Part shown: piece after piece, positions 1-44,450 of the stretch
Layout of the letters: the number at the start of each line of letters is the position of its first letter
Position numbering within the stretch: position 1 is the stretch's first letter
DNA from: a virus
DNA length: 44,450 nucleotides
Reading direction: 5' to 3' (one strand)
UHGV virus genome: UHGV-0157893
Program-made: the position numbers and the translations under genes
Notes under the pieces: model-generated
Told to the model about the DNA's origin: nothing
The model's database searches: none
What the model saw: only the letters and a program-made list of their open reading frames with translations

Positions 1-100
1 CTTATCTTTTGAATGGTTGGATTAACGAAAAAATATTTTGTATTCAACATCTTATGTTTTGTTTTGTTTTTAATTTATCAATTTGGTCACAATTTGGTAC

Positions 101-130
101 ACAAAAAAGAAACGAGGCGTTAGCCTCGTT
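101..130 (-). terminator. Rho-independent terminator after the tail-fiber operon
   Basis: Hairpin aacgaggc-gtta-gcctcgtt at 111-130; on the minus strand it is followed by TCTTTTTTGT. Confidence 0.55.
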
Positions 131-177
131 TCGCGCGGCGATGCTTTCAACATCACCATGCTATCACTGCCGCATCA

Positions 178-444
178 TTAAGCCCATGCGCGGACGCCTG
201 GATCTGGAACGATGAAAGGCTCAAGCTGAGAAATATCAACATCGTCACCAGTTATACGCACGTTGACGTAATAACCTTTTTTCCCAATAAGTACAGGTGT
301 CTCGCTTTCTGGATCGTCGAATACAAGGACAAAACCGATATCATCAATAAACACGGTTGACCAATTGGCATCCAGCAAGCCGCTATTAATCACAATGTCG
401 TTGTATTGCTGTTTGTCAGTAAATTGCAAGCTAACGTCTTTCAT
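178..444 (-). CDS. Hypothetical protein downstream of tail fiber (possible fiber accessory or assembly protein)
   Basis: ORF-track frame 178..462 begins with TTG; in-frame ATG at 444 preceded by AAGGTGG; lies 10 nt after the tail-fiber stop. Confidence 0.5.
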   Translation of the reverse strand: MKDVSLQFTDKQQYNDIVINSGLLDANWSTVFIDDIGFVLVFDDPESETPVLIGKKGYYVNVRITGDDVDISQLEPFIVPDPGVRAWA

Positions 445-454
445 GTTAACCACC

Positions 455-2251
455 TTAAACAATTTCGCTTAATTGCGCATCAGTTAATGCCTTATGCCAT
501 ACTCGAAAATTTCTGATATGACCAAATAAATGACGTTGTCCTGTCGTTGTCTGACCACCGATACGAATAGTTGCGGAGCTTTGAATATAAGTCCAGGTTG
601 TTTTTATTTCGCTGGATATACGTCCGTTACTTATTGCACATGTCAATTGATCTGCTTTTACACGCATCCCCATAACCATTTTTTCCAGCCCGGCATTTTC
701 ATTTATTCGTCGGTCTGAACCACTTATATTGCAATACGGAAAACCGTCGTACCCACCTGATGAACCAAACCCCATTTCGATCCCCGCTCCGGTTTGATGA
801 CCGCTGATATTAAAAACACGCGGTGCTGCATTTGGCGTTTTATACCAGTTCTTATGTACCTCACAAAGAACCGTAAAAGGAAGATTATAAAGGTTATTCT
901 TGATTGGGACTGTCACCATATCGCTTGCCCGCGTTGCCGGTGCCGTCCCCGTAACAATAAAAGATGATGCGCCTGTACCAGCCTCAATCTGTGGAGTGGT
1001 TACATCGAGATAATCCCCTGATGTAACCATCTGCCCTGTATCCGGAGAATACTGGACAAAACCACCAACCGTATTTTCTGTTGTATCTGCTTTTAATGTA
1101 GCCTCAAAAAATATCCAGCCAGTTGCATCATCCTTAACAGACCTTGCTGTAACACGGCTTGTCTGACCTGTCTTGCTAATTATGCGGGTGGTAAGGTTCA
1201 GGTTTGCTGCTCCTATTGATGTCCTTACCTCCCCATCATAATGTTCAAATAAAATACGAACGGCGATATTATCAACTTCACTTTTTACCCGACAGGATAT
1301 AGTTACATGCTTTTCGTCCCCTGAAGTATCAACCCCTCCGGCACTCGAATACAGTCCGATAATGGTATGCGCTTTACTTGTACCAACAATCGAATCCTGT
1401 ACGACAAACCGGCCATAATTAAACCCGAAACTATCTGCGCCTGTTTCTGTAACGTCCAGTGAAGTTGACTTATTCCACTTCGAAGGGTCTGTACTGTTCT
1501 GGAAGAAGTTCGTTCTTTGTCCCTCAATAAGCAGGCCATCACACTCAAATCGCGGCTCATTAATTTCCGCCGTTTTCAGTTCGCCAGATTTGTTGATATA
1601 TGTTGCCGTTGATGCGCGACTGAAATTAACCTGTTTATCACTGGCAACCTGAACCACATTATCGCCAATCTTCACTTTTTTATAACCCGGAGAATAGCCC
1701 GTAATCATATCCAGCGAATCATTAAAGGGCATCCACACATCCGGCAGCGGCTGTAAAACATACGCGTAAGGCTGCGCCGTCTGATTGGCGTATTCGTGGG
1801 CTTCGTCTCTGTATGTCTTAGCTGAATCGGCTGCGCTTGTCGCTGTTGTTGCAGCGTTGGTTGCAGTGGTAGCTGATTGTGATGCTAATTTTGAGGCTGA
1901 AATCACATCTTTGTTGTCGCTAAAAAATTCAACTGCGTCCGCTATTTCTGATTCTTTGCCCTGATAGTAACGCAGTGTTTCGGCGACATCCTGAGCAAGA
2001 CCATCCACAGAGATCGAATCTGAAAGCAGGATGCTAAATTTAGTTCCAGCCGGAATAGCCGGACTTGCCGCAGGAGTTACCGACAAACTTGTTGCGCTTT
2101 TTACCTTTGTGATTGAAAAAATCTGCACCGGATCGCTAATGGCAATAAGAGTGCAACCCACTCTGATCAGAGATAATGCGGCGTTGAATTCAGTCCCTGC
2201 CCCGGTAACTGTGTTTCCGCTAACAGCTATAGTGCCTGTTGTGTAAATCAT
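455..2251 (-). CDS. Side tail fiber protein with Ala/Thr/Ser-rich shaft and C-terminal lectin-like (LamG-type) domain
   Basis: 598 aa; ATG at 2251 with ACGGAG RBS; Stf-like ASQSATTATNAATTATSAADSAK repeat; C-terminal ...FRVWHKALTDAQLSEIV typical of ConA-like lectin ends; sits downstream of J. Confidence 0.75.
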   Translation of the reverse strand: MIYTTGTIAVSGNTVTGAGTEFNAALSLIRVGCTLIAISDPVQIFSITKVKSATSLSVTPAASPAIPAGTKFSILLSDSISVDGLAQDVAETLRYYQGKESEIADAVEFFSDNKDVISASKLASQSATTATNAATTATSAADSAKTYRDEAHEYANQTAQPYAYVLQPLPDVWMPFNDSLDMITGYSPGYKKVKIGDNVVQVASDKQVNFSRASTATYINKSGELKTAEINEPRFECDGLLIEGQRTNFFQNSTDPSKWNKSTSLDVTETGADSFGFNYGRFVVQDSIVGTSKAHTIIGLYSSAGGVDTSGDEKHVTISCRVKSEVDNIAVRILFEHYDGEVRTSIGAANLNLTTRIISKTGQTSRVTARSVKDDATGWIFFEATLKADTTENTVGGFVQYSPDTGQMVTSGDYLDVTTPQIEAGTGASSFIVTGTAPATRASDMVTVPIKNNLYNLPFTVLCEVHKNWYKTPNAAPRVFNISGHQTGAGIEMGFGSSGGYDGFPYCNISGSDRRINENAGLEKMVMGMRVKADQLTCAISNGRISSEIKTTWTYIQSSATIRIGGQTTTGQRHLFGHIRNFRVWHKALTDAQLSEIV

Positions 2252-2448
2252 CGCAATAACTCCGTTTTGTTAATTAACTAAACAATTCTACCATTTTGTA
2301 ATCTGTGTTACACTTTGGGCTTATACATAATGTATTTTTTGATCTATATCAACATACGAAATGATAGCTTCTGCGGTGATTTGCTCATCGGATGGGTGGA
2401 TCATCACGAACAACAAATGACAGTAAAACAAACAGTAAGGTGAATACA

Positions 2449-2694
2449 ATGAAAAAACTAATTGTTGCTTGCATCTTATCAGCTCTGTCTTTTGGTGCTT
2501 TTGCTTCTGTAAATTCGACAGATAAGAGTGATGCTGGCACTGCTCAATATGGTGATACTGGCCTTGATAACCAACGTTCGAGTTATTTCAATACTGACTC
2601 ATGGAAAGAAAAACAACTACAAGGTAAAATTATTGACAGTGAATGTAATTTACCTATCCATTTTTCTGGTGTAAATGATGGGTGTAAAAAATAA
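2449..2694 (+). CDS. Small secreted protein (moron), signal peptide predicted
   Basis: ATG at 2449 with AAGGTGA RBS; N-terminus MKKLIVACILSALSFGAFA is a classic Sec signal; opposite strand to flanking tail genes; followed by a terminator. Confidence 0.55.
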   Translation: MKKLIVACILSALSFGAFASVNSTDKSDAGTAQYGDTGLDNQRSSYFNTDSWKEKQLQGKIIDSECNLPIHFSGVNDGCKK

Positions 2695-2703
2695 AAACAA
2701 TGC

Positions 2704-2737
2704 ATAAAAAAACGGGGCTTATGCCCCGTTTTTTTAT
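2704..2737. terminator. Bidirectional rho-independent terminator
   Basis: acggggc-ttat-gccccgt hairpin flanked by an A-run (2706-2711) and a T-run (2730-2736); ends both the plus-strand moron and gene J. Confidence 0.7.
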
Positions 2738-5700
2738 GCTGTCGTTGATGTTCTAAATGATCCGGTGCCTCTTGCTACTATCATTGTTGGAGAATACAAC
2801 GCGGTACAATATGCGTATCCTTCAGATGATGATGTTTGAGGACAATATATTTTCCCGATAATATCTGATGCTTTTAAACCAGAAAAAGCGCATTGCACTG
2901 TTAATGTGCATCCACCATAAGGCACGTAATATGAAATTGTTTTGTTTTTATCTCCGCAACTAAACGTTACGTTATAAGTGGATCTATATTCACCAGACAT
3001 TAATGAAATAGTCGCCATAAGCATAACTGATTTCGTCAATGCATTATCCGTGCTGTCTTTATATGTGATGGTTGCGCTATAACTTCCGTTATGCCCAAGC
3101 ACTCGATCTGGACCAACCCCCATGTTAGCAACGTCACCGACAAATGACTTTGCCTCTACTGTACCTTTAAACTTCCCGCTTGTGGCCTGAATCTCACCAG
3201 TGAATTTACCAGATGTTGCGTACACCGTACCGCGTACAGTGACGTTGTTGAACTCCGCATTGCCGTTTTTATTTAGCATCCAGCCAGCCGAACCAGCTTT
3301 ATAGTTGGTTGACTGAATTTGCTGCGCAATCTTCGCGGTAGTGATTGATGCGTCTCTGATCCACGCATCACGGATGTAGCAAGCACCGTTAGTAACATAG
3401 AACGGGGTCTGATAGGAGCCACCTGCCGCAGTCATAAGCACGAAACGGTCAACGAGGAAAATACACTGCGATTGAACGTTAGTCCCGCTACCAGTAAGGC
3501 CGAGCGACATTCCTGTAGCGTATTTCATACCGTTTTTATCAGTGGCAATCTTAATTGAATATGACGCATCAACGTTACCTTTGAAGTCAGTCAGTGCTTT
3601 TGATGTCGTTTCTATCGCCGTTGTGTTTCCGTTAATAGTTACTTTCAACTGGTCGATTCTGGTTGACAATGCCTCGTCTGCCGTTGCCATAGCCTGTGAC
3701 CATTCCGTGATGCTTGAGTTTACATCGTCGAAAGATGCCGAGATCTGGCCAAATTTTTCCGCGCTTGATGTTTCATGCGTAGAAAGTGCAGTTGACACTT
3801 CGGATACTTTCGAATTAATCGTACTGGTAAGCGATGAGTTAAGGCTGCTGATTGCGTCAGTGCGTGCATTCTTCTCATCTGCGATCGCTTTATCCATCCT
3901 GGTTACGTTGCTTGTCACCTTGCTATCGAGCGTGGAAATTGACGCATTAACCCCGCTAATAGCTTCTGCGCGTGCGCTCGCCTCATCTGCGATTGCTTTA
4001 TCAAGACGGGAAACGCTCGCGTCGGTTTTGCTTTCAAGACTACTGACGCTGGCGTTAACGTTGCTAATAGCTTCTGCGCGTGCGCTCGCCTCATCTGCGA
4101 TTGCTGTGTCTACCCTTGCTATTTCCGCTTTTGTTTTTGTTTGTCCTTTCCTGTATTTCGCCTCAATAACAGTGCTCATCTTGCTTTGCGCCATTGAGTT
4201 ATTAATAAGCGCCAGAGATGCGTTTTGCAGACTTGCTTTCGCCTGATCTATCTCGTCGCTGTTTTTATCAACCTCACTTTTAACGCCGCCAAGCGTCGCG
4301 CTGATACCTGATATCGCCTGAGCACGTGCGCTTGATTCATCAGCGATAGCTTGATCAAGACGGCTAACACTGGCATTTGTGTTATTTTCAAGCGTTGTTA
4401 AATCAGCTTTAACCACTGTTATTGCGTCGCTTCTTGCCTGCGTTTCATCTGATATTGCATTATCGAGGCGCTTAACGCTGGCGTCAGTTTTCTTGTCAAG
4501 TGTTGAGATACTTGCGTTCACGTCGCTGATAGCCTGAGTACGCGCACTTGTTTCGTCTGCAATTGCCTGATCAAGACGGTTTACGCTGGCGTCAGTTTTC
4601 TTGTCAAGATTGCTTATTGAGGCATTTACACCGTTAATAGCTTCAGCGCGGGCGCTGGCCTCGTCAGCTACTGCGCGTTGCACATTAGAGATCTGACCTT
4701 TAAGGTTTGTGTCCATCACATTCATTTCTGCCGTGATGGTTTCCAGTGATTCCGCTGTCGCTTTTTTCTCTTCAGCGATAACGTTGTCAATGCGGTCAAT
4801 TTCCGCTTTCGTCTCTGTCCTGCCTTTCTTGTACTGAGCGGTAAGAGTTACGCGAGTGTTAGTCTGTGCAAGCGAGTTATTAATAAGAGCAAGTGAGGCG
4901 TTTTGCAGACTTGCTTTTGCTTGCGCCAGTTCGCTGCCAACTTTTTCGCTAGACACCTCCAGCGAGTCGATTCTCGACTCATGCTGTCCAATATCATCGG
5001 CGTTTTCCTTAACTTTTTTATAAAGATCTTCCGTTTCTTTTTTGAGCGTATCAGTATCAGCTTTTATTGATCCTGTTTCTATGGTTAGGTTGTCAGTTTC
5101 AGTCCTTAAATCGTCAGTTATGTTGGTCAGATTATCAGTTGCAGCTTTGAGGTTGTCAGTAGCAGTTTTAAGGTCATTCGTAGCGCTTTCGATAAGATCA
5201 GTGCGGTCGCCTAGATCTTTAATGTCACCAACCATTTCTTTAAATTGTTTGGAATTCATTACGTCTTTGGTGACGTAATCGGTAATTTCATCAAAGTTTT
5301 CTGTTGGCTTACCTGACGCTTCCACAAAGTCAGACACACCAAAAGCGTTACGCGCGCGCACATAAACGTAATATGTGTGACCTGTATTCATGCCGCCAAA
5401 CGTCCACTGATGACCACGCCCGGTATATTGTGCTTTAGTGGTTATTGATGCCGGATCAGTGATCTGCGTTTCACCTGAGTAATAAAACTCGTAACTGGTA
5501 TCAGTGGTGAGCGTTGTTCTGCTGATCGGGTAAACTGTAGCCTGGAATACACCGGGAACCCAATTAACGCCAACTGGGGCCGCTGGTGCGCCAATAACCA
5601 GATCGACAATGCTTTCCGCACCCTTCATGCCCGTGTCATTTCTGCCACGAATGCCTAATGAGTAGTTGCCAGCATCAATGCCATAAAAATCATAACTGTA

Positions 5701-7704
5701 ATTCGTGGTTTCGTAGCTTTTAACTACAGCGCCTTCGGCGTTATACACGCGAATCTCAAAGGTCAGGCGACGCGTTGTCGTCTGTGTTTCCCATGTTGCG
5801 CGACATTGAACCGTTTCAGATCCAACGTTTAACACCTTCAGATTTTCAATGTTCGGCACGCGGAAGTGATTAAGCGTGTCGTTATTGATCTCGAAGATTG
5901 CGCCATTATCGACTACGGCCTGCTTATGTGGATCATGCTGTGCGGCCTCGATGGTGTATACGCTGTTATTTTCTGTTTCTGCTACACTGGTGATTCGACA
6001 TAAAACGGGTTTTGCTGCGTTGGTTGATACAGCAAAAACAGTGCCGTTACGAATCCACGCCGGGGCGGCTGCAAGGGTGATAATGTTCCCGTTAACTCCG
6101 ATGATCTGGTGTTTTTTAAATTTACCATCGCTATCAAGTAAGCTGATGGTGTCGCCAGCCGCGATATATTCAGAATCAACCTTGTCGACCGTGATCGCTC
6201 TGCCATTGTTCGCCACGATGCGACCGCCTAAACGAGCGCCTGCGCGATTATTATCGAGGATCTCGATTATATCCCCCGGCGTAAAGTGAATGGCGTCACG
6301 GGCCATTTTAAATGTGAATTTTGACGGCTCGCGTTTCGCTGTTTCGATCAGCCATTTACCAGCGCGGTGCGCTTGCCCGCGTGAAGTGCAACCGAACGCC
6401 TCCAACGTGGTTTCGTTATAACCATCACGGGCGATTAGTTTATCATCTGCGACATATTCTTTTGATTGCTCCCAGCCGTTTTCAGGGTCAGTCCAGGATA
6501 CGATCACGGCGTTGTAGCATTCTGCGCGTGCGATACTTGAACGAGTAAACGCGCCATCAACGACGTTTGCATTTGTGATGGTGGCGATTGGATCTTGTGG
6601 CGCATCAATCATCACGGTAAGACGTTGTCCGTCCCATAACGCGATACCACGGAACATACCTGCGATGTTATCCAGTAGGTCGCGGGCGCTCATTTGCTCC
6701 GTAATGTAAGCGTTAAGCGTCATGCGAGGTTCAAGGCCACCATAGCCATCATCAACCAACTGATCGCAGTATTGAGAAAGCACGTACAAAGCGCCATCAT
6801 CAACATCAATGTAACCAGCATGTCGAGCAAGTCCAAAGCGCTCGTTTTTAACCAGATACCGGAAAAGCCATGCAGGGTTATTGGTATACGCCTTTTTAAA
6901 TCCACCAAGCCATAAACCTGAATATGTGCGCGTTTCAGGGTTGTAGTTGTCAGGCACATCAACAATCAGGCCGCGAAGGTGATAGGTGCGGGTAGGCGTA
7001 TCAGTATACTGATCATGGTCAATTACGGCGCCAGCTACAGCGGTATGAGGATAAGACAGATTATCATCTATTATTTCGCTGTAACTACTCCACCGCGTAT
7101 CATTCCGCAATAGATCGCCGTTGCTGTCTGGTGTTATGCGACGAACGCGAATATCAAACGGTTTTTCATCCGGCGCTTTAATGATGTGAGCTTCCAGGTA
7201 TTCACCGCTTTGTTTACCAGGGCCAATGTGTATGTCTTTAATCAGCGACCACGTAGAAGATGATGACGGTTTAACATCAACCATCAACATGACGGATGTA
7301 TTATATTGATTGCCCTTTTCATCTGACTGAACGAGAGCATCAACACCAAGATTCAACCTGACGCGGGTAACGTTTGGATCTGAAACAGTCCTGATTATTG
7401 GTGTGTCGTGAGTTACCTTTGCGTTGACAATAACGGTTGACTCAATGGCGTTAAAACCATTAATCGGCGATTGGTCAGCCGTGCCGTTGCGCCAGGCTAT
7501 ACTAATCCCCGGAATTGATGTATTCCCGTTTGCGTCAGTAACAGGAGTGTCATTAAGCATCACGTCATTCAATGGCGCTTTCTGGTTTACCGGACCGTAT
7601 ATCGGCCCTTCGCTGAGAATATCTAAAACACGATAAAACTGTTTGTGATACAGGTTATCGTTCAATAATGTTGGTGTTTTGGCTTTGCCGCCGCCGCTAC
7701 TCAT
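2734..7704 (-). CDS. J: Host specificity / central tail fiber protein (lambda gpJ family) with long C-terminal extension
   Basis: 1656 aa; ATG 7704 with AGGAG RBS; N-terminal half aligns by eye with lambda J (ILSEGPI, YHLRGL, YCDQ.VDDGYGG.EPR); C-terminal part has coiled-coil repeats and a distal domain. Confidence 0.9.
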   Translation of the reverse strand: MSSGGGKAKTPTLLNDNLYHKQFYRVLDILSEGPIYGPVNQKAPLNDVMLNDTPVTDANGNTSIPGISIAWRNGTADQSPINGFNAIESTVIVNAKVTHDTPIIRTVSDPNVTRVRLNLGVDALVQSDEKGNQYNTSVMLMVDVKPSSSSTWSLIKDIHIGPGKQSGEYLEAHIIKAPDEKPFDIRVRRITPDSNGDLLRNDTRWSSYSEIIDDNLSYPHTAVAGAVIDHDQYTDTPTRTYHLRGLIVDVPDNYNPETRTYSGLWLGGFKKAYTNNPAWLFRYLVKNERFGLARHAGYIDVDDGALYVLSQYCDQLVDDGYGGLEPRMTLNAYITEQMSARDLLDNIAGMFRGIALWDGQRLTVMIDAPQDPIATITNANVVDGAFTRSSIARAECYNAVIVSWTDPENGWEQSKEYVADDKLIARDGYNETTLEAFGCTSRGQAHRAGKWLIETAKREPSKFTFKMARDAIHFTPGDIIEILDNNRAGARLGGRIVANNGRAITVDKVDSEYIAAGDTISLLDSDGKFKKHQIIGVNGNIITLAAAPAWIRNGTVFAVSTNAAKPVLCRITSVAETENNSVYTIEAAQHDPHKQAVVDNGAIFEINNDTLNHFRVPNIENLKVLNVGSETVQCRATWETQTTTRRLTFEIRVYNAEGAVVKSYETTNYSYDFYGIDAGNYSLGIRGRNDTGMKGAESIVDLVIGAPAAPVGVNWVPGVFQATVYPISRTTLTTDTSYEFYYSGETQITDPASITTKAQYTGRGHQWTFGGMNTGHTYYVYVRARNAFGVSDFVEASGKPTENFDEITDYVTKDVMNSKQFKEMVGDIKDLGDRTDLIESATNDLKTATDNLKAATDNLTNITDDLRTETDNLTIETGSIKADTDTLKKETEDLYKKVKENADDIGQHESRIDSLEVSSEKVGSELAQAKASLQNASLALINNSLAQTNTRVTLTAQYKKGRTETKAEIDRIDNVIAEEKKATAESLETITAEMNVMDTNLKGQISNVQRAVADEASARAEAINGVNASISNLDKKTDASVNRLDQAIADETSARTQAISDVNASISTLDKKTDASVKRLDNAISDETQARSDAITVVKADLTTLENNTNASVSRLDQAIADESSARAQAISGISATLGGVKSEVDKNSDEIDQAKASLQNASLALINNSMAQSKMSTVIEAKYRKGQTKTKAEIARVDTAIADEASARAEAISNVNASVSSLESKTDASVSRLDKAIADEASARAEAISGVNASISTLDSKVTSNVTRMDKAIADEKNARTDAISSLNSSLTSTINSKVSEVSTALSTHETSSAEKFGQISASFDDVNSSITEWSQAMATADEALSTRIDQLKVTINGNTTAIETTSKALTDFKGNVDASYSIKIATDKNGMKYATGMSLGLTGSGTNVQSQCIFLVDRFVLMTAAGGSYQTPFYVTNGACYIRDAWIRDASITTAKIAQQIQSTNYKAGSAGWMLNKNGNAEFNNVTVRGTVYATSGKFTGEIQATSGKFKGTVEAKSFVGDVANMGVGPDRVLGHNGSYSATITYKDSTDNALTKSVMLMATISLMSGEYRSTYNVTFSCGDKNKTISYYVPYGGCTLTVQCAFSGLKASDIIGKIYCPQTSSSEGYAYCTALYSPTMIVARGTGSFRTSTTA
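3840..4700 (-). repeat. In-frame tandem repeats (~108 bp, 36 aa units) inside J
   Basis: Near-identical DNA blocks (agcttctgcgcgtgcgctcgcctcatctgcgattgc at ~3961 and ~4071, variants near 4311, 4531, 4641) encoding TDASVxRLDxAIADExSARxxAISxVNASISTLDxK units. Confidence 0.6.
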
Positions 7705-7717
7705 GGTTTTTCTCCTG

Positions 7718-8248
7718 TTAACTTACAACGTCTAAGGCGTCTCTATTGTTGCTTGTGTCTATGCCTAACGATCCGACGTTTGAACCTATTTTCATTTCAC
7801 CTAATAGTATTGGCACTGGTCTACCCTGGCCCACCTTGTTTTCAATGCTGGTGTAGGTGTTGTTCGTTATGGTGTTATCTTGTGCGCTTTCTGCCGATGT
7901 TTTTATCTTCATGTTGCGGGACATAAAGATTGAGAACGCAACGCTAACCACCGAAACACCAATCAGGATCCAGCCTACAACACCAATCCCAGCAATACCG
8001 CCTTCAACTACTGGCGCAATAATGACGGTAGTTCCGTCAGGGTATTTACTATTAACCGCTGCCGGGGCCGTCTTTTCGTTATAATCTTTCCCGGCAATCC
8101 GTAACCGCAAAGGTGTATTTAAAAAAGCCTTCTTGAACTCCTGATTCTGCGCGGTCAATAGGCTAAGTCCTTGTGCTGGCGTATCAACGTTTAAACACAC
8201 TTTGCCGTAATATCTTCGAAGATTGCCCGTAAATCTAAATTTGAGCAT
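7718..8248 (-). CDS. I: Tail assembly protein (lambda gpI family)
   Basis: 176 aa; ATG 8248 with GGAGA RBS; C-terminal PVPILLGEMKIGSNV resembles lambda I VLPVLYGEMRVGS; sits between K and J. Confidence 0.75.
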   Translation of the reverse strand: MLKFRFTGNLRRYYGKVCLNVDTPAQGLSLLTAQNQEFKKAFLNTPLRLRIAGKDYNEKTAPAAVNSKYPDGTTVIIAPVVEGGIAGIGVVGWILIGVSVVSVAFSIFMSRNMKIKTSAESAQDNTITNNTYTSIENKVGQGRPVPILLGEMKIGSNVGSLGIDTSNNRDALDVVS

Positions 8249-8922
8249 TTGTCAGATCTCCATATTGAATGCGTTTGTCGAACATACGCGGGCCGCATTT
8301 GCTCGCGGCGGCTTAGCAGTCCGGCATTGTCATGATGCAAAACAGTGTTATCGCCCAGGTAAATCATCGCGTGACATGGGTCAGCACCCTTGAACGGCTG
8401 GCGAATAATCACGTCACCAGGCTGAATGCTTTGCGCATCAACCATGAAAAACCCGTTCAATGGCAGGTTTTTTATGTACAGGTTTTCCCCACGCAGCCAC
8501 CACCCATCGTGGCGTTCAAAGTCAGGCAGATCCACGCCGCAAAGGTGATAGGCGTCACGAAAAAGCGAGTAGCAATCTGTTTTCCCGTGTTCAAATTTAC
8601 GGCCTAACAGGTGCGCCACCGGGCGGAATTTCCTCACCATGCCACCGGAACATAAAAACCACGGCAGGCCGGAAATAACCTGCTGTTGTCGATCCCGTGC
8701 CGACAATACCGGAATATCTTCAACGTGAGAGTGGAAAACGGCTGTTATAACGCCCAATTCGTCAGCTTTGATATAATCGTCAGGCGAGATTTTAAAGCTG
8801 TTGTGCGGCGTTTCAGACACGTTAGCGCACGGGTAAAAATAATCGTTATCTATCACCAGCCCGCACACTTCCTCGCGCGGGTGGGCTGCTGCATAGCGAA
8901 TCATTTTATCTTCAAGTGCCAT
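8191..8922 (-). CDS. K: Tail assembly protein K (MPN/JAB plus NlpC/P60-like)
   Basis: ATG at 8922 is 1 nt after the L stop codon (TGA at 8925-8927); HSHVED (HxH JAMM-like) motif and Cys/His pair; position between L and I. Confidence 0.75.
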   Translation of the reverse strand: MALEDKMIRYAAAHPREEVCGLVIDNDYFYPCANVSETPHNSFKISPDDYIKADELGVITAVFHSHVEDIPVLSARDRQQQVISGLPWFLCSGGMVRKFRPVAHLLGRKFEHGKTDCYSLFRDAYHLCGVDLPDFERHDGWWLRGENLYIKNLPLNGFFMVDAQSIQPGDVIIRQPFKGADPCHAMIYLGDNTVLHHDNAGLLSRREQMRPAYVRQTHSIWRSDKCSNLDLRAIFEDITAKCV

Positions 8923-8924
8923 AA

Positions 8925-9629
8925 TCAACCCACCTTGCTCGATCCTGGGAAACATGAAATTGGTAACGGATTCGGGCGCGGGAAACGTAAACGGCAACCG
9001 CTCAGGCGGTGGCTGCATTTATCCAGCTTTGGATCGCTGGTCGATTCGTCTTTATCAGTAGCTACAGGGCCGCCACTGTATCCGCAACCGTCGCCGCGAT
9101 ATTGCCATTGGCAAACGTCAGCAAGGATTGTGCGCCCTGGGATAACCGCCTTGTCAGCATCAATTGGCGTTGACAGCTCATATTGCACCTGGTCGGCTGT
9201 TTCTTCGCTCATCGCCTCAACGACGTAAAAAGACACCGCCTCGATAGACGGATCTGCATCCGGGTTGCCGTTGGGGAAGTTGATGGCGTCCAGGTATTTT
9301 ACTTCCACCTGGCGGCGTGTAACTTTCATTCCTCGCAGGTCGTTGAAATCGTTATTCATCCCGGTGATTAGGCCGCCAATGTTGGCTACAACCATTTGCG
9401 GGCGTGAATAGACACCCTCGTTTTTCATTTCGAAGCCAGTGGCATCGATAGGGTAGCTGTTGTAAGCCACCCCCTTCCAGATAACCGGGCCGTAATAGCC
9501 ATTCACGCCGGAATGGAAGCGGATAACCTCGCCACCCAGGGGCGTGAGGTCTAATTCAAACAAGTCAATTACCGCGCCGACTCCGGCATCGACGGAATCA
9601 ATAATCATTTCTCTCGGAATATTGCGCAT
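8925..9629 (-). CDS. L: Minor tail protein L
   Basis: 234 aa; ATG 9629 with AAGGTGAG RBS; aligns by eye with lambda L (IDLFELDLTPLGGE, VKYLDAINFPNGNPDADP, CQWQYRGDGCGYSG, DKCSHRLSGC). Confidence 0.85.
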   Translation of the reverse strand: MRNIPREMIIDSVDAGVGAVIDLFELDLTPLGGEVIRFHSGVNGYYGPVIWKGVAYNSYPIDATGFEMKNEGVYSRPQMVVANIGGLITGMNNDFNDLRGMKVTRRQVEVKYLDAINFPNGNPDADPSIEAVSFYVVEAMSEETADQVQYELSTPIDADKAVIPGRTILADVCQWQYRGDGCGYSGGPVATDKDESTSDPKLDKCSHRLSGCRLRFPRPNPLPISCFPGSSKVG

Positions 9630-9758
9630 TTTCTCACCTTGTCATTCTGTGATCTGCGTCACGCTAAATCATACCAAAATGGATTGATCGCGGTTTTTAC
9701 AATATGTATATTTTACTCAAACGGAAGCATAGTTAACAAAATGGCGCGGAGGTGCGTT

Positions 9759-9947
9759 ATGACTGAAAAGCTATGGAAGTTGACGGTATTCATGACAGAC
9801 GGTAGGGAAAAGGTTATCGCCCTGTATGACGACGAGGGTGAAGCATTGGTTGACGCGCTTTTACTTGCTGAGGATGACCGCCTTTTGGGATACCAGATCG
9901 AACCTGTCAAATATGAGGCTAACAAAAATGAAAAAATACAGTCTTGA
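9759..9947 (+). CDS. Hypothetical small acidic protein (moron cassette gene 1)
   Basis: ATG 9759 with GGAGG RBS 5 nt upstream; 62 aa; opposite strand to tail genes; 3' end overlaps the next gene. Confidence 0.5.
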   Translation: MTEKLWKLTVFMTDGREKVIALYDDEGEALVDALLLAEDDRLLGYQIEPVKYEANKNEKIQS

Positions 9948-10275
9948 TGTGTGGTTAAGTGGTAGCAAGGAGTGTTTCGGATTATTTGATAGCGAAGAAG
10001 TAGCCCTGGAAGAAGGCAGGATTCTTGAATGTAGTTTAGGCCATCCAGTGAAATATGCTGCTAATCCGGTACATATAGTTGATGAGGTGGAAGATATGAA
10101 CCCGAAAGATATTAATGGTAGCTTCACTGCTTATTATGCAGATTCTATGGACCAGTCTTGCCCTGGTGAAATACACGCAAAAGGTTTCCCGGCTGACGAT
10201 CCAGAAGCAAAACGCGAATACGAAAAAGCGGCGAAAGATTTCTGTATCGATAACCTTTCAGCATTCGATAAATAA
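9928..10275 (+). CDS. Hypothetical protein (moron cassette gene 2)
   Basis: ATG 9928 (MKKYSLDVW...), 115 aa, overlaps gene 1 out of frame (translational coupling). Confidence 0.55.
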   Translation: MKKYSLDVWLSGSKECFGLFDSEEVALEEGRILECSLGHPVKYAANPVHIVDEVEDMNPKDINGSFTAYYADSMDQSCPGEIHAKGFPADDPEAKREYEKAAKDFCIDNLSAFDK

Positions 10276-10284
10276 GGCGGCAAC

Positions 10285-10533
10285 ATGGGGCGGCGCAATC
10301 ACGGTGATTATGTGTACACGTTGAAACAGGCCGCCCGCCTCATCGGTTATCATGAACACGAATTTATTGATTTGCTGATTGAGCGCGGGATACTGTACCA
10401 GGTCTGTTTAACGCTGTACCCGAAAGCGAAATACCTACATGAAAAGTTATTCATCATCATGACGGATGAAAACCAGGTTAACCATTCATTCGTCACTGAT
10501 AAGGGCGTTAATTATCTGCGTGATAACTTATAG
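10285..10533 (+). CDS. Hypothetical protein with putative helix-turn-helix (moron cassette gene 3)
   Basis: ATG 10285 with AAGG RBS; YTLKQAARLIGYHEHEFIDLLIERGIL resembles excisionase/MerR-type HTH. Confidence 0.45.
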   Translation: MGRRNHGDYVYTLKQAARLIGYHEHEFIDLLIERGILYQVCLTLYPKAKYLHEKLFIIMTDENQVNHSFVTDKGVNYLRDNL

Positions 10534-10659
10534 GTGACTGATTATAAAAATAGAAGTTTTGGCGCTAATAATAATGTGGTTGATAGTATTTGGCGTTCAT
10601 GCTGTAGATCTGGACTGGAAAACGATAGCAGAAAATATAGCATTAATGGAAATAGAATA

Positions 10660-10695
10660 AAAATAACCCCGCTTCGCGCGGGGTCGTGTTTATAC
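10660..10695. terminator. Bidirectional terminator ending the plus-strand cassette and the M operon segment
   Basis: CCCCGC-ttcgc-GCGGGG hairpin at 10667-10683 flanked by A/T runs on both sides. Confidence 0.5.
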
Positions 10696-10887
10696 GCCAT
10701 CAACCAAAAATAAAACCTCCTTCCCTTCCCGGGATCTACACCCAACGTACCCATCACCAACGTCGTGAAGATACCATATATCGCCGTTGTCAGCTTTTAC
10801 AGTAAGGTCGTTGATCTCATAGTCGTCAAACAATGTAAAAGCGTAAGTTTTGTCAACTACACAAGTCCCGTACATAACAACCCCCAT
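10690..10887 (-). CDS. Hypothetical small protein translationally coupled to M
   Basis: ATG at 10887 shares a base with the M stop (TAATG); 65 aa. Confidence 0.4.
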   Translation of the reverse strand: MGVVMYGTCVVDKTYAFTLFDDYEINDLTVKADNGDIWYLHDVGDGYVGCRSREGKEVLFLVDGV

Positions 10888-11240
10888 TAGCCAACAACTT
10901 GCTCAAACGTTGCGTTTAGCGTGTACAAAGGCCCGTCTTTAGTCATGCTCCATTGCCGACAGACAAAAAGCCTTTGCACGTTATCCATTGACGGCGACCA
11001 GTAAAAAGCCTCGACCGCGCCGCGCGCCCTCAAGAATGCTTCCGCCTGGATTGCTACGTTTCCACCATCACCACATCCGGCGCTACTGCCTTTAAACACC
11101 AGGGTGTAGCTATCAAGCAATGGATTGATACCTTTTACCTGTCTTTGCTCATAACCATCGCCCAGCTTAACAACAGATACGTCTGGCTTCCTGGTCACGC
11201 TGTAGCTTCTTTGCGGCGTCCATCTGAACACTTCCGGCAT
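10887..11240 (-). CDS. M: Minor tail protein M
   Basis: ORF track starts at TTG 11255; ATG at 11240 after a G-rich RBS; VFRW, LGDGY and C-terminal FEQVV match lambda M. Confidence 0.75.
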   Translation of the reverse strand: MPEVFRWTPQRSYSVTRKPDVSVVKLGDGYEQRQVKGINPLLDSYTLVFKGSSAGCGDGGNVAIQAEAFLRARGAVEAFYWSPSMDNVQRLFVCRQWSMTKDGPLYTLNATFEQVVG

Positions 11241-11301
11241 AAAACCCCCCCACAAGTTACATTTTGTATATATCTTTACGCGCTTCTACGCGAAAAATAA
11301 G

Positions 11302-11318
11302 ATCATTGTCACAATGAT
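11302..11318. promoter_or_regulatory. Perfect 17-bp palindrome (operator-like) in divergent intergenic region
   Basis: ATCATTGT-c-ACAATGAT, next to a conserved 25-mer (11275-11299) and a TTTACAAAATGG motif (11328-11339). Confidence 0.4.
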
Positions 11319-11409
11319 TATAGCTAGTTTACAAAATGGCTTCACATAGCACGCAACAAGATGTATATAGAAAGCAAGAAGAAAGTAGTACCAACGAAGG
11401 AGGCCCAAA

Positions 11410-11565
11410 ATGAAACGCTATGTAGTAGTAATGCTAAATAACGCATTCGAACAAGTGGAAATAGCAATCGTTAAGGGTTTCGACGACGCATTCAAATACG
11501 GTCAATTCATGATGAATGCGAAAGAAGATGAATACCGGGACTTCTTCCTGAAGGCACTTAACTAA
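11410..11565 (+). CDS. Hypothetical small protein (51 aa; below ORF-track cutoff)
   Basis: ATG 11410 preceded by AAGGAGG; MKRYVVVMLNNAFEQVEIAIVKGFDDAFKYGQFMMNAKEDEYRDFFLKALN; stop 11563-11565. Confidence 0.5.
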   Translation: MKRYVVVMLNNAFEQVEIAIVKGFDDAFKYGQFMMNAKEDEYRDFFLKALN

Positions 11566-11582
11566 GGATGATGGGGTGAGTT

Positions 11583-11837
11583 ATGAAACTGGTAGCGATT
11601 GACAGAAATCTGAAAGCACAGAAAAACGCACAGGATCGGATCATCAAGAAAGGTAAGGAATTACTTAAAGCCTTTCTGAGAAAAGAAGTTTACCCCAAAA
11701 AGTTACGCGACGGTTACGGATACAAAATGGATATCAATCTTGATTGGAGGCTGTTTAGCGAAGATTTGAAGGTTTGGTTAATTGTTGAGCACCATGCCTA
11801 TAACAAGTTATGTGGCGTGAAAGGCACTCATAAGTGA
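11583..11837 (+). CDS. Hypothetical basic protein
   Basis: ATG 11583 with GGGGTGAG RBS; 84 aa, Lys-rich N-terminus; co-oriented with the preceding small gene. Confidence 0.5.
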   Translation: MKLVAIDRNLKAQKNAQDRIIKKGKELLKAFLRKEVYPKKLRDGYGYKMDINLDWRLFSEDLKVWLIVEHHAYNKLCGVKGTHK

Positions 11838-11894
11838 GTCGAGATATTCGAAAGGGGATATATCGCGCGGAATGGTCGTTTATAAATACGAAAA

Positions 11895-11928
11895 ATAACC
11901 CCGGCATTGCACCGGGGTTTAGTTTATT
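11895..11928. terminator. Bidirectional terminator
   Basis: CCCCGG-cattgca-CCGGGG hairpin (11899-11917) with a T-run after it on plus and an A-run before it; ends the plus-strand cassette and the tape-measure gene. Confidence 0.6.
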
Positions 11929-14266
11929 TGCGGCGAGGTTGCAACATTCCGCCTGGTCTTTGAGATTCCCTTGTTATCATTTTCATGGCTACACGTTCCA
12001 TTGTTAATTCAAGTCTGCGGCTGTCTTCGTCGCTGAATCCGTTCGTGGTCTGAATGCTGATACTGACAGGCATACTAATACCGCCACCGCCGCCAATATC
12101 ACGGCCCGGAATAACTCTGCCGTTCTCGCCAGGGATCATATATTGATTGCCGTTAGATGTCTGGAATAGCTCCGGCCTGTTGTGTTCCCCTACGCGGTAC
12201 ATATTACCACCAATGACGCTACCACCATTAAAGCGACCGCCGCCGAAAATTGACGTAGCCAGCGACATGATCGCAGTGAGCGCCGCCGAACCAGCCGCCG
12301 CCCAGCTACCGCCAGTTGACGCCGCAGTTGCCGCCGCTGCTGGGGCCGCCGCCGCAGCAATGCTTCCCTGAGCTGCTACCGCGCTTGCTGTTGTACTTGT
12401 TTGCGTGGCCTTGCTTTGTGTCTCCATCATGATCTGATCTGCTATCCAGTTTGCAGCTATGTCTGAGAGTCTGTTACCGATATTGCCGAGTATATTGCTT
12501 CCTAAGTTAGCAAAAACATCACTCAATGATTGAGTGCCGTTTAACAGGCCAACAAGCGCATTACTCATTCCGCCTTTAAGGCCATTAACACAATCACCGA
12601 TAAGGCCGTTTGTGTCGCTTTGCGCCTGCCATTGTTCCCATTTCAGATCGCGGATCTGTTGCTCATAGGCTAACAATTCCTGTTTCTGTTGCGCTTCAGT
12701 AGCGCCCAGGTCTATAAGCATTTGCTTACGGATGGCCCATTCATTTTGCGCCTGCTGGATGGGGTCAACTTCGCCTTTTAGCTGATCCATCGGGCTTACT
12801 ATTTGTGACCATTTATCACGCAATTCATCTACCGGAATTTGTGCTAATTCTTCTTTCAGTTCCTTGCCGATCCCTTTTTGCGCGGCGCGGTACTCAAGGA
12901 GCGTGATTTTACCCTGGGCAAATGCAGCATCAATGGCCTTGCCGTTCTCCAACGCTTTGCGCATGGCGGCGGCGTCTTTGTTGTACTGATCAGAAACGCT
13001 TATACCTTTGTCACCAAGCCGATCAGCTTCCGATTTCTTCTCTTTTTTCTGTTTTTTCGGCTTGTCTACTGGCTTGTCGAATCCGGTAATCGCTCCGTCA
13101 TTGGCAGCATTCTGTTCATTTTTCCTTGCTTCTTCTGTAGCCTGGATTGCTGCGGTCAGATCATCCTGTAGTTGCATGACCTTGCCAACGGTCTTCCCGT
13201 ATTTCTTCTCGTAGTTGCTGTTATATTCGTCGGTTTGCTCTCCTACTACCTCCTTCATCCATTTATAGCCATCCATTAGCGCCTTGATTGGCGTCACCAT
13301 TGCGATGATCTTCTCTGCCACCTCTCCAGCCTTAACAGCCACATCATCAAACATGTCGATAAATTCGCTACCAGCCGTTTTGAGTGTGTCGAAGCAGGTT
13401 TTAGCGAATTTAGCGCCATCGCCAAGCCCTTTAACGCCTTTCGTGATCAAGTCGATAGCTGAAACAACGCCATCTGACACGCCAAAAAGATCATCCAACT
13501 GCTCAACAAGGCCCATAATTTCTACTTTAAGCTCATTGATAGCCATGCCGGATGTGCGCGGCAACTGAGCAAACTTATCGTTTGTTTCCTGCGTAGCCGC
13601 CTGTATTGCGTTAACCATCCTTTCAGCCGTGATCTTGCCGTCCAGCATTTCGGCGCGGAACTGGCCCATTGATAATCCCATATGGCGGGCCATTGTTTGT
13701 ACGATGGTCGGCGTATTTTCAAGCAGGCTGTTAAATTCTTCGGCACGAAGAACACCGCCGTCGATAGACTGACGGAATTGACGCATTGAGTTAGACATCT
13801 GTTCCGCTGACGCGCCGCCTAATGCACCCATTTTCTGAATAGTGCCAACCAGGTTAAGCAATTGCCCTTCCGTAGCGGAGGTGTTTTTTAGTGAGATAGC
13901 CAGGCCTTGCCATAATTCGCCAGTATCTTTCAGGCTCTGCCCCGTCTCCCTGGATATTGCTTTCAGGCCGTCGAAAACCCGTCCGGCGGACTCCGCATCG
14001 CCCGTAAGCATTTTGATTTTTACGCGAAGCATTTTTGCTTGCTCCGCCATATCCATAAATTGGCGCACAGCCTCCGCAGCAATTAGCAGATGGATAACCC
14101 TGGTCAGTGCCTTGATGGATGTTTTCAGGGTGTTTACCTGGCGGTCAGCCTGTTTTGCGCCGCGCTCTATACGATCAAAGGCCTGGTCTGCCTGTCGTTG
14201 TGCAACGAGAAGTTGACCAGTTTTCGCATCAACTTCGTAATAAATTGTACCTACACTGGTAGCCAT
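11924..14266 (-). CDS. H: Tail tape measure protein
   Basis: 780 aa; ATG 14266 with GAGGT RBS; helical Ala/Gln-rich body; glycine-rich C-terminus; sits between tail chaperone and M. Confidence 0.85.
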   Translation of the reverse strand: MATSVGTIYYEVDAKTGQLLVAQRQADQAFDRIERGAKQADRQVNTLKTSIKALTRVIHLLIAAEAVRQFMDMAEQAKMLRVKIKMLTGDAESAGRVFDGLKAISRETGQSLKDTGELWQGLAISLKNTSATEGQLLNLVGTIQKMGALGGASAEQMSNSMRQFRQSIDGGVLRAEEFNSLLENTPTIVQTMARHMGLSMGQFRAEMLDGKITAERMVNAIQAATQETNDKFAQLPRTSGMAINELKVEIMGLVEQLDDLFGVSDGVVSAIDLITKGVKGLGDGAKFAKTCFDTLKTAGSEFIDMFDDVAVKAGEVAEKIIAMVTPIKALMDGYKWMKEVVGEQTDEYNSNYEKKYGKTVGKVMQLQDDLTAAIQATEEARKNEQNAANDGAITGFDKPVDKPKKQKKEKKSEADRLGDKGISVSDQYNKDAAAMRKALENGKAIDAAFAQGKITLLEYRAAQKGIGKELKEELAQIPVDELRDKWSQIVSPMDQLKGEVDPIQQAQNEWAIRKQMLIDLGATEAQQKQELLAYEQQIRDLKWEQWQAQSDTNGLIGDCVNGLKGGMSNALVGLLNGTQSLSDVFANLGSNILGNIGNRLSDIAANWIADQIMMETQSKATQTSTTASAVAAQGSIAAAAAPAAAATAASTGGSWAAAGSAALTAIMSLATSIFGGGRFNGGSVIGGNMYRVGEHNRPELFQTSNGNQYMIPGENGRVIPGRDIGGGGGISMPVSISIQTTNGFSDEDSRRLELTMERVAMKMITRESQRPGGMLQPRRK

Positions 14267-14393
14267 GATTTAACCTCATGCAAAAATGTGATCTGTGTAT
14301 CTATTTTATACAAAATGGCTTTACTTCAATGACTCCATTTTGTATAAGGAAGCTAAAGGGAATGGTCAGTAAATCAAGTTAGCGTGGTGGGTT

Positions 14394-15053
14394 ATGAAAC
14401 GGTTAGCAAAAGTGGCAATGATTGCGGCGGTATTGGGTCTGGTTGGTTGCAATGAGGATAATGAAAAAGCGCCTATAGTGACCAATCAAGAGCAACAAGC
14501 ATTAGCAGAGAAAAATGCTAAATGGCTTGCAGAACAACAAGCAAAACAAGCCGCATACGATGCACAGTTAGAAAAAGAAAATGCTGGTAAACAGTGGCTT
14601 GTAGTTGAAAGAAAAGATGATATGCAGGACGCAAAAAACGTATTCCTTTTTGTGAAAGCAGAACAATTCAGCGGAAGTCTTGATGCTTTCCCGACACTGA
14701 AGGCACAGGATAAGAATAAACCGGTATTAACAATCGCTTGCCAGGGTAATAAAACAAAAATGTTCGTAGCATGGTCACACCATGTAACTGACGCCGGGGA
14801 CACTACTTATATTAACTACCGGATCGGCGTTCACAAAGCTGTAGCTACTGAGTGGTGGCGGTCAACTAATTATAAAGCTCTTGGATTATGGGACGGCAAA
14901 AAAGCCATCCCAATGATTAAAAAACTGGTTAACGAAAAACAATTCATCATTGAAGTAGTGCCGGAAGCTGGCGACATTGAGAAAGCAGTGTTTAACATTG
15001 ATGGTCTTTATAACCACATCGACAAAGTGAAAAACGCTTGCAACTGGAATTAA
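14394..15053 (+). CDS. Lipoprotein (moron; candidate superinfection-exclusion or envelope factor)
   Basis: ATG 14394 with GGTGG RBS; signal peptide with lipobox LVGC; 219 aa; plus-strand island in the tail module. Confidence 0.6.
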   Translation: MKRLAKVAMIAAVLGLVGCNEDNEKAPIVTNQEQQALAEKNAKWLAEQQAKQAAYDAQLEKENAGKQWLVVERKDDMQDAKNVFLFVKAEQFSGSLDAFPTLKAQDKNKPVLTIACQGNKTKMFVAWSHHVTDAGDTTYINYRIGVHKAVATEWWRSTNYKALGLWDGKKAIPMIKKLVNEKQFIIEVVPEAGDIEKAVFNIDGLYNHIDKVKNACNWN

Positions 15054-15063
15054 GGGGTAAATC

Positions 15064-15438
15064 ATGAAAAAAATAATCAAAGCGGTTCTCATTGGTGTTA
15101 TGGCTTTAGCTCTTACAGGGTGCGCAAGATCAACTGATTTCGTTAAGTTAGCTGATAAAAATTTGCAAGTTGGAATGACTTGTGAGCAAGTGAATAAAAT
15201 AATGGGGGAACCACAAAGAATCGAGCATGACGGTAATTATAGTTATCACGTATGGTATTCAGTAACCAGCACGATAGGATTTACTTACATGGATGTTGAA
15301 GAATTATCCCCTTCAAGGGTTATCGCAAAGTTTGATAACTGCATCCTAAAAGAATGGAAAGATCGCAGTAAGGCAAAGTCTGTATACAATACAATCACAC
15401 ACAGTTCACCAGGTACAGCAATTAAAGATTTCAATTAG
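15064..15438 (+). CDS. Lipoprotein with BamE/SmpA-OmlA-like motif
   Basis: ATG 15064; lipobox LTGC; LQVGMTCEQVNKIMGEP resembles the BamE fold signature; 124 aa. Confidence 0.55.
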   Translation: MKKIIKAVLIGVMALALTGCARSTDFVKLADKNLQVGMTCEQVNKIMGEPQRIEHDGNYSYHVWYSVTSTIGFTYMDVEELSPSRVIAKFDNCILKEWKDRSKAKSVYNTITHSSPGTAIKDFN

Positions 15439-16129
15439 CAAAACGCCCGGATCTACCGGGCTTTTCTTGCTCACGATTTTTCATTCTTTCTAGTGCCTTT
15501 TTAGCGGCCTCCATTTGCTCGTCATAAGCACGTTTATTTATGTGAATGTTTGGCTTACTTTTCTCGTTTCTTTCGTCTGGCGGCGTTTTAGCGCGTACAG
15601 CGGCCCTATATCCGGTCATTGTCATATTCCATGCTTCCGATTCTGACAAGCCCAGGTGAGCAACGGCAGAATAGACGAATTCAAGGACGTTAAAAGTCGG
15701 CTTATATTCCCCTTCCGGGATTTCCCCGGACTCTTCTTCCGGGCCATCACCAATAAGACCGTGGTACATGCAGTGCTGCGCAAGCGTGATGATATCCTCG
15801 ATCGGCATTAATCCGGGCTTTAACTTTAACTTACCCGAAGGAGTAAACCAGCATTCGCCCAATAACGGGCCTATTTCGTCGTCTGAGCAACATTTCAGGA
15901 TGTGCATTGATGTCTGAACTATTTCACCATAACACCGCGCCAGAATGCGATTGCGTAGGTCTGGATCTGCTGGCAATCGTGATGGATATTTGCCGCCGTG
16001 GATAAGTGCGAAATATTCGACAAGCTCACTATCGTTGCCGATTTTAGCCATCGCAGCAAAGCAAGGATTAAACTCATAGCGCTTACCGTTCACCACGGCA
16101 GCAAATTGTCCTGTACGAACATGGATCAT
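15431..16129 (-). CDS. Putative tail assembly chaperone
   Basis: ORF track start at 16138 is GTG; ATG at 16129 with AAGGTGA RBS; position between major tail protein and tape measure; acidic C-terminal region. Confidence 0.45.
   Translation of the reverse strand: MIHVRTGQFAAVVNGKRYEFNPCFAAMAKIGNDSELVEYFALIHGGKYPSRLPADPDLRNRILARCYGEIVQTSMHILKCCSDDEIGPLLGECWFTPSGKLKLKPGLMPIEDIITLAQHCMYHGLIGDGPEEESGEIPEGEYKPTFNVLEFVYSAVAHLGLSESEAWNMTMTGYRAAVRAKTPPDERNEKSKPNIHINKRAYDEQMEAAKKALERMKNREQEKPGRSGRFAN
15445..15468 (+). terminator. Rho-independent terminator after the lipoprotein pair
   Basis: gcccgg-atcta-ccgggc followed by ttttctt. Confidence 0.6.
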
Positions 16130-16184
16130 AGTATTCACCTTAAAAGAAAAGGGGCCAAATGGCCCCGATTGTTAATATTGGCTG

Positions 16185-16661
16185 TTATGCTGGCGGAACG
16201 TCGCCTACCGTTACCTTGCCAGCGCTTTCGCACTCAATAGACCAGGTGGAAACATCATCATGCGGATCTTCTTCTTTAAAGGAAGTGCAAAGGAATGGGC
16301 CTTCAGTTACGTCTACAGGAGAAACGATCTTCAGCCATACATAAGGTTGTGATCCGGTGGTTTCACCTGGCGTAATTACGTGGCGTTTCAGTGCTTTCTG
16401 ATTATGGATTTCTTCAGTGCGGGACACACCGTCGCCGGAGAAAGAAACGGATTTGTAAGTAACCATTGATTCTTTCGTGTAATCGGCTGATTTATCGGCG
16501 GTGGCGTCAGCGGTTTCCCATTCAACGGAAAGTGTTTTACCACGCATCATGCCTAACGCTTTGTACGCTTCAGCTTCCGGCTTCGCATTTGGACAAGCGA
16601 TAGCGAAGAATACAGCAACGTCACGGCCTGTAAACGTGCCTTTTTCGCAAGTCTGAGACAT
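16185..16661 (-). CDS. Major tail (tube) protein
   Basis: ATG 16661 with GAGGT RBS; 158 aa; position and size typical of siphovirus tube protein. Confidence 0.6.
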   Translation of the reverse strand: MSQTCEKGTFTGRDVAVFFAIACPNAKPEAEAYKALGMMRGKTLSVEWETADATADKSADYTKESMVTYKSVSFSGDGVSRTEEIHNQKALKRHVITPGETTGSQPYVWLKIVSPVDVTEGPFLCTSFKEEDPHDDVSTWSIECESAGKVTVGDVPPA

Positions 16662-16674
16662 GTTTAGTTACCTC

Positions 16675-17061
16675 TTATCTGGATATTATGGTTTGAAAAG
16701 CTACGGTAAAAATAAAGCGCCCTTCTCTCGTCTGCATTGCGGGAATAGCGCCAACTGGCTTCATGTGTGTAATTTTATCAGTTTTATACTCGGTTATCAT
16801 ACTTTGACGTATTGCGTCGGCGAGGTCTTCCACTTCACTAATATTTGCATCGTTACGCGCTGAAATAACCAGGATGCGAAAATAGTCACGGGTTATCGCC
16901 TCTTCTCCCGCCGCGCCGCCGTTTTGCTGTATGACAATGTATCTGTCTTTATTAGAATTGGATCTCTCATTCCAGAAACGGGCCTGCAAAATATAACCTT
17001 CGTCGTACCCGTGGGACTTAATCCAATCCCTTATTTCATCGTATACTTCGCTGCGTTTCAT
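16675..17061 (-). CDS. Tail terminator / tail completion-like protein
   Basis: ATG 17061; 128 aa; position between neck genes and tube gene. Confidence 0.45.
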   Translation of the reverse strand: MKRSEVYDEIRDWIKSHGYDEGYILQARFWNERSNSNKDRYIVIQQNGGAAGEEAITRDYFRILVISARNDANISEVEDLADAIRQSMITEYKTDKITHMKPVGAIPAMQTREGRFIFTVAFQTIISR

Positions 17062-17531
17062 GATTGTTTCGTCCAGTACCCAAGTTTAATCGTGTTCCAG
17101 ATCTCATTAAAATTATCTGGTTCCTCGAACGCCTTGCGCAAAAATTCAGGTTCAGCGTTTGGATCCCAGTAGTAACCCTTACCAGTACCGCCGCCGAACT
17201 CAACTACCTGTTTCGGGCCGAAATCTGAAAGGTTATTGGTTTTCCCGAAATGCTCGCGAGGCTGTCCCATTAATGTCCCTGGCATGTCATGCACCCATTC
17301 AGCATAGCGGGCGGTATATCCAACCCTGAGGCAAAGGCCGTTGCCGTTTTTCTCGACAGTCTGGTACATGCTGTTAATTAAAAAACCCGTATCAACTGGC
17401 GTCATTCCAGATGCAAGGCCGGACGCGACATTGCCAACAATCCATAGCACTTCATAAGTCTTTTTGTCTGCTATATTCCTGATTTCTTCCGTCATTTTCA
17501 TACGGACACGTCTGACGCCTTTCAGTGGCAT
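17058..17531 (-). CDS. Head-tail joining protein (HK97 gp10-like position)
   Basis: ATG 17531 with AGGAGG RBS; 157 aa; 4-bp overlap with next gene. Confidence 0.45.
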   Translation of the reverse strand: MPLKGVRRVRMKMTEEIRNIADKKTYEVLWIVGNVASGLASGMTPVDTGFLINSMYQTVEKNGNGLCLRVGYTARYAEWVHDMPGTLMGQPREHFGKTNNLSDFGPKQVVEFGGGTGKGYYWDPNAEPEFLRKAFEEPDNFNEIWNTIKLGYWTKQS

Positions 17532-17533
17532 GA

Positions 17534-17908
17534 TTAACCTCCTGTGACGATCTTATAATCCGGAGTGTCGTTAAACATACTCATGTCCCATTCAACGATC
17601 CCGGTTATAAAATTGGCTCCAGCCGCCAGAGGGTCAGCAATAGCGGTAGTGTCGCCAGTAGCAAGCATCCACCCTTTTTCCGGGCGCTGCACTGGCTGCA
17701 TTTTGTAAAGCAGTTCGGTATATACGGTTATTGTGTTGCTAATCTCATTCCCGTTTGCGTCTGTTGCGGTTCCGTCAGTGCGTTCCCATGCACAATCAAT
17801 CAGGTATGGCGTTCCGTATACGTCGGAGTTTGTCCAGTCGTCACGCGTCACTGGGTAAATGGTGGCCAACGCTTTGTAGCTGAATCTCGCGATCTTACTC
17901 ATAGCCAT
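17534..17908 (-). CDS. Head closure / head-tail adaptor protein
   Basis: ATG 17908 with GGAG RBS; 124 aa. Confidence 0.45.
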   Translation of the reverse strand: MAMSKIARFSYKALATIYPVTRDDWTNSDVYGTPYLIDCAWERTDGTATDANGNEISNTITVYTELLYKMQPVQRPEKGWMLATGDTTAIADPLAAGANFITGIVEWDMSMFNDTPDYKIVTGG

Positions 17909-18080
17909 AGCTCCATTTAACGATTTTCGGATGGGTTTTAGCTACGTGCGGGCAAAGAATTACCCATTCACCAGCATCATTGAGGTAGGCTGCCACCTGT
18001 CGCCCGGTGTCTGTCTTCACCCACACGCGGGTAAACAGTTTCGGCAATAGCGGATCCGGTAATGTCAGGTCGTTCCACAT
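17895..18080 (-). CDS. Hypothetical small protein
   Basis: ATG 18080 with GGGAGGA RBS; 61 aa. Confidence 0.45.
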   Translation of the reverse strand: MWNDLTLPDPLLPKLFTRVWVKTDTGRQVAAYLNDAGEWVILCPHVAKTHPKIVKWSYGYE

Positions 18081-18082
18081 TG

Positions 18083-18469
18083 TTACATCCTCCCGCTTTT
18101 ACCTATCCACAGTCCGGCGTGCGCGGTGTTTTCTGGATCTGCTGGAATTAGTTCGGCTGTACAGTGATGTTTATCAAGTGAGTAAAGCAACGAATAGGCC
18201 GCCTTCCATCGTTTGTTGAAATCGACATAGCGGTATGACTGGCTTGCACCGTTCGGACCCGTCTGCGATGAGACGTATTTATCAGCCTGGCTGAGTCCTA
18301 ACAGTCCAATCAGATAAAGCTGAATCAATGTTGCAGTGGAGGCCGGATAGTTGGCATCAAGGCATTCATTAACGCTATTTGCCTGCTCCACCAGCAAAGA
18401 TAAGATAATGTCTGGCAGGTCAATACCCTGGCTTTCAAGATATTCCCGCGCCTGTTCTGTAGTGACCAT
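18083..18469 (-). CDS. Head-tail connector (gp6-like)
   Basis: ORF-track frame trimmed to ATG 18469 with GGAG RBS; 128 aa; just downstream of capsid gene. Confidence 0.5.
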   Translation of the reverse strand: MVTTEQAREYLESQGIDLPDIILSLLVEQANSVNECLDANYPASTATLIQLYLIGLLGLSQADKYVSSQTGPNGASQSYRYVDFNKRWKAAYSLLYSLDKHHCTAELIPADPENTAHAGLWIGKSGRM

Positions 18470-18534
18470 TTTGTTTTCTCCACATACAAAAAAAATCCCC
18501 GGCATCGCGCCGGGGAGTTACAGAAACACATCAA

Positions 18535-19599
18535 TCAGGTATTGCTGCCGTAGACCACACCTGAACGACCTTTCATATCACAGGTGATCTGAAGACCCTC
18601 AGCAGACATAATGCGGAAGTTGTAGTTATCGGTCGGCATCATGCGCGGTAACGGAACTACGCCAGTGGTCATGCCAATCAGCGGGGTGATGACGCTGCGA
18701 CTACGCTGATAAGCGATAAATTCGTTGCCAGTCAGCGCATAGGTCTGGCGAATATCATCAACCGGGACAAACGGCTTGATAACATCCAGTACACTACCAA
18801 CAATTGCGCCATTAACGATGTGTGGGCGTGCCAGGTTAGCCATGATTTCTGGCGATACCCACATTACATCGTATTTAGCTACGAAGTTGGCGCGGGCCAG
18901 TTTCCCGAACTCACCAGTGGTAAAGAATTCAATAATCTTATCGAAAGTCGCGGTGGTCAGGTCGATTTTAGCGACAGATTTCAGTTTAAGTTGCTGGGTG
19001 TTTTTGTGGTTTTTAATACCCATTGCTTTATGACCATCTACCACGATATTGTCGTTACCGTTCAGATAGAACTGTACGCGGGCTTTATTGAATTTTTTCA
19101 GTTTCAGGCGTTGGCTATCCAGGGCGAGATCGATACCTACAGTATTCAGACCTTGAGCAAGACGCCAGTTGACACCATAACCAGCCGCGAACATCGGGAT
19201 CGGGTCGCCATCGCTGCCGTATTCGGTGTGATCAAAGCCGTGCGGCGCTTGACCATCCATAGACATCACGACTTCATCGTTGATGTCGCCGGATACGCTG
19301 TACATTTTCAGCGTTTTACCGATAGGCAGTACGGTTTGCACACCCATCAGGTCGTTGACGATTTCAATACCGATTTCTTCGGTGTTCAGTTCGATAATCT
19401 GGTTATCTATTTCTTTCCAGAATTCTTTTGCGAAGCCGCCGACGGCGTTACAGGTCAACATTTCAGCGGTCATATTTGCCTGATTTGCTGCAATCATGGC
19501 GTTGTGCTGCTCGTTGAAGATATTGCGTTGCGCCCACAGTTCTTTCCAATGGCCCTGCATACGGGCGTTGGTAGCAAGGTTTTCTTTAGTAAAGTACAT
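18535..19599 (-). CDS. Major capsid protein
   Basis: ATG 19599 with AAGGGGGA RBS; 354 aa; position after scaffold and decoration-like genes; rho-independent-looking stem-loop downstream. Confidence 0.65.
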   Translation of the reverse strand: MYFTKENLATNARMQGHWKELWAQRNIFNEQHNAMIAANQANMTAEMLTCNAVGGFAKEFWKEIDNQIIELNTEEIGIEIVNDLMGVQTVLPIGKTLKMYSVSGDINDEVVMSMDGQAPHGFDHTEYGSDGDPIPMFAAGYGVNWRLAQGLNTVGIDLALDSQRLKLKKFNKARVQFYLNGNDNIVVDGHKAMGIKNHKNTQQLKLKSVAKIDLTTATFDKIIEFFTTGEFGKLARANFVAKYDVMWVSPEIMANLARPHIVNGAIVGSVLDVIKPFVPVDDIRQTYALTGNEFIAYQRSRSVITPLIGMTTGVVPLPRMMPTDNYNFRIMSAEGLQITCDMKGRSGVVYGSNT

Positions 19600-19616
19600 G
19601 TTTTCCCCCTTTTAAA

Positions 19617-20045
19617 TTAAGCGACGCGAACGCGGATAAAGTCTTCCGCTTCCAGGGTTACGTCTTCCTGGCAGTATGCGACAATCGGATCTGCGGGTGC
19701 TGATTCAAGTGGCTCGGTAAACAGCTTGACGCCAGTAGCCGTGAAAGCGATAGCTGCCCCCTTTTTGTATGCTGCGGCAGGGACACGAAGAGCAAACTCA
19801 CGGCCCTGCTCCACATAATCAGCAACAACGGTTGCACCTTTAGCAATTTCATCAGCAATGGTTTTGCCTTCATGGAATGCTGGGTTAACGATGAAAAGTT
19901 GGGCCTTGCCAACATCTGCAAGGGCTGCTTTAGCGAATTTACCTTCAGCCAGTTTAACCAGTTCACCGGGCTTCACCGCCTCATTGGCTGCATAGGTTTC
20001 GGTAATTGACTTGCCATCAATATTTACACGACGAAAACGAAACAT
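19617..20045 (-). CDS. Putative head decoration / capsid accessory protein
   Basis: ATG 20045 with AAGGGGA RBS; 142 aa, Ala/Gly-rich; directly upstream of capsid gene. Confidence 0.4.
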   Translation of the reverse strand: MFRFRRVNIDGKSITETYAANEAVKPGELVKLAEGKFAKAALADVGKAQLFIVNPAFHEGKTIADEIAKGATVVADYVEQGREFALRVPAAAYKKGAAIAFTATGVKLFTEPLESAPADPIVAYCQEDVTLEAEDFIRVRVA

Positions 20046-20061
20046 TGTGATCCCCTTTTAA

Positions 20062-21354
20062 TTAGAAATAAGTGTTAAAGTCTGGTACTTCGCCTTTTTT
20101 ACCTTCGCTTGCTGCGTTGGTTGCCATCGGCGCGGCTTTGCCCAGGGATTTAAACATTGCTTCTAACGCTTCACCACTTAAAGCGTTAGCAACAATTTCG
20201 CCGTGCACTTTTGCTACTGCGGCGCGTTTTTCTGCTACTTCTTTATCTGCGTTTGCTGCGATCTCTTCTTTAATCGCTTTCTGATTGGTCTGTAATTCTT
20301 CTACGCTTGCCTGTACTGGTTTAAGTGCTTCAGCGATTGCATTAGCCATATTAGCGGTGATGCTTTCGTTAATTTCTTTCACCAGTTCGGCGCGTTCTTC
20401 TTTGGTCAAAGGCATGGGTTCACCCTCCGATTTATTGGCCTTAATTTTTTCATTCAGGGAGAAAAGATTAGATAGGTGTTCAGCGAACTGAGCGAACCAG
20501 GATTTACTTTCCTCATTGGTTGCAAGCTCGCCATTATTGAGAATAATTTTATCAGCCTGTTTTTCATATGTGCAAACTTGAGCACTTTCGGTATTAGTGG
20601 CAATTGTCACTTCTTTATCGGTGAAGTCCACAACATAGACATAATCTGCGTCGGAGAACAGTTCACGCGCAGCTTCTTCCAATTGTCTTTCAAGCGTGCG
20701 ATAACTGTTTTCTTTCATTGCCACCGCCATTAACGGCTTCGCCTGGTCAGTGTTAACCATCAGGCCAACGCCCTGCTCTGGCGATGCGGCTGGCGGTTCA
20801 TGAAGTAAGATAGCGTCATGGTCAATCGACATAATTTTGACAACGCTGTCAGCACCCTGGGCTTTCATTTCTTCAGTAGCTGGCATACGCTGACGATATA
20901 CTGCAACAGATGACCAGATCGGATCTTTGCTTTCGCCTTTTTCCAGTGCTTCCAGTCGGCTCAATAATTCGCGGCCCTGTTCTGAATGGCTGGCGGTTTC
21001 AACATCCACCCATTTTTCCACATAAACACGATTGCCGCGTAATTCTACGTTTCTGTTCCACGCCCCACAAAAACCCGTGTTTAATCCTTCCGGGCTAAAT
21101 GCGGAAACAAATTTACCGTCCACGGTAGGATGACCTAACGGGGCAAGTGTTCCCTCCAGCGACTGGTAATTAGCGATAATTTCAGCTTCCGGGTAATATT
21201 CCCGATTCATAACAATATTGAAGGGCAACGTATATGACGGAACTACAATGTGTTCACGCCCGTTATACGTTTCCCGGCGTATGGTATTAGCGGTTAATTT
21301 GGTATTAACCTGAATCAATTCTTTACTCACGGTTTTACTCCCAATCTTCGCCAT
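20062..21354 (-). CDS. Putative capsid scaffolding / prohead maturation protein
   Basis: ORF track start is TTG 21369; ATG at 21354; C-terminal third is Ala/Glu/Lys-rich helical; position between minor head protein and capsid. Confidence 0.5.
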   Translation of the reverse strand: MAKIGSKTVSKELIQVNTKLTANTIRRETYNGREHIVVPSYTLPFNIVMNREYYPEAEIIANYQSLEGTLAPLGHPTVDGKFVSAFSPEGLNTGFCGAWNRNVELRGNRVYVEKWVDVETASHSEQGRELLSRLEALEKGESKDPIWSSVAVYRQRMPATEEMKAQGADSVVKIMSIDHDAILLHEPPAASPEQGVGLMVNTDQAKPLMAVAMKENSYRTLERQLEEAARELFSDADYVYVVDFTDKEVTIATNTESAQVCTYEKQADKIILNNGELATNEESKSWFAQFAEHLSNLFSLNEKIKANKSEGEPMPLTKEERAELVKEINESITANMANAIAEALKPVQASVEELQTNQKAIKEEIAANADKEVAEKRAAVAKVHGEIVANALSGEALEAMFKSLGKAAPMATNAASEGKKGEVPDFNTYF

Positions 21355-22279
21355 ATTTAGCGTGCGCAACCTTATAGTTTTCTTGCGCCCGATCTAATAT
21401 TCGTTTGTTTAATATGTTACCGTCTTCGTCAACCAATACGGTAATCGTGCTACATTTGCAGTTAATTGAATTTGGGGATCTGCTCCACCATTCGCGCTGC
21501 TCATCTATGGTGTATGTTTTCCCGTGCCGCTGCGCGTGCGATAGCCTGGTAGTCGGTGACAATGCCGAAATGTGCATTTGCATGGTGCGCAGATTAAGCT
21601 CTTCTGTCGCCGCTTCTGCCTCATCCATACGCGCTGTGCGTAACGCTGTGCATATTTCAGTTCGGGCAATACGTTTGCACCTGTATAGCGGCAATTGCGT
21701 TTCCTGCTGCAATGTGCGCGCTATTTCCAGTGGATTTAAACCACGGGCCATCCCTTCGGTTAATCGCCGGGCCATATCCTTCTTGATCTGTGCTGTTAGC
21801 CCGCGCATTTCCTCAAATACACGGGTACGAACAAGGGCAAGGCGCGTGCGGTAAGTCGTACTTGATAGCACGGCGGATACATCAGGATAAGCGCTTGAGT
21901 AAGTAACAGACTGGTTGGCAAGGTTGGCGTATTCCTGTGCCGTGCCGCGCTGATATGCCACCTTCACGTATTCCTGCCAAAACCAAAAACTTTCCGGGTC
22001 GGTTAGCTCGAATATCTCATCAATCATGTCGCTGGCGTCCTCCAGCATGTCGTGCAATTCATCCATGTAAATCTGGAAGGTGTATTTCTTATTAACAGCC
22101 AGGCTATATTGTATTCTGTCCAGTATGGCGATATATGGATCGGCTATTTTCTTCAGGCAGGATTTGAAACGCTTAATAGCTCCCGACCGTAACTTACCTG
22201 TCATGGTCGGGTCTTCGGTGTTAGATGGCATTATCGCGGCGGGAGGTATTCGCCTGATTATTTTCTTCACCTTCATCAT
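21335..22279 (-). CDS. Head morphogenesis protein (SPP1 gp7 / Mu F-like minor head protein)
   Basis: ATG 22279 with GAGGA RBS; 314 aa; position right after portal. Confidence 0.6.
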   Translation of the reverse strand: MMKVKKIIRRIPPAAIMPSNTEDPTMTGKLRSGAIKRFKSCLKKIADPYIAILDRIQYSLAVNKKYTFQIYMDELHDMLEDASDMIDEIFELTDPESFWFWQEYVKVAYQRGTAQEYANLANQSVTYSSAYPDVSAVLSSTTYRTRLALVRTRVFEEMRGLTAQIKKDMARRLTEGMARGLNPLEIARTLQQETQLPLYRCKRIARTEICTALRTARMDEAEAATEELNLRTMQMHISALSPTTRLSHAQRHGKTYTIDEQREWWSRSPNSINCKCSTITVLVDEDGNILNKRILDRAQENYKVAHAKYGEDWE

Positions 22280-23591
22280 CGTTTTCCTCTTCCATTTCCA
22301 CTACACTGGCTGGGCCATCGTATCCGGCAGCCTCGCGGATCTCGTCACCGCTAAATATTTCTTCACCAGTAGCCAGGCAAGCCTGATTGATTTGCGCCAT
22401 TTTGTGTGCCGCTTCCAGTAGTTCGGCTTTGGTCATGGCGTTAAGGTCGTCCCACAGTACAGATACGTCTACTGGCATACCGATAAGGCGGAGATTTGCC
22501 ATCTTGCGGAATAGTTCTTCAAGCTCGCCTCCTATTTCCTCGCGGCGGGTCATACAGCGATTATTGAAGTAGCGGAGGTCTTCAGTTGATGCGCGTTCAC
22601 CCTGCTGATTCCCAACCAGGATACGCGTCGGGATGTCGATACCAGCGGCGGCAGTTTGCAGGTTGACGTCATAGGTTGCAGATGGATCGGCTACGGCAGT
22701 CACCAGCGGGCTAACACTTGCCCCTTGTAATGCCATCATCACATCATTACCCCTGTTCATTTCTGCTGCTGCCTCGTTGAATTTCTCGCGTAGCTCTGTA
22801 ACGTCGCAATCGTATGTTGCAGCCAGGGAACGGAAATCAATCTCTTTATCGAACGAGATAGCCAGTTGACGCGCGGCATTTTTCAGGAATGACTCACCGC
22901 TGCCGCCTTCCACTTTCTCCAGTGACACAAAGGCGTTATAGGAAGGCTCAAGGAAAGCGATGGCATCATCAGAATAGTCGCCAAATATGAATATGCGATC
23001 AGGGTGGATCTTTCTCGCAATGGTCTTACTGTTAATGCGTTCTTTGTATTCCCACCATGTTGGCAGGCCATAGTTTTCTTTATCCGGGTTTTCTTCGAAG
23101 TCCTTCGGCGTAAGAGCACCAGCCCACACAGGGGTGAATTTGGCAATGCCTACGCCTTTTGTTACTGGCTGATCCCACGGCTTATTATCTCTGACATGAA
23201 TTAACAGGCCCGCATAACGACCGATGAGGCGGCGGCGATCGCATTCAGCTATGACGCGCCAGAAACGATTATCAAATTGCTTTTTAATTTCTCTTTCCCA
23301 CGGCGTTTCCGTTTCTGCTTTCTCGTCTTCCGTACCTTCAATCAGCGTTGGCCTGGTGCGCCAGCACGTAGTAATGATCTTCTCAATGGCACCGTGAGCG
23401 ATACCACCGCGACGATACAGCTTGTAAAGATCTTCATAGGTGATTTCTTCTTTGAATCCGTATTCACTCCACGCAGCGTCACGTTTTGCATCAATACCCA
23501 TTGAGAATGGGTTAGCGGCTGCATAGCGGGCAAAGGCCGCCTGGCGTTGTGACAAGGCAGCATTAACCGCCAATTCTAAATTGGATGGCAT
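22221..23591 (-). CDS. Portal protein
   Basis: ATG at 23591 with AGGAG RBS (the earlier ATG at 23612 lacks an RBS); 456 aa with acidic C-terminus; directly downstream of terL. Confidence 0.7.
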   Translation of the reverse strand: MPSNLELAVNAALSQRQAAFARYAAANPFSMGIDAKRDAAWSEYGFKEEITYEDLYKLYRRGGIAHGAIEKIITTCWRTRPTLIEGTEDEKAETETPWEREIKKQFDNRFWRVIAECDRRRLIGRYAGLLIHVRDNKPWDQPVTKGVGIAKFTPVWAGALTPKDFEENPDKENYGLPTWWEYKERINSKTIARKIHPDRIFIFGDYSDDAIAFLEPSYNAFVSLEKVEGGSGESFLKNAARQLAISFDKEIDFRSLAATYDCDVTELREKFNEAAAEMNRGNDVMMALQGASVSPLVTAVADPSATYDVNLQTAAAGIDIPTRILVGNQQGERASTEDLRYFNNRCMTRREEIGGELEELFRKMANLRLIGMPVDVSVLWDDLNAMTKAELLEAAHKMAQINQACLATGEEIFSGDEIREAAGYDGPASVVEMEEENDDEGEENNQANTSRRDNAI

Positions 23592-23669
23592 AATGTTTAC
23601 TCCTGAATACATGTTTACGCGTTGCTACGCGAAAAATAGAAAAATTAGTGAGTGATTGTGAGGCAGATT

Positions 23670-25148
23670 TTAAAATCCGCGCAGGCGCTTAGGTAACATG
23701 AGGCCCATTGCCTGCGGCTGGCTTAATTCAGTGATACCCCATACCATTGCGTCGAGGCGGTCAGGTGATTTTTTAGCGGTAGCTGGAACGTATTCCATCA
23801 TTTGATTTTCCAGCGTGTACAGGCTGCCTGTGTGGGCCACCCTTCCCTGTGCATACAGTGCCGATATTGGCTCGGCGCGGGCGAATTTACCCTTGCTTGC
23901 GTGCACCTTAACAATGCGGCCTTTGAATCCGGCGTTACGTAGCGTGGCCTCTGCCATTTCGCCGCCCTGGTTTGTTTCGATAACTATCGCGTCAGCTTCA
24001 TGGATGTTGTAGGCGTTCATTGATGCCTGCGCCCAGTCGTTAGGAGACATACGGCCTGAGTAGTCGCCATCAACAGAATACTGAGCATTTTTACCGCCAC
24101 CGTAAGCGGAACATGCAACGATCCCCGTTTCGTCCGATTCTTCCGATGATGTTGTAGCCGGGTCGATAGCTATTACCGTGCGGATCTTGTCCTGCGTTAT
24201 CTGCATCCGGTGCGCTGCGGTTATCATGGCTTCAGTCCACAATGCACCCTCTTCGTCGAATTTACGCGGGCGCTGCATGTACTGGGCCTCGAATGACCGC
24301 CTGTGTGCTTTCAGTCCAGCTTCATGAATGTCATTGTGCTTTTTAGGCCACAGCCATCCATCAGGCAGGTTGTGAGGAATGGGTATTGCGAACTCGTTTT
24401 CAGGGTACAAATCCCTGTAGTCAACGCTATTGTCGATCTTCACTGGCAGGTTAAGGTGATACCACTTCTCACCGCTTCCACCTCGTAACAGGTAGCCGGA
24501 CAAATCATCGTAGTGGATGCGCTGCATGATGACGATAACAGGCGTTGTTTGCACTGCCAGACGTGAAGCAAGTGTGTCGTTATAGTTTGTGTTTACCTGC
24601 TTTCTCACCACGTCAGAGTAAGCGTCAGCGGGTTTTAATGGGTCGTCGATGATTAACGCGCCGTTAAATCCCGGCTCCATATACCCAGCACGGAACCCAG
24701 TTACCTGGCCCAGCGATGACGTTGCATACACGCCGCCACCGTATTCAGTCCACCACATCGATTTCGAGTTGGCATCGTTGCGGATCTTCATGGGCCACAT
24801 TGCCTGATAGTCAGGCGTACAGATCATGTTTCTTACAGTCGAGGAATTGAGTAACGCCAGGTTGTTGGAATAGGAAACGTGAAGGAATCTTGTGCGGGGA
24901 TTTATTGCGAGGGACCGCGCCATCATGTTGATGGTAGCGATCATGGTTTTACCGTACCCTGGGGGAATGTTAATGATGAGGCGGGTTATCTCACCATTAA
25001 TAACGCGTTGTAGTGCATCGCGGATAGCTATGTGATGACCTGAGACAAACATCTTCGTACCGTTTGCTTGCTTGTAGAAATAGCGGTTGAAAAACAGGCC
25101 ATCGTTTTCACATTTGGACTGAATAACTCGTTCTTTGATTGTCAACAT
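23670..25148 (-). CDS. terL: Terminase large subunit
   Basis: ATG 25148 (track start is GTG 25154), GAGGTG RBS; Walker A-like PPGYGKT, Walker B-like LIIDDP, C-terminal nuclease-type acidic motifs. Confidence 0.85.
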   Translation of the reverse strand: MLTIKERVIQSKCENDGLFFNRYFYKQANGTKMFVSGHHIAIRDALQRVINGEITRLIINIPPGYGKTMIATINMMARSLAINPRTRFLHVSYSNNLALLNSSTVRNMICTPDYQAMWPMKIRNDANSKSMWWTEYGGGVYATSSLGQVTGFRAGYMEPGFNGALIIDDPLKPADAYSDVVRKQVNTNYNDTLASRLAVQTTPVIVIMQRIHYDDLSGYLLRGGSGEKWYHLNLPVKIDNSVDYRDLYPENEFAIPIPHNLPDGWLWPKKHNDIHEAGLKAHRRSFEAQYMQRPRKFDEEGALWTEAMITAAHRMQITQDKIRTVIAIDPATTSSEESDETGIVACSAYGGGKNAQYSVDGDYSGRMSPNDWAQASMNAYNIHEADAIVIETNQGGEMAEATLRNAGFKGRIVKVHASKGKFARAEPISALYAQGRVAHTGSLYTLENQMMEYVPATAKKSPDRLDAMVWGITELSQPQAMGLMLPKRLRGF

Positions 25149-25150
25149 AA

Positions 25151-25636
25151 TCACACCTCGTCTTCTACTTCCTGGACGATGCGGGCGATCTCTTCTTTCG
25201 TGACTTCAACCTGAACGGGCGCTTCTTCCTTGTTGCCGACGATCTCCTGTGTGACGCGTTCGCCGTATTTGCGCGGCTGAAGTTTTGCCAGTAGCCACTT
25301 GCGCGTTTCAATCATTAGTTGGTGGCGTCGCAACTGATCTTTATCTGCGTTCTCTGCTGCATCAGCCAGATCGATGATTTCATCAGCCAATACCTCGAAG
25401 CCGATCTCCTTCGCGCGCGCGTACATGATCGAGAATTCCGGTACATCCCTAAACCATTTCAGGATTGTGGAACGGGTAGGCATACCAGGCATTTTCGAAA
25501 TTTTATTAATACTCTGACCATCCGCCACCAGTTCACAGATTTCTAATGCTTTTTCTTCGGTATAACCATGCGGACGGCCCACCTTTTTAGCGGCTGGCTT
25601 TTTATCGTCAGCCTTTGCCTTTTTAGTGCGGGCCAT
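25151..25636 (-). CDS. terS: Terminase small subunit
   Basis: ATG 25636 with GAGGTG RBS; Lys-rich N-terminus then HTH-like KALEICELVADGQSINKISK; stop abuts terL start. Confidence 0.7.
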   Translation of the reverse strand: MARTKKAKADDKKPAAKKVGRPHGYTEEKALEICELVADGQSINKISKMPGMPTRSTILKWFRDVPEFSIMYARAKEIGFEVLADEIIDLADAAENADKDQLRRHQLMIETRKWLLAKLQPRKYGERVTQEIVGNKEEAPVQVEVTKEEIARIVQEVEDEV

Positions 25637-25647
25637 AATTTCACCTC

Positions 25648-25734
25648 TCAAAACCATTTGCACAGAATATATAAACACGCAATTAATGTTGCGCAGTATG
25701 TTAATACTTCCAACCAGTCGAATAGCTCTTTCAT
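25648..25734 (-). CDS. Tiny hydrophobic ORF 6 (28 aa, predicted single TM helix)
   Basis: ATG 25734 with AAGGG RBS; MKELFDWLEVLTYCATLIACLYILCKWF; stop TGA 11 nt before the terS RBS. Confidence 0.45.
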   Translation of the reverse strand: MKELFDWLEVLTYCATLIACLYILCKWF

Positions 25735-25744
25735 TGTTTACCCT

Positions 25745-25789
25745 TTATGCGAAGAAAACGATAACTACTAACAACGTGCATGTAGCCAT
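25745..25789 (-). CDS. Tiny hydrophobic ORF 5 (14 aa; weakest of the array)
   Basis: ATG 25789, weak RBS; MATCTLLVVIVFFA. Confidence 0.2.
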   Translation of the reverse strand: MATCTLLVVIVFFA

Positions 25790-25805
25790 GATTAAGAAAT
25801 CACTG

Positions 25806-25880
25806 TCAGGCATTGATAATAAACCCCACAATAACAACCGCCGCGATACATACGAATAATACAGCTTCGATAGTTTCCAT
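25806..25880 (-). CDS. Tiny hydrophobic ORF 4 (24 aa)
   Basis: ATG 25880 with AGGTGA RBS; METIEAVLFVCIAAVVIVGFIINA. Confidence 0.45.
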   Translation of the reverse strand: METIEAVLFVCIAAVVIVGFIINA

Positions 25881-25888
25881 ATATTCAC

Positions 25889-25957
25889 CTATTGAGTCAG
25901 CGCGGTCATGGTAAGAACAATCGCAACGATCAGGAAAAAGAAATCAAGCCATTTCAT
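25889..25957 (-). CDS. Tiny hydrophobic ORF 3 (22 aa)
   Basis: ATGA start/stop overlap with ORF 2; GGGAG RBS; MKWLDFFFLIVAIVLTMTALTQ. Confidence 0.45.
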   Translation of the reverse strand: MKWLDFFFLIVAIVLTMTALTQ

Positions 25958-26034
25958 TTTTTAAACTCCCGGTATACGTCAACGGCAATGACTACAACTA
26001 CAGCCACCAGCAATAGCATTTCGTATGCGTTCAT
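25954..26034 (-). CDS. Tiny hydrophobic ORF 2 (26 aa)
   Basis: ATG 26034 with GAAGGTG RBS; MNAYEMLLLVAVVVVIAVDVYREFKK. Confidence 0.45.
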   Translation of the reverse strand: MNAYEMLLLVAVVVVIAVDVYREFKK

Positions 26035-26044
26035 GTGAACACCT

Positions 26045-26119
26045 TCAGCTTTCAATGAATATCATGATCGCCAGCCATACAGCGACGCAGGCAGAAAGGG
26101 TAATGAGCGGGTCAATCAT
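26045..26119 (-). CDS. Tiny hydrophobic ORF 1 (24 aa)
   Basis: ATG 26119 with GAGG RBS inside the 3' end of the upstream gene; MIDPLITLSACVAVWLAIMIFIES. Confidence 0.45.
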   Translation of the reverse strand: MIDPLITLSACVAVWLAIMIFIES

Positions 26120-26121
26120 AA

Positions 26122-26706
26122 TTAGCCTCGTTTAAAGCTCATCACACGCGGCACATACGCATCTTTTGCTTTAGGCTTACGTTTGCCTTTCTTAGCTGGT
26201 TTTTTCTCTTCTTTCGGCTCCTCTGCCTGCTCTACTGCCTGCTCTGCTGCATCAGTAGCCTTCTCTGCCTGCTCTAATGCCTTCTCTACGACTTCAGCGG
26301 CCTGCATTGCTGCCACCTGTGCTTCATTTGATTCCGCCAGGATGGGGAAGAATGCGTCAAAGATACGGCCTACCATGTAAGCGTAAGTCTCGTTTGCCGG
26401 ATGGCTGGGATCAGTGGTCGCTACGACGCCCACATCACTTAGAACGTGAAATGTCGTGTGCGCCGCTTCATGTACCAGCGTTCCTAACTCATTGTCGAAT
26501 ACTGCGATCACGTAGAAGTTACCGCCTTTCTCGCCAGTGCAAGTAAGCGTCAATCCTCCTGCCAGTTCGAAATCAGGTTCGATCGGAATTCCTGCCTTTT
26601 CGCAAAATTCATAAAACATCTCGCGGGTCGGGCAAAAGAAAACGGTTGTATGCTCAAAGAGCGGGATCTTGAAGTGAGGCAATTTTAAGCCTTTACCCTT
26701 AGCCAT
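26122..26706 (-). CDS. Hypothetical protein with HExxH metallopeptidase-like motif and Lys-rich tail
   Basis: ATG 26706 with AGGAG RBS; 194 aa; LVHEAAHTTFHV motif; C-terminus EEPKEEKKPAKKGKRKPKAK. Confidence 0.55.
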   Translation of the reverse strand: MAKGKGLKLPHFKIPLFEHTTVFFCPTREMFYEFCEKAGIPIEPDFELAGGLTLTCTGEKGGNFYVIAVFDNELGTLVHEAAHTTFHVLSDVGVVATTDPSHPANETYAYMVGRIFDAFFPILAESNEAQVAAMQAAEVVEKALEQAEKATDAAEQAVEQAEEPKEEKKPAKKGKRKPKAKDAYVPRVMSFKRG

Positions 26707-26967
26707 CAGAATAATCTCCTGTCTGGTTTGCTTTTACTTCCTGTTTATCCATTGCCAGGAATGATATAAAACACTGAAAACGGCGCTTCGTGAGTACCGT
26801 TTCCGGGATTTTATAAAGTGGGCGCTTTCTTCTACCCAGGTAGCGCCGACCTGTTAATGGGACTGTTGATCCGGTATTACGTGTTTTTGACTATTCCGCC
26901 GTCGCTCGCGGGAAGGATTGGCCCGGTTATGGCTGGCTGGCGGAAACGGCGACACGTCCACGCGCTG

Positions 26968-27450
26968 TTATTCTTTGCGTAAGCACTGCGTTTTGATGTA
27001 GTCCTGTAGGCCAGTGATCTGTGCGTCTTTCGTTTTTAGTTGTTCTCTGAGGGATAGATAAGCTGATTCAGCTGATTTAGAGAGTTGGCAGGTGGCTCCA
27101 TCAATGCGGCTGGCGGTTCCTGCGGAGTCGGACACTCGCACGGGTATTGCGTTGACGCGCAGCCTGATAGTGCCGTTATCAATGCCAGTGCGCAGATCGG
27201 CAATGTCAGATCTGATAGCTTTAATCTCATCGTGATACCTCTTATCAAGTTTTGACAGTTCGGCGTTTCGCTCCTTCATCTGCTGAATAGTGTTACTTGC
27301 TGTTTTCAGTGCGCCTTGCGTGGTCGTTAATTCTTCCTGTAACCTTGTCGCCTCACTCTGGTAATGGCATGTTACGGCTGTAAGGCTGGCAATGATGCAA
27401 ACAACAGCGGCGATAATTAACGCCTTCACCTTGTCCACGTTTCCCCCCAT
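26968..27450 (-). CDS. Rz: Spanin, inner membrane subunit (Rz)
   Basis: Track start TTG 27456; ATG 27450; N-terminal TM helix then coiled coil; follows endolysin. Confidence 0.75.
27036..27230 (-). CDS. Rz1: Spanin, outer membrane lipoprotein subunit (Rz1), embedded in Rz
   Basis: ATG 27230 with AAGAGGT RBS; lipobox LSGC; Pro-rich mature region; fully inside Rz in another frame. Confidence 0.7.
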   Translation of the reverse strand: MRLKLSDLTLPICALALITALSGCASTQYPCECPTPQEPPAALMEPPANSLNQLNQLIYPSENN

Positions 27451-27917
27451 TCGCAAACGGCATATTCAACATCACGGCGGTTTACCAGGCCTTGCCACTT
27501 CTTACCGCCAGCGTATACCCAGCGTTTAAGCTGTGCGCACGCTTCTGATTTCTTGCCGTCATTGAGTAGCTTTAATAAGGTTGATGTTTTGAAGTTGGTT
27601 GCGCCTACGTTATAGGCGAATGAATAAAGTGCTGCGCGGGTAAAATCTGATACTTCGACTTTGATATATGGGTCAATCGCTTTTGCGGTCTTGTGTAGAT
27701 CTTTATTTAACAAAGCATCGCATTCTGATTGCGTGTAAGTCTTGCCCAACATGATGTCTTTTCCGGTGTGACCATAGCAAACAGTCCATACACCAACAAC
27801 ATCACGATAAGGATCGTATTCCACGCCCTCTAATGGCTTAATCATCACCGCCGCAATAGCGATCGCCCCACCAGCCGCCGCCGCAACAATTTTGTTTTTC
27901 AGCGATTGGCTAATCAT
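27426..27917 (-). CDS. SAR endolysin (T4-lysozyme-like, GH24 type)
   Basis: ATG 27917 overlapping holin stop; N-terminal Ala/Gly-rich weakly hydrophobic helix (SAR-like); catalytic-region [23 protein letters not shown]. Confidence 0.8.
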
Positions 27918-27918
27918 G

Positions 27919-28119
27919 TTACTTATTCCCCATTCGCGCGTCGTGTTCCTCTTGCGCTCGCTTGTTCTCCTGTGATTTAAAGTAATAATTAACGGCAAAT
28001 GTGCCAATGGTTGATAGGATACCCACGAAGACGGCAACGTCATTTATGGTTATCGCACCGAAAAAAGCGGTTACGGTCCCAGTAACATAAGCGCACGCCG
28101 CCCGTATTCTGTCGAACAT
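27919..28119 (-). CDS. Holin (pinholin-like, two TM segments)
   Basis: ATG 28119 with GGAGGT RBS; 66 aa; two hydrophobic helices and charged C-terminus; directly upstream of SAR endolysin. Confidence 0.7.
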
Positions 28120-28140
28120 AGATTTACCTCCAACAAAGCA

Positions 28141-28164
28141 AAAACCCGGCACGGGGCCGGGTAG
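28141..28164 (-). terminator. Intrinsic terminator just upstream of holin (tR'-like position)
   Basis: Minus strand reads CCCGGC-cccgt-GCCGGG then TTTTTGCTTTG, 20 nt before the holin RBS. Confidence 0.6.
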
Positions 28165-28226
28165 TTACAGTTTCGCATTGTTAGGTAATATTTTAATCTG
28201 TTTGTTTTCGACCAACAAATACGGCT

Positions 28227-28454
28227 TTAACGATAAGGGCCAAGCAAACGAACAAGCCATTCTTTGTATTTGGCGGCGACGTGTTTAGGTGCAAAATATC
28301 CTTGCACTTCCTTACCGCCTCGCCACTCCCTTCTAAATTCGCACTCGTTTTGATACTCCTTTCCGCTTTTACTATCAAGCCAGCAAGCAGGCGAGTAACC
28401 TTTTTCACTTCCGAACCGATGCCATATTAATGACAGCAAAATCATTTCCTCCAT
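28227..28454 (-). CDS. Hypothetical protein
   Basis: ATG 28454; 75 aa; an alternative overlapping frame (28193..28408) cannot be excluded. Confidence 0.35.
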   Translation of the reverse strand: MEEMILLSLIWHRFGSEKGYSPACWLDSKSGKEYQNECEFRREWRGGKEVQGYFAPKHVAAKYKEWLVRLLGPYR

Positions 28455-28475
28455 ACCGCCCCCACAAATACGGCT

Positions 28476-28652
28476 TTACGCAGTTCTGTATATCAGTCCG
28501 TTATCAAGCAATGTTTGCATGTGTTCGCGATCCATGTCGCTTAATTCCCAATAAGGAACATCTTCATTCCTTATCATCACCTCTTCGCCTCTTACCAAAT
28601 AGGCGATGTCAAATACCTTATGCAAATAGATGCCATCTTCGATCTCGTTCAT
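28476..28652 (-). CDS. Hypothetical small protein (58 aa), paralog of upstream gene
   Basis: ATGA overlap with upstream stop; MNEIEDGIY... shares the IEDGIY start with 28649..28831. Confidence 0.45.
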   Translation of the reverse strand: MNEIEDGIYLHKVFDIAYLVRGEEVMIRNEDVPYWELSDMDREHMQTLLDNGLIYRTA

Positions 28653-28831
28653 AGGTCGCTAACCTTTACCAGTTCACCAGCATCAAGAAATATTTTAATT
28701 GTTTCTCGCGTCGTCTCAATGATTGGCTCTACCCACTCACCACAGCCAACGCGGATGCGAATATCATCACCTTCTACGCGGTAAAACAACCCGTCAACTA
28801 CTGTTGCCGCGTATATGCCATCTTCAATCAT
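28649..28831 (-). CDS. Hypothetical small protein (60 aa)
   Basis: ATG 28831 with AAGGAG RBS; MIEDGIYAATVVDGLFYRVEGDD... Confidence 0.5.
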   Translation of the reverse strand: MIEDGIYAATVVDGLFYRVEGDDIRIRVGCGEWVEPIIETTRETIKIFLDAGELVKVSDL

Positions 28832-29046
28832 TTCTTGCGCTCCTTAATGGCTCGCATGATGTTAATACGCATAGCGTCACTGAATGCGTATATCGTAATG
28901 AAAGGCCAGAAGACTAGCTCGAACCAAATAATGCCGTCACTATCAACAGCTTTCTGAAAAGCGCCCATTAAAATGACGCCAGCCAGGTAAATTATAACTA
29001 CCGCAATAATAAGACATTCAATCATAATCATCGTCCTCGTCTTCAT
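28828..29046 (-). CDS. Small membrane protein
   Basis: Track start is TTG 29067; in-frame ATGs at 29064, 29046, 29031; one long hydrophobic helix IMIECLIIAVVIIYLAGVILMGAF. Confidence 0.45.
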   Translation of the reverse strand: MKTRTMIMIECLIIAVVIIYLAGVILMGAFQKAVDSDGIIWFELVFWPFITIYAFSDAMRINIMRAIKERKK

Positions 29047-29278
29047 GTTCAGCCATGAACTCATCAACTACGCGGTAAGTCACTGGCGGGATATATTCAA
29101 AGTCATCCGTATCAAGATCAAGCGTCCTGCTGTCGCCGTCGTCGTCCAGCGTATTCATACCTAATTCACCGAAAGGGCCGTACCCAATGTGGCCCAGGTA
29201 TTCGCAACCAACCGTAAAGCCAGGATATTCACCTTTACACCGGATTTTGTAAGGTTTATTTGATGCGCTCAATTTCAA
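29018..29278 (-). CDS. Hypothetical highly acidic protein (start uncertain)
   Basis: Track start is TTG; only in-frame ATG is at 29158; C-terminus DDDGDSRTLDLDTDDFEYIPPVTYRVVDEFMAEHEDEDDDYD. Confidence 0.35.
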   Translation of the reverse strand: MKLSASNKPYKIRCKGEYPGFTVGCEYLGHIGYGPFGELGMNTLDDDGDSRTLDLDTDDFEYIPPVTYRVVDEFMAEHEDEDDDYD

Positions 29279-29579
29279 CCCCTCCGTTTTCTCCTTCAGT
29301 CATTTTGTATTCCGCCACCAGTTCAGCCCCAATCAATTCCACTTCATCACCAGGGAATGGATTAAGTTTCAATGATACTAAGATAAAAAATTTAACGTGA
29401 TCTGCATTATCAAGATCTTTCACGTCAAAAGGAGGTTCAGATACGTGGTAGCATTTGACGCCAGCTTCGTCATCAGTGGCTACACGGAAACATACGCCAG
29501 GTTGTCCGGCGTACTGTCCCAATCTTTCTTCGTTCGGTAAAGTACCACGAAAAACTTTAACACTGGCAAATTTAGACAT
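29256..29579 (-). CDS. Hypothetical protein
   Basis: ATG 29579 with AAGGAG RBS; 107 aa. Confidence 0.5.
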   Translation of the reverse strand: MSKFASVKVFRGTLPNEERLGQYAGQPGVCFRVATDDEAGVKCYHVSEPPFDVKDLDNADHVKFFILVSLKLNPFPGDEVELIGAELVAEYKMTEGENGGVEIERIK

Positions 29580-29602
29580 TTGTTATTCTCCTTCGTAAGA
29601 AA

Positions 29603-29932
29603 TTAAAATTCAGCACCAGGTAAGCTACGCGCTTTATTCACCGCATCGTGTTTTAACGATAAACCAGCGCGATAATTCATAATACCCATATTGCCAACAG
29701 GTATTTCATTATTTTCTGCCTTTATTCTGAACAACTGGTTTTTAGTGAAGATCCTGTCACCATCAGTGATGTATAACCAGTCTCCACGCTTACCAACTAC
29801 AACATGAGATCGGCCTAAACTGTCTTTAAATTCATAATTGCAGAAAACATCACCTTTAGGCACTTCAACAAAACAGCACGCTATGAACTTATCACTTTTC
29901 ATAATTGCAACCTTCTGGTTTGATTTGGCCAT
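29603..29932 (-). CDS. Hypothetical protein
   Basis: Track start TTG 29995; ATG at 29932 with AGGGG RBS (alternative ATG 29902). Confidence 0.45.
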   Translation of the reverse strand: MAKSNQKVAIMKSDKFIACCFVEVPKGDVFCNYEFKDSLGRSHVVVGKRGDWLYITDGDRIFTKNQLFRIKAENNEIPVGNMGIMNYRAGLSLKHDAVNKARSLPGAEF

Positions 29933-30182
29933 CCGGCCCCTAGTTTTATTCGTCTTTGTCTCCTTTAAATCCCAAACACTCCGCGTATTCGTCAATGCTT
30001 AATGCTTCTTCACCTGGTGCCAGCAATTCAAAGTAGCGGGCGTATAGTTCAAAAACCCATGCCGGATATTTAGCGTTAGCGTTCATCTTCTTACCTCCCA
30101 TTCGTCTTTCCGTGGCTTATATGTAACAAAATGGCACTGCCTAAACAATGCCATTTCGTAAACTTTGTGTGGTAGATCACAT

Positions 30183-30440
30183 TTATTCCGGTTTACTACC
30201 TTCGCGAGCATGAAGTACAGCGATCTCACGGAAATCATGCACGATGCGATAAATATACAAGCCAGAGGCGTTATTGATATGGCTTGCATAAGCAAAATAT
30301 AACTTACCATCATCGCCAGTTATAGCCATTGCACCATCACCACCAGGCGCACCGTAAATCTGAACCCCGCAATAAACCTTACCGTCTTTGAATTTGTCGA
30401 GATCGCGAGTCTGAATTACATTAAAATATAAATGTTCCAT
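30183..30440 (-). CDS. Hypothetical protein
   Basis: ATG 30440 with AAGGGG RBS; start overlaps upstream stop (TGATG). Confidence 0.5.
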   Translation of the reverse strand: MEHLYFNVIQTRDLDKFKDGKVYCGVQIYGAPGGDGAMAITGDDGKLYFAYASHINNASGLYIYRIVHDFREIAVLHAREGSKPE

Positions 30441-30691
30441 CAGAAAACCCCTTTATAGTCTACCGTGTATTTTGCCACCAATTTCCATTCACAATAGTTT
30501 TCCATGTCGCGCGGCTGCCATCCTTTCATGCCTACAGCGCTCCGCGCAGCGTGACGGCGGCAATTGTCGTTAAGGTCTACAACACACCACGGCTGAAGGA
30601 CAAACATGTACTGCGCCTCGTTAACCAGGATCGCCATCTGCTTTCCCGTTGCCTTATCTTTCGCCCGGAAATAACTTACCCTGATTTTCAT
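30440..30691 (-). CDS. Hypothetical protein
   Basis: ATG 30691 with GAGGT RBS; 83 aa. Confidence 0.5.
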   Translation of the reverse strand: MKIRVSYFRAKDKATGKQMAILVNEAQYMFVLQPWCVVDLNDNCRRHAARSAVGMKGWQPRDMENYCEWKLVAKYTVDYKGVF

Positions 30692-30902
30692 TTTGATATA
30701 CCTCTATCAACATTTCTTCTTCCAGGTTAGCCGGACGTTTACGAAATATCCCGGCAAAAACCAGATCGTCGAGTAGGTCTTTACGCTTAAATAACCACTC
30801 TTTCATTATCACCCCGTCGTCACTGCGATACACGACGCCGTTTTTAAGAAAATAAAAAGTGTTTATGTCTGTATGGAGGTATAGATCTTCGTAAACGTCC
30901 AT
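30654..30902 (-). CDS. Hypothetical protein
   Basis: ATG 30902, 4 nt after upstream stop (MDVYEDLYLHTD...). Confidence 0.45.
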   Translation of the reverse strand: MDVYEDLYLHTDINTFYFLKNGVVYRSDDGVIMKEWLFKRKDLLDDLVFAGIFRKRPANLEEEMLIEVYQNENQGKLFPGER

Positions 30903-30906
30903 GATG

Positions 30907-31134
30907 TTAACCCTCGACCACTTCCAGCCCGCGCCCCTTGTCGCCAACGAAGTCTCCCAGGCTGAACGTATACGACCATGCAGGATTAATGTAATGATCA
31001 TCAGCGCCAGCGGCAATTAGGTCAGCACCGTTAATCATGCAAGTGACATTATCACTATGAACGACGTCAACCACCTTACCAACAACCTGTTTCAATGACG
31101 GATAACCGTGATCGTGCAAGAATTTTACTTTCAT
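30907..31134 (-). CDS. Hypothetical protein
   Basis: ATG 31134 with GGGGGA RBS; TAATG overlap with upstream gene. Confidence 0.5.
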   Translation of the reverse strand: MKVKFLHDHGYPSLKQVVGKVVDVVHSDNVTCMINGADLIAAGADDHYINPAWSYTFSLGDFVGDKGRGLEVVEG

Positions 31135-31364
31135 TAATCTGTCCCCCAGCGCTCAATACTGATTAAAAAGTCCCGGATAGCGTGGCGCTCGTCGCGTGTT
31201 GGTTTGCGCTTCCGGTAAATTTTAAAATCGAACCATGCCTTTTCTTGCTCAAAATCCAGATCGTAAGCAAGCGCCTCAATGTAACCGCATTCGTGATACT
31301 GGTACGCCACGCCAGCACGAACAAAAAAGCGGGTTTTATCCCGCTTGTGTTCATAGATACGCAT
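31134..31364 (-). CDS. Hypothetical protein
   Basis: ATG 31364 with GGGGTGA RBS (longer alternative from 31409). Confidence 0.4.
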   Translation of the reverse strand: MRIYEHKRDKTRFFVRAGVAYQYHECGYIEALAYDLDFEQEKAWFDFKIYRKRKPTRDERHAIRDFLISIERWGTD

Positions 31365-31374
31365 ATTCACCCCA

Positions 31375-31605
31375 TTACGCAGTTGTGTAGCTGTCCACCA
31401 GCTTTTCATCTTTCATTCTGGCAAGCTGTGCGATGTTCATCGTGTAGCCGCCATCTGAGAAAAGCCATTCCGCAGCCTTGCGACGAAAAGCAATATCATC
31501 ATGGTTACGTGTCCATGTAGCGATCACAACGCGTTTCCCGTTAGTGGCGAACATAGACAATTCATTATCAACCACGTCAATAGCCTGCCAGATTTTTAGC
31601 TCCAT
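31375..31605 (-). CDS. Hypothetical protein
   Basis: ATG 31605 with GGGGA RBS; 76 aa. Confidence 0.5.
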   Translation of the reverse strand: MELKIWQAIDVVDNELSMFATNGKRVVIATWTRNHDDIAFRRKAAEWLFSDGGYTMNIAQLARMKDEKLVDSYTTA

Positions 31606-31961
31606 GATTTATCCCCGTAGATCTTGAATAGTTCACACGCTTCCTGATTTTCAAATATATTCATATGCAGGTCACGCAGGCGGCGCATTGTGCGGAATCG
31701 CGGCCTGAACTCCTGGCTACGTTTAATGTATTTGCCGCCAATTGAATAAATATGCCCGTATGAGTACCATCTATTACCTACCCATATTTCATATTCTTTG
31801 CCTTCGTAATTAAATTTTATCGTTAGCTTGCCAACCTCAACTATTAACCCTTTATCAATGATGTCATTAAGCATTTCGTCCCATTCTTTGAGGAATGGTT
31901 GTTGATAAAAACCAAAAAGAGTATTTACAGCGTGGCAAAGGTAATCAATGATTATTTGCAT
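31596..31961 (-). CDS. Hypothetical protein
   Basis: Track start GTG 31976; ATG 31961 immediately after upstream stop. Confidence 0.45.
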   Translation of the reverse strand: MQIIIDYLCHAVNTLFGFYQQPFLKEWDEMLNDIIDKGLIVEVGKLTIKFNYEGKEYEIWVGNRWYSYGHIYSIGGKYIKRSQEFRPRFRTMRRLRDLHMNIFENQEACELFKIYGDKSWS

Positions 31962-31962
31962 A

Positions 31963-32184
31963 TTAATTACACTCACTCATTATGTAGTAAACGTTATCGT
32001 AAGCTATATTATCAGCATCTTCCTGTGTTATATATCTGGCATCAAAAAAGAAATCAGCATCGTGCCATATATGAAAAATATATCTCGCAAATTGGCGGCG
32101 GTGGCGCTTGCTGCGTGGTAGTATGTCAAATTCCATTAACGCTTTATCATATGCTCTTATCATGCGCTTACGGTTACTTTTCAT
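31963..32184 (-). CDS. Hypothetical basic protein, tandem paralog A
   Basis: ATG 32184 with GGTGA RBS; MKSNRKRMIRAYDKAL...DNVYYIM; about 45% identical to the adjacent upstream gene. Confidence 0.55.
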   Translation of the reverse strand: MKSNRKRMIRAYDKALMEFDILPRSKRHRRQFARYIFHIWHDADFFFDARYITQEDADNIAYDNVYYIMSECN

Positions 32185-32188
32185 ATTG

Positions 32189-32404
32189 TCACCACATCAT
32201 ATAATAAACGTTATCGTTAGCCACTTCGTCGGCTTGTTCTTGTGTTAATAGCGGTGCGCTTTCCATAAAAGCATCAGAATAATGCCACTCATAAACAAGC
32301 ATACGCGCCCATTTGCGGCGCTGGCGTTTATTGTGTCGCAGATCATCAAAAGCCTTTAATGCTTTGTCGTACGCCCTTACAAGGCGCTTGCGGTTACTTT
32401 TCAT
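32189..32404 (-). CDS. Hypothetical basic protein, tandem paralog B
   Basis: ATG 32404 with GAGGTG RBS; MKSNRKRLVRAYDKAL...DNVYYMMW. Confidence 0.55.
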   Translation of the reverse strand: MKSNRKRLVRAYDKALKAFDDLRHNKRQRRKWARMLVYEWHYSDAFMESAPLLTQEQADEVANDNVYYMMW

Positions 32405-32705
32405 TTTCACCTCTCAACATCCAATTTCTGTCACATTTAATTGCGAATACCTTAACAGGATCAGGGCCGAATAATGGATGAGTGATAGTTTTTACTTCGT
32501 ACCCAAAATAAGGAAGGTTAATAATCCTGTGTTTTTCGTGGTTGGCAGGGTATCCCCATTTAATAATCAGGCGTTCATATTCCCGCCCTTCCAGACGTTT
32601 ACGCCAATAGTCATTATAAAGCCGGTATTCCTCCACCTTCTTTCCAGTCCATATGGCGTGGAAATATTCCCCTTTCAGATTCAAATGCAGGTCTTTACTT
32701 GCCAT
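32394..32705 (-). CDS. Putative ASCH-like domain protein
   Basis: ATG 32705; LHLNLKGEYFHAIWTGKKVEEYR resembles ASCH/DUF3850 N-terminal motif (from memory, not searched). Confidence 0.4.
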   Translation of the reverse strand: MASKDLHLNLKGEYFHAIWTGKKVEEYRLYNDYWRKRLEGREYERLIIKWGYPANHEKHRIINLPYFGYEVKTITHPLFGPDPVKVFAIKCDRNWMLRGENEK

Positions 32706-32964
32706 CGCTATGATCCTGTAAACAGTCGTTATAGCCTTCAATGTATCCGGTTAATCCGGTGTTACTCACTGACCATTCAGCCGAACGGCGCTTGATGGCT
32801 TCGTCCATCGTGATTTCGCCACCCGGCCCGCCAGGCTCAATATATTTTTTTAAATCCCTTGCTATCCACGCCCTCAATTGTTGTGTATCACGGCACAACC
32901 GCGCGGATAATGTCAGGTCATTAACCAGCTTTGCAAATAGATGTTCTTTTAGTTTAGGCTTCAT
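32695..32964 (-). CDS. Hypothetical protein
   Basis: ATG 32964/32967 with GGGGTGA RBS. Confidence 0.45.
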   Translation of the reverse strand: MKPKLKEHLFAKLVNDLTLSARLCRDTQQLRAWIARDLKKYIEPGGPGGEITMDEAIKRRSAEWSVSNTGLTGYIEGYNDCLQDHSDGK

Positions 32965-33154
32965 CATCGTCACCCCGCTTGTAAATTTTGACAGGCTTAA
33001 TAGGGATGGCTGGCAATTCGCCTTCATTTAACGCGCTTGCCATACCCAATATTAAACGCGCTTCCGCGCCAGTGACTTTCTTACACCATGCGCCGCCTGT
33101 TTTATCTTCAAATAAGATAACGGCAAACTGATCGTTTATTTCCAGCTTATCCAT
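32954..33154 (-). CDS. Hypothetical protein coupled to Q
   Basis: ATG 33154 with GGGGTGA RBS; TAATG overlap with Q stop. Confidence 0.5.
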   Translation of the reverse strand: MDKLEINDQFAVILFEDKTGGAWCKKVTGAEARLILGMASALNEGELPAIPIKPVKIYKRGDDDEA

Positions 33155-33876
33155 TATTCACCCCGTGTCACTCGTTTGATTTCACTTTCCGCGCGGCCCT
33201 CTTCTTTGAATAGCTCCGCTATGGCGTCTTCATAGAAAACCCGGTATTTTTTCCACCAGGTTGATCGGCTTACCGGAAAAACAAGCTGATTAACGGCCTG
33301 ACGCACAAGATCTACGGGGAAACGCGAGTACCCGCGCCCGCCGCAATGCTGGCACGTTTTGAACACTGGCATTTCCGCCGCTTCGCTGGCTGCTTTATCC
33401 GGTACTTCGCCACGGCCCTTGCATTGTTTACAATGATTGAGAACCTTCCCATGCCCCTTGCATTTTTTGCAAAGGTGTTTTTCTCCGTATTCGTCAAACG
33501 TAAATTTATATCCGCCGCACTCCATACAAGTTTTTTCCGTCGCGGCACTCTGGCAATAATCCCGAAACGCGAAAACGGCAACAAGAATAATGAGATCATT
33601 GCGTTTAGCCTCGTCCAGTTCCATAACGTATTCATAATCTTTTGCCATAGCCTTTAAACGCTCTATAAGCAAAACTACGGCCTTATGTTTTTCGGCTTGT
33701 GATAGTTCCATCTTTCCCAGAAAAGCGCTATAACCAAGCTCTACGCGCGATTGCGCCATACCAGCGGCAGTTAGCGCATCCGTAGTATTAAGCGCATCCG
33801 GGGACGTGCCCCGGCTTTCATCTGACAAACGCGGTGATTTTGGGAAGTGGAATTTAAGAATAGATTCCAAATTCAT
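33154..33876 (-). CDS. Q: Late gene antiterminator Q (phage 82 / phi80 type)
   Basis: ATG 33876 with GGGGGT RBS; N-terminus MNLESILKFHFPKSPRLSDESRG matches the remembered phage 82 Q start; multiple CxxC zinc-finger pairs. Confidence 0.8.
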   Translation of the reverse strand: MNLESILKFHFPKSPRLSDESRGTSPDALNTTDALTAAGMAQSRVELGYSAFLGKMELSQAEKHKAVVLLIERLKAMAKDYEYVMELDEAKRNDLIILVAVFAFRDYCQSAATEKTCMECGGYKFTFDEYGEKHLCKKCKGHGKVLNHCKQCKGRGEVPDKAASEAAEMPVFKTCQHCGGRGYSRFPVDLVRQAVNQLVFPVSRSTWWKKYRVFYEDAIAELFKEEGRAESEIKRVTRGE

Positions 33877-34058
33877 TATTTACCCCCGTAACGTGCAACC
33901 AGTCTTTTGCGATCAGATATTGATTGCACTAGCTTTCTTTCAAACTCTTTCAGTGCAAGTAATTCTCGCATGTGAAAAGCCTGAATTTGTCGGACTGTGG
34001 CTAAATCACGCTCGTCGCGCTGAATATCTATTTGCAGATCTTTAATTTCGTTTTTCAT
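33876..34058 (-). CDS. Hypothetical small coiled-coil protein
   Basis: ATG 34058 with GGTGG RBS (track start GTG 34070); between rusA and Q. Confidence 0.45.
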   Translation of the reverse strand: MKNEIKDLQIDIQRDERDLATVRQIQAFHMRELLALKEFERKLVQSISDRKRLVARYGGK

Positions 34059-34060
34059 TG

Positions 34061-34462
34061 TTACCACCACATATTAGTCAAGTATTCGTTAATATCCGGT
34101 AACAGGTCGCCGCGTTCGCGTACCTTGATAAACAATCGCCCTCTTTTTACCTTCCGGCAGCGGACAAATTTCATTGCGTCAACCTGGCTATCATCAGCCC
34201 AAAAACCGGAATAAGTTATAGCGTCAAATAATGCCTTCCCTACATTGTCAATATCGCGGCGTCTGTTATCTGGCGGTGCAATATACACCGTTATTGATAG
34301 CCTACACTTAAGATTAATTTTCAGATTAAGCAGTTTTATAATGTCTTTTACCTGCTCCCTGTATTCCTTACCTTCCTTGCTTATATAGTGGAAACCGCGC
34401 GAATGCCGGTAATATTTATTGTTCGATGGCGGGTAAGGCAGGCTAAAAGTATATTCATTCAT
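34061..34462 (-). CDS. rusA: Holliday junction resolvase RusA
   Basis: ATG 34462 (ATGA overlap with ninG stop); 133 aa; PPSNNKYY and DIDNVGKALFDA are RusA-type motifs. Confidence 0.8.
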   Translation of the reverse strand: MNEYTFSLPYPPSNNKYYRHSRGFHYISKEGKEYREQVKDIIKLLNLKINLKCRLSITVYIAPPDNRRRDIDNVGKALFDAITYSGFWADDSQVDAMKFVRCRKVKRGRLFIKVRERGDLLPDINEYLTNMWW

Positions 34463-35064
34463 GCTGCCTTTCTCCTTAAGGCGTCCAATTTAGCCTGATA
34501 GACTTTTATGATCTCCTTGCATTCTTCGATCGCCCATTTATGAGTTTCGTTGTTGTTCTCCAGCGCTTCCACCCTGGCAAGGCCAATTTTCCTAATCAGC
34601 GCTGGGCGATATGCTTCTATGTTGCCATCTAATGTCTGGTTGCAGTGCCTGCATTGTTTGTGGCAATTATCCTCGTTAAAACGAAGGTGCCCGGCGGCGG
34701 CAACCGTTCTATAGTGTCCGGCATCTGCTCCGCATTGTTCGTAATAGTAAGTCCCGCATGATATGCACGGCTGACCCGCGTCACGTTCGCGGATATAGGC
34801 ATTAAATACCGCTTGTGCCTGCTTCAACCAATAACTACGCGGATTTAACTGCTTCCGCTTCCGGTTGCGTTCTTCCCGCTGGCTATCACGGCGTTTCTTC
34901 CGTTCCATAGCCTTCATAGCCTTCTCACGGTCGCGGCATAGCTGATCAAACTTCAGCTCTTCCAGACACTCATCACTGCACCACGTTTGATTGTGATATT
35001 TAGGCTCAAAAAAAACGCCGCAGCACTTGCAACGGCGTCTTATTGGTTTTTTAGGGTTCTGCAT
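34459..35064 (-). CDS. ninG: NinG / Rap-like recombination protein
   Basis: ATG 35064 with GGGGTGG RBS; aligns by eye with lambda NinG (RRRCK, PRSYWLKQAQ, PCISCGT, DAGHYRT, RFNE.N.HKQC). Confidence 0.8.
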   Translation of the reverse strand: MQNPKKPIRRRCKCCGVFFEPKYHNQTWCSDECLEELKFDQLCRDREKAMKAMERKKRRDSQREERNRKRKQLNPRSYWLKQAQAVFNAYIRERDAGQPCISCGTYYYEQCGADAGHYRTVAAAGHLRFNEDNCHKQCRHCNQTLDGNIEAYRPALIRKIGLARVEALENNNETHKWAIEECKEIIKVYQAKLDALRRKAA

Positions 35065-35078
35065 AAAAACCACCCCTA

Positions 35079-35255
35079 TTATTTTTGATTCTCTGTTTCG
35101 TTCAGCCTTTCGGTGTGTCCGGCCCTTAGCCAATGATCTAAGCATTCGTTGCACTCGTTACAGCCTCCTTTCTTTGTGCTGCATACATTGCACATTGCAC
35201 GCATGACGCTTTCTCGTTCATAGTCGTCATGCCATTGGTAATTATCAAAAGACAT
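35079..35255 (-). CDS. ninF: NinF-like small Cys-rich protein
   Basis: ATG 35255 with AGGGAGGGAG RBS; 58 aa with CxxC...CxxC pattern; upstream of ninG. Confidence 0.5.
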   Translation of the reverse strand: MSFDNYQWHDDYERESVMRAMCNVCSTKKGGCNECNECLDHWLRAGHTERLNETENQK

Positions 35256-35376
35256 AATGCTCCCTCCCTTTAAGGTGATTTCTACGCATTTCAGCGCTGC
35301 CGGATTTTTAAAGAGCATTTCGTTTGCTTGAAGTATACAAAATGGATACACGTAAACAAGACGAAAAGCGCCATTA

Positions 35377-35392
35377 TGTGACCTGTATCACA
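35377..35392. promoter_or_regulatory. Perfect TGTGA-N6-TCACA palindrome (CRP-consensus-like) in 160-bp intergenic region
   Basis: tgtgacctgtatcaca at 35377-35392, flanked by inverted copies of the GTATACAAAATGG / CCATTTTGTAAAC motif. Confidence 0.4.
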
Positions 35393-35414
35393 CAATGACG
35401 CCATTTTGTAAACT

Positions 35415-36179
35415 TCAGTCCGGTAAAACGCGGTTGAGCGTAGTACGATTGATGGCCCGGTCGTTAGCCAGGAATACAGCACGGGCAAAGCCACGCGGCG
35501 TTAGTGAGCGGATCATCTTAGTGCGTTTCGACTTTCCTCCTAACTTAGCGTGCTGCTTACTGTCTTCCCATTCATCAGGCATTGGCACAGGCAGGAATAG
35601 CGGCTGATTAAATCCATTCCCGCACCAGATACAAGTTTTCTTCGTGTATGCGTCGCGGTCGGCGATGTATTCCGGGAAGGCAGGATGTTTGTCATCTTCA
35701 GGCAGGTAGCCACCGTAAGCGCACGGGTTGAAGATAAAATCCGGCTTACGCCATAACGTTGACAGTGCGCCAACCGGATTTTCCACCATCCACGGGACGT
35801 GATACATGTCAGCCAGCGTTTCTACCAGTTTTGCGTTATATGCCGCCTTCACCTGGAAGTCAGGATCTTTTTCACGCTTGCTGGCAAACCAACGAGCGCC
35901 GGACACGGCTAGATGGTCGCATGGCGGGAAGGCCAGAATAATGTCAGGATCTGGATAAACAGACAAATCAGGGGAGAACATCACCAGGAAATGGCTGTCA
36001 ATCCATACGTTAACGTATTCAATATTCGGATGAATGATTTTTACGCCTTCATAGTCGCCGTGGTTAGCGCCGTCATAGTTGAAGCAATAACACTTATAGC
36101 CAGCGTCAGCCCAATCTTTAACGGCGTACCCGCTGCCGTCGTACAGCGACCACACCACCCAATTTTTAAGCCCACTCAT
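35415..36179 (-). CDS. Putative DNA (cytosine-5) methyltransferase-like protein
   Basis: ATG 36179 with GAGGG RBS; SLYDGSGYA (motif I-like), FPPCDHLAVSGARW (PC motif IV-like), MVENPVGAL (ENV motif VI-like); short for a C5-MTase, so tentative. Confidence 0.4.
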   Translation of the reverse strand: MSGLKNWVVWSLYDGSGYAVKDWADAGYKCYCFNYDGANHGDYEGVKIIHPNIEYVNVWIDSHFLVMFSPDLSVYPDPDIILAFPPCDHLAVSGARWFASKREKDPDFQVKAAYNAKLVETLADMYHVPWMVENPVGALSTLWRKPDFIFNPCAYGGYLPEDDKHPAFPEYIADRDAYTKKTCIWCGNGFNQPLFLPVPMPDEWEDSKQHAKLGGKSKRTKMIRSLTPRGFARAVFLANDRAINRTTLNRVLPD

Positions 36180-36679
36180 TTTCTGCCCTCAAACGTAAAA
36201 TAGCGGCGCATGATGATAGTGATCACCGTTACCGCTGCCATTTTTGAGATGAATTGCATAGCTGATATTTCCGGCATAAATGCCATAAACGATAGCGTGG
36301 GAAAAATTAACGCATCTCCAATGGCTGAAGCTATATTTGCAGGCCAGCGTTTGGAATCGAAATCACCAGGTAAAACCCGGTAAACGCCGCCAGATATAAG
36401 CGCACCGGAAACAACCGCAACGAATGACGCGACCGCCACCATTCCGGCATCGTAGTTTATCAGCACCGTGATTGCGCCAGCGGCTGCGCACGTTGTAGCC
36501 GACCATTTCAGGCCGCCGTCATATAACAGAAAGTCGCGGATCATCATATTGACACACACTGCGGCTACCGTGGTGATCGGAATTACCCACGGGCCGCAAT
36601 GGTTAACAATAAGGTTGATGATCACGAAAACGGCGACATAAACGCAGGCCAGTAACCTGTCAATTGTCACCTTTTTCAT
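36176..36679 (-). CDS. Integral membrane protein (about 5 TM helices)
   Basis: ATG 36679 with AGAGGGA RBS (track start TTG 36709); hydrophobic throughout. Confidence 0.5.
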   Translation of the reverse strand: MKKVTIDRLLACVYVAVFVIINLIVNHCGPWVIPITTVAAVCVNMMIRDFLLYDGGLKWSATTCAAAGAITVLINYDAGMVAVASFVAVVSGALISGGVYRVLPGDFDSKRWPANIASAIGDALIFPTLSFMAFMPEISAMQFISKMAAVTVITIIMRRYFTFEGRK

Positions 36680-37145
36680 TTTGGTTATCCCTCTTCCGAC
36701 TGAAGTCAAAATTCAAATCAAGCGAATCAGTAGTACAACGACATTGAGGGTTAAGCATTGAAGGAGGCAAGCCCTTACAGCTTGTTATTGCTGCATCATT
36801 TATTATTCCATCATTAATATTGGCGGCAGTGAACTGTTTTTTCTTCCGTTCTTCCTCCTGATCGTTTAATATCTGCTCCGCTTTTAGTGCGCTGTAGCTA
36901 ATCAAGTCAACCAAAGTGTCAGTAGGATCGCTTTCATTAACTAAAATGGCCTCTAAACGCGCCTCCTTGAGACAAATTAATAGATCCCATACATCAAGCG
37001 GGGTTAAATTTGTCCCCTTCTTAGCGTTGTATATAGTGGCTATTTTTGGCGCTGATTTTTCTTCTTTTCTGTCGTAACCGTTTTGTTTACCTCTTTGCTC
37101 TATTGTTTCCGCTGCAAGTCGTAATAAATCTGCTGCATTAGTCAT
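36660..37145 (-). CDS. Hypothetical protein
   Basis: ATG 37145 with AGAGGTG RBS; overlaps Dam stop by 8 nt. Confidence 0.5.
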   Translation of the reverse strand: MTNAADLLRLAAETIEQRGKQNGYDRKEEKSAPKIATIYNAKKGTNLTPLDVWDLLICLKEARLEAILVNESDPTDTLVDLISYSALKAEQILNDQEEERKKKQFTAANINDGIINDAAITSCKGLPPSMLNPQCRCTTDSLDLNFDFSRKRDNQNEKGDN

Positions 37146-37677
37146 TATCTGCACCTCTTGCATATAGCTCTTTACGTGTTATCTGCGTGAAAATACATTC
37201 ATGTCTGCACCGTGGATGCCAGATCAAAAACAAGCTCCCTTTATTGTTTCCGCTTACTGGCTTACCAGTCGCAGCATTGATAAACGCCAGCCGCCCGCGC
37301 GTGATTAATCGGCACTCATTTGCCGTCTCAACGCCGTTCATAAACCAGCTAACAGAAACGTCAGCGGGCAATAACATTACGCAACCGATGTGATTTCGTT
37401 GATGTTCGAGCGCTGCTTTATCAACGAATGGACCTGGGTTTGAATATGGTGGATTCATCCATACATATTCGCCAGGCATTGCCACCGCTCCCCACGGATA
37501 AGTAAGCGCGTCCATTTCTTCAGTTATATACCGAGGAACGAGCGCGTTTTCCCTGTTTGCCGCCACATCTGCGACAAATTCGAACTCGCGATCCATTCCT
37601 CTAAAAACGGGTTTTGGCGTTTGCCATAAGTCTTTTATTTCTTTCGGCGTATGGCTGCCGCCGTAATCACTTTTCAT
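37138..37677 (-). CDS. dam: Phage-type DNA N6-adenine methyltransferase (Dam-like)
   Basis: ATG 37677 with AAGGGGG RBS; WMNPPYS (NPPY motif IV); 179 aa. Confidence 0.75.
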   Translation of the reverse strand: MKSDYGGSHTPKEIKDLWQTPKPVFRGMDREFEFVADVAANRENALVPRYITEEMDALTYPWGAVAMPGEYVWMNPPYSNPGPFVDKAALEHQRNHIGCVMLLPADVSVSWFMNGVETANECRLITRGRLAFINAATGKPVSGNNKGSLFLIWHPRCRHECIFTQITRKELYARGADND

Positions 37678-37686
37678 TACGCCCCC

Positions 37687-37920
37687 TTAGAAATAATCCT
37701 GTTTCGTTCCCCAACGGTTGTTTAAATACCCCACCAACCACACAAAGCGCTCAATGCTGATTAGTGGGGCGACTTTGCGATAATGCTTATCTAATATCAT
37801 CCGCGTGGCTTTATCGCTGTAGCCGTTTTTCTCTACCTCCGCTTTGCAGGCCGAAAGCGCGGCGCGGGCGGCAGTCTTTACGGCGTTAAATTGCGGCTCT
37901 GACATATTGAATAAGGCCAT
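37687..37920 (-). CDS. Hypothetical protein
   Basis: ATG 37920 with GGTGA RBS (track ORF extended upstream in-frame). Confidence 0.45.
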   Translation of the reverse strand: MALFNMSEPQFNAVKTAARAALSACKAEVEKNGYSDKATRMILDKHYRKVAPLISIERFVWLVGYLNNRWGTKQDYF

Positions 37921-37924
37921 AGGA

Positions 37925-38161
37925 TCACCATGTGTCAGTCCAATCCGGCGCGGCAGTCCAGCAAAAACCAATGAATGCGCTAACAGCCAATAAAGCGCGG
38001 GCTGCAAAAAGAATATTCCCAATGTCGTTAAATTCAGGAAGCGACCACGTAATAAACATAGCCCCCAGCATAATAACACCGATAACAGTCATGGCCGCCA
38101 GGAAAACAAAAAGCGTAGCCAAAAGCCACGCCCCCAACCAGTTAAAAAAGCTCTTAAGCAT
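37925..38161 (-). CDS. Small membrane protein (two TM helices)
   Basis: ATG 38161 with GAGGA RBS; track start TTG 38176. Confidence 0.45.
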   Translation of the reverse strand: MLKSFFNWLGAWLLATLFVFLAAMTVIGVIMLGAMFITWSLPEFNDIGNILFAARALLAVSAFIGFCWTAAPDWTDTW

Positions 38162-38162
38162 T

Positions 38163-38366
38163 TTAAACGTCCTCAATTACCCCGCCTTTCACGCGCTCTT
38201 TAATATCCCATACGTGAGGCTTGCATATTTCCTGATAATAGTGATCCGGCCTGCTGCCGAAATACCATTTGCCATCCATATAAAAATAAACGCCAGAATA
38301 ATTTCCTGGCGCTGCCTTTGTTGCTGCTTCTGGAATTTTCCATTCCATGTAATGTTTAAATTTCAT
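38163..38366 (-). CDS. Hypothetical protein
   Basis: ATG 38366; 67 aa; no clear RBS. Confidence 0.4.
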   Translation of the reverse strand: MKFKHYMEWKIPEAATKAAPGNYSGVYFYMDGKWYFGSRPDHYYQEICKPHVWDIKERVKGGVIEDV

Positions 38367-38550
38367 GAGTTTTTAAATAACCCCTTCTGAATGCTTTGAT
38401 GTAAATTCCTAGTCGCCTTATATGTTGAACGCCATCAATAAGACGTATTAAATAAATCGCTCCTTTTGCGTCAGATACAAATCTACACCCGAAACCAATG
38501 CCAACTAATTTTAGGCTATCAGGTATTCGATAATCAGTTTCTTGTTCCAT
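38356..38550 (-). CDS. Hypothetical protein
   Basis: ATG 38550 with GAGGT RBS. Confidence 0.5.
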   Translation of the reverse strand: MEQETDYRIPDSLKLVGIGFGCRFVSDAKGAIYLIRLIDGVQHIRRLGIYIKAFRRGYLKTHEI

Positions 38551-38556
38551 ACATTA

Positions 38557-38646
38557 CCTCATATGGTATTCAATAAACCACCTGATAAACAGGCATAAGG
38601 CAATAAAACCCCAGCAACAGCACATATAAAACAATGTGTCGTCCAT
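38557..38646 (-). CDS. Possible tiny hydrophobic, Cys-rich ORF (29 aa)
   Basis: ATG 38646 right after upstream stop; MDDTLFYMCCCWGFIALCLFIRWFIEYHM; not in ORF track (below cutoff). Confidence 0.25.
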
Positions 38647-38648
38647 AA

Positions 38649-38867
38649 TTAAGCCTCAATAACACCGTAATCAAACGTGCCTAAATACCGTTCGATACTT
38701 ACAACCTCAATACCATCAATGCACCGTTTCCACACAGACACCCGGCTTTCATTTTCCCGGAAGTGCATATTAGAAAGCACTTCATCGGCTGGATAGCCTT
38801 TCCCGGCGACGTAGGCATCATGGCCTACGCCACCCTCAACGCAATAAAGCATGTATTCGCGGGCCAT
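38649..38867 (-). CDS. Hypothetical protein
   Basis: ATG 38867 with GGAGGA RBS; 72 aa. Confidence 0.5.
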   Translation of the reverse strand: MAREYMLYCVEGGVGHDAYVAGKGYPADEVLSNMHFRENESRVSVWKRCIDGIEVVSIERYLGTFDYGVIEA

Positions 38868-38966
38868 CTTGTTTTCCTCCGTGCCGTAAACCTTTTGATT
38901 TCGGTTTACAAAACGGATACGCGATCACAACACAAAATGTATATTTATGTGATCGCAATCACGCTG

Positions 38967-39587
38967 TTAATGCAGTACACGTTTTTCCGGTTCAGGCATT
39001 GGCTGTGAGTTTTTCCGTGCATCATTAAGCACCGCAATAGCCGCCTGTACACCTAGATCATTTGCACGCATATCATTGCCGACCATTTCAACGTAAAGCA
39101 ATGGCATGAAAAATTTTATTTCTTCCTCTTTGTGGCCTTCATCAATACATTTCTGCATCACCTTAACTTCAAAGAGTTTTTTCATCATGCCACGCATAGA
39201 ATACAGCGCAATGCTTCCCATACGTTTTTCATCAAGCGGGAAGATAACAGCGCTTCCGAACGCAAGCGGGTCAATATCTTCCGGCACTGGTACGCGCCCA
39301 TATTCCTCTTCCATGCGTTTTACGAAAGCAAGACAGAAGACATAGCGAGCTACCGATGTTTTTTCTTCCGCACTTAAAGACACATAATCGCGGATGTTTG
39401 CATCCATCACAATATCAACAATCTGTAACGCCAGATTCAAATCAGCGTCATACTTGCCAGCTTCCATATCTTTCAATACTTCGTGATAATCTTTAATTTC
39501 TACTTCATGAAAACTTGCGTCTTCAGTGTAGCGAGTGATTAACATGCCTTCGCTGCCGAGTGAATAAGCCGTTTTGATGTCGTTCAT
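38967..39587 (-). CDS. Hypothetical acidic protein
   Basis: ATG 39587 with AAGGA RBS; 206 aa. Confidence 0.5.
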   Translation of the reverse strand: MNDIKTAYSLGSEGMLITRYTEDASFHEVEIKDYHEVLKDMEAGKYDADLNLALQIVDIVMDANIRDYVSLSAEEKTSVARYVFCLAFVKRMEEEYGRVPVPEDIDPLAFGSAVIFPLDEKRMGSIALYSMRGMMKKLFEVKVMQKCIDEGHKEEEIKFFMPLLYVEMVGNDMRANDLGVQAAIAVLNDARKNSQPMPEPEKRVLH

Positions 39588-39599
39588 GATATTTATCCT

Positions 39600-39932
39600 T
39601 TATAGTGGATGATGCCATTTCATTTCAGTTTCTGGGTTGAACGGGTTTCCTTCACTTGAAAGGAATAAATCACGCGCCCGTTTTAGCTCTTCCTGGCTTA
39701 TTTCTATTTCATCAATCTGACCGAACGATCCAGGCATCATCCGTTTTAAATCAGATAGCGGGCGCATAAGGCCGCAACCGCGTAACAGCATATCGACCGC
39801 GAATTGTCGCCGCCCGGCGGCGTCATTAAAGCGCCGTGCCCAGGGAACAACCACGATCCGGCGTTCGAATTCAATAAATAGTGATAGCTTGTTTGTTTCG
39901 CTATCATATGCTTTATGGAATTTAATTTTCAT
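39600..39932 (-). CDS. Hypothetical protein
   Basis: ATG 39932 with GAGGTG RBS; 110 aa. Confidence 0.5.
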   Translation of the reverse strand: MKIKFHKAYDSETNKLSLFIEFERRIVVVPWARRFNDAAGRRQFAVDMLLRGCGLMRPLSDLKRMMPGSFGQIDEIEISQEELKRARDLFLSSEGNPFNPETEMKWHHPL

Positions 39933-40113
39933 TTAACACCTCGACATATTGCTCAAGATGCCATTTACCCACCTCGTCATCTTCTTCATCAAATAATGTT
40001 ACTTGACCCACAGGCCCGAAAGAAAAGGCAGCGACAATAAATTTATAGCCATACCACGTGCGGATCTTTTCGCCGCCTTTCAGGTCTTTAACTTTCACTA
40101 ATTTTATAGCCAT
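39922..40113 (-). CDS. Hypothetical protein
   Basis: ATG 40113; 63 aa. Confidence 0.4.
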   Translation of the reverse strand: MAIKLVKVKDLKGGEKIRTWYGYKFIVAAFSFGPVGQVTLFDEEDDEVGKWHLEQYVEVLNEN

Positions 40114-40376
40114 ACGCCAAACATCCCATTCAGTCCGGCGAACAATTTCCGCCAGTGGTCTTCAACATAATCCCGGAACGGCTTAACGCGAACATTGCGG
40201 GCCTTTAGTTCAATCTCATCAAAGTAGCGTGGCTCTATGATTTCCCCGTCCAGATATTTAACCAATAGCGGGCGCTCAAGATCGTTGCACATCTTGTTCA
40301 GTACAACCAATCCAGGGTCATCACGATATTCAGGCAATACGACAAGATCACCAGCCTTTGCATCCCACGTTTTCAT
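40104..40376 (-). CDS. Hypothetical protein
   Basis: ATG 40376 overlapping the stop of the upstream tiny ORF (TGATG); the track's TTG-start 118-aa version is judged an over-extension. Confidence 0.4.
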   Translation of the reverse strand: MKTWDAKAGDLVVLPEYRDDPGLVVLNKMCNDLERPLLVKYLDGEIIEPRYFDEIELKARNVRVKPFRDYVEDHWRKLFAGLNGMFGVWL

Positions 40377-40495
40377 CACAGCAACCCACTGAAAATAAAG
40401 TTGACCACCGCAGCAAGTGCGCCACAAAAAACAACCACAAACAGGAAGCAAATAATGCAAAACGCGACCGTCACAATATCCTTACCGACTTTCAT
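40376..40495 (-). CDS. Tiny hydrophobic ORF (39 aa)
   Basis: ATG 40495 with GAGGT RBS; MKVGKDIVTVAFCIICFLFVVVFCGALAAVVNFIFSGLL. Confidence 0.35.
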   Translation of the reverse strand: MKVGKDIVTVAFCIICFLFVVVFCGALAAVVNFIFSGLL

Positions 40496-40503
40496 GATTA
40501 ACC

Positions 40504-40617
40504 TCACATAGTAGTAATCAGCTTGATGATCGCCACCGTAATATAAAGCGATACGCTAAGATATAGCGCCGCGACAGCCAACGCCGCAGCCAATGCGGCA
40601 ATTTTTGCAAAGCTCAT
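40504..40617 (-). CDS. Tiny hydrophobic ORF (37 aa)
   Basis: ATGA overlap with the stop of 40614..40838; MSFAKIAALAAALAVAALYLSVSLYITVAIIKLITTY. Confidence 0.35.
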   Translation of the reverse strand: MSFAKIAALAAALAVAALYLSVSLYITVAIIKLITTM

Positions 40618-40838
40618 TTGCCACCCTCCGCAATTAACTTATCAAGCCATTTGTTATTAGCCAGCCGTTCGGCATCTTCGCCGAATGATTTACGGTCGCT
40701 TAATTCCTGGCGAGTAGGCTTAGGCCATTTATCGTGCCACCCCGCAGACGTTTCGAACTCATACAGGCCGCCGTCAAAACAAATAAGCTCATCACGACCG
40801 TCAGGAATTTCCTTGTCTACTTCTTTTTCTTCAATCAT
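40614..40838 (-). CDS. Hypothetical protein
   Basis: ATG 40838 with GAGGTG RBS; 74 aa. Confidence 0.5.
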   Translation of the reverse strand: MIEEKEVDKEIPDGRDELICFDGGLYEFETSAGWHDKWPKPTRQELSDRKSFGEDAERLANNKWLDKLIAEGGK

Positions 40839-40850
40839 GATAACACCTCA

Positions 40851-41144
40851 TTAATCATTAATGACCTGGCCCATACGCCCGCGATATTTGCGCATACGTG
40901 GATCGACATATTCAGGCCAGTGCATATCCGGTTTTCTTTGCAGCGGATAAAAACTTGCCTGCCAGTTGTCGAACCATATTTGTTTTGCGTACAGGTCACT
41001 AAATCTTTTTGCCATCCGTTCCGCTGCCGTGCCGCATAAAAAAAGCCCATGATCTATTTGATCACGGGCTTCTTTTAGAACTTGCTCTTTTGTTCGCGGA
41101 ATCGGCGGCGCATCAAGATAGCGCGTAGATCCTGCTTTTGCCAT
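40851..41144 (-). CDS. Hypothetical protein
   Basis: ATG 41144 (overlaps ssb 3' end by about 30 nt); start uncertain. Confidence 0.4.
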   Translation of the reverse strand: MAKAGSTRYLDAPPIPRTKEQVLKEARDQIDHGLFLCGTAAERMAKRFSDLYAKQIWFDNWQASFYPLQRKPDMHWPEYVDPRMRKYRGRMGQVIND

Positions 41145-41574
41145 ATTGTAACCCCATAGGAGCAAATGGGATGTCGTCATCGAAATCAGGAGGGACATCA
41201 TTCCCGTTATTATTTTGAGGCGGTGGCGCTTTCTGCTGCTGGCCTTGCTGCTGGCCTTGTTGGTTAACGTTCATGAATTCAAATTCGTTAACCGCCACTT
41301 CTACCGCCGTTCCCTTCGTGCCGTCGTTCCGGTCATATTGCCGAACATCCAGGCGACCGCTTACCACTATTTTTCCACCCTTGCGGATATGTGGCGCTAA
41401 TTTTTCCGCACGCTCACCAAATACCAGGCAAGTGACCCACATTGTCCGCTTATTATCGCCGTAGCCATTCGTTACAGCTAACGGAAAACTACCAATCGCT
41501 TTCCCGTTTTGTGTGTAGCGAACCTCCATATCATTACCGATATTCCCGCCCAGCGTGATTGAATTTAAACTCAT
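41113..41574 (-). CDS. ssb: Single-stranded DNA-binding protein
   Basis: ATG 41574 (TAATG overlap with erf); OB-fold-like N-terminus, Gln/Pro-rich linker, C-terminal acidic tail DFDDDIPF. Confidence 0.85.
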   Translation of the reverse strand: MSLNSITLGGNIGNDMEVRYTQNGKAIGSFPLAVTNGYGDNKRTMWVTCLVFGERAEKLAPHIRKGGKIVVSGRLDVRQYDRNDGTKGTAVEVAVNEFEFMNVNQQGQQQGQQQKAPPPQNNNGNDVPPDFDDDIPFAPMGLQYGKSRIYALS

Positions 41575-42218
41575 TAACCCATCTCCCCGTTAAGCTCTGC
41601 TACCCGGATGTCATAAACATCTTTTGCCTTGATTCGATGTTCCGATCCTTCCGGTAGTAATTTCCAGCATTTGCCAAATATTTCACGCAGCTTGTTAGCG
41701 TCCTGCGCTTTCGCTGCTGCATCACAGAAACGTGCTAATACTTCATCAGGATTTGGCGGCGCTTTCTGCTGCTGTGGTTGTTGTTTTGGTGGGTTTTTCT
41801 GCTGGCGAGGCTGCTGGCCTGTCTGCTTAGCGTATGCGTCAGTATCAGGATCTCGCGCATCATCAATGCAGAATAAACCGTTCAAAGCATATTTTCGCGC
41901 GTAACTTGATGTCGCACCTGTTAGCTGGCTTGCGTCCATTCCCTTCTTGCTTTCTTCTTCCCTGGCGTAAGCCGTTGCCGCTATTTCGTCTTCACCGTCG
42001 CTTAGCGTCGCCGTAGCTTTCACATAATAGCGATTGCCGATCAGGACAATTTCATCGCTTACAGTCAGCGTAATACTTTGAAGCAGTGGTTTAACCGCCT
42101 CTAAAATATCCTCCGCCGACCTGTAATTATATCCACCAAAATTATTACGCTGATTTTTCGGCGCGTTCAGCGTTTGCTGAACCGTCCATAGCTTTTTATG
42201 TAACTCTGTTTTCACCAT
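41574..42218 (-). CDS. erf: Erf-family single-strand annealing recombinase
   Basis: ATG 42218 with GGGAG RBS; 214 aa; ERF-type N-terminal domain followed by Gln/Pro-rich region. Confidence 0.7.
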   Translation of the reverse strand: MVKTELHKKLWTVQQTLNAPKNQRNNFGGYNYRSAEDILEAVKPLLQSITLTVSDEIVLIGNRYYVKATATLSDGEDEIAATAYAREEESKKGMDASQLTGATSSYARKYALNGLFCIDDARDPDTDAYAKQTGQQPRQQKNPPKQQPQQQKAPPNPDEVLARFCDAAAKAQDANKLREIFGKCWKLLPEGSEHRIKAKDVYDIRVAELNGEMG

Positions 42219-42334
42219 TTAATCTCCCGTGCTGTTAACACTATGTATAAGGCTTTATTCGCGGCGCTCCACATTTCGGCATCGTGAAGCATTTCCGCTA
42301 CTGCCAGTTTGAATTGAAGCGCCTGAATAACCAT
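42212..42334 (-). CDS. Possible small ORF (40 aa) upstream of erf
   Basis: ATG 42334 with GGAG RBS; overlaps the erf start by 7 nt. Confidence 0.3.
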   Translation of the reverse strand: MVIQALQFKLAVAEMLHDAEMWSAANKALYIVLTAREIKW

Positions 42335-42364
42335 AATGTCATCTCCGGATGTTTACATTTTGTA

Positions 42365-42655
42365 TTAATGGTAGCGGACTTTATCCAGGGGTTTTTCCCC
42401 TAAATGGCGTGGTTGCGTTGCGTGGTAGTAGCTGCCGCTTTCATTTTCCGTATACCATTTTACTGATCCTTTGCGACGTTCTTTAATGCTATTTGGTTTG
42501 CATCTTTCCTCGTTTGCAAATCGAATAGCTTTATCCACATTGTCTGTTTTATTGATTGCAGGTGATGATTTTCTTTCGTTTTCTCTTTTTATCCTTCTGC
42601 GTTCCCTGGCATTCATTTTGCTATCACATTTACCATATATAATTGTAACGCTCAT
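42365..42655 (-). CDS. N: N-type transcription antiterminator (P22 gene 24-like)
   Basis: ATG 42655 with GGAGA RBS; MSVTIIYGKCDSKMNARERRRIKR resembles the P22 gp24 N-terminus and arginine-rich motif; first gene after the leftward promoter. Confidence 0.6.
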   Translation of the reverse strand: MSVTIIYGKCDSKMNARERRRIKRENERKSSPAINKTDNVDKAIRFANEERCKPNSIKERRKGSVKWYTENESGSYYHATQPRHLGEKPLDKVRYH

Positions 42656-42711
42656 AATCTGATCTCCGTATATCCTTGATGATACTTAATAAAAAATCAT
42701 CTTCGTTAATT

Positions 42712-42750
42712 GCCGCACTTCCAGCGGCTGACCAGATTGTTAATGAGCGG
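42712..42750 (-). promoter_or_regulatory. nutL-like site (boxA-like CGCTCATTA plus boxB-like hairpin)
   Basis: Minus strand: CGCTCATTAA, 11 nt, GCCGC-TGGAAGT-GCGGC; lies between the PL-like promoter and N. Confidence 0.4.
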
Positions 42751-43003
42751 CTTAACATCTTTCAACTAATCCCGCAATCATCGCCGTTCCCGGCGTGACC
42801 TTGCTCACTCCAAGCAAGCTGACTCGTCGCCTTGCGTGCGGTTTCGTGGGGGATGTAACGCTTTAAACACCCCATGCGCCTTGTTATCAGTGCCGCTTTC
42901 GGTCCCCCATCGGGGAGTTACTCCACGGTTGACAAGGTGTTAAGCCTGATTTTTAAAGTGCCAGGAAGTTGCTTTTGTTACCTGCGCCCTTCCTTTGACT
43001 CGC

Positions 43004-43032
43004 AATATACGCCCCGTAAAACATCGAGTCAA
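43004..43032 (-). promoter_or_regulatory. Strong sigma70-type leftward promoter (PL candidate) within an inverted repeat
   Basis: Minus strand TTGACT, 17 nt, TATATT; overlapped by inverted repeat TTGACTCG...CGAGTCAA (42995-43032) and abutted by the CCATTTTGTATAC motif (43034-43046). Confidence 0.55.
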
Positions 43033-43124
43033 TCCATTTTGTATACTTTTTTAAAATATTTTATATGCCATTGATATTTAAATAATAAATAACGTTTTCT
43101 GTTTACGTTTTGGTGTTTTCCAGG

Positions 43125-43150
43125 CAAAGAAAAGCCGCCATTCGGCGGCT
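43125..43150 (-). terminator. Terminator after the repressor gene
   Basis: Minus strand GCCGCC-gaat-GGCGGC then TTTTCTTTG, directly 3' of the cI-like stop. Confidence 0.6.
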
Positions 43151-43155
43151 AATGT

Positions 43156-43803
43156 TTATGGCAGGTTTACGATCTTCGCATCAACCACCACGCCTATAAT
43201 TTTTGATTCTGGATTCATAGGGATTGGCGGATACAGCGGATTGAGCGAACGTAAAAGCCTTTGACCTCCATCAATAATCAACTGTTTAAACGTCGGTATC
43301 TGCCCTTCCTCAAGCTGGGCTATAACCAGTTTGCCGTCAATAGCTGGCGCGTGCGGGTCCACAAGTATCATCGTCCCCGCCGGGATGCTCAACCCCTGCG
43401 GCGCGTTCATTGATTCACCTTTGGCAACCAGCCAGTAACTGTCATCTGAACAAATAACGCTAGTCGTAACGTGTCGTAATGCTGAACGCCTTGCGTCATC
43501 CATATTGTTTACTGTGTCCTTCCAGTCAATAACCGGGTAACTACCTAAATCACGCGGCGGCACGGCCTGAAGTGTATTAGAAACAGAATCATCAATGACC
43601 ATACCATCATGTGTAACAGTGAACTGCCGACGACCAAGCTCTCGCATAATCCGCGCAATATCTTCAAGATTTGGCTCGCGGCGACCGTTCAGCCAGTGTG
43701 ACAGGCCGCCTTTAGTTATCCCCATGCGATCCGCTAGTGAATCCTGGCTCATGCCCTGCGCCCGCATGAGCTGCTTTGCTAAGTCATACCATTTTGTTTT
43801 CAT
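43156..43803 (-). CDS. cI: CI-like repressor (HTH_XRE plus S24 LexA-type peptidase)
   Basis: ATG 43803; HTH (QDSLADRMGITKGGLSHWLNGRR); C-terminal S24 domain with GESM (Ser) and a downstream Lys (KQL). Confidence 0.85.
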   Translation of the reverse strand: MKTKWYDLAKQLMRAQGMSQDSLADRMGITKGGLSHWLNGRREPNLEDIARIMRELGRRQFTVTHDGMVIDDSVSNTLQAVPPRDLGSYPVIDWKDTVNNMDDARRSALRHVTTSVICSDDSYWLVAKGESMNAPQGLSIPAGTMILVDPHAPAIDGKLVIAQLEEGQIPTFKQLIIDGGQRLLRSLNPLYPPIPMNPESKIIGVVVDAKIVNLP

Positions 43804-44108
43804 GTCGCTACCCTATAACCTCAAAAAGTTTGATGCAAGTCACAAAACGTGTATTTTAAGCCTTGATCTTAAAATTCCATTTTGTAAACTTGCAGACAAG
43901 GTAAGGCCATACTTGCAAAGACGCAAGGAAAAAGATAACGGAAGGCACAAAAAGGCACTTACCTTAAGCTCTTTAAAAATCCGGTGTCGCTGCGAAGCGA
44001 AAAACAAATATCACGCAACGGCGGGATCTGTTGAGCGGTCAGTCACTGCTATCTAATGCTAATGGGATGCCCGCCCGCGCGTTCACTCTAACCATAGGAG
44101 AAAACACG

Positions 44109-44366
44109 ATGAGTATGCACATGATGAATGAAGTATGGAACGTAAAACTTAACAGCCCGATTCAAAAACTTGTCTTAATGGCTCTGGCTGAAAAGGCAGA
44201 TAACAAAGGACGGGTACATGATGCATCACGCAAAGAAGTAGCCGCAATGTGTGAACTTCCTGTTCATACGGTACATGATGCCTTCGCCGCGTTAATGGAT
44301 AAAGGATTTGTTTGTCGTCTTGATGCATTCAGTGATGTCTATGTAGTGATGTTGCCGGAGGGATGA
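44109..44366 (+). CDS. Winged-helix DNA-binding protein (HTH_36-like), first gene of rightward operon
   Basis: ATG 44109 with AGGAG RBS 8 nt upstream (track frame starts at TTG 44031); SPIQKLVLMALAEKADNKGRVHDASRKEVAAMCELPVHTVHDAFAALMDKGFV matches the HTH_36 pattern. Confidence 0.55.
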   Translation: MSMHMMNEVWNVKLNSPIQKLVLMALAEKADNKGRVHDASRKEVAAMCELPVHTVHDAFAALMDKGFVCRLDAFSDVYVVMLPEG

Positions 44367-44369
44367 TCT

Positions 44370-44450
44370 ATGAAGTGGTTTAAGCATGACAGCGATGCGA
44401 ACCGCGATGAAAAACTTCAAAACGTTTTGTTAGATTATGGCCTGGAAGGG
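44370..44450 (+). CDS. Replication initiation / replisome organizer protein, N-terminal fragment (runs off window)
   Basis: ATG 44370 with GGAGGG RBS; MKWFKHDSDANRDEKLQNVLLDYGLEG matches the conserved N-terminus of DUF4373 (Lin1244-like) phage replication proteins. Confidence 0.55.
   Translation, partial: MKWFKHDSDANRDEKLQNVLLDYGLEG

Follow-up and report, generated by a model that had tools for sequence, protein, structure and literature searches.

Between the lysis cassette and the packaging genes of the virus genome UHGV-0157893 lies a reading frame for a 194-residue protein that carries a HExxH motif and a strongly basic C-terminal tail. The question raised by this locus is whether the motif marks a genuine metallopeptidase and, if so, what such an enzyme would do for a phage. 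The window analysed here is the whole stretch of 44,450 nucleotides, and the features that bear on the question are collected in Table 1.

Table 1. Features of the 194-residue gene and its 5' flank (window coordinates; aa, residues of the encoded protein)
Feature	Coordinates	Strand	Basis
Complete CDS, 194 aa	26122..26706	-	ATG start; stop codon 26122-24
Shine-Dalgarno AGGAG, 9 nt 5' of the ATG	26716..26720	-	Read directly from the sequence
Two terminator-like hairpins in the Rz-to-gene spacer	26764..26848	-	Second hairpin followed by a U-rich run
Predicted zincin-like (mini-gluzincin-type) domain, aa 1-125	26332..26706	-	AlphaFold2, PHROG 1365 and BFVD matches
HEAAH (H79, E80, H83): two predicted Zn ligands and catalytic base	26458..26472	-	Invariant in 127/127 homologues
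N105-E106-T-Y-A-Y110; E106 predicted third Zn ligand	26377..26394	-	Conservation; fit to gluzincin motif
Acidic Ala/Glu/Gln-rich helical stalk, aa 126-165, pI 4.1	26212..26331	-	Model, composition, length alleles
Polybasic, predicted disordered tail, aa 166-194, pI 10.6	26125..26211	-	pLDDT, conservation, dN/dS

The holin, endolysin and Rz/Rz1 genes (26968-28152) lie upstream of the gene on the same strand, and on its 3' side, again on the same strand, five tiny hydrophobic ORFs (25648-26119) are followed by terS and terL. Among 47 related viral contigs, 32 distinct alleles of the gene were found, with a synonymous divergence of ~0.45-0.58. For these alleles dN/dS amounts to 0.063 for the domain (residues 1-125), 0.104 for the helical linker (residues 126-165) and 0.095 for the basic tail (residues 166-194). 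Judged from these sequences, this is a genuine gene on which selection acts. A sequence-only reading of the locus had described the ORF with its HEAAH motif (residues 79-83) and basic tail (residues 168-181), together with the neighbouring lysis cassette, tiny-ORF array and packaging genes, and this description is borne out, with all of the neighbours on one strand. The strongly basic tail that it pointed out is real and under selection as well (dN/dS ~0.1), and its proposal of an accessory slot between lysis and packaging genes is supported by the comparisons described below. The two activities that it suggested, a protease acting on host or defence proteins and a DNA-associated factor, are each plausible and could be combined in one protein.

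The tiny ORFs (25648-26119, minus strand) are arranged in tandem and encode 24, 26-33, 22, 24 and 28 residues, with one predicted TM-like stretch each. The slot that they occupy between the 194-residue gene and terS is variable in length among mEp021-type contigs, ranging from ~470 to 1300 nt across related contigs, and in mEp013 an HNH endonuclease gene is found under the equivalent stretch. The terS ORF as listed (25151-25678, minus strand) begins at a GTG, 14 codons 5' of the likely true start, MARTKKAK..., which matches the 161-residue terS of mEp021.

Searches of Pfam, NCBIfam and PDB sequences with the single 194-residue protein yielded only chance-level matches or low-complexity matches driven by the tail. 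Residues 7-131 match PHROG 1365 (E=1.7e-29), which is also matched by all 127 sampled representatives of the family. An exhaustive profile search against 1.84 billion cluster representatives returned 948 clusters at E<=1e-3, of which 263 reached E<=1e-10; counted at 50% identity, the family has ~950 clusters, and almost all of their representatives are 110-140 residues long. The region shares ~90% identity with the E. coli siphoviruses of the mEp021 group (mEpimmI; mEp554, mEp044, mEp021 and others), and the 194-residue gene is the orthologue of mEp021_49 (gp49), annotated as 'hypothetical protein'. The orthologue is present in all seven mEp021-group phages of the phage collection, and the gene is common in E. 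coli prophages. By tblastn, homologues at 34-45% identity were detected in P22-like phages, including Orf-129 of ST64T and phage L and gp70 of epsilon34, which lie between Rz and terS; further homologues are hkcC of HK620 and an unannotated P22 ORF between sieA and orf59a, in the immI moron. A locus scan with a closer alignment returned mEp021-like and P22-like loci only.

These PHROG 1365 members (hkcC of P22 and HK620, Orf-129, gp70 and gp49) share the same H-E-H-E set with the window protein at 34-96% identity, and each of them is a small accessory gene of a phage. Unlike the window protein, most members of the cluster consist of 110-140 residues and have no tail. In the P22 literature hkcC is a gene of unknown function (PMC2629481), and since PHROG 1365 has no assigned function, membership by itself says nothing on mechanism. 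A literature search found no functional study of hkcC, of MPTase-PolyVal or of a phage SprT-like anti-defence protein, and gp49 is absent from the supplements of the mEpimmI paper. Among the source labels, a 62%-identical homologue (P0118) is designated 'PolyVal metallopeptidase superfamily domain' and another homologue 'SprT-like family protein'. Two E. coli alleles (P0009 and P0010) encode 209-211 residues owing to a C-terminal read-through extension beyond ...FKRG, which is probably explained by a mutated stop codon or by an assembly variant. The hkcC ORF of P22 bears no annotation in RefSeq NC_002371.2, where it overlaps the sieA promoter that the record does annotate.

In an alignment of 127 diverse PHROG 1365 members, with a mean column identity of 15%, H79, E80, H83 and E106 alone are invariant. 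Because these four residues are retained throughout such a diverse set, the HEAAH motif is, on the sequence evidence, more than a chance occurrence; a screen of all six frames of the window, covering 28,434 residues in open stretches no shorter than 60 residues, gave no second HExxH. Three further residues, G51, G93 and Y110, are each more than 90% conserved, Y110 being present in 124 of the 127 sequences. It had been proposed from the sequence that HEAAH, followed by TTFHV, is a canonical zinc-metallopeptidase signature, which implied a ligand in the second segment. As regards HEAAH, this proposal is supported by the invariance of the motif in all 127 homologues and by a confidently predicted zincin-like fold. 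The implied ligand in TTFHV is not supported: its histidine, H87, is replaced by Phe, Asp or Tyr in other homologues, no other His after HExxH is conserved in the alignment, and D91 is kept in close relatives only, whereas E106 is invariant. E106 is located 23 residues after H83, at the start of a predicted helix (residues 103-130), and the family signature reads HExxH-(x, about 22)-[NG]-E-x-[FY]-[CA]-Y. A third ligand that is a glutamate at this distance points to a metal site of the gluzincin type. In ArdC, IrrE and Spartan the corresponding helix carries the motif (E,H)xx(A,F,T,S,G) and a conserved Tyr (PMC7213743), and the E-T-Y-A sequence at E106 agrees with this motif. Y110 is a possible stabiliser of the substrate or the transition state.

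The structure of the domain was predicted with AlphaFold2 at a pLDDT of 87 and a pTM of 0.82. The model contains strands 11-13, 21-25, 51-57 and 63-69 and a backing helix 28-38, followed by the active-site helix 74-91 with HEAAH and a next helix, starting at residue 103, that bears E106. The mixed beta-sheet and the backing helix thus precede the active-site helix in the model, as is characteristic of zincins, and the predicted architecture is a minimal zincin layout of the gluzincin type, from which the geometry of a metal site would follow. A Foldseek search of the PDB with the domain model gave no match; against BFVD it returned 27 small phage proteins at E<1e-3, from widely differing phages, a few of which are labelled SprT-like or metalloprotease. 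When the family profile was compared with PDB sequences, the marginal matches were zinc endopeptidases without exception (myroilysin, BMP1/tolloid and peptidyl-Lys endopeptidase), with alignments spanning a strand and the HExxH helix. We conclude from the model and these matches that the domain most probably belongs to the zincin/gluzincin superfamily, outside all curated families.

In the full-length model the glutamate helix runs on into the stalk, forming a single helix of ~58 residues (104-161), and residues 166-188, with pLDDT <50, are predicted to be disordered. Charge is sharply divided between the segments, with a pI of 5.1 for the domain, 4.1 for the linker and 10.6 for the tail. Residues 168-181, KKPAKKGKRKPKAK, form the most basic 14-residue segment in all ORFs of at least 80 residues in the window. 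Alleles of 180, 190 and 194 residues differ by in-frame insertions or deletions within the linker, whereas all of them retain the C-terminal sequence ...KKGKRKPKAK-x-A-x-VPRVMSFKRG. A C-terminal extension of at least 25 residues is present in 11 of the 127 family representatives (~9% of clusters); six or seven of these 11 have a charged helix leading into an end rich in Lys, Arg and Pro, and within the mEp021 group a second, different version of the tail is again basic (...KEAKRKAKTKEPPKV...). Because such extensions recur in this way, the stalk and tail are, as far as the sequences indicate, a recurrent and selected add-on that lies outside the core mechanism of the family. Docking of the tail into the active site, by an auto-inhibition as in minigluzincins, was considered and rejected as unsupported, the tail having a pLDDT <50. 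The terS product of the window begins with an arm of a composition similar to that of the tail, MARTKKAKADDKKPAAKKVGRP; this arm is rich in Lys, Ala and Pro and ends in an AT-hook-like GRP.

The spacer between Rz and the gene measures 260 nt, and both hairpins in it are stable. In the mEp021 record the corresponding position bears an annotated terminator. A search of the coding strand for sigma-70-like promoters gave none. Since such a promoter was not detected and terminator-like hairpins precede the gene, the simplest reading is that it is probably read from a Q-antiterminated late transcript; a terminator in the spacer implies read-through by antitermination.

Taken together, these observations favour, with somewhat better than an even chance, a cytoplasmic mini-gluzincin metallopeptidase that is accessory, made late and tethered by its tail to a polyanion, for which DNA is the best candidate; that the protein binds zinc, acts as a peptidase, is expressed late and is tethered to DNA, and what kind of substrate it has, is what we infer in this reading. 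The metal would be held by H79 and H83 of the active-site helix and E106 of the next helix, with E80 as the general base and Y110 probably aiding catalysis. The gene would be transcribed with the late operon from its position between the lysis cassette and terS/terL. The acidic stalk of ~40 residues and the disordered polybasic end would most likely serve to tether the enzyme, which would then cleave a protein on or near the DNA, around the time of genome packaging.

How the gene is distributed bears on this reading and on its competitors. Of 47 mEp021-type contigs, 46 have the gene flanked by Rz and terS, and one short contig shows terS only. In a 52%-identical relative it abuts a terS of the Sf6 type by 4 nt. 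In P22-like loci terS is located 0-2 genes downstream of the homologue, and a DUF2560 gene (orf-118) precedes the homologue in 31 of 33. This DUF2560 gene (PHROG 571; L002 2141-2497) lies 5-7 nt 5' of the Orf-129 homologue (31/33, L052-L084), an adjacency that holds even where the downstream gene differs. A partnership of the orf118 and orf129 products was rejected, as orf118 is missing from the window and from other lineages, and the pairing is therefore attributed to common descent of a single block. P22, HK620 and their relatives have a paralogue in the immI moron, and some phages have both copies: ST160, UAB_Phi20, SE1 and ST-87 carry two divergent paralogues, one of the Orf-129 type by terS and one of the hkcC type in the immI moron. 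Homologues are also found among the small genes 5' of the RNAP1 subunit gene in an N4-like Gamaleyavirus, a position that would correspond to the early/middle region of N4, and within a run of small hypothetical genes in the jumbo phage Motura.

A family member is also part of a conserved block in metagenomic phages with SU10-type capsid genes. The block starts with a helicase gene, two ParB-like genes, a gene for an ABC/SMC-like ATPase and variable small genes, and ends with the family member and a ~300-residue PHROG 886 protein whose gene overlaps it by 4-14 nt; where the contig is long enough, a TerS-like gene and terL are encountered 2-3 kb further downstream. The ~300-residue protein is encoded at L089 6563-7486, L093 6557-7444, L095 6567-7460 and L099 7378-8307, and its L089 copy matches PHROG 886 ('ABC transporter ATP-binding subunit') without a Pfam match. 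The ABC/AAA-like ATPase upstream of the family member in these phages has ~215 residues, and the two proteins may together represent a split SMC/ABC-type ATPase. The variable slot of the block contains thioredoxin/glutaredoxin genes, GIY-YIG/HNH homing endonuclease genes and a Tad2-like gene (PF11195, anti-Thoeris sponge family; L095 5729-6004, L098 8729-9004, L099 3920-4150). Because the loci differ so widely across phages, the 194-residue gene is considered an accessory gene, which is frequently, not always, located just 5' of packaging genes and among DNA-handling genes.

Such a distribution raises the possibility that the protease serves counter-defence or host takeover, cleaving an immunity or housekeeping protein of the host, and is not specially tied to DNA; the tail would then tune localisation or stability only. 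We regard this as a possible explanation rather than a probable one. It would account for accessory or moron sites in unrelated phages (immI of P22/HK620 by sieA, an N4-like phage and the jumbo phage), for the two divergent paralogues in some P22-like phages, for the Tad2-like gene directly 5' of the family member in L095 and L098 and nearby in L099, and for the lack of a tail in most family members. However, the PADLOC defence and anti-defence models gave no match beyond scattered chance-level ones, the inferred late expression would be poorly timed against immunity unless the protein were carried into the next host, and the tail is strongly conserved where it is present.

The reading of a late, DNA-tethered peptidase can also be extended, although the extension is doubtful. 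The protein would then be a phage analogue of the DNA-dependent proteases, with the stalk and tail as a switch that opens on DNA, and would strip or inactivate genome-bound proteins shortly before packaging, in its course or after co-injection. Candidate targets would be host nucleoid proteins, roadblocks and DNA-targeting defence nucleases, and the apparently independent gains of basic tails as well as the terS/terL and ParB/SMC-like neighbours would reflect a general 'DNA-clearing' function.

More doubtful still is a protease for morphogenesis or packaging, which would process a protein of the virion or of the packaging machinery, or a cargo that rides on the DNA into the capsid by its basic tail and is ejected into the next cell. 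The proximity to the packaging genes would fit, as three unrelated lineages have the gene directly or closely 5' of terS/terL, with no gap to terS in L091, and the basic tail may be likened to DNA-condensing internal proteins. The N4-like homologue by the RNA polymerase subunit gene, in what we presume to be the early/middle region, would suit an early need. Its position is not fixed, however, among phages with common head modules, P22 assembly is not known to need proteolytic processing, and the P22 copy lies in the immI region, which is dispensable. Virion data from the closest group point in the same direction. Mass spectrometry of mEp021 virions identified 16 proteins, and the only two outlying structural genes both lie upstream of the lysis region (mEp021 paper), whereas the gp49 gene is downstream of it; in the mEp021 record mEp021_41 is labelled 'virion structural protein' and gp49 has no structural label. 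The missing label and the location of the outlying structural genes argue against abundant packaging of gp49.

That the zincin fold serves no peptidase role, the protein being another metal-dependent hydrolase or a pseudo-enzyme binding module such as an acidic decoy, is quite improbable. The acidity of the domain and stalk and the weak match of one family member to a HExxH-type peptide hydroxylase model would be compatible with it, but invariance of the catalytic Glu and of all three ligands in 127 members is unusual for a pseudo-enzyme, and the weak sequence and fold links all lead to peptidases. An antirepressor protease of the ImmA/IrrE type, cleaving a phage or host repressor, is highly improbable, since Peptidase_M78 is not matched, no XRE/HTH gene neighbours the gene in the contexts examined, the domain is about half the size and the gene lies in a late operon and not by a repressor. 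A role in peptidoglycan or envelope lysis was rejected: neither a signal peptide nor a TM segment is present in the protein, and its paralogues are found far from lysis genes.

The cytoplasmic, tail-tethered mini-gluzincin favoured above would give a concrete and testable handle on a gene carried by the well-studied phage P22, from a cluster that is widespread in P22, HK620, N4-like and jumbo phages and in the gut-prevalent mEpimmI coliphages. The sequence cluster itself (hkcC/PHROG 1365) is already known, and a few of its members have been labelled automatically as metallopeptidase-like. Beyond this annotation, the alignment predicts Glu106, and not a His, as the third ligand, the model suggests that the family forms a minimal gluzincin of its own, which none of the curated families covers, and sequence comparison points to a stalk-plus-polybasic-tail variant that is under purifying selection and appears to recur in distant clades. 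If the tailed variants are DNA-tethered proteases, the theme of DNA-stimulated zincins, as in SPRTN, ArdC, IrrE and CapP, would reach into late functions of phages; if they are not, the protein would be one more small accessory protease.

Several known systems resemble the window protein in part. With the SprT-like proteins (PF10263; SPRTN, Wss1 and bacterial SprT) its domain shares HExxH and, by prediction, the zincin fold. SprT-like is the sole recurrent Pfam match of the family at permissive thresholds (32 of 127 representatives at E<=5 and four at E<0.01, with a best value of 1e-4), followed by other putative metallopeptidase families. The SprT-like model does not match the window protein itself even at E<=10, and hhalign comparison of alignment A2 with E. 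coli YggI/SprT, a weak test with a single-sequence template, gave a probability of 4.8% with the motif unaligned. The window protein has no zinc-binding subdomain, unlike SprT-like proteins, and the third ligand of Spartan is a His (PMC7213743), in contrast to the Glu at +23. A minimal catalytic layout like that predicted here is known from the minigluzincins proabylysin and projannalysin, in which a catalytic domain of ~100-125 residues comprises a sheet, a backing helix, the HExxH helix and the Glu helix.

The C-terminal metalloprotease of ArdC corresponds to the window protein in its gluzincin HExxH, the Glu of the next helix and the conserved Tyr, and ArdC also resembles it in being borne by mobile elements and coupled to a DNA-binding module. 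ArdC and the polyvalent proteins are multidomain, whereas the window protein stands alone with a disordered basic tail. MPTase-PolyVal is absent from the Pfam matches listed for the window protein and its relatives, which are stand-alone proteins of 110-190 residues, and the link of the family to PolyVal is the source label of P0118 only. Peptidase_M78 (ImmA/IrrE/CapP, COG2856) gave no Pfam match, and an adjacent XRE/HTH partner gene was found in none of the loci examined. The ImmA/IrrE/CapP proteins are repressor-cleaving peptidases stimulated by ssDNA; the window protein is much smaller and follows a different genomic logic. ImmA/IrrE proteins are about twice the size of the window domain. 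DNA-stimulated zincin peptidases are described in PMC7213743, PMC10904395 and bioRxiv 10.1101/2022.04.27.489752. The window protein fell outside each of the SPRTN/Wss1, ArdC, IrrE/PprI and CapP families when membership was tested, and its likeness to them would be one of analogous design logic; in SPRTN and Wss1 a protease is likewise joined to a DNA-binding basic region.

Follow-up and report, generated by a model that had tools for sequence, protein, structure and literature searches.

The stretch of DNA analysed here, referred to as the window, is the 44,450-nt virus genome UHGV-0157893. It is that of an mEp021-like (mEpimmI) temperate coliphage, and the region matches the phages mEp010, MagusPhagus, mEp044, mEp554, mEp021, mEp515 and mEp013 with 89–97% identity. 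Members of this group are reported to be as common as lambdoid phages in human gut samples (PMC11893012). A non-coding gap of 107 nt on the minus strand (28226–28120) separates a 75-aa ORF (28454–28227) from the ATG of the holin gene (28119), and all genes around the gap are on the minus strand as well. The holin and endolysin genes are followed by spanin, terminase and morphogenesis genes, in the gene order of mEp021. Upstream of the gap lie about 19 small genes and, before these, the gene for a Q antiterminator. The features, in the order in which the minus strand is read, are:

33154–33876, minus strand: Q antiterminator gene, 240 aa, lambda-Q family (Pfam PF03589, E = 1.6e-28)
28227–33154, minus strand: about 19 small genes of unknown function from Q to the gap, most of which match PHROG families of unknown function; putative members of the early operon
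28213–28218, minus strand: -35-like hexamer TTGTTG, 3/6 consensus positions, weak and not conserved
28196–28207, minus strand: conserved spacer AAACAAACAGAT, -24 to -13, putative Q-binding element
28190–28195, minus strand: -10 hexamer TAAAAT of the proposed late promoter PR', 5/6 consensus positions, invariant in relatives
28177–28182, minus strand: AACAAT, -10-like, predicted +1 to +6, proposed sigma70-dependent pause element, invariant
28168–28169, minus strand: T-G step, predicted +14/+15, candidate pause position, invariant
28140–28162, minus strand: intrinsic terminator, proposed tR', predicted +21 to +43, with a 7-bp stem, a 5-nt loop and a T-run
27919–28131, minus strand: RBS GGAGG (28131–28127) and holin gene (ATG at 28119), putative first late gene (Pfam Phage_holin_2_3, E = 4.1e-15)
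27426–27917, minus strand: endolysin gene (Pfam Phage_lysozyme, E = 3.8e-45)

Elements within the gap

Read along the minus strand, the gap consists of TTGTTG (28218–28213), gtcgaAAACAAACAGAT, TAAAAT (28195–28190), attacct, AACAAT (28182–28177), gcgaaacTGtaact, ACCCGGC-cccgt-GCCGGGT (28162–28144), TTTTGCTTTGTT, GGAGG (28131–28127), taaatct and the ATG. The hairpin ACCCGGC-CCCGT-GCCGGGT, which is followed by TTTTGCTTTG, has the makings of an intrinsic terminator: there are seven pairs in the stem, six of them G-C, a loop of 5 nt, and TTTTT downstream. A preliminary description of this DNA had placed a hairpin and U-tract at 28141–28164 on the minus strand, 20 nt before the holin RBS. These are present at 28162–28140, so that the coordinates were right within a few bases, and the distance from the end of the stem to the RBS is 12 nt. 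The hairpin alone folds with an energy of -12.5 kcal/mol and ranks second among the terminator-like matches of a consensus scan of 24000–36000, where such matches are common overall (20 found versus 12.6 +/- 3.8 expected).

The same hairpin is annotated as a terminator in the GenBank records of relatives, where it is TERM_5 of mEp021, T9 of mEp010, T8 of mEp044 and T10 of mEp013. In mEp021 and mEp010 (GenBank MH706966 and PP180001) it occupies the same place before holin, with about one loop base different, and these two records annotate the terminator only, with no promoter, pause element or Q site. The terminators t1, t2 and t5 of mEp021 are listed as experimentally demonstrated (PMC11893012). 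As GenBank numbers TERM_1 to TERM_5 in genome order, t5 is probably TERM_5, that is, the holin-proximal hairpin. An N-type nut site (boxA/boxB) is not found at the hairpin, since its loop is CCCGU and not the adenine-rich loop of a boxB. The published mEp nut sites, nutL, nutR1 and nutR2 near gp15, gp17 and gp32 (PMC11893012), are all far upstream of the holin-proximal site.

A transcript starting at 28182 would carry the hairpin at +21 to +39 and the end of the T-run at +43, giving a predicted leader of about 45 nt. The slightly longer 51-nt leader (28182–28132) folds with -20 kcal/mol (z = -4.07), and none of 200 shuffles folds equally well. AACAA and GCGAAA at its 5' end can pair with the T-rich tail that leads up to the holin RBS, which results in an extended stem around the terminator. 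The conservation of AACAA and GCGAAA, described below, might thus reflect RNA structure and not sigma binding, and pairing alone might account for part of it. By eye, a seemingly similar complementarity of leader 5' end and tail is present in locus L052 of a clade whose Q is 49% identical. A search against Rfam returned nothing above cutoff; the rnk leader appeared as a sub-threshold chance match (24.6 bits versus a cutoff of 55).

Upstream of the hairpin, TTGTTG-17-TAAAAT with its -10 at 28190–28195 is exactly as first described. It fits 8/12 consensus positions and, for this reason, is omitted by a standard consensus scan. The candidate promoter lacks an extended -10 (TG) motif, nor is an A/T-rich element evident upstream of it. 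In relatives, the -35 position is occupied by TTGTGG or TTGTAG in one upstream variant and by TCGCGC in another (about a third of relatives), while the 49%-identical-Q clade has AAGCGC. Because the -35 is weak, is not conserved and comes without a TG motif or an evident A/T-rich element, the strength of the promoter is doubtful, and this weak, non-conserved -35 is the main doubt on reading the gap as a late cassette. In the -10 hexamer TAAAAT, the second base is A and the sixth is T, and TATAAT is at the equivalent place in the 49%-identical-Q clade.

An 18-nt direct repeat (TAAAGCCGTATTTGTKGG, minus strand, 94% identical) at 28212–28229 and 28461–28478 flanks the 75-aa ORF (28454–28227), which is found in 11/50 relatives only. 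This ORF resembles a gene cassette whose insertion point was a short linker that includes the -35-like hexamer, and such an insertion may explain the variability of the -35.

The most telling feature of the gap was overlooked in the preliminary description. This is AACAAT, which begins 7 nt after the -10, where lambda has AACGAT 6 nt after its -10; the likeness, with A at +2 and T at +6, is one of sequence match only. In lambda, AACGAT is a sigma70-dependent pause element, and Q loads onto the polymerase that is paused at +16/+17 (PMC9388147, PMC9191641). The published pause consensus is T-N-Y-G (PMC9191641), and only the Y-G part of it is present at 28226–28120. Directly 5' of AACAAT, a -35-like element (compare TTGACT in lambda) is matched weakly by ATTACC or TTACCT and was discounted as evidence.

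A conserved block, AAACAAAYRGAT, which is unique in the window and unlike the spacer of lambda, precedes the pause element and is by its position a candidate Q-binding element. The spacer AAACAAACAGAT, likewise unique in the window, has 3 variable positions among 33 distinct sequences, despite differing upstream genes. Lambda Q binds between the -35 and the -10. The QBE is listed as a separate element in the legend of Fig. 1B of the lambda work, the text of which gives no position for it (PMC9388147). The composite of a good -10, 6–7 nt, a -10-like hexamer and a terminator 8–30 nt further on, a pattern defined post hoc, occurs once on both strands of the 44-kb window, at the 28226–28120 site, as opposed to a mean of 0.05 over 100 dinucleotide shuffles.

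Conservation among relatives and recurrence in diverged Q lineages

The comparison set comprised 45 IMG/VR loci, five phage records and contigs of more distant Q homologues. In the 50 close relatives, whose Q proteins are 84–100% identical, between 2004 and 6802 nt separate the holin ATG from the Q stop, and the cassette always adjoins the holin gene. The arrangement AAACAAAYRGAT-TAAAAT-(6–7 nt)-AACAAT-GCGAAA, followed by the hairpin and GGAGG, is kept before holin with at least five different upstream genes, and it is also kept in two loci in which holin is only 54% identical. The conserved block is present in 18/5426 complete E. coli genomes, with one copy in each; the strains FAH (NZ_CP116035) and O157:H7 LSU61 (NZ_CP038336) are among them.

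Among the 33 distinct sequences from 45 relatives, 19/93 non-coding positions are variable versus 51% of holin third-codon positions, counts that are not independent because most of these relatives are closely related (Q 84–100% identical). There are zero variable positions in TAAAAT, AACAAT, GCGAAA, the T-G step, the CCCGGC/GCCGGG stem core, the T-run and the RBS. Variation is found instead at four of the five loop bases, in the 7-nt stretch between the -10 and AACAAT, at +13, at +18 to +20 and at a few spacer positions. The outermost A of the stem (+21) also varies, from A to G, with retention of a G-U pair. As the stem is without compensatory change among the relatives, its support as a terminator comes from conservation rather than covariation.

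The order of -10, 6–7 nt, AAYRAT, G, a T-G or C-G step and a terminator recurs in six deeply diverged Q lineages. The lineages that share it at Q identities of about 40% are those of Citrobacter, Serratia, Xenorhabdus and two metagenomic lineages, and since their Q proteins are about 40% identical to one another, they are largely independent witnesses. In the five other Q lineages, the equivalents of the pause element are AATAAT, AATGAT and AACGAT. Every lineage compared has the Y-G core between +14 and +17, either as T-G or as C-G. Across lineages, a strong -10 pairs with a poor -35 and vice versa, as would be expected of real promoters, and spacer sequences are common to the more similar Qs.

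The 49%-identical-Q clade (L052–L055) has the same layout as the window, in that small genes amounting to 3 kb separate Q from holin. Its sequence differs and reads TATAAT-tccctc-AATAAT-ggcaaagaTGtatttat, followed by another terminator. More distant Q homologues have classical lambdoid layouts; these are from Citrobacter (40% identical), Serratia (32%), Xenorhabdus (33%) and a metagenome (34%). Here, a good -35, 16–17 nt, a -10, 6 nt, AATGAT or AACGAT, and GG follow 59–75 nt after the Q stop. In particular, the predicted cassettes of the Citrobacter (L058), Serratia (L060) and Xenorhabdus (L062) prophages match the window in element order, and differ from it in lying 59–75 nt after the Q stop and in having a good -35 (TTTACA, TTTACT and TTGACA) with a weaker -10.

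The terminator starts 14 nt past AACAAT in the window and 17–37 nt past AAYRAT in the four non-mEp lineages. The terminators of the three prophage cassettes are promoter-proximal, with starts 18–37 nt after AAYGAT, so that short leaders appear to be a common trait of this Q family. Very short leaders, with a terminator 14–37 nt past the pause element, would set a limit on how early Q loads.

The Q gene, the genes after it and other candidate sites

The Q of the window aligns end to end with lambda Q (PDB 7UBM, E = 1.1e-37), through residues 1–114 and 148–238. From its stop to AACAAT there are 4971 nt and about 19 genes, and this distance is 1940–6494 nt in relatives. The intervening small genes are real coding genes, because variation in them is concentrated at third codon positions and because they match PHROG families. 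Gene content between Q and holin varies among relatives, except in a core at about 32000–30500. Two tandem paralogous pairs of small genes occur in this interval, phrog_8758 twice and phrog_15318 twice (32410–31963 and 28831–28476, minus strand).

The preliminary description had argued that there is no room for PR' right after Q, as the Q stop overlaps the start of the next gene. The overlap is real: the TAA stop shares one base with the next ATG (TAATG, 33156–33152). The argument drawn from it is weak alone because promoters can lie inside genes, and a look-alike exists 18 nt after the Q stop (33136). This is GTGACA-16-TAAGCT-7-AACGAT (33160–33131, minus strand), which was rejected since mEp021, mEp044 and at least eight other loci lack it and since it varies at synonymous positions. 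It is at a place like that of lambda PR' but inside the next gene, and could be either a relic of a Q-adjacent cassette or a chance match.

The intergenic region 29996–30182 had been offered as an alternative location of the Q site. It is present in only 16–38/50 relatives and has no qut-like order, and it was set aside as an essential Q site. An intergenic hairpin on the minus strand at 30163–30119 (ATGGCATTG-tttagg-CAGTGCCAT, then TTTGTT; -14.6 kcal/mol) is T8 in mEp010 and is found in some relatives only.

In the core common to all relatives, CTGGCA-16-GATAAT at 31591–31564 has a layout like that of lambda 6S, with a hairpin about 210 nt downstream (31346–31327). It was rejected as PR', since in many relatives its -10 ends in C and not T, and since variation in the region follows the codons. 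The terminator-like hairpin at 31346–31327 is itself real. It is on the minus strand inside the gene 31363–31134, at about codons 6–13, and reads AAGCGGG-ataaaa-CCCGCTT, TTTTTGT (-10.7 kcal/mol). It is almost invariant in 52 loci, versus 39% variable sites in its host gene, and shows a compensatory G-C to C-G change in one relative and a C-G to U-G change in another. It may be an early-operon terminator that is read through by Gp17-modified polymerase.

The best consensus promoter match, TTGAGA-16-TAAAAT at 28719–28692, lies inside a small gene of about 30–35 of the 50 relatives and so is not universal; it could be a minor promoter. Another match to the -10 and pause element, TAAAAT-7-AATAAT at 20538, is inside a 435-aa head-region gene and without a terminator, and was rejected. 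A scan of the opposite strand for a pause element plus terminator gave a site at about 2630–2760 (plus strand), far from the late region, where TTGACA is followed by AATGAT and AACAAT and then by a strong two-way hairpin (AAAAAACGGGGCTTATGCCCCGTTTTTTT). The holin-proximal site is the only qut-like site that is common to all relatives.

A putative late cassette distant from its Q gene

We consider it probable, at about 0.72, that the gap 28226–28120 is a lambda-type PR'-qut-tR' late cassette that is about 19 small genes away from its Q gene. The mechanism is ordinary and the layout is unusual. As Q acts in trans, the distance between Q and its site presents no mechanistic problem. Host sigma70 polymerase would initiate at about 28182/28183, using the good -10 TAAAAT and a poor -35. 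Sigma would then re-bind the -10-like AACAAT (+1 to +6), thereby holding polymerase at about +14 to +17. Without Q, transcription would terminate at the hairpin and T-run (+43 to +47), which would leave a leader of about 45 nt and keep the lysis and virion genes silent. When enough Q has been made from the early operon, it would bind the conserved AAACAAACAGAT upstream of the -10 and load onto the paused polymerase. The Q-modified polymerase would pass the holin-proximal terminator and the strong later ones, resulting in transcription of the lysis, terminase and morphogenesis genes. Further strong terminators do lie within the late operon (for example 18516–18496), and because of these, processive antitermination would be needed. 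The approximately 19 small genes between Q and PR' would be early genes, co-transcribed with Q from a right operon that is antiterminated by the N-like Gp17.

A tR'-like hairpin with a late promoter just upstream, on which Q acts from about 5 kb away, had been suggested in the preliminary description. This suggestion is supported by the homology to lambda Q and by the placement of AACAAT. Further support comes from the recurrence of the cassette in diverged Q lineages and from its position next to holin, at any Q distance, in 50 relatives.

The gap could instead hold a terminator only, so that the hairpin ends or attenuates the early right operon, there is no promoter, and either Q is recruited elsewhere or read-through by Gp17-modified polymerase drives the late genes. 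The hairpin does close a long run of same-strand genes, and with its poor, non-conserved -35 the site is not called as a promoter by a standard scan. The mEp021 work, moreover, deals with early (Gp17) antitermination, a setting in which the hairpin may have been tested. A bare terminator would have no need, however, of a -10 and about 12 nt upstream of it that are nearly or fully conserved despite differing upstream genes. No other conserved qut-like site lies between Q and holin at which Q could be recruited, and the order of -10, AAYRAT and terminator is repeated in diverged Q lineages, so that a terminator without a promoter appears unlikely. An RNA element of the holin mRNA, acting through the extended stem on stability, processing or translation, would make the resemblance to a promoter and pause element coincidental. 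The 51-nt fold (-20 kcal/mol, z = -4.07), in which AACAA and GCGAAA pair with the T-rich tail by the RBS, is what one would look for in such an element, but its outer helices lack compensatory changes, the sole change giving a G-U pair. In addition, the conserved sequence continues for about 25 nt on the upstream side of the fold, reaching into the -10 and spacer, and Citrobacter, Serratia and Xenorhabdus keep AAYGAT at a fixed distance from the -10 and -35, 59–75 nt after Q. We regard this explanation as extremely improbable.

The site might also load Q without a promoter of its own. Here, early-operon polymerase that still carries sigma70 would pause at AACAAT, where Q would load and convert early into terminator-resistant late transcription. 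Early transcription enters the site directly, and such loading would fit the absence of the -35 from many relatives. Little sigma70 is retained at several kb from a promoter, which counts against it, and without local initiation there is no explanation for an invariant -10 that is correctly spaced from AACAAT and is a perfect TATAAT in the 49%-identical-Q clade. Phage 82 Q is reported to be able to engage sigma70-paused polymerase promoter-distally in vitro, and the same paper reports that, where the RNA is long, Q is antagonised by NusA at such promoter-distal sites (PMC4914094). Taken together, loading in the absence of a promoter is very improbable. A wider version would make the site mainly a promoter-independent Q-loading station, with one continuous transcript switching from early to late, and/or would make the constitutive leader of about 45 nt a StxS-like regulatory small RNA in lysogens; this, too, is distinctly unlikely.

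The late-cassette reading, if correct, would supply a concrete and testable location for the late switch of the mEp021-like group. A 2025 paper on the group covers only early antitermination, in which the N-like Gp17 acts at three nut sites, and makes no mention of a late promoter or Q site (PMC11893012). What would be new are the putative assignments of promoter, pause element and Q site and the position of the cassette 2–7 kb from Q in this clade; the annotation of the hairpin was already known. The design of lambda would then be compatible with separation of Q and its target by 2–7 kb of exchangeable small genes. It would also follow that the approximately 19 accessory genes after Q are under early and not late control, which bears on guessing their roles. 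This is the reverse of Shiga-toxin phages, in which the accessory genes (stx) are downstream of PR' and under late control, whereas those of the window are upstream. In these phages, PR'-tR' makes the short RNA StxS, and the predicted leader of about 45 nt would likewise end in a hairpin and U-tail.

In the textbook layout, the late transcription unit is directly after the Q gene (PMC9388147). Neither the window nor its relatives have this Q-adjacent layout, which is a feature of layout and not of mechanism. The lambda late promoter reads TTGACT-17-TAAATT-tgactc-AACGAT-ggg and the window reads TTGTTG-17-TAAAAT-attacct-AACAAT-gcg. The two share a Q of the same family (PF03589) and a -10 followed, after 6–7 nt, by AAC(G/A)AT with A at +2 and T at +6. 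Each also has an A-rich spacer at the place of Q binding in lambda, upstream of the -10, together with an intrinsic terminator between the pause and holin, and lysis and morphogenesis genes downstream. They differ in that the cassette is 77 nt after the Q stop in lambda and 4971 nt after it in the window, and in that the leader of lambda is about 190 nt (6S RNA) whereas that of the window is predicted to be about 45 nt, with a stem from +21. The -35 is TTGACT in lambda and is weak and variable in the window, and the pause element is followed by GGG in the former and GCG in the latter.

The Q of the window differs as well, in having an extra 33-residue Cys-rich segment relative to lambda Q, inserted in the region that matches the lambda Q zinc-ribbon arm. 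This segment (residues 115–147; CxxC...CxxC) is present in all homologues of 240–278 aa and absent from lambda Q. In lambda Q, the arm in which it sits makes contact with DNA and with region 4 of sigma. The segment has a weak Pfam match to DnaJ CXXCXGXG.

Follow-up and report, generated by a model that had tools for sequence, protein, structure and literature searches.

A block of twenty small genes between Q and the holin of an mEp021-like coliphage, probably the distal end of its delayed-early operon

Genes between Q and the holin

The stretch of DNA analysed here (the window, 44,450 nucleotides, UHGV virus genome UHGV-0157893) is a temperate coliphage of the mEp021-like (mEpimmI) kind, an E. 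coli prophage of mEp021 type, with 85-92% DNA identity to mEp010, mEp013, mEp021, mEp044, mEp554, MagusPhagus and 35 E. coli prophages. On its minus strand, 20 small genes of 46-121 aa, g1 to g20, separate a Q-like late antiterminator from the holin, and public relatives carry the same block with its products labelled hypothetical proteins. A first-pass annotation had reported about 18 genes of 57-130 aa; the block and its coordinates are confirmed and the genes are indeed small, but the count and the size range are those given here, the 130 aa ORF being the longest, TTG-initiated reading of g14, for which a start at 29932 (109 aa) is likelier.

35308-35316, minus: boxA-like GCTCTTTAA, nutR2-like, upstream of NinF-NinG-RusA-Q on the same strand
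33157-33876, minus: Q-like late antiterminator, 240 aa; Pfam PF03589, E 1.6e-28
32954-33154, minus: g1, 66 aa; phrog_35000, E 5e-40; pN/pS 0.18; 49/56 blocks
32695-32964, minus: g2, 89 aa; phrog_29262, E 3e-53; pN/pS 0.21
32394-32705, minus: g3, 103 aa; weak ASCH/PUA-like fold resemblance
32189-32404, minus: g4, 71 aa, basic; phrog_8758; family in 52/56 blocks
31963-32184, minus: g5, 73 aa; second copy of the g4 family; phrog_8758
31596-31961, minus: g6, 121 aa; phrog_16975; 55/56 blocks
31375-31605, minus: g7, 76 aa; phrog_38280; pN/pS 0.14; universal, 56/56 blocks
31134-31364, minus: g8, 76 aa; phrog_30442, the match beginning at residue 16 of a longer ORF; 55/56 blocks
30907-31134, minus: g9, 75 aa; phrog_5009; pN/pS 0.10; universal, 56/56 blocks
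30654-30902, minus: g10, 82 aa; universal; ortholog of mEp021 Gp41
30440-30691, minus: g11, 83 aa; phrog_38609; universal, 56/56 blocks
30183-30440, minus: g12, 85 aa; variable cassette, 18/56 blocks; pN/pS 0.23
30119-30153, minus: terminator-like hairpin between g12 and g13; -19.9 kcal/mol, z -4.8
29946-30086, minus: g13, 46 aa; phrog_22232, E 4e-35; pN/pS 0.11; preceded by a strong SD, GGAGGT
29603-29932, minus: g14, 109 aa; no match in PHROG or Pfam; pN/pS 0.28 (10 orthologs); 41/56 blocks
29256-29579, minus: g15, 107 aa, acidic; phrog_23107; pN/pS 0.46, the fastest evolution within the block
29018-29272, minus: g16, 84 aa, very acidic (computed net charge -16); phrog_25234; pN/pS 0.16
28828-29025, minus: g17, 65 aa, hydrophobic; phrog_10061
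28649-28831, minus: g18, 60 aa; phrog_15318; tandem paralog of g19
28476-28652, minus: g19, 58 aa; phrog_15318
28227-28454, minus: g20, 75 aa; optional cassette; pN/pS 0.17
28177-28218, minus: candidate late promoter pR' with a qut-type pause element
28139-28162, minus: tR'-like intrinsic terminator, about 25 nt 5' of the holin ATG (28119)
27919-28119, minus: holin, first gene of the lysis cassette, so labelled in relatives; SD GGAGGT

Coding sequence fills about 96% of the Q-holin stretch, non-coding gaps totalling about 172 nt of 4.9 kb, and the many start/stop overlaps described earlier occur at 12 of the 20 junctions (Q/g1 included), where neighbours share 1-38 nt. Q lies 5,034 nt from the holin, as was claimed an unusual distance for a phage with a lambda-type Q; in lambda, P22, ST104 and phi80 the two are 430-680 nt apart.

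When g1-g19 were scanned, 16 of the 19 matched PHROG families, every one of unknown function. Nineteen block genes had usable orthologs in 12 relatives and gave pN/pS values of 0.07 to 0.46; Q scored 0.15 and the holin 0.08. The remaining gene, g5, has a single ortholog among these relatives, in UMNK88, which is identical in sequence and gives no ratio; g5 is supported as a gene by its PHROG match and its 57% identity to g4. Judged from these matches and ratios the ORFs are real genes and not chance reading frames, and every block gene with orthologs to compare is, by the same measure, under purifying selection. The coding signatures whose lack would have counted against the first-pass annotation are present.

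Both tandem paralog pairs proposed earlier are real, g4 and g5 by the identity given above and g18 and g19 by 33% identity (E 1e-6); 54 of 56 blocks contain one to three members of the g18/g19 family. Comparison by hhalign links g12 to family 21 at a probability of 63%, and family 21 to family 14 at 96%, which is suggestive of a diverged paralog set to which g12 possibly belongs. The optional cassette g20 is bracketed by a direct repeat, TAAAGCCGTATTTGT, with copies at about 28478-28464 and 28229-28215; it is present in 4 of the 12 relatives and called as a CDS by PGAP in 3 of those 4. Elsewhere in the block, g17 (19-residue hydropathy maximum 2.87) is probably a membrane protein, and g6 carries an invariant RPRFRTMRRL motif in the alignment; its AF2 model (pLDDT 80.7) matched no fold in the PDB, the best E being 1.2.

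The sole fold-level clue in the block comes from g3. The "putative ASCH-like protein" of the first-pass annotation survives as a remote, weak resemblance to the ASCH/PUA fold and nothing closer, and from this fold g3 might possibly bind RNA or a modified nucleoside. The C-terminal part of g2, together with g3, matches L0064/L0065 in the ea region of 933W, and g3 homologs adjoin EaA in Stx phages.

Strict collinearity of gene order holds throughout the 56 genomes compared. Four families (g7, g9, g10 and g11) are universal and two more (g6 and g8) occur in 55 of 56, giving six to eight universal or near-universal families, and around them cassettes are gained and lost, some of them diverged tandem paralogs. 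The published mEpimmI phages hold equivalent regions (mEp021 gp38-gp45, mEp010 gp51-gp73, MagusPhagus CDS0066-0090), which are orthologous, collinear and 85-92% identical in DNA over 33-85% of the block. At most 85% of the window's block is covered by a phage record and at most 90% by an E. coli prophage, and none of the phage records fully covers its cassette set of g5, g12 and g20 together.

Q, the candidate late promoter and terminators

Over 99% of its length Q is 34% identical to lambda Q and to P22 gp23 and is, on this similarity, a lambda-Q homolog; it carries four CxxC motifs, the pattern of a DnaJ-type zinc finger. Ordinary nin genes, NinG and RusA, lie upstream of it. The boxA-like sequence occurs three times in the window against 0.32 expected, and the placement of the copy listed above, downstream of a methyltransferase, agrees with nutR2 of mEp021 (PMC11893012), for which a Gp17/nut system has been published and a terminator, t5, reported as experimentally demonstrated (PMC11893012). 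The stop codon of Q (33154-33156) overlaps the ATG of g1, and a TAATG/TGATG overlap of Q with the next gene is found in about 50 of 56 relatives, whichever family follows.

At the other end of the block, the candidate pR' consists of a -35 TTGTTG (28218-28213), a 17 nt spacer and a -10 TAAAAT (28195-28190), followed 7 nt later by AACAAT (28182-28177) at the predicted +1 to +6. The layout resembles lambda TTGACT-17-TAAATT-6-AACGAT, phi80 TAGATT-7-AACGCT and ST104 TATCAT-6-AACAGT, with which it was compared, and also that of P22. The pattern has no second occurrence in the window (0.05 chance matches expected), and all 56 relatives have it exactly once per locus, 1.9-6.7 kb downstream of Q. In 13 aligned genomes, about 91 nt running from the spacer up to the holin ATG hardly vary; the -35 is weak (3/6) and varies, being TCGCGC in 3 of the 13. 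This element is the only conserved late-promoter layout of the lambda/P22 style here, and it would presumably work as a promoter. The tR'-like terminator behind it has a seven-bp GC stem and a T-tract (-16.9 kcal/mol) and carries a terminator annotation in mEp021 (TERM_5, score 100), mEp010, mEp013 and mEp044; through that GenBank name it may be equated with t5 of the paper. The record of P22 annotates P late, qut and, at +31 to +59, t late. The separation of Q from the holin, which the first-pass annotation had contrasted with the lambda arrangement, is real, but the late promoter would still sit beside the holin and be parted from Q.

Two strong terminator-like hairpins inside the block could split it into separately regulated parts. 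One lies within g8 (31346-31327; -18.8 kcal/mol, z -5.7) and has the same sequence in 48 of 56 loci, with one variant showing a compensatory double change; the other, between g12 and g13, is present, variants included, in 42 of 56 blocks, and ARNold terminators are annotated at its position in mEp010, mEp044 and mEp554.

Expression and role of the block

We consider it probable that the delayed-early rightward operon extends to this block as its promoter-distal part, a region of nin/ea type read before the late genes. A late-promoter layout directly before the holin, together with a Q stop codon overlapping g1, makes an early-operon end likelier than a set of late morons, since the late promoter would be parted from Q and not from the holin. 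RNA polymerase would start at the early promoter and be rendered resistant to termination by the N-like Gp17 at nut sites, of which one, the nutR2-like boxA, is found some 2 kb upstream of Q. It would then pass NinG, RusA and Q and run unbroken into the array of some 20 small genes, with g1 translationally coupled to Q. The array would stop at the lambda/P22-type late promoter, with its -10, sigma-dependent pause element and short terminator, and Q, made from the same early transcript, would act there in trans. The block would thus be an accessory region lying after Q, co-expressed with it, ahead of the lysis and structural genes; both this early timing and the biochemical roles of the proteins are inferred. 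The backbone g6-g11, common to essentially the whole phage group, presumably serves the phage's own development, and optional cassettes may be gained, lost or tandemly duplicated where one gene meets the next.

An anti-defence or host-takeover island, encoding early inhibitors of host immunity or redirectors of host machinery and turning over in an arms race, is unlikely. Such an island would suit genes that are small and probably early, cassettes that vary outside the backbone, tandem duplication with divergence, and the relatively fast g15 and g14; g16 and the acidic g18/g19 would suit nucleic-acid mimics, and searches of Pfam and NCBIfam found no housekeeping domains in the block. No gene, however, is tied to a defence or counter-defence family: the block genes matched none of the PADLOC defence HMMs, nothing in Pfam or NCBIfam and, by sequence, none of the solved structures, a set that we assume to hold the solved anti-defence proteins. 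The rigid gene order and the universal families argue against a free-for-all island, as does the strong purifying selection on most genes. A further point against it is g10, whose family comprises only 52 protein clusters, all from E. coli, and which is 91% identical to mEp021_41. The latter product, Gp41, is annotated as 'virion structural protein' and was detected by mass spectrometry in CsCl-purified virions (PMC11893012). This virion-associated ortholog, of g10 alone, is also the one hint of the housekeeping function that the first-pass annotation had named as evidence to the contrary.

It is quite improbable that the genes are late-operon morons of the Stx kind, with the true late promoter at the Q/g1 junction and the holin-side element a terminator with a conserved leader. 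A second, weak look-alike (GTGACA-16-TAAGCT-7-AACGAT) does lie at that junction (33149-33131), immediately 3' of the Q stop, in the window and 39 of 56 relatives; its AACGAT is that of lambda, and no more than about 60 nt separate Q from the late promoter in lambda, P22, phi80 and ST104. But the motif falls inside the coding sequence of g1, its -10 fits at only 3/6 positions, and the 70 nt beyond it hold no T-tract, the nearest terminator-like hairpin being about 1.8 kb off, in g8. It is absent from 17 of 56 relatives, among them mEp021, a plaque-forming phage with a Q 97% identical to that of the window, whereas the holin-proximal element, present in all 56, is far better conserved. Finally, a lysogenic-conversion cassette, some or all of whose genes would be expressed from the prophage to the benefit of the host (superinfection exclusion, membrane functions), would suit g17 as a probable small membrane protein, the internal hairpins, which could delimit independent units, and the occurrence of mEpimmI prophages in gut E. 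coli (PMC11893012), but is very improbable given 11 promoter-like sites in the block against 14 expected from shuffled sequence, a single orientation with overlapping stops and starts continuous with Q, and g20 as the only gene resembling a discrete insert, itself lacking a promoter of its own.

Comparison with known systems

In style only, the block recalls anti-CRISPR loci and the early anti-restriction genes of T4 and T7, with which it shares small early proteins, some of them acidic, cassette turnover and tandem paralogs; it differs from anti-defence clusters in its rigid order and universal backbone and in having no recognised member or marker gene. In Stx phages such as 933W and Sakai, the region from Q to S holds pR'-tR' and, ahead of the holin, tRNAs, stx, nanS-p and other morons. 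As in those phages, several kilobases of accessory genes part Q from the lysis cassette of the window, but there the late promoter lies beside Q with the inserts in the late transcript, whereas here the promoter-like element lies beside the holin with the inserts ahead of it. No tRNA genes were found in the window, and the block gave no toxin-domain match.

The late module resembles that of lambda and P22 in its Q homolog, in an AACNAT pause-type element placed 6-7 nt past the -10, and in a short intrinsic terminator about 20-45 nt past the predicted start, as annotated in P22; it differs in the separation of Q from the site, in a -35 that is weak and varies, and in the four CxxC motifs of Q.

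The nearest likeness to the block itself is with the nin region of lambda (ninA-ninI, between P and Q) and the nin/ea region of P22. These too are runs of small, tightly packed and often overlapping ORFs, mostly of unknown function and variable between related phages, and they belong to an early rightward operon read by an N-type antiterminated polymerase, as is proposed for the block. Nin/ea regions elsewhere share its gene pool of ASCH-like and PAPS-reductase genes: a PAPS-reductase cassette lies inside the blocks of three relatives, and Erwinia phage Midgardsormr38 has a gene of that type in its nin region. The regions of lambda and P22 lie upstream of Q, whereas the block lies downstream of it and places Q 1.9-6.7 kb from its presumed target promoter, so that Q would not be the last early gene here. 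This position, between Q and a holin-proximal late-promoter candidate, is the main new point, and if the proposed reading is true, the phage has a nin/ea-type accessory region after Q instead of before it.

The small-gene block between Q and the holin

On the minus strand of the temperate, mEp021-like (mEpimmI) coliphage UHGV-0157893, the genes for NinG and RusA, a small ORF and a Q-like gene are followed by a block of small genes (g1-g20, numbered in transcription order) and then by the holin, lysozyme, spanin and terminase genes:

34459-35154, minus strand, NinG
34061-34462, minus strand, RusA
33157-33876, minus strand, Q-like late antiterminator gene, 240 aa
32954-33154, minus strand, g1, first gene of the block
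28227-28454, minus strand, g20, last gene of the block

Twenty genes encoding 46-121 aa were called in the block, with start codons picked from Shine-Dalgarno context and PHROG alignment. They overlap by 1-38 nt at 12 of 20 junctions, and the non-coding gaps sum to about 172 nt, 96 nt of which lie between g12 and g13. An ORF at 30083-30313 that overlaps g12 was not taken as a gene. PHROG matches were obtained for 16 of the 19 genes scanned (g1-g19; E 1e-21 to 1e-63), every family being function-unknown. At the codon level, against 12 related phages and prophages, the 19 genes that had usable orthologs gave pN/pS values of 0.07-0.46, in comparisons that are non-independent (the window is one partner in all) and uniform in direction; Q gave 0.15 and the holin 0.08, and g15 is the fastest-evolving block gene at 0.46. 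Chance ORFs are ruled out by the PHROG matches and pN/pS. Mass spectrometry of CsCl-purified virions moreover found mEp021 Gp41, the ortholog of g10 (PMC11893012). Because of these matches, ratios and virion data the ORFs carry a coding signature, and the dense block described in the first-pass annotation is real. So are the two tandem paralog pairs recognized there. The single ortholog of g5 is identical and yields no pN/pS ratio, but the gene call is backed by a PHROG match, to a family shared with g4, and by 57% identity to that neighbor; g18 and g19 are 33% identical (E 1e-6) and likewise share one PHROG.

Relatives, array structure and gene function

The block DNA is 85-92% identical to that of phages mEp010, mEp013, mEp021, mEp044, mEp515, mEp554 and MagusPhagus; among 5,426 complete E. 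coli genomes, 35 have prophages that match it too. These matches cover just 33-90% of it. The genes are labelled 'hypothetical' in every one of the relatives' records. The mEpimmI phages have been described as Nus-dependent and temperate; they encode a Q-like protein, a CI-like repressor and the N-like antiterminator Gp17, whose targets are three nut sites. For the region considered here that study mentions only 'variable regions' with flexible genes (PMC11893012).

Array structure was compared across 56 loci, comprising this window, 12 GenBank/RefSeq loci and 43 IMG/VR contigs. The number of genes per block ranges from 8 to 28 (median 22), and they come from a set of about 32 recurrent families in a strictly fixed order; families vary by presence or absence alone. 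Six to eight families are universal or nearly so. Genes g7, g9, g10 and g11 are present in all 56 blocks and g6 and g8 in 55, while the g18/g19 family is found in 54, in one to three copies, and the g4/g5 family in 52. Profile comparison of adjacent variable families linked family 14 with 21 and family 1 (g18/19) with 21, both at 96%, so tandem duplication and divergence extend past the two pairs first noticed; links of 21 with 26 (g12; 63%) and of 14 with 30 (60%) are suggestive only.

Blocks of three relatives carry a PAPS-reductase cassette, and the Erwinia phage Midgardsormr38 has a gene of this type in its nin region, upstream of Q. Homologs of g3 adjoin EaA in Stx phages. Together these occurrences indicate a gene pool common with classical early accessory regions. 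The cassette, seen mid-block in IMG/VR contig UViG_3300001919_000001 and in two other relatives, encodes a 239-aa PAPS-reductase-domain protein (PF01507, E 4e-8), the sole protein longer than 130 aa and the sole above-threshold Pfam match in any of the 56 blocks. In Stx phage 933W (NC_000924.1, 2148-2555) one tblastn alignment takes in the last third of g2, at its C-terminus, together with the whole of g3; since it spans both, the two genes may correspond to one contiguous or fused frame beside EaA/DUF551 in Stx phages.

The only discrete insert in the block is the optional gene g20, which has no promoter and is flanked on both sides by a 15-nt direct repeat, TAAAGCCGTATTTGT (28215-28229 and 28464-28478, minus strand), an arrangement that looks like a cassette-insertion footprint. 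The downstream copy contributes part of the putative late-promoter -35. Two hairpins lie within the array. A terminator-like one, AAGCGGGATAAAACCCGCTTTTTTGTT (31327-31346, minus strand; -18.8 kcal/mol, z -5.7), is inside the coding sequence of the near-universal g8 and is identical in 48 of 56 relatives; a variant, GCGCG...CGCGC, differs by two changes that compensate each other, which suggests selection on the RNA structure itself. The other, of 15 bp with paired A- and U-tracts (30119-30153, minus strand; -19.9 kcal/mol), occupies the only sizeable gap, between g12 and g13. With variants it occurs in 42 of 56 relatives, and it is the annotated ARNold terminator in mEp010, mEp044 and mEp554.

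Searches for function returned little. None of the 20 block proteins had a Pfam or NCBIfam match above threshold, PADLOC gave no match to the concatenated proteins, and a phmmer search of all PDB sequences with the 1,604 aa joined end to end found none at E<=10. A scan of 27800-34200 against Rfam yielded one sub-threshold chance match only, the window contains no tRNAs, and a literature search for anti-defence work on such regions found nothing specific. The 'ASCH-like' label given in the first-pass annotation to g3 (32394-32705, minus strand; 103 aa) holds in part: the protein shows a remote resemblance to the PUA-like beta-barrel fold common to solved ASCH proteins, but it scores 13.9 bits against ASCH PF04266, below the gathering cutoff of 21.2, and 17 of 33 homologs have sub-threshold matches to that family (best E 0.0045). 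In the g6 protein the motif RPRFRTMRRL is invariant; the model of this protein is confident (pLDDT 80.7), but Foldseek found no meaningful match for it in the PDB (best E 1.2). Homologs of g10 are limited to E. coli mEpimmI prophages (52 clusters), and a published suggestion is that it is RegA-like. The g16 protein is very acidic (net charge -16), and g17 is, by its sequence, probably a membrane protein.

The first-pass annotation had proposed that the block is an anti-defence or host-takeover island. As the Pfam, NCBIfam, PADLOC and PDB sequence searches gave no match and other clues are few, this idea is left without support, and we consider it unlikely. Gene content does differ between blocks, although the order is fixed and many families are universal or nearly so. 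The universal backbone and rigid order argue for a role of at least g6-g11 in the phage's own biology.

Candidate late promoter at the holin

Over 99% of its length Q shares 34% identity with lambda Q and with P22 gp23, and it matches PF03589 (E 1.6e-28). At 240 aa it is longer than lambda Q (207 aa), and residues ~117-183 contain four CxxC motifs with a sub-threshold match to the DnaJ central zinc finger (E 6.5e-6). Since Q belongs to the lambda family, the lambda paradigm of late control should apply. In that paradigm Q loads on polymerase paused just past the promoter, the first transcribed bases hold a -10-like element, and a terminator comes next; parts of this apparatus are annotated in the P22 and phi80 records. 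After Q the window has no intergenic space, as the stop codon overlaps the g1 ATG (TAATG). Conserved non-coding sequence of any size is found only ahead of the holin (ATG at 28119). It reads TTGTTG-17 nt-TAAAAT-ATTACCT-AACAAT-14 nt-ACCCGGCCCCGTGCCGGGTTTTTGCTTTG, and the Shine-Dalgarno sequence and ATG of the holin come next.

Layout of late-control regions in known phages and of the candidate region in this window
lambda: TTGACT-17-TAAATT-6-AACGAT; terminator unannotated in record
P22: TTGACT-17-TAAATT-6-AACGAT; terminator +31 to +59
phi80: TTGCAT-17-TAGATT-7-AACGCT; terminator annotated, further downstream
ST104 (closest Q relative outside the group): TTGCAA-17-TATCAT-6-AACAGT; hairpin and T-run further downstream
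This window: TTGTTG-17-TAAAAT-7-AACAAT; terminator starts ~20 nt past predicted start

Across the 44 kb of the window, TAAAWT-N7-AACRAT matches once, where 0.05 matches would be expected. An alignment of 13 genomes shows almost no change over the ~91 nt that run from the promoter spacer to the holin ATG, and variation in the sequence upstream of them, including the -35. Exactly one such element was found per locus (56/56), always directly before the holin and at 1.9-6.7 kb from Q (median 5.4 kb; 4.9 kb here). At the sequence level, the candidate combines a promoter with a -10-like pause element in the layout of lambda, P22, phi80 and ST104. A hairpin with a T-tract (28162-28139, minus strand; -16.9 kcal/mol) is the predicted terminator, and the records of relatives annotate it as such. 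From its GenBank name, TERM_5, we infer that this pre-holin hairpin is t5, a terminator given as experimentally demonstrated (PMC11893012).

A minority reading places the late promoter at the Q/g1 junction, where a relaxed search found GTGACA-16-TAAGCT-7-AACGAT (33149-33131, minus strand) in the first codons of g1, right after the Q stop. Its pause-like hexamer is that of lambda and the site is kept in 39 of 56 relatives, but it lies within coding sequence, its -10 is poor and the 70 nt downstream contain no T-tract. Its absence from the other 17, among them the viable mEp021 with a 97% identical Q, is the reason for rejecting it as the essential late promoter.

Proposed early-operon assignment and comparison with known systems

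With the late-promoter-like element standing at the holin, the block is most likely part of the early operon, and we infer early transcription also from a boxA-like site upstream, from the overlap of the Q stop with the next ATG (about 50 of 56 loci, regardless of the following gene family) and from promoter-like sites within the block, which show no excess over shuffled sequence. The boxA-like GCTCTTTAA (35316-35308) shares the strand of the block, and its position matches that of nutR2 in mEp021 (PMC11893012). Three copies occur in the window against 0.32 expected, the others at 38195-38203 and 43968-43976 on the plus strand.

Also unlikely is a combined reading, in which the mEpimmI phages would have moved the Q-utilisation site kilobases from Q, and the 'post-Q' early locus would be a counter-defence and host-takeover toolkit. 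It would comprise about 30 uncharacterised small-protein families, including expanding, diverged tandem paralogs and the group-specific g10, packaged in virions and delivered with the DNA, with internal hairpins (one in g8) grading expression.

If the promoter assignment is right, the mEpimmI group is a natural test of whether a lambda-type Q must be encoded beside its target, with Q acting from 2-7 kb away, behind a translationally linked gene train. By an old genetic observation, lambda Q has a preference for acting in cis. The block further offers a compact set of about 30 small-protein families without known function, in prophages whose prevalence equalled that of lambdoid phages among the human faecal isolates collected for a 2025 study (PMC11893012). 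Its probable early status and the split between universal and optional genes can help an experimenter set priorities for deletion or expression. In annotation work, genes between Q and the holin are not safely assumed to be late-expressed morons.

Orthologs of the block genes are already deposited, uncharacterised, and the sole unusual feature of the region is that Q and its presumed target promoter lie apart. The window shares Q homology with the lambda-type late module, in which, however, the Q gene is immediately upstream of the promoter; in the window and its relatives the two are not adjacent. In other lambda-Q phages Q is followed by a gap of at most ~200 nt, and the holin lies 0.4-0.9 kb away; PHB10, whose record names no holin, has a similar gap after Q. 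Morons have their own promoter and terminator for each insert, whereas the block genes overlap or abut. The block is closest to a nin-type region in its small, packed, same-strand ORFs, its continuity with Q and its upstream nut-like boxA, but a nin-type region, which is part of the N-antiterminated early right operon, sits between the replication genes and Q. The array is real and most likely consists of early accessory genes, as a counterpart of the nin region placed after Q.

Follow-up and report, generated by a model that had tools for sequence, protein, structure and literature searches.

Two orphan-type DNA methyltransferase genes, a DUF6378 gene and a YhhQ-like membrane protein gene in a mEp021-like coliphage genome

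The virus genome UHGV-0157893 (44,450 nucleotides; this whole stretch is called the window below) carries two genes for DNA methyltransferase-like proteins, and between them lie genes for a membrane protein and for one further protein. This arrangement raises the question of what the two methyltransferases are and whether the four genes act together. We put a probability of about 0.72 on the reading that these are four accessory genes transcribed together as a block, namely two independent orphan methyltransferases, a YhhQ-like protein and a DUF6378 protein, which have become neighbours through lineage history. The source of the window is a mEp021-like (mEpimmI group) temperate coliphage or prophage. 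The region shows 87–91% identity, with matching annotations, to mEp021, mEp010 and MagusPhagus, and of 5426 complete E. coli genomes 35 carry it. The window represents another member of the group than mEp021, and prophages in three of the complete E. coli genomes match it with 100% identity.

Four tightly packed minus-strand open reading frames fill positions 35415–37677 (Table 1), a layout that agrees with the preliminary description of two methyltransferase-like genes flanking a membrane protein and a 161-residue protein. Adjoining genes overlap by 8 nt (Dam/DUF6378), 20 nt (DUF6378/membrane protein) and 4 nt (membrane protein/C5 enzyme), the last overlap being an ATGA. Since these overlaps of 4–20 nt are followed directly by a terminator-like hairpin, the four genes can be taken as one transcription unit, of which the hairpin is the end. 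The annotated TERM_4 of mEp021 lies in the same relative place, and in the mEpimmI group nutR2 and t4 are located downstream of the methyltransferase gene (PMC11893012). An ipe-like gene is probably part of one transcription unit with the Dam gene; the mEp021 gene in this position is annotated as "ipe: inducer of pleiotropic effects", and further terminator-like hairpins are found upstream of it in the window (38313–38289 and 38135–38109). Directly downstream of the four genes are a NinF-like open reading frame, NinG, RusA and the antiterminator Q, and the earlier placement of the locus in a nin-like region is therefore correct. In the list of open reading frames the DUF6378 gene starts at 37163 and encodes 167 residues. 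We chose the second ATG because it is preceded by a ribosome-binding-like AGAGGTG and because the homologues, named "DUF6378 domain-containing protein", are 161–165 residues long. The membrane protein frame extends back to a TTG at 36709.

Table 1. Features of the methyltransferase locus in the window.
Feature	Position	Strand	Details
ipe-like small gene	37687..37920	-	77 aa; phrog_303, E 3.1e-25; directly upstream of Dam
Dam-like N6-adenine DNA methyltransferase (gene 1)	37138..37677	-	179 aa; NPPY at residues 75–78
DUF6378 protein (gene 2)	36660..37145	-	161 aa from second ATG; PF19905
YhhQ/VUT-family membrane protein (gene 3), short, divergent	36176..36679	-	167 aa from ATG; 6 predicted helices
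Dcm-like C5-cytosine DNA methyltransferase (gene 4), compact	35415..36179	-	254 aa; motifs I, IV, VI
Intrinsic-terminator-like hairpin	35367..35402	-	16-pair stem, then T-run; 12 nt past C5 gene stop

By homology, gene 1 encodes a T1-type phage Dam, an N6-adenine methyltransferase, as had been proposed from its NPPY motif. The protein passes the cut-offs of both Pfam PF05869 (E 2.1e-52; 177.7 bits against 28.1) and the NCBIfam equivalog TIGR01712 (144.5 bits against 97.05), and it also matches phrog_111 (E 6e-65) and the PADLOC orphan-MTase model (E 2.6e-25). The product of the phage T1 gene annotated "DNA methyltransferase, similar to HP2 dam protein" shares 37% identity with it (E 1e-33), and the catalytic (D/N)PPY motif is present as N75-P-P-Y78 within VWMNPPYS, aligned with VWLNPPYS of T1 Dam. 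Family membership suggests that the target is probably GATC.

Gene 4 was less easily identified. No match for the window protein itself was found with Pfam PF00145 (even at E ≤ 10), in NCBIfam or among PDB sequences; PF00145 does match 12 of the 24 members of its family (best E 1.3e-6), and a profile of these 24 sequences reached only E 0.34 against DNMT3B. Because direct sequence searches found nothing, the assignment rests on the fold, the motifs and a homologue in phage KarlJaspers. The closest structural matches of the AlphaFold model (pLDDT 86) are C5 enzymes, among them DNMT3B and M.HhaI. Motif I, the SAM-binding loop, is L-Y-D-G-S-G-Y (residues 12–18), in which G15 and S16 are invariant and G17 nearly so, and in the profile alignment it pairs with SLFDGIATG of DNMT3B. 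Motif IV is P85-P-C87, with P86 and C87 invariant in the 24 sequences and aligned with SPC of DNMT3B. Motif VI had been given as ENV; it is in fact the invariant E133-N134-P135, in which proline replaces valine. The protein belongs to phrog_757 (E 6.1e-88) and shares 60% identity along its entire length (E 5e-101) with the "Dcm-like C5 cytosine methyltransferase" of KarlJaspers (Bas06, QXV82308.1). Its length, which had made the C5 assignment tentative, is normal for this compact family, whose members have 226–262 residues. We therefore regard the identification of gene 4 as a compact Dcm-like C5-cytosine methyltransferase, predicted from sequence and model, as well supported. An identical protein is called "hypothetical" in RefSeq.

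The KarlJaspers homologue connects this enzyme with a phage defence system. The genomes of KarlJaspers and phage K42 share 95.4% identity (bioRxiv 10.1101/2023.08.16.553469), and the K42 enzyme is nearly identical to that of KarlJaspers. K42 Dcm (711 bp) raises 5mC on the msDNA of retron Ec86, as measured by LC-MS, and a quadruple mutant in C82, E128, K175 and K176 shows no such rise; the retron is triggered by K42 Dcm, and escaper phages carry dcm-disrupting mutations (bioRxiv 10.1101/2023.08.16.553469). The four mutated residues align exactly with C87, E133, K180 and K181 of the window enzyme. A short C5 enzyme can in this way be named with confidence and linked to a retron trigger that has been studied by experiment, and this connection predicts that retron Ec86 senses the mEp021-like prophage group. 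Carrying the gene would then have a cost to the phage, as the C5 enzyme is the type of protein that this retron senses. The CCWGG target of K42 Dcm was assumed by analogy with the host Dcm, with support from mutation of the msDNA motif only, and MG1655 hosts own a Dcm and yet, when the phage enzyme is absent, their msDNA has a low 5mC content (bioRxiv 10.1101/2023.08.16.553469), so that the specificity or substrate preference of the phage enzyme may differ from CCWGG. For the window enzyme CCWGG is, by the same analogy, a likely target, and at 60% identity its specificity may differ from that of KarlJaspers/K42 Dcm.

Both methyltransferases had been described as orphans, and this description holds. 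No restriction endonuclease gene is adjacent, the neighbours being the ipe-like, DUF6378, YhhQ-like and NinF-like genes, NinG, RusA and Q, and a Type II restriction-modification system was rejected for want of a cognate endonuclease gene next to either enzyme. PADLOC assigned to Dam its orphan-MTase models, which scored best, and weaker Type II MTase models, and gave nothing for the other proteins. An anti-restriction role is a reasonable proposal for both enzymes. We infer that in the window phage both would use SAM to methylate the replicating phage DNA, the T1-type Dam at the N6 position of adenine and the DNMT3-like C5 enzyme with Cys87 as the nucleophile and Glu133 as the proton donor, and that the progeny could thereby be protected from those restriction enzymes that m6A or m5C blocks.

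The two enzymes could also be active methyltransferases whose main role is a different one, such as the control of phage or host gene expression, the timing of replication or packaging, or the avoidance of mismatch repair. The usual E. coli host, as K-12 illustrates, has its own Dam and Dcm, and extra methylation of GATC and CCWGG would add little protection there. Furthermore, both sites are over-represented in the window and not avoided (GATC, 207 observed versus 141 expected; CCWGG, 108 versus 50), a bias that we judge uninformative on the function of the methyltransferases. K42 Dcm is also reported to be toxic when over-expressed (bioRxiv 10.1101/2023.08.16.553469). However, the C5 family, found in 1517 of 50,697 phage records, occurs mostly in virulent phages, for which regulation of lysogeny is irrelevant. 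Phage DNA replication also outpaces the host methylases, the classical reason given for a phage-borne Dam, and many E. coli strains, including BL21, have no Dcm at all. A main role other than anti-restriction is accordingly thought unlikely.

The protein encoded by gene 2 had been listed as an unknown of 161 residues. The length stands, but the protein is not without a recognizable domain, as it matches DUF6378 (Pfam PF19905; E 8.7e-8, 32.8 bits against a cut-off of 27.1). The homologue search gave only close relatives from E. coli prophages. The first 100 or so residues are conserved, whereas the C-terminal tail varies, and the version in the related phage locus L085 has just 99 residues. No usable match was found in the PDB by sequence or by profile; the fold may be MazG-like. 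The "phosphofructokinase" labels that PHROGs gives to related families were discarded as they lacked support.

The membrane protein encoded by gene 3 had been described as having five transmembrane segments, whereas six helices are predicted, and the GenBank note on the mEp021 protein likewise gives six. Its likeness to YhhQ had escaped the first reading of the sequence. Direct comparisons gave no significant match: Pfam gave no match at E ≤ 0.1, and hence none to Vut_1 (PF02592), a PDB sequence search gave no match, pairwise BLAST against CAjan gp41 was not significant, and neither was hhalign of a shallow profile against E. coli YhhQ (probability 0.6%). A word-indexed search returned only 12 close relatives, while an exhaustive profile search opened a wider family, and 40 of the 43 relatives from the family profile match Vut_1 (best E 2.5e-15). 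With hhalign, probabilities of 88% (E 3.3e-6) against E. coli YhhQ and 97% (E 5.5e-11) against CAjan gp41 were obtained. CAjan gp41 falls in phrog_4899 together with the window protein, the latter and its relatives share conserved R-D and D-S-x-x-F-P motifs, and the model, of moderate confidence only, shows six membrane helices in an ECF-S/VUT-type fold. Through these intermediates and profiles, together with the predicted fold, the protein is recognized as a divergent, short homologue of the YhhQ/VUT family (COG1738), and PHROG 4899, labelled "unknown function", is on sequence grounds the phage-type YhhQ family. By analogy the protein is most likely a putative importer of 7-deazapurines (preQ0-type). 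The assignment as a transporter leans on remote homology, on a model of moderate confidence and on the putative annotation of CAjan gp41.

Relatives of this transporter were examined in 80 viral loci, where DpdA was detected through PHROGs (phrog_887), as Pfam misses even the CAjan DpdA. A DpdA gene lies close upstream in 32 of the 80. In many environmental phages the PHROG 4899 gene immediately follows DpdA, and the pair resembles a minimal salvage module of two genes. The importer in the window would be uncoupled from DpdA: tblastn queries with the DpdA of CAjan and with seven DpdA-like proteins encoded on viral contigs gave nothing below E 0.38 across the window, mEp021, MagusPhagus and L085, and no homologue of DpdA, FolE, QueC, QueD or QueE was found in the window or the rest of the related genomes. 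In Pfam scans of the large open reading frames outside the window, the only functions recognized were those of replication proteins, helicases, integrases and repressors. A hidden 7-deazaguanine DNA modification system was rejected, since neither DpdA nor genes for preQ0 supply were found. A temperate coliphage with a YhhQ-like transporter gene and no DpdA is a small, testable oddity.

The preserved order of the four genes could suggest that they are one module that modifies DNA or tRNA bases by more than simple methylation, in which the YhhQ-like protein imports a 7-deazapurine or another precursor that DUF6378, the methyltransferases or both process or install. The order Dam-DUF6378-transporter-C5 is kept in all group members examined and in L085, whose proteins are 55–66% identical, the gene overlaps suggest translational coupling, and the transporter family, besides its pairing with DpdA, has a relative (P0133) two genes from an N6_N4 methyltransferase. 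In six kagunavirus-like loci a C5 relative, Dam and DUF6378 occur within 3 kb. Against such a module, no homologue of the pathway genes named above was found in the window or the related genomes, and K42 Dcm makes plain 5mC by itself from a plasmid (bioRxiv 10.1101/2023.08.16.553469). The co-occurrence of the genes speaks against it as well. We surveyed 80 viral loci with a C5 relative, 55 of them outside the mEpimmI group, over a span of about 4 kb. In 48 of these 55 the C5 relative had none of the other three genes detectable within that distance, and a transporter gene beside it was seen in the mEpimmI group only (0 of 55 outside). Conversely, the 80 transporter loci contained no Dam-like gene, no DUF6378 gene and only two weak C5 relatives. 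In a natural variant, L011/P0130, the Dam N-terminus is fused to the transporter C-terminus and DUF6378 is lost, and the C5 gene alone is intact. The four genes are probably independent of one another because the C5 relatives mostly stand alone, the variant has lost the others and the transporter loci lack Dam and DUF6378. The bracketing by methyltransferases is a lineage-specific arrangement and not a conserved module, and a common base-modification function is very unlikely. The four genes would be adjacent by lineage history and not as parts of one machine.

Conservation of the order at the identities seen in L085 is compatible with some functional coupling. It may be imagined that in coliphages without DpdA the YhhQ-type transporter is more than a leftover passenger and imports a 7-deazapurine or related precursor during lytic growth, for a novel use such as raising the queuosine of host tRNA to the benefit of phage translation, or a DUF6378-linked modification of nucleic acids. 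This would explain an order kept down to 55% protein identity; we nevertheless hold it to be highly doubtful.

Least probable of all is that the 254-residue protein has a C5 fold with another chemistry or substrate, such as transfer of carboxymethyl from Cx-SAM or action on RNA, tRNA or single-stranded DNA instead of duplex phage DNA, for although the homologue's sole demonstrated substrate is a stem-loop, the retron msDNA, which host Dcm apparently methylates inefficiently, LC-MS gave 5mC with no carboxymethyl adduct and no cmoA-like Cx-SAM synthase gene lies nearby.

The locus can be compared with several known systems. Like T1 Dam, the window Dam carries the NPPY motif and has no restriction partner; it differs in its length (237 residues in T1), as the N-terminal region of about 40 residues and an internal insertion of the T1 protein are absent. 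The membrane protein resembles E. coli YhhQ and CAjan gp41, the latter from a 7-deazaguanine cluster (PMC7544227, PMC6884629), in its six helices, ECF-S-like fold and profile matches, but the window phage has neither DpdA nor preQ0 synthesis genes. In CAjan, deletion of yhhQ left DNA modification unaffected. The closest published system is gp30–gp33 of mEp021 (MH706966; PMC11893012), with the same four-gene order, the same neighbours and about 87% DNA identity. These are entered in GenBank (MH706966) as a putative N6-adenine MTase, a hypothetical protein, a putative membrane protein and a putative cytosine MTase, so there is little new in the methyltransferases, both families being common, known and annotated there; the published annotation does not tie the membrane protein to YhhQ or the C5 enzyme to a retron trigger. 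With KarlJaspers/K42 Dcm, from the Drexlerviridae, the window C5 enzyme shares membership of the compact phrog_757 family (about 230–250 residues), the conserved Cys, Glu and Lys-Lys residues and a predicted DNMT3-like fold. Compared with the KarlJaspers protein it is five residues longer at the N-terminus and carries a tail of some 13 residues, and it differs from both in that its gene belongs to a temperate mEp021-like phage and adjoins a YhhQ-like gene.

The evidence best supports reading the block at 35415-37677 as carrying two independent orphan methyltransferases, whose activities, targets and benefit we infer. The open reading frames and their junctions bear out the four genes of the preliminary description, all on the minus strand, with three details corrected. 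The junctions, read directly, overlap by 8 nt (ATGACTAA), 20 nt and 4 nt (ATGA), and each ATG is preceded by a purine-rich stretch. A hairpin of 16 pairs with a T-run starts 12 nt past the stop codon of the C5 methyltransferase gene, the last of the four; a terminator is marked after this gene in the GenBank record of mEp021, and nutR2 and t4 are located there in the mEpimmI group of Nus-dependent temperate coliphages (PMC11893012). Upstream of the Dam-type gene, an ipe-like gene and a hydrophobic ORF sit between it and terminator-like hairpins at 38313-38289 and 38135-38109, and probably share a transcript with the methyltransferases. Downstream of the block lie a NinF-like ORF, NinG, RusA and the antiterminator Q. 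In some relatives the RusA gene (L094:6711-7607 and L096:6711-7607), at the position of window 34061-34462, encodes a 298-aa HNH_3-RusA fusion compared with 133 aa in the window, which suggests an inserted homing-endonuclease-like domain. In L085, a more distant relative, a Lar-type restriction-alleviation gene (PF14354) directly follows Q (L085:9188-9415); no equivalent was apparent by eye among the window ORFs downstream of Q.

Coordinates of the block, its upstream neighbours and two DpdA-type/YhhQ-like gene pairs on viral contigs
Feature	Position	Strand	Source
Dam-type gene, 179 aa	37138-37677	minus	ORF list
DUF6378 gene, 161/167 aa	36660-37145 (or 37163)	minus	ORF list
Membrane protein gene, 167 aa; ORF extends back to TTG at 36709	36176-36679	minus	ORF list
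C5 methyltransferase gene, 254 aa	35415-36179	minus	ORF list
ipe-like gene ("inducer of pleiotropic effects" in mEp021)	37687-37920		
Hydrophobic 83-aa ORF	37925-38176		
DpdA-type + YhhQ-like pair	L121:9258-9995 plus 10001-10468		
DpdA-type + YhhQ-like pair	L102:648-1388 plus 1615-2097		

The Dam-type protein, with NPPY at residues 75-78, scores far over the curated cut-offs of Pfam PF05869 and NCBIfam TIGR01712, matches PADLOC orphan-methyltransferase models and is 37% identical to the phage T1 methyltransferase (E 1e-33, NPPY block aligned), upholding the proposed Dam-type N6-adenine methyltransferase. T1 Dam is specific for GATC.

The C5 protein has no matches of its own in Pfam, NCBIfam or PDB sequence searches. 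It falls in phrog_757 (E 6e-88), and since the 2612 matches of the homologue search are nearly all 226-262 aa, its short length is the family norm. Of 24 family members, 12 match PF00145 at E<=10, the best of them at 1.3e-6, and the family profile aligns with DNMT3B at motifs I and IV. A confident AlphaFold model (pLDDT 86) gave DNMT3-type chains as all of its best 50 Foldseek matches. Invariant in a 24-member alignment are G15/S16 (motif I), P86/C87 (motif IV), E133/N134/P135 (motif VI, ENP rather than the ENV first read), W143/R144, K180 and a C-terminal R-S-L-T-x-R-G block. With relatives in 1517 of 50,697 phage records (Drexlerviridae, Vequintavirinae-like, Kagunavirus, Webervirus, T4-like and others), the family is common.

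The protein earlier called unknown carries DUF6378 and has no match in the PDB by sequence. The N-terminal ~100 residues are conserved, with Q17-R-G-K20, N22-G-Y-D25, K27-E-E29, W53, K60, R63, D76, D80 and Y84 invariant. The C-terminal tail is hypervariable even between phages that are ~90% identical elsewhere (window 36660-36850 against L002, L004, L008 and L085) and absent from the 99-aa protein of L085; whole-protein identity is 57-100%, many loci aligning over the first ~105 residues only.

For the membrane protein, six helices replace the five originally counted. The homologue search found only a dozen close relatives, and an exhaustive profile search 259 distant ones; Pfam Vut_1 (YhhQ family) was matched by 40 of the 43 scanned, one of which is fused to a QueF-like domain. 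The relatives' profile matched E. coli YhhQ (probability 88%, E 3.3e-6) and CAjan gp41, a 159-aa "putative preQ0 transporter" (97%, E 5.5e-11), and gp41 (E 1e-47) shares phrog_4899 with our protein. On these grounds we take our protein to be a short and divergent YhhQ of phage type. In PHROGs v4, phrog_4899 bears the label "unknown function" despite its containing the CAjan protein. YhhQ homologues are already known from phages (PMC6884629), and in CAjan preQ0 modification does not require yhhQ (PMC7544227).

Counterparts with 87-91% identity to the region exist in the mEpimmI group (mEp010, mEp013, mEp021, mEp044, mEp515, mEp554) and in MagusPhagus. A search of 5426 complete E. coli genomes found the block in 35, each time in the chromosome, and 100% identical in three. 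The 100%-identical C5 enzyme and YhhQ-like protein are named "hypothetical protein" in RefSeq (NZ_CP095538.1 and others), and ~88%-identical C5 copies "DNA cytosine methyltransferase".

That the four genes are functionally coupled keeps a small probability because their order is retained in every group member examined and in L085, at 55-66% protein identity. For the most part, however, the block does not appear to be a module. Among 80 viral loci with a C5-gene relative, the YhhQ-like gene is confined to the mEpimmI group (0/55 outside it); in 48 of these 55 none of the other three genes was detected within ~4 kb, and Dam and DUF6378 lie 1.5-3 kb from the C5 relative in six kagunavirus-like loci of the 80. 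A natural deletion variant (L011:3657-4001, protein P0130, on 7 contigs) fuses the first ~32 Dam residues to the C-terminal ~82 of the YhhQ-like protein; DUF6378 is gone and the C5 gene intact. Around transporter relatives, no Dam-like gene or DUF6378 was found in 80 viral loci and a weak C5 relative in two, whereas a DpdA-type gene (phrog_887, the PHROG of CAjan DpdA) lies close upstream in 32. On these environmental IMG/VR contigs (L097-L176), the ~245-aa DpdA-type gene (phrog_887, E ~1e-69) and the short YhhQ-like gene (phrog_4899) shortly after it resemble a minimal salvage module of two genes, serving 7-deazaguanine modification of DNA; a preQ0 synthesis gene was detectable nearby in one locus of the 80 only (QueC, L097). 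DpdA, FolE and QueC/D/E homologues were not found in the window, mEp021, MagusPhagus or L085.

As independent orphan enzymes, both methyltransferases would be expressed from a delayed-early transcript between two terminators and would add methyl groups to adenine N6 and cytosine C5 of the phage DNA. The gain may be shielding from restriction enzymes blocked by methylation, and the cost exposure to retron Ec86-type sensors; the unrelated YhhQ-like importer and DUF6378 gene would be carried alongside. Whole-window counts gave no avoidance of the candidate sites: CCWGG occurs 108 times (50 expected) and GATC 207 times (141 expected), counts reached by no dinucleotide-preserving shuffle.

Both methyltransferase families are known, and GenBank labels the same genes of mEp021 putative N6-adenine methyltransferase, hypothetical protein, putative membrane protein (6 TM) and putative cytosine methyltransferase, so the block adds one more example to known kinds; the sole mild curiosity is that phages lacking DpdA retain a gene of YhhQ type. 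The closest studied counterpart is the 711-bp "dcm" of phage K42, the trigger of retron Ec86, which is disrupted in escaper phages, is toxic only with the retron present and increases 5mC on msDNA by LC-MS; the study hosts have their own Dcm, yet their msDNA was methylated only slightly when the phage enzyme was missing, and CCWGG as the target comes only from analogy with host Dcm and msDNA motif mutation. Its C82A/E128A/K175A/K176A mutant is inactive, its authors remarked on a DNMT3A-like predicted fold, and K42 is 95.4% identical to KarlJaspers/Bas06 (bioRxiv 10.1101/2023.08.16.553469). The 236-aa "Dcm-like C5 cytosine methyltransferase" of KarlJaspers (MZ501090) shares 60% identity with the window protein along the full length (E 5e-101), and in the alignment C82, E128, K175 and K176 pair exactly with C87, E133, K180 and K181, which, together with the DNMT3-type fold matches, supports the once tentative C5 assignment.

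Follow-up and report, generated by a model that had tools for sequence, protein, structure and literature searches.

Small membrane proteins are a well-known class (reviewed in PMC12648545). Members such as AcrZ, MgrB, MgtS, KdpF and CydX (PMC12648545) have 50 residues or fewer, span the membrane with just one helix and lack a catalytic domain; proteins of the AcrZ type conserve small or polar residues at certain helix positions and are encoded by genes that annotation pipelines often miss. Enterobacteriaceae commonly encode intergenic micro-proteins that are under purifying selection, mostly hydrophobic or transmembrane, and lineage-restricted (PMC11188072), and at least some of the phage small-gene families described by Fremin et al. 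(2022, Cell Rep 39:110984) are short hydrophobic or transmembrane ORFs under purifying selection. Toxins such as Hok, TisB, LdrD, IbsC, ShoB and DinQ are also small and hydrophobic, are frequently carried on prophages and have a single inner-membrane helix. Finally, Ipe and gp28 of phage mEp021 come from small early genes that look non-essential and whose products act on the host envelope; Ipe makes mEp021 lysogens vesiculate and die (PMC11893012).

The three short ORFs described here, with their predicted products, broadly resemble each of these groups. They lie in a window (the whole 44,450-nt stretch of DNA that was analysed) that belongs to a temperate coliphage or prophage of the mEp021 group (mEpimmI). 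On the basis of gene order (cf. PMC11893012), they would be co-transcribed within a long early operon whose genes extend from an N-like antiterminator, by way of erf, ssb and abc2, as far as ipe and dam; the ipe homologue, at 37687-37920, is in the same transcription unit. All three are on the minus strand. ORF37 (40504-40617; MSFAKIAALAAALAVAALYLSVSLYITVAIIKLITTM) encodes 37 residues and ORF39 (40376-40495, from an ATG; MKVGKDIVTVAFCIICFLFVVVFCGALAAVVNFIFSGLL) encodes 39, both present as an earlier note on this DNA had proposed, whereas ORF30 (38554-38646 including the stop codon; MDDTLFYMCCCWGFIALCLFIRWFIEYHMR) encodes 30 residues rather than the 29 given there, the interval 38557-38646 being its coding part only. 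Compared with PMC11188072 and Fremin et al. (2022), the evidence that follows is locus-specific and consists of 55 genomes, conserved Shine-Dalgarno motifs, coupling to neighbours and allele structure.

The comparison set comprised 55 related phages and prophages, with ORF37 and ORF39 each scored in 53 genomes and ORF30 in 55. Scanning the GTDB species-representative genomes with an ORF90 profile returned no relatives, so all comparisons rest on prophages of E. coli and on contigs in IMG/VR. Frame conservation in relatives, which the earlier note had named as a check, holds for all three ORFs across these roughly 55 phages and prophages, together with frame-specific purifying selection and conserved Shine-Dalgarno motifs. 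The ORF37 frame is intact in 52 of 53 genomes (23 protein variants) and that of ORF39 in 53 of 53 (28 variants), while ORF30 is full length in 54 of 55 (15 variants). One genome carries a frameshifted ORF37 and one a nonsense codon in ORF30, which implies that both genes are dispensable at least occasionally. Length otherwise changes only through in-frame indels of 6 and 3 nt. In the proposed frames, dN/dS is 0.19 for ORF37, 0.34 for ORF39 and 0.13 for ORF30, values that match those of accepted neighbouring genes (0.10-0.31) and contrast with 0.76-2.7 in shifted sense frames. The remaining five frames contain stops or show no constraint, and for ORF37 the proposed frame is the sole one open across all sequences.

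We also asked how often such ORFs arise by chance. Requiring 30-60 aa, an ATG, a Shine-Dalgarno motif and a hydropathy window of at least 1.85, exactly three ORFs on the gene strand combine these features, namely ORF37, ORF39 and ORF30. In 100 dinucleotide-preserving shuffles the mean number was 0.10 (maximum 2), and at a hydropathy threshold of 2.2 the same shuffles yielded none. Judged from these sequence comparisons, ORF37, ORF39 and ORF30 are, with very little doubt, real protein-coding genes.

The way the ORFs are packed against their neighbours is part of this picture. ORF37 follows ORF74 (40614-40838, minus strand), a homologue of mEp021_22 that belongs to phrog_28542, a family with no assigned function. 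The ATG of ORF37 (40617-40615) shares the tetranucleotide ATGA with the ORF74 stop, and by virtue of this overlap the two genes are, as far as sequence can tell, translationally coupled. The Shine-Dalgarno motif of ORF37, GGAGG (40625-40629, minus strand), lies 7 nt 5' of the ATG in 52 of 52 genomes. An 8-nt spacer separates ORF37 from ORF39, whose own motif, GAGG (40502-40505, minus strand), lies 6 nt 5' of its ATG and overlaps the ORF37 stop codon; GAGG is found at 5-7 nt in 46 of 53 genomes. ORF39 in turn shares TGATG between its stop and the ATG of ORF90, and this start/stop overlap is seen in 53 of 53 genomes. ORF30 is closely spaced with its neighbours without overlapping them: ORF72 (38649-38867, minus strand) lies 5' of it with a 2-nt spacer, and ORF64 (38356-38550, minus strand) begins 3 nt past the ORF30 stop in the same frame, a spacing that is conserved among genomes. 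GAGG at 38654-38657 (minus strand) serves ORF30 from 7 nt 5' of its ATG, and GAGG or GGAGG recurs at that spacing in 55 of 55 genomes. True overlaps thus occur at two of five junctions. The suggestion that all three ORFs are joined to their neighbours by ATGA or TGATG holds for ORF74/ORF37 (ATGA) and ORF39/ORF90 (TGATG) and fails for ORF37-ORF39, ORF72-ORF30 and ORF30-ORF64.

Junctions this tight might suggest that the peptides themselves are irrelevant and that translation of the tiny ORFs merely couples the operon, averts Rho-dependent polarity and feeds ribosomes to ORF90 and ORF64. Indeed, each tiny ORF contains, in its 3' end, the Shine-Dalgarno motif of the gene that follows, the last codons of ORF30 doubling as that of ORF64. 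If ribosome traffic were all that mattered, any sense codon would do, yet length is kept, and selection acts at the amino-acid level (dN/dS 0.13-0.34), with invariant residues along the helices. We therefore consider this explanation very improbable. The last 66 nt of ORF30, invariant in eight sequenced phages, were also considered as an RNA element, a candidate we rejected because the larger genome set varies synonymously there.

Existing annotation raises a more basic objection, namely that none of the three ORFs is a gene, the ORF37-ORF39 interval being a spacer with an intrinsic terminator (TERM_2) and the ORF30 interval a spacer too. The mEp021 reference record (MH706966) omits all three and shows a predicted terminator within one of the intervals concerned, that of ORF37, and RefSeq PGAP omits all three in a near-identical prophage, although in two other strains it calls the ORF39 homologue alone. 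There is a GC-rich hairpin at the annotated position (GCCGCA-N5-TGCGGC, 40583-40599), which falls in Ala codons of ORF37 and corresponds to the TERM_2 of mEp021; sequences of the mEp021 type have TTTGTCT (UUUGUCU) after it, a marginal U-tract. Moreover, a terminator 't2', possibly the same as TERM_2, has been reported as experimentally demonstrated (PMC11893012). An intrinsic terminator combines a GC-rich stem-loop with a U-tract immediately after it. On the sense strand of the window, no U-tract comes after the hairpin GCCGCAUUGGCUGCGGC; what follows it is GUUGGCUG (GTTGGCTG). Nor is the hairpin conserved across relatives: sequences of the L044/L048 type lack it, L022 has a weak 5-bp stem at most, and in the Magus type it occupies a different position. 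In contrast, some 98-100% of the 53-55 genomes keep the reading frames open, and substitutions are codon-position specific. The spacer explanation is, on this frame-specific selection, largely refuted, and we would put very little weight on it; at most, a terminator could coexist with coding function in some lineages.

Frame-specific constraint also bears on the gene downstream. The 118-aa ORF with a TTG start (40104-40460) had been suspected of being an over-extension, and this is borne out: its N-terminal extension contains stop codons in mEp021, mEp515, mEp010, mEp554, mEp013 and mEp044, and where it runs over the ORF39 region its frame shows no constraint (dN/dS 1.1). The real gene, ORF90 (40104-40376, minus strand; 90 aa), is a homologue of mEp021_23 that starts at a conserved ATG at 40376. 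Similarly, a GTG-extended 43-aa form of ORF39 is out of frame in several relatives. The 'toxin-antitoxin' label that PGAP attaches to ORF90 homologues lacks HMM support and was set aside. No relatives of ORF90, ORF74 or ORF64 were found in the PDB.

What would the three genes encode? A single hydrophobic helix per ORF, as the earlier note had it, is what we find by Kyte-Doolittle analysis for all three and by AlphaFold for ORF39 and, at low confidence, ORF30. The best 19-aa Kyte-Doolittle windows score 2.29 (ORF37), 3.08 (ORF39) and 1.88 (ORF30). AlphaFold models ORF39 as one helix spanning residues 5-38 (pLDDT 88), and the ORF30 part of a natural fusion with ORF64 as one helix spanning residues 3-31, with low confidence. 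Residues K5, I6, A7, L9, A11, Y19, S23, Y25, I30, L33 and I34 of ORF37 are invariant and include two packing motifs, A7xxxA11 and Y19/S23/Y25. In ORF39, F12, C13, F17 and G25 are invariant and A28/A29 nearly so, a small-residue packing motif. ORF30 has an acidic N-terminus (MDD), a hydrophobic helix with Cys residues and a basic/aromatic tail (R-W-x-IEYHMR) that is invariant; it is indeed Cys-rich, with four Cys in 30 residues, of which C9 alone is invariant. Each product has no more than 50 residues and one hydrophobic stretch of sufficient length to cross the membrane, the size and helix content of known small membrane proteins. From these models and hydropathy profiles, the three products are likely membrane helices.

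The families to which they belong are ORFans confined to this phage group. Searches of Pfam, PHROG, NCBIfam, PADLOC and the PDB gave no significant matches for any of the three peptides. The ORF37 family comprises 48 clusters of 35-37 aa, recovered with a query that consisted of the protein plus seven upstream in-frame codons outside it; tblastn with ORF37 returned no matches, probably owing to low-complexity masking. The ORF39 family, searched with a natural 40-aa variant, comprises 71 clusters of 37-48 aa. All members of these two families are unnamed proteins of 35-48 aa, encoded on contigs of E. coli or Caudoviricetes. Homologues of ORF30 are restricted to seven mEpimmI phages among 50,697 phage records, and an exhaustive HMMER search of 1.84 billion representative proteins gave no matches. 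ORF37 and ORF39 were considered as paralogues of one another and rejected as such (hhalign probability 1.7%). Six GenBank relatives already carry the three ORFs as hypothetical proteins; the mEpimmI paper and its supplements make no mention of them. Two or more further small genes in the vicinity, likewise conserved, are also missing from the mEp021 record. The practical use of the present analysis lies in annotation, with three conserved genes to add to the mEp021 group reference (MH706966).

As for function, the explanation we favour, on balance and with room for doubt, is that these are genuine early-operon genes whose single-helix products sit in the inner membrane and bind larger membrane proteins. 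Each ORF would be translated roughly in step with its neighbours because it has its own conserved Shine-Dalgarno motif and is tightly packed against, or overlaps, the adjacent genes. The product, one hydrophobic alpha-helix some 30-40 residues long, is predicted to insert into the inner membrane, where it may bind larger membrane proteins through helix-helix contacts as other small membrane proteins do. Candidate partners are host envelope, transport or division proteins, or phage proteins, whose activity would be altered early in lytic growth. That all three peptides are modulators of larger membrane proteins in this sense is a tentative proposal, drawn by analogy with proteins of the AcrZ type. 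With those they share no homology, and they differ in being phage-encoded and part of an antiterminated early lytic operon rather than of a host stress regulon.

Size and hydrophobicity are equally those of toxins, and one might suppose that the three peptides kill the host or depolarise its membrane without engaging a specific partner, as Hok, TisB, Ldr, Ibs or phage 'kil' products do. Type I membrane toxins are frequent on prophages (PMC12648545), and Ipe, whose gene lies in the same operon, brings about vesiculation and death of mEp021 lysogens (PMC11893012). In sequence, however, the three peptides resemble neither Ipe nor any other protein that has been characterised, known toxins included. 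Type I systems are defined by an antisense or divergent small RNA antitoxin and by toxin translation that is off by default, and here we find neither. The 5' end of ORF37 does contain, on the antisense strand, a hairpin with a T-run after it (40583-40609), but this element is missing from the Magus-type and L044-type variants. No antisense promoter-like sites were found near the three ORFs (plus strand, around 38.5 and 40.5 kb) in scans that used a simple consensus, which a weak promoter could escape, and Rfam has no matches, to an antitoxin or any other RNA, in the whole window. Whereas type I toxins are kept translationally silent, the three ORFs have strong, exposed and conserved Shine-Dalgarno motifs and are coupled to their neighbours. 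Furthermore, an early collapse of membrane potential would hurt a phage in its lytic cycle. We regard a toxin function as unlikely.

T4 Imm, P22 SieA and HK97 gp15 block DNA entry by competing phages, and exclusion factors are commonly small membrane proteins. As predicted membrane proteins of a temperate phage, the three peptides might act in the same way, as inner-membrane superinfection-exclusion or defence factors, and exclusion is already known from the mEpimmI group, which uses Lpp lipoproteins for it (PMC11893012). That published activity, though, is assigned to Lpp already, and the three sequences as read contain no lipobox ([LVI][ASTVI][GAS]C; PMC11893012): VVF-C and FCIIC in ORF39 and YMCCC in ORF30 do not fit the motif. 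An exclusion factor would need to be expressed from the repressed prophage, yet no sigma-70-like promoter for this was found; the ORFs lie inside an antiterminated lytic operon, and PADLOC gave no matches. A role in exclusion is thus doubtful, to much the same degree as toxicity, and we retain the binding of larger membrane proteins as the preferred explanation.

Small envelope-acting genes also include kil of lambda and P22 and the 37-aa single-gene lysis peptide LysM of phage M, to which the likeness is looser; lambda Kil is not known to be a transmembrane peptide. In the ssRNA and ssDNA phages that have them, single-gene lysis proteins are the sole lysis function, whereas the phage studied here has its own lysis cassette elsewhere, with a spanin-like gene at 26968-27456. 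ORF37, ORF39 and ORF30 lie more than 11 kb from that gene, amid early recombination and accessory genes, rather than in the position expected of holins, antiholins or spanins.

If the three products do bind larger membrane proteins, the arrangement of their genes hints at more specific roles. ORF37 and ORF39 probably form a two-gene module: their most divergent allele types always occur together, across four ORF74 and three ORF90 types, whereas ORF39 and ORF90 allele types reassort in 10 of 12 possible combinations. The ORF30 product, probably oriented with its N-terminus out and its C-terminus in, may serve as a tether or partner for the ORF64 protein, which is cytoplasmic; for ORF39, an N-terminus on the inside is predicted. 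That ORF37 and ORF39 constitute a two-helix complex and ORF30 a tether for ORF64, with new functions in envelope takeover or early exclusion, is a speculative extension to which we attach rather low probability. Were it true, these functions would be specific to the human-gut-prevalent mEpimmI family, and host targets would be findable by simple genetics. The biology is otherwise modest and does not overturn current understanding: three well-supported, lineage-restricted families join the list of small membrane proteins from phages, their operon being one from which the membrane-active factor Ipe was already known, with the ORF37/ORF39 pair and the ORF30-ORF64 pairing as candidates for functional tests.

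Some observations on these pairs deserve mention in their own right. Co-inheritance is to be expected of genes 8 nt apart, which speaks against reading a module into it, and some ORF37/ORF39 recombinants were found. ORF30 hardly varies, yet ORF64 exists as two very divergent alleles, so the two do not have the look of co-evolving partners. A natural 96-aa ORF30-ORF64 fusion occurs in four contigs of one prophage lineage (AlphaFold model at pLDDT 60); because ORF206 is split in the same prophage, the fusion may be a product of decay rather than a functional protein. Elsewhere in the window, the six-ORF array near terS with which the earlier note had grouped these ORFs is present as well.

Three minus-strand micro-protein genes, named here by their length in residues, lie where the earlier note had placed them: ORF37 (40617..40504, 37 aa), ORF39 (40495..40376, 39 aa counted from ATG) and ORF30 (38646..38554 including the stop), the last of which had been described as 29 aa long when its true length is 30 aa. 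As also claimed, one hydrophobic stretch dominates each of them, judging by hydropathy and, for ORF39 and ORF30, by helix models. In 19-residue windows, the highest Kyte-Doolittle scores are 2.29 for ORF37, 3.08 for ORF39 and 1.88 for ORF30; AlphaFold predicts a single helix for ORF39 (residues 5-38, mean pLDDT 88, from a 29-sequence alignment) and, with low confidence, one helix (residues 3-31) for ORF30 as part of a natural fusion protein. Overlapping junctions with neighbours, proposed throughout, are found between ORF74 and ORF37 (ATGA) and between ORF39 and ORF90 (TGATG), but the other three junctions are spacers of 8 nt (ORF37-ORF39), 2 nt (ORF72-ORF30) and 3 nt (ORF30-ORF64). When we searched the window for gene-strand ATG ORFs of 30-60 aa that carry a Shine-Dalgarno (SD) motif and whose best hydrophobic window scores 1.85 or more, exactly these three qualified; 100 dinucleotide-preserving shuffles gave a mean of 0.10 such ORFs, and none at a stricter threshold of 2.2.

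To establish frame conservation, the comparative check that had been suggested, we assembled relatives without conditioning on the three ORFs: seven sequenced phages, three E. coli prophages and 44 IMG/VR contigs, the latter via the flanking ORF72. All three frames are conserved. ORF39 is intact in 53/53 genomes (28 distinct proteins), ORF37 in 52 of 53 (23 distinct proteins), and ORF30 is full length in 54 of 55 (15 distinct proteins). The one broken ORF37 copy (L039) has lost 1 nt from an A-run, possibly through a sequencing error, and the one shortened ORF30 (L048) has a TGG-to-TGA change. The most divergent lineage, the MagusPhagus type, carries in-frame 6-nt and 3-nt indels, with an additional 1-nt indel falling exactly within the intergenic spacer. 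Counting over distinct nucleotide sequences, variable sites at codon positions 1/2/3 number 24/19/36 in ORF37, 21/22/35 in ORF39 and 9/4/18 in ORF30, with dN/dS of 0.19, 0.34 and 0.13, respectively, ratios that match those of accepted neighbour genes (0.10-0.31). Shifted sense frames of the same alignments give 0.76-2.7, and only the proposed frame, of six, is stop-free in all sequences. A lowish ratio also appears, as expected, in the antisense frame with shared wobble positions, but stops interrupt it in 26/27, 5/32 and 15/25 sequences for ORF37, ORF39 and ORF30. Translation signals persist as well: ORF37 is preceded by GGAGG at 7 nt spacing in 52/52 genomes, ORF30 at the same spacing by GAGG or GGAGG in 55/55 and ORF39 by GAGG at 5-7 nt in 46/53; the overlap between the ORF39 stop and the ORF90 start is preserved in 53/53. 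Conserved frames, frame-specific dN/dS and conserved translation signals lead us to conclude, on comparative sequence grounds, that ORF37, ORF39 and ORF30 are real coding genes.

Might the ORF37 interval instead be non-coding, a spacer or a terminator? In the mEp021 record a predicted terminator, TERM_2, falls inside ORF37, and a GC-rich hairpin at 40583-40599, built from Ala and Leu codons, continues into UUUGUCU in mEp021-type sequences. However, in the window the hairpin is followed by GUUGGCUG, which is no U-tract; it is missing in the L044/L048 type, amounts to a weak 5-bp stem at most in L022 and lies elsewhere in the Magus type. It cannot explain the conserved frame of ORF37 and is at most a lineage-specific overlay. 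PMC11893012 reports experimental proof of a terminator 't2', which may or may not be TERM_2. On the plus strand (40583-40609) the hairpin followed by AATTTTTGCA looks terminator-like; this antisense feature is lost in divergent variants, and a scan for promoter-like sites found no antisense promoter for it.

The 118-aa TTG-start ORF of the ORF track (40460..40104), suspected by the earlier note of being over-extended, proves to be so: its initial 28 codons overlap ORF39 in a different frame, and the extension frame contains stops in 6/7 sequenced relatives and is unconstrained (dN/dS 1.1). The conserved start of ORF90 is ATG 40376, giving a 90-aa protein annotated as mEp021_23. PGAP labels some ORF90 (40104-40376) homologues, in E. 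coli prophages H15, H20, H27 and others, 'toxin-antitoxin system toxin subunit', a name lacking support from any Pfam, NCBIfam, PADLOC or PDB match.

Between 38.0 and 41.2 kb the window is 86-89% identical to mEp013, mEp021, mEp515, mEp010, mEp044, mEp554 and MagusPhagus, which are temperate coliphages of the mEp021 group (mEpimmI). A prophage of E. coli CB7286 and GN04592 is closer still, at 99.8% identity; among 5,426 complete genomes of E. coli, 35 harbour a related prophage. Every gene in this part of the window is on the minus strand, and comparison with the mEp021 record would place the three ORFs within one long early operon, ordered repressor, TERM_1, gp16, gp17 (N-like antiterminator), gp18, erf, ssb, abc2, gp22, [ORF37, ORF39], gp23 ... 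ipe, dam, dcm, ninF/G, rusA, Q. Antitermination dependent on Gp17 has been described for the group (PMC11893012).

Searches of Pfam, PHROGs, NCBIfam and PADLOC returned no match for any of the three. Across 50,697 phage records, only the seven mEpimmI phages have an ORF30 homologue, and searching 1.84 billion representatives exhaustively with HMMER returned nothing for it. The ORF39 profile recovers 71 clusters (37-48 aa) and ORF37 48 clusters (35-37 aa), every one of them derived from E. coli or Caudoviricetes contigs and lacking a functional name. From this absence of matches and restricted range, sequence searches indicate three ORFan families confined to the mEp021 phage group. ORF37 and ORF39 are not paralogues, and Pfam, PHROG and PDB searches gave no recognisable fold or family for the neighbour genes. 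These are well-supported but ordinary micro-protein families of an already known type; hydrophobic micro-proteins under purifying selection abound both in Enterobacteriaceae and in phages (PMC11188072, citing Fremin et al. 2022).

If these were relay ORFs whose peptide content is irrelevant, we would not expect their amino-acid sequence to be under selection, with invariant residues in all three. In ORF37 A7xxxA11 and mid-helix Y19, S23 and Y25 are invariant, in ORF39 F12, C13, F17 and G25, with A28/A29 nearly so. Small-residue motifs and polar positions of this kind are typical features of helix-helix packing. ORF30 starts with acidic residues, has Cys within its helix and ends in an invariant, basic R-W-x-IEYHMR tail; from this layout the positive-inside rule predicts an N-out/C-in orientation. 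A toxin-like role, as type I toxins, is one main alternative. Type I toxins are typically translationally silenced, whereas strong SD sites and coupling to neighbours are the opposite of such silencing; in addition, we found no antisense promoter-like site near the three ORFs and no Rfam family. Exclusion factors are the other main alternative. Our best reading is that the three products would be early-expressed inner-membrane micro-proteins acting through binding to larger membrane proteins, as characterised small membrane proteins do (PMC12648545).

The most divergent allele types of ORF37 and ORF39 always occur together, over four ORF74 and three ORF90 backgrounds, while ORF39 and ORF90 allele types reassort almost freely. 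This is what a two-gene module would show, but tight physical linkage is enough to produce it. ORF30 and ORF64 keep a common frame across their conserved 3-nt spacer, and four contigs of one prophage lineage carry them as a natural in-frame fusion of 96 aa (...EYHMR-WG-MEQEAD...; L056 3001-3291, Logan SRR26441135 contig, equivalent to window 38356-38646). Because the same prophage carries ORF206 as two pieces of 78 and 115 aa, the fusion may reflect decay instead of serving a function; its AlphaFold model was too poor for a fold search.

All three genes are already hypothetical proteins in six relatives annotated with PHANOTATE or Pharokka, and public protein collections contain the peptides, unnamed or as 'hypothetical'. 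The manually curated mEp021 reference lacks them, RefSeq PGAP calls none in the near-identical prophage and elsewhere only the ORF39 homologue, and the 2025 mEpimmI-group paper and its supplements (PMC11893012) do not discuss them. The main practical consequence is that reference annotations need correcting. Across the equivalent of 38.1-40.7 kb, six relatives have annotations for at least five conserved small genes (ORF37, ORF39, an ORF63 homologue, ORF30 and a DUF7274 gene) that the mEp021 record (MH706966.1) omits; the record's predicted TERM_2 and TERM_3 fall inside two of these genes.

Just downstream, on the minus strand, lie a 78-aa predicted membrane protein (37925-38161, MLKSFFNWLGAWLLATLFVFLAAM...), homologous to mEp021_28, and a homologue of Ipe (37687-37920), the mEp021 'inducer of pleiotropic effects' tied to haemolysis and cell death (PMC11893012); the ORF track over-extends both, from TTG or GTG starts. 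The array of six tandem hydrophobic ORFs (22-28 aa) noted earlier is present on the minus strand at 25648-26119, between a 194-aa gene and terS. Its 600-nt stretch matches relatives in several pieces over 950-1190 nt, or by half only, so that array content appears to vary among phages. On comparison with L002 and L004-L007, ORF64 (38356-38550) falls into two highly diverged allele types (MEQETDYRIPD... and MKKVGGYTLPD...), beside which ORF30 is almost invariant and may mark a mosaic recombination boundary. Finally, the strongly conserved non-coding gap of about 100 nt between ORF206 and ORF72 (38868-38966) holds a 15-nt inverted repeat directly before the ORF72 SD and a perfect palindrome, GCGATCACA-N18-TGTGATCGC (arms 38921-38929 and 38948-38956), which may be an operator or RNA hairpin at the head of the ORF72-ORF30-ORF64 block; in L012 and L047 both arms are altered together (TCGCA / TGCGA) and symmetry is kept.

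Follow-up and report, generated by a model that had tools for sequence, protein, structure and literature searches.

A cro-less control region and colinear early and late genes in UHGV-0157893, a probable mEpimmI prophage of E. coli

The window analyzed here, the whole 44,450-nt stretch of virus genome UHGV-0157893, raises the question of how a phage is controlled when its genes depart from the lambda order and no cro is recognizable beside its repressor gene. A first-pass annotation had read this layout as either a different regulatory wiring or a recombinant or rearranged prophage. The wiring is indeed different, as proposed, but it had already been documented, both in the annotation of mEp021 and in the literature (PMC11893012). 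The region very probably holds the immunity and early-control functions of a temperate siphophage of the mEpimmI (mEp021-like) family of human-gut coliphages, present as a prophage in E. coli. Its gene order and its cro-less control region are normal, conserved traits of mEpimmI phages that have been described before, and represent neither a new element nor an artefact.

Assignment of gene functions by Pfam and PHROG profile searches bore out the observation that N, recombination, nin, Q, lysis and structural genes are colinear. Following the N-like gene, and all on the minus strand, are genes for Erf (41574-42218), SSB (41113-41574), abc2 (40851-41201), NinG (34459-35154), RusA (34061-34462) and a Q-type late antiterminator (33154-33876; PF03589 Antiterm, 1.6e-28), then lysozyme (27426-28043), Rz (26968-27456), an Sf6/P22-type small terminase (TerS, 25151-25678), TerL (23670-25154), portal (22221-23612), capsid (18535-19599), tape measure (11924-14266), L (8925-9629) and J (2734-7704). 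The broader statement that everything except replication lies on one strand is accurate for this main string of genes, but not for plus-strand morons, nor for the DNA beyond the window, where NinB is rightward and the integrase is convergent. Plus-strand moron islands occur at 2392-2694, ~9640-10713, 11410-12007 and 14394-15438, and a small KilAC-type antirepressor-like gene is found in a separate island. A LexA box linking this antirepressor-like moron to SOS was looked for and none was found. Between Q and the holin, scanning for late promoters gave nothing decisive, and no Rfam family was detected in the whole window.

The rival reading takes the layout for a rearrangement of recent date, for a prophage that is recombinant or defective, or for an inversion made in assembly. 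Whole-genome alignment, which the first-pass annotation had recommended, instead revealed seven mEpimmI phage genomes colinear with the whole window (mEp021, mEp010, mEp013, mEp044, mEp515, mEp554, and MagusPhagus). Each has a single colinear place, with 65-91% of each window half covered at 85-90% nucleotide identity. Six of the seven are experimentally studied mEp isolates (PMC11893012), and the annotation of mEp021 shows an identical gene layout. The region is also present in 35 complete E. coli genomes, and in 44 IMG/VR contigs (31-77 kb) the repressor is 90-100% identical, the adjoining control interval measures ~305 bp and the neighboring genes are unchanged. In agreement with this, 48 mEpimmI genomes have been described as syntenic in this layout (Negrete-Mendez et al., 2025; PMC11893012). 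Since synteny is conserved across independently sequenced phages, chromosomes and contigs, the prophage is not a rearranged one; the only point in favor of rearrangement is the departure from lambda order itself, and we regard that explanation, misassembly included, as extremely improbable.

The repressor (92-95% identity), the N-like Gp17 (93%), the three boxA/nut positions and the order from tail fibre to integrase are all shared with mEpimmI phages. Relative to these, UHGV-0157893 is a distinct strain or species-level variant, and none of the complete genomes in the collections matches it exactly; the closest one shows 96% identity over the left half of the window. A search of species-representative genomes with the repressor found no more distant relatives. 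By experiment, mEpimmI type phages depend on Nus factors, have siphovirus morphology and do not recombine with lambda, and the frequency of the group in human faeces equals that of lambdoid phages (PMC11893012).

Flanking DNA could be examined in strain GN05505, which is identical to the window over 41500-44450 and is separated from it by an indel of ~1.1 kb. Its rightward operon continues through helicase and NinB and ends at a convergent integrase. The whole 54-kb prophage lies within abgT and has one half of that gene on either side, int being located next to the replication arm; the existence of a complete prophage with an intact int and both abgT halves is a further point against a defective or rearranged element. 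A conventional cro in flanking sequence, which the first-pass annotation had named, together with an assembly inversion, among the observations that would overturn its view, is not annotated in the DNA flanking the GN05505 region. Integration of mEpimmI phages occurs at ydaM, abgT, mppA or a fourth described locus and involves four integrase types. Because the source genome is not among the complete genomes, the att site and int of UHGV-0157893 itself are deduced from these relatives.

At the center of the region is a CI-like repressor gene (Rep, immunity group I; 43156-43803, minus strand) with HTH_3 (1.5e-12) and Peptidase_S24 (5.8e-19) domains. The protein is 92-95% identical to the repressors of mEp021, mEp515, mEp010 and two prophages. 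Rep021 confers immunity by experiment, and the mEpimmI repressor is described as lacking the Ala-Gly cleavage site, with lysogens that are not UV-inducible (PMC11893012). An intrinsic terminator, the t1 of the mEp021 papers, follows the gene at 43133-43150 on the minus strand and consists of a 7-bp GC-rich stem and a T run. It corresponds to TERM_1 in the mEp021 annotation and is stated to have been shown experimentally (PMC11893012).

The interval between the repressor gene and the first rightward gene (43804-44108, no strand assigned) is exactly 305 bp long, as first reported, and is gene-free; it would hold the candidate repressor promoter, the rightward early promoter, nutL and a leader. 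It is 301-307 bp long and 89-100% identical in the 44 IMG/VR contigs. No plus-strand ORF of at least 20 aa lies wholly within it, confirming that a Cro-like ORF is missing there, and no conserved cro ORF was found in ~50 related genomes. A Pfam scan of 50 window proteins detected a Cro/CI-type HTH in the repressor only. On cro, profile methods supply negative evidence, and ~40 small early ORFs without a recognizable family could hide a regulator. The same tools succeeded on a positive control, the locus with the nearest repressor outside mEpimmI (L056; 37% identity), where conventional cro and cII were detected in the order cI, cro (HTH_3, 2e-14), cII (Phage_CP76) and an O-like gene (HTH_36), with cro, cII and the O-like gene diverging from cI. 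In the accessible literature on the mEpimmI family, cro is never mentioned (PMC11893012 included).

One overlapping plus-strand ORF of 84 codons had been overlooked. It runs from an ATG at 43802, which overlaps the start codon of the repressor gene, to 44056, and might be supposed to encode a basic Cro-like protein, given that it is open in the window and in ~20 near-identical genomes and that the MagusPhagus annotators called a CDS here. The reading frame, however, is not conserved. In each of the five aligned relatives it is either interrupted by stops at codons 37-59 or has lost its ATG, and across 50 genomes the region yields frames of 9-85 codons with frameshifting indels. Since the ORF is broken in relatives and open in only ~20 of the 50, we consider it non-coding. 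With the frame not conserved, a coding role is next to inconceivable. The ORF also has no Shine-Dalgarno sequence, and both nutL and its own operon's promoter would fall inside it.

The position that cro would occupy is thus taken by the first rightward gene, which encodes an 85-aa gp14-like protein (44109-44366, plus strand) recognized by PHROG matches and an AF2 model. Could this protein be a functional Cro that represses the repressor promoter? Its location directly after the control interval, divergent from the repressor gene, would suit such a role, as would its PGAP name (MarR-family regulator) and the small winged-helix DNA-binding fold predicted by the AF2 model (pLDDT 84.7); lambda Cro, too, is small and winged-helix-like. 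A Foldseek search of the model against the PDB brought up winged helices of a generic kind, with no match at E<=1e-3; the fold therefore cannot tell a regulator from an initiator domain, and a PDB sequence search was uninformative. Although gp14 itself has no Pfam match at E<=0.01, Cro/CI-type families (HTH_3, Cro, P22_Cro) included, its homologues carry PF13730 HTH_36, and the original designation of HTH_36-like stands through them. Its matches to six replication-initiation PHROGs (best phrog_4617, 2.9e-22) fall within the first 70-89 positions of the profiles. A remote search gave 1481 matches, mostly to residues 1-72 of proteins of 220-350 aa, and all 10 of the relatives sampled carried an N-terminal HTH_36, with a weak DnaD_N in seven. 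These relatives are N-terminal domains of replication initiators, contrary to what a Cro would predict.

The neighboring gene and the pattern of variation point the same way. The next rightward gene, of which the first 27 codons (44370-44450, plus strand) are present before the window ends, encodes the DUF4373-type replication protein that had been anticipated; its gp13 counterpart in the identical region of GN05505 is a 350-aa protein with Lin1244_N (formerly DUF4373; 7e-11). Among homoimmune phages gp14 is only 33-68% identical, as opposed to 92-95% for the repressor and >90% for the interval, and the gp14 allele follows the gp13 allele rather than immunity. The allele in the window differs from that of mEp021, with 33% (gp14) and 62% (gp13) identity, and nucleotide similarity to mEp010 and mEp021 ends a few bases before the gp14 start codon. 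A Cro would not be expected to fall to 33% identity within one immunity group that has near-identical operator DNA, or to co-vary with a replication gene. Moreover, two relatives (L035 and L040) encode a single protein in which HTH_36 is fused to the gp13 C-terminal domain, another (L050, a prophage of IMG genome 2778260992) has gp13 alone, without gp14, and in L056 the same domain forms the N-terminus of an O-like protein whose gene follows genuine cro and cII genes. A Cro function for gp14 is therefore improbable on our estimate. Judged by these relationships, gp14 is most probably a free-standing DNA-binding domain of the replication initiator, and not a Cro.

A different possibility is that an analogue of Cro (and of CII) exists in an unrecognizable form, either as one of the small leftward early ORFs or as an Lrp/AsnC- or MarR-like regulator beyond the window. 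To our knowledge, temperate phages almost always have a second regulator. Between 28.4 and 41.2 kb there are ~40 ORFs of 50-130 aa without a Pfam family, and the rightward operon outside the window includes, downstream of helicase, a 185-aa protein annotated as an Lrp/AsnC- or MarR-like regulator that has no Pfam match. Against this, the Pfam scan of the 50 proteins matched no HTH family besides that of the repressor, most of the small ORFs are flexible rather than core genes (PMC11893012), and a Cro encoded kilobases from the operators and behind terminators would act late. We consider a hidden analogue unlikely, though considerably less so than the identification of gp14 as Cro.

On the other side of the repressor gene, the N-like early antiterminator, a homologue of mEp021 Gp17, is encoded at 42365-42655 on the minus strand (phrog_271 'anti-termination protein N-like', 1.3e-13). 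Identity to mEp021 gp17 is 93%, and the arginine-rich motif NARERRRIKR (R17, R19-21, R24) is retained, with the arginines 17, 19, 20 and 24 that are conserved in mEpimmI Gp17. Gp17 is reportedly the subject of a 2023 study by Valencia-Toxqui et al. (Arch Virol 168:92). The gene is preceded by a predicted strong sigma-70-type promoter (43004-43032, minus strand; -35 TTGACT, 17 nt, -10 TATATT; 10/12 matches), which is the best site in the region by promoter scan and has hexamers that are invariant among relatives. Transcription is predicted to start near 42997, giving a structured leader of ~340 nt up to the ATG (42656-42997, minus strand). The leader has a minimum free energy of -119.8 kcal/mol vs. 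-95.5 +/- 5.7 in shuffles (z = -4.3) and 96% column identity in six genomes; it matches no Rfam family. A 66-codon antisense ORF in the leader (42874-43074) was discarded as a candidate, its length being anywhere between 19 and 70 codons in relatives. It should be kept in mind that mEpimmI control DNA is ~90-96% identical, so that conservation separates functional from neutral bases poorly.

Gp17 antiterminates at three nut sites, nutL, nutR1 and nutR2; one is located upstream of the repressor gene, another upstream of gp17 and the third downstream of the methyltransferase genes (PMC11893012). We found four matches to a boxA 17-mer in the window, where 0.19 would be expected, at 43968 (plus strand) and at 42945, 42732 and 35300 (minus strand); hairpins follow boxA copies at positions that agree with the three published sites. 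The nutL site (43968-44000, plus strand) consists of boxA GCTCTTTAAAAATCCGG at 43968-43984 and the boxB hairpin UCGCUGCGAAGCGA at 43987-44000. Its boxA is the exact 17-mer found at the nutR2 position and is invariant in 31 sequence variants, and its location agrees with the legend of Figure 7 of PMC11893012. In the N leader, a boxA-like element, GCACTTTAAAAATCAGG (42945-42961, minus strand), lies ~36 nt past the predicted transcription start; it differs from the nutL/nutR2 17-mer by two mismatches and is invariant in relatives. A second, conserved boxA-like element, GCTCATTAACAATCTGG, together with the hairpin GCCGC-UGGAAGU-GCGGC occupies 42712-42748 (minus strand), 57 nt before the N ATG, and has the layout of the nutL and nutR2 copies, i.e., boxA, a spacer of 2-3 nt and a hairpin. 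From its sequence, this element is the best candidate for the published nutR1. The nutR2 module, set within the long leftward gene string (35284-35402, minus strand), comprises a strong terminator with a 16-bp stem (35402-35367), a putative promoter-like site, TTGTTT-16-TATACT (35359-35332), an exact boxA copy (35316-35300) and boxB (35297-35284), all on the minus strand, and is kept in mEp021 and GN05505. A perfect CRP-like TGTGA-N6-TCACA near nutR2 proved to be the stem of the 16-bp terminator hairpin.

A candidate rightward early promoter can be proposed from the sequence at 43863-43890 (plus strand; -35 TTGATC, 16 nt, -10 TAAACT; 8/12 matches). In a promoter scan of the 305-bp interval neither promoter reached threshold, and folding of the rightward leader was no more stable than that of shuffles (z = -1.2). 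The candidate overlaps, at 43876-43891, a copy of a recurring 16-nt element, in the same layout as before nutR2. Another copy (TCCATTTTGTATACTT on the plus strand; 43033-43048, no strand assigned) abuts the -35 of the N promoter. There are 14 copies at <=3 mismatches vs. 1.2 expected, with syntenic copies in mEp021. At strong promoters the element is placed upstream of the -35, whereas at the rightward and nutR2 promoters it covers the -10. Its role could be that of an operator, of a promoter core or of an UP-like element. When repressor operators were sought among repeats common to both promoter regions, this 16-mer and several TTGC/GCAAG half-palindromes were recovered, with no consistent dyad.

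These features can be assembled into a scheme in which the CI-like repressor gene would lie between two early promoters. Leftward, transcription would start at the sigma-70 promoter downstream of the repressor terminator and pass through the leader, with its nut sequences, into the N-like gene, then into that of a Kil-like peptide and the P22-type recombination module erf-ssb-abc2; beyond several terminators and the second promoter-like site with nutR2, it would reach ninF, ninG, rusA and Q, and Q would open the lysis, packaging, head and tail genes on the same strand. Rightward, a weak, non-consensus promoter in the 305-bp interval would lead through nutL into a replication operon that would begin directly with the initiator, split in most genomes into winged-helix gp14 and DUF4373 gp13, continue with helicase and NinB, and end against the convergent integrase. 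The precise promoter and operator positions in this scheme are inferred, as are a promoter ahead of nutR2 and a switch that works without a Cro-type second repressor. The full reading, that mEpimmI phages run a lambda-style CI/N/Q circuit with neither a Cro-type second repressor nor CII, and that gp14 is a detachable origin-binding domain instead of a regulator, is offered tentatively, at somewhat short of even chances. Commitment to lysis would then rest on, for example, the 16-nt element, an antirepressor-like moron or promoter interference. If true, the bistable CI/N/Q switch would do without Cro and CII, and the lambda paradigm would gain a useful counter-example from nature. What the comparisons add for phage biology is small: they assign the one gene at the cro position to the replication initiator.

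Compared with known systems, the region resembles lambda in its CI-type S24 repressor between two early promoters, its arginine-rich N-type antiterminator encoded after its own nut site and a long structured leader, its Q-type late antiterminator, its NinG, RusA and NinB, and its J, L and tape-measure tail genes. Unlike in lambda, the nin-Q-lysis-morphogenesis block belongs to the N/recombination operon and not to the replication operon, there are three nut sites in UHGV-0157893 and other mEpimmI phages, no cro or cII separates the repressor from the replication initiator, and the integrase lies beyond the replication genes and convergent to them. With respect to what defines a lambdoid phage, N/Q antitermination and a CI-type repressor are thus present, whereas the divergent cI-cro pair with a rightward nin-Q-late order is not. 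The N-side operon with erf, SSB and the abc2 anti-RecBCD gene recalls the early-left operon of Salmonella phage P22 (gene 24, erf, abc), and the Sf6/P22-type small terminase and the small KilAC-type antirepressor-like gene are further points of likeness. P22 itself, however, has cro-c1-18-12-nin-23 on its rightward operon and is a podovirus, whereas the virion here is that of a lambda-like siphovirus; no Mnt/Arc-type immI region was recognized. A further comparison is with L056, the locus of a conventional lambdoid prophage (IMG/VR contig 2852055501_000007), whose repressor shares the MKTKWYDLAK N-terminus and the S24 domain, and whose replication initiator has an HTH_36 N-terminal domain homologous to gp14. 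Unlike the window, L056 retains the classical divergent order, with cI on one side and cro, cII and eventually the O-like gene on the other, and so shows what the mEpimmI layout has lost or never had.

Pfam/PHROG mapping placed a CI-like repressor gene (HTH_3 and Peptidase_S24 domains) at 43156-43803 on the minus strand, with exactly 305 bp (43804-44108) between its start codon and the first rightward gene, gp14 (85 aa; 44109-44366, plus strand). The next rightward gene, gp13, enters the window with its first 27 codons, and in a genome identical over this region it encodes a 350-aa Lin1244_N/DUF4373 protein. Leftward of the repressor, the minus strand carries a gene for an arginine-rich, N-like protein of 96 aa (42365-42655; phrog_271), directly followed by a 40-aa Kil-like ORF (42212-42334) whose match to lambda Kil is weak (PF06301, 2.2e-4) and under the family cut-off; a Kil-like protein is also among those listed for the mEpimmI group of human-gut coliphages (PMC11893012). 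Then come Erf, SSB and abc2, numerous small ORFs and methyltransferases, NinG, RusA and a Q-type antiterminator (33154-33876), lysozyme and Rz, an Sf6-type small terminase, large terminase, portal and capsid, and finally tape measure, L and J at the left end. Four moron islands among the tail genes are the plus-strand exceptions. This map and an ORF scan bear out the layout given in the first-pass annotation, including a 305-bp gap lacking a Cro-like ORF, and its labels for the first two rightward genes, HTH_36-like and DUF4373-type, were right. The gene at the portal position (22221-23612, minus strand) matches Phage_portal_3 (3e-18); RefSeq calls its homologue in E. coli GN05505 "anti-CBASS protein Acb1 family protein", probably an automatic label that misleads.

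The same annotation had offered a recombinant or rearranged prophage as one option and misassembly as a possible refutation, and had proposed whole-genome alignment and flanking sequence as checks. The rearranged or misassembled reading is rejected, as the order is conserved in mEp phages, in complete E. coli prophages and in the prophage of GN05505, which is identical to the window over 41500-44450. The alignment revealed no rearrangement: each half of the window forms one single colinear block, at 85-90% identity, in all seven related phage genomes. The 3-kb control region is 88-92% identical to mEp021, mEp010, mEp013, mEp044, mEp515 and mEp554, its N-side half is 98% identical to MagusPhagus, and it occurs in 35 of 5426 complete E. 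coli genomes, several of whose prophages are 100% identical. In the GenBank record of mEp021, int is followed by a replication arm that reads leftward, with gp13 and gp14 as its last genes, and the other strand carries the gp15 repressor, gp17, erf, ssb, ninG, rusA, Q, lysis, terminase, head, tail and J. The window repressor is 92-95% identical to mEpimmI repressors, and its N-like protein is 93% identical to Gp17, the mEp021 antiterminator, with the conserved arginines kept. The window is thus an mEpimmI phage by membership and has all of the testable features that define this group, described by Negrete-Mendez et al. (2025) from 48 syntenic genomes (PMC11893012); it falls outside the gene-order definition of a lambdoid phage. 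Since the architecture and its three-nut wiring are published (PMC11893012), that part of the finding was already known. Beyond gp13, the rightward operon of GN05505 includes a zinc-ribbon protein, then a DnaB-type helicase, a regulator annotated as Lrp/AsnC-like, NinB and small ORFs; a tyrosine integrase is convergent to its end, and no cro is annotated in this flanking DNA. The 54-kb prophage lies between two halves of abgT, one published insertion site of the family (PMC11893012). Because the window is a variant distinct from complete genomes (the best is 96% identical, over the left half), we infer its own att site from relatives only.

No plus-strand ORF of at least 20 aa lies wholly within 43804-44108, and among the 50 window proteins the Pfam scan found no Cro/CI-type HTH besides the repressor. 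The interval measures 301-307 bp, at 89-100% identity, in 44 IMG/VR contigs with the same repressor. One previously unnoticed plus-strand ORF of 84 codons overlaps the repressor start (ATG at 43802), crosses nutL and ends at 44056. It is open in about 20 of 50 genomes and spans 9-58 codons elsewhere, with frameshifting indels mid-ORF; in mEp021, mEp515, mEp010 and two prophages it meets stops at codons 37-59 or lacks the ATG. We rejected it as a gene because its reading frame is broken in relatives. As a positive control, the same tools were applied to the locus of the nearest repressor outside the family (L056; 37% identity), and all of cI / cro (HTH_3, 2e-14), cII (Phage_CP76), small ORFs and an O-like initiator (HTH_36 and DnaD_N) were detected, in that order. 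The absence of cro and cII from mEpimmI is not treated in the accessible literature, the group paper naming cro solely for lambda (PMC11893012).

Could gp14 be the Cro? Its own sequence has no match above Pfam thresholds, and a fold search with its AF2 model, a winged helix (pLDDT 84.7), returned generic winged-helix matches only. Homologues at 60-70% identity carry HTH_36, and gp14 matches the N-terminal 70-89 positions of six replication-initiation/O-like PHROG families (best 2.9e-22). Searching 1.8 billion representatives with a profile yielded 1481 matches, mostly to residues 1-72 of proteins of 220-350 aa; in ten sampled remote matches, N-terminal HTH_36 was present in all and weak DnaD_N in seven. 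Despite near-identical repressors and control DNA, gp14 is only 33-34% identical in mEp021 and mEp010, where nucleotide similarity breaks off a few bases short of the gp14 start codon and gp13 is also a divergent allele (62-63%, with differences in the N-terminal part); homoimmune phages with 60-68% gp14 identity have gp13 at 84-94%. In two IMG/VR loci (L035, L040), the first gene encodes a single protein of 330-332 aa that joins HTH_36 to the conserved C-terminal two-thirds of gp13, and in a third (L050) a DUF4373 protein directly follows the interval, with no gp14; in all three loci the initiator genes map to about 3700-4700, upstream of the repressor. The profile matches, the co-variation with gp13 and the fused and gp14-less forms argue that gp14 behaves like an interchangeable DNA-binding module of the replication initiator and not like an immunity-specific Cro. 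This evidence is what is new here, and it raises a testable question, namely how the family chooses between lysis and lysogeny. One phage family thus holds three initiator architectures (split gp14 and gp13, fused, and gp13 alone), a natural domain-swap series for origin recognition.

Gp17 acts with host Nus factors at three nut sites, with nutL upstream of the repressor gene, nutR1 upstream of gp17 and nutR2 after the methyltransferase genes (PMC11893012). The window holds four copies of a 17-nt boxA-like sequence vs. 0.19 expected: exact ones at 43968-43984 (plus) and 35300-35316 (minus), and inexact ones in the N leader at 42945-42961 (two mismatches) and 42732-42748 (three mismatches), both minus. 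A short hairpin follows both exact copies and that at 42732 by 2-3 nt. The strongest predicted promoter of the region, TTGACT-17-TATATT (43032-43004, minus), precedes N, and a good terminator closes the repressor gene (43133-43150). The best rightward candidate in the interval, TTGATC-16-TAAACT (43863-43890), is non-consensus, lies 77 nt upstream of nutL and has the same build as the site before nutR2. The latter, a conserved promoter-like TTGTTT-16-TATACT on the minus strand, sits just downstream of the strongest predicted early-region terminator (35402-35367, minus; 16-bp stem) and is followed by nutR2, ninF, ninG, rusA and Q. Within that terminator, TGTGATACAGGTCACA resembles a perfect CRP site; it was rejected as such, as it forms the top of the hairpin just upstream of nutR2. 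In mEp021 the loop and stem sequence differ, with the hairpin kept.

A 16-mer, TCCATTTTGTAWACTT, recurs in 14 copies with at most three mismatches (1.2 expected), mostly intergenic and oriented toward the downstream gene, and copies at matching positions are present in mEp021. They include 43033-43048, 43876-43891, 38902-38917, 35400-35415, 35331-35346, 30150-30165, 14334-14349, 11325-11340, 11258-11273, 9730-9745 and 2290-2305. At three candidate promoters (rightward, nutR2 and 38.9-kb), the element lies in one orientation and overlaps both the spacer and the -10. In the opposite orientation, its core, ACAAAATGG(A/C), abuts the -35 (TTGACT, TTGATC, TTCACA or TTTACT, then a 17-nt spacer and TATAnn) of four strong promoter-like sites at 43004-43042 (minus), 9674-9712, 11331-11373 and 14310-14355 (all plus), which precede the N operon and the antirepressor-like, ParE-like and VasI-like morons. 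Inverted pairs, ACAAAATGG-N15-CCATTTTGT, occur at 14310-14349 and 30122-30165. The 16-mer could be a repressor operator, another regulator's site or a shared promoter/UP cassette. The first repressor codons (MKTKWYD; 43783-43797, minus) spell ACAAAATGGTATGAC, a further copy of the motif core, and the L056 repressor, only 37% identical, has the same MKTKWYDLAK N-terminus. As for the plus-strand morons, an 82-aa protein with part of a KilAC antirepressor domain (ANT, 1.1e-6) is encoded at 10285-10533 between tail genes L and M, with upstream ORFs from ~9760; a ParE-like toxin gene (PF24732, 9e-12) and its small ORF neighbours lie between tail genes at 11410-12007; and a VasI type VI secretion domain (PF11319, 1.2e-15) lies in a 219-aa protein (14394-15053) between the tape-measure and tail-tube genes. 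The divergent promoter region of the ParE-like moron holds a perfect 17-bp palindrome, ATCATTGTGACAATGAT (~11290-11306), probably its own operator.

Cloned Rep021, the mEp021 repressor, confers immunity, and Rep protects against infection by every family member tested (PMC11893012). The group's repressors reportedly have no Ala-Gly cleavage site, its lysogens are not UV-inducible (PMC11893012) and the window has no LexA box. The seemingly single leftward string would comprise two early units in tandem and a Q-dependent late unit, and functionally the circuit is of the lambda/P22 CI-N-Q type. The N leader (~340 nt; 42650-42998, minus) is 96% conserved in relatives, folds far more stably than shuffles (z = -4.3) and matched no Rfam family; a long-range helix (42946-42934 with 42761-42749) encloses ~170 nt between its two boxA-like elements. 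This layout recalls lambda, whose N leader is also structured and nut-containing, and the window's leader is reminiscent of that lambda leader, which is processed by RNase III.
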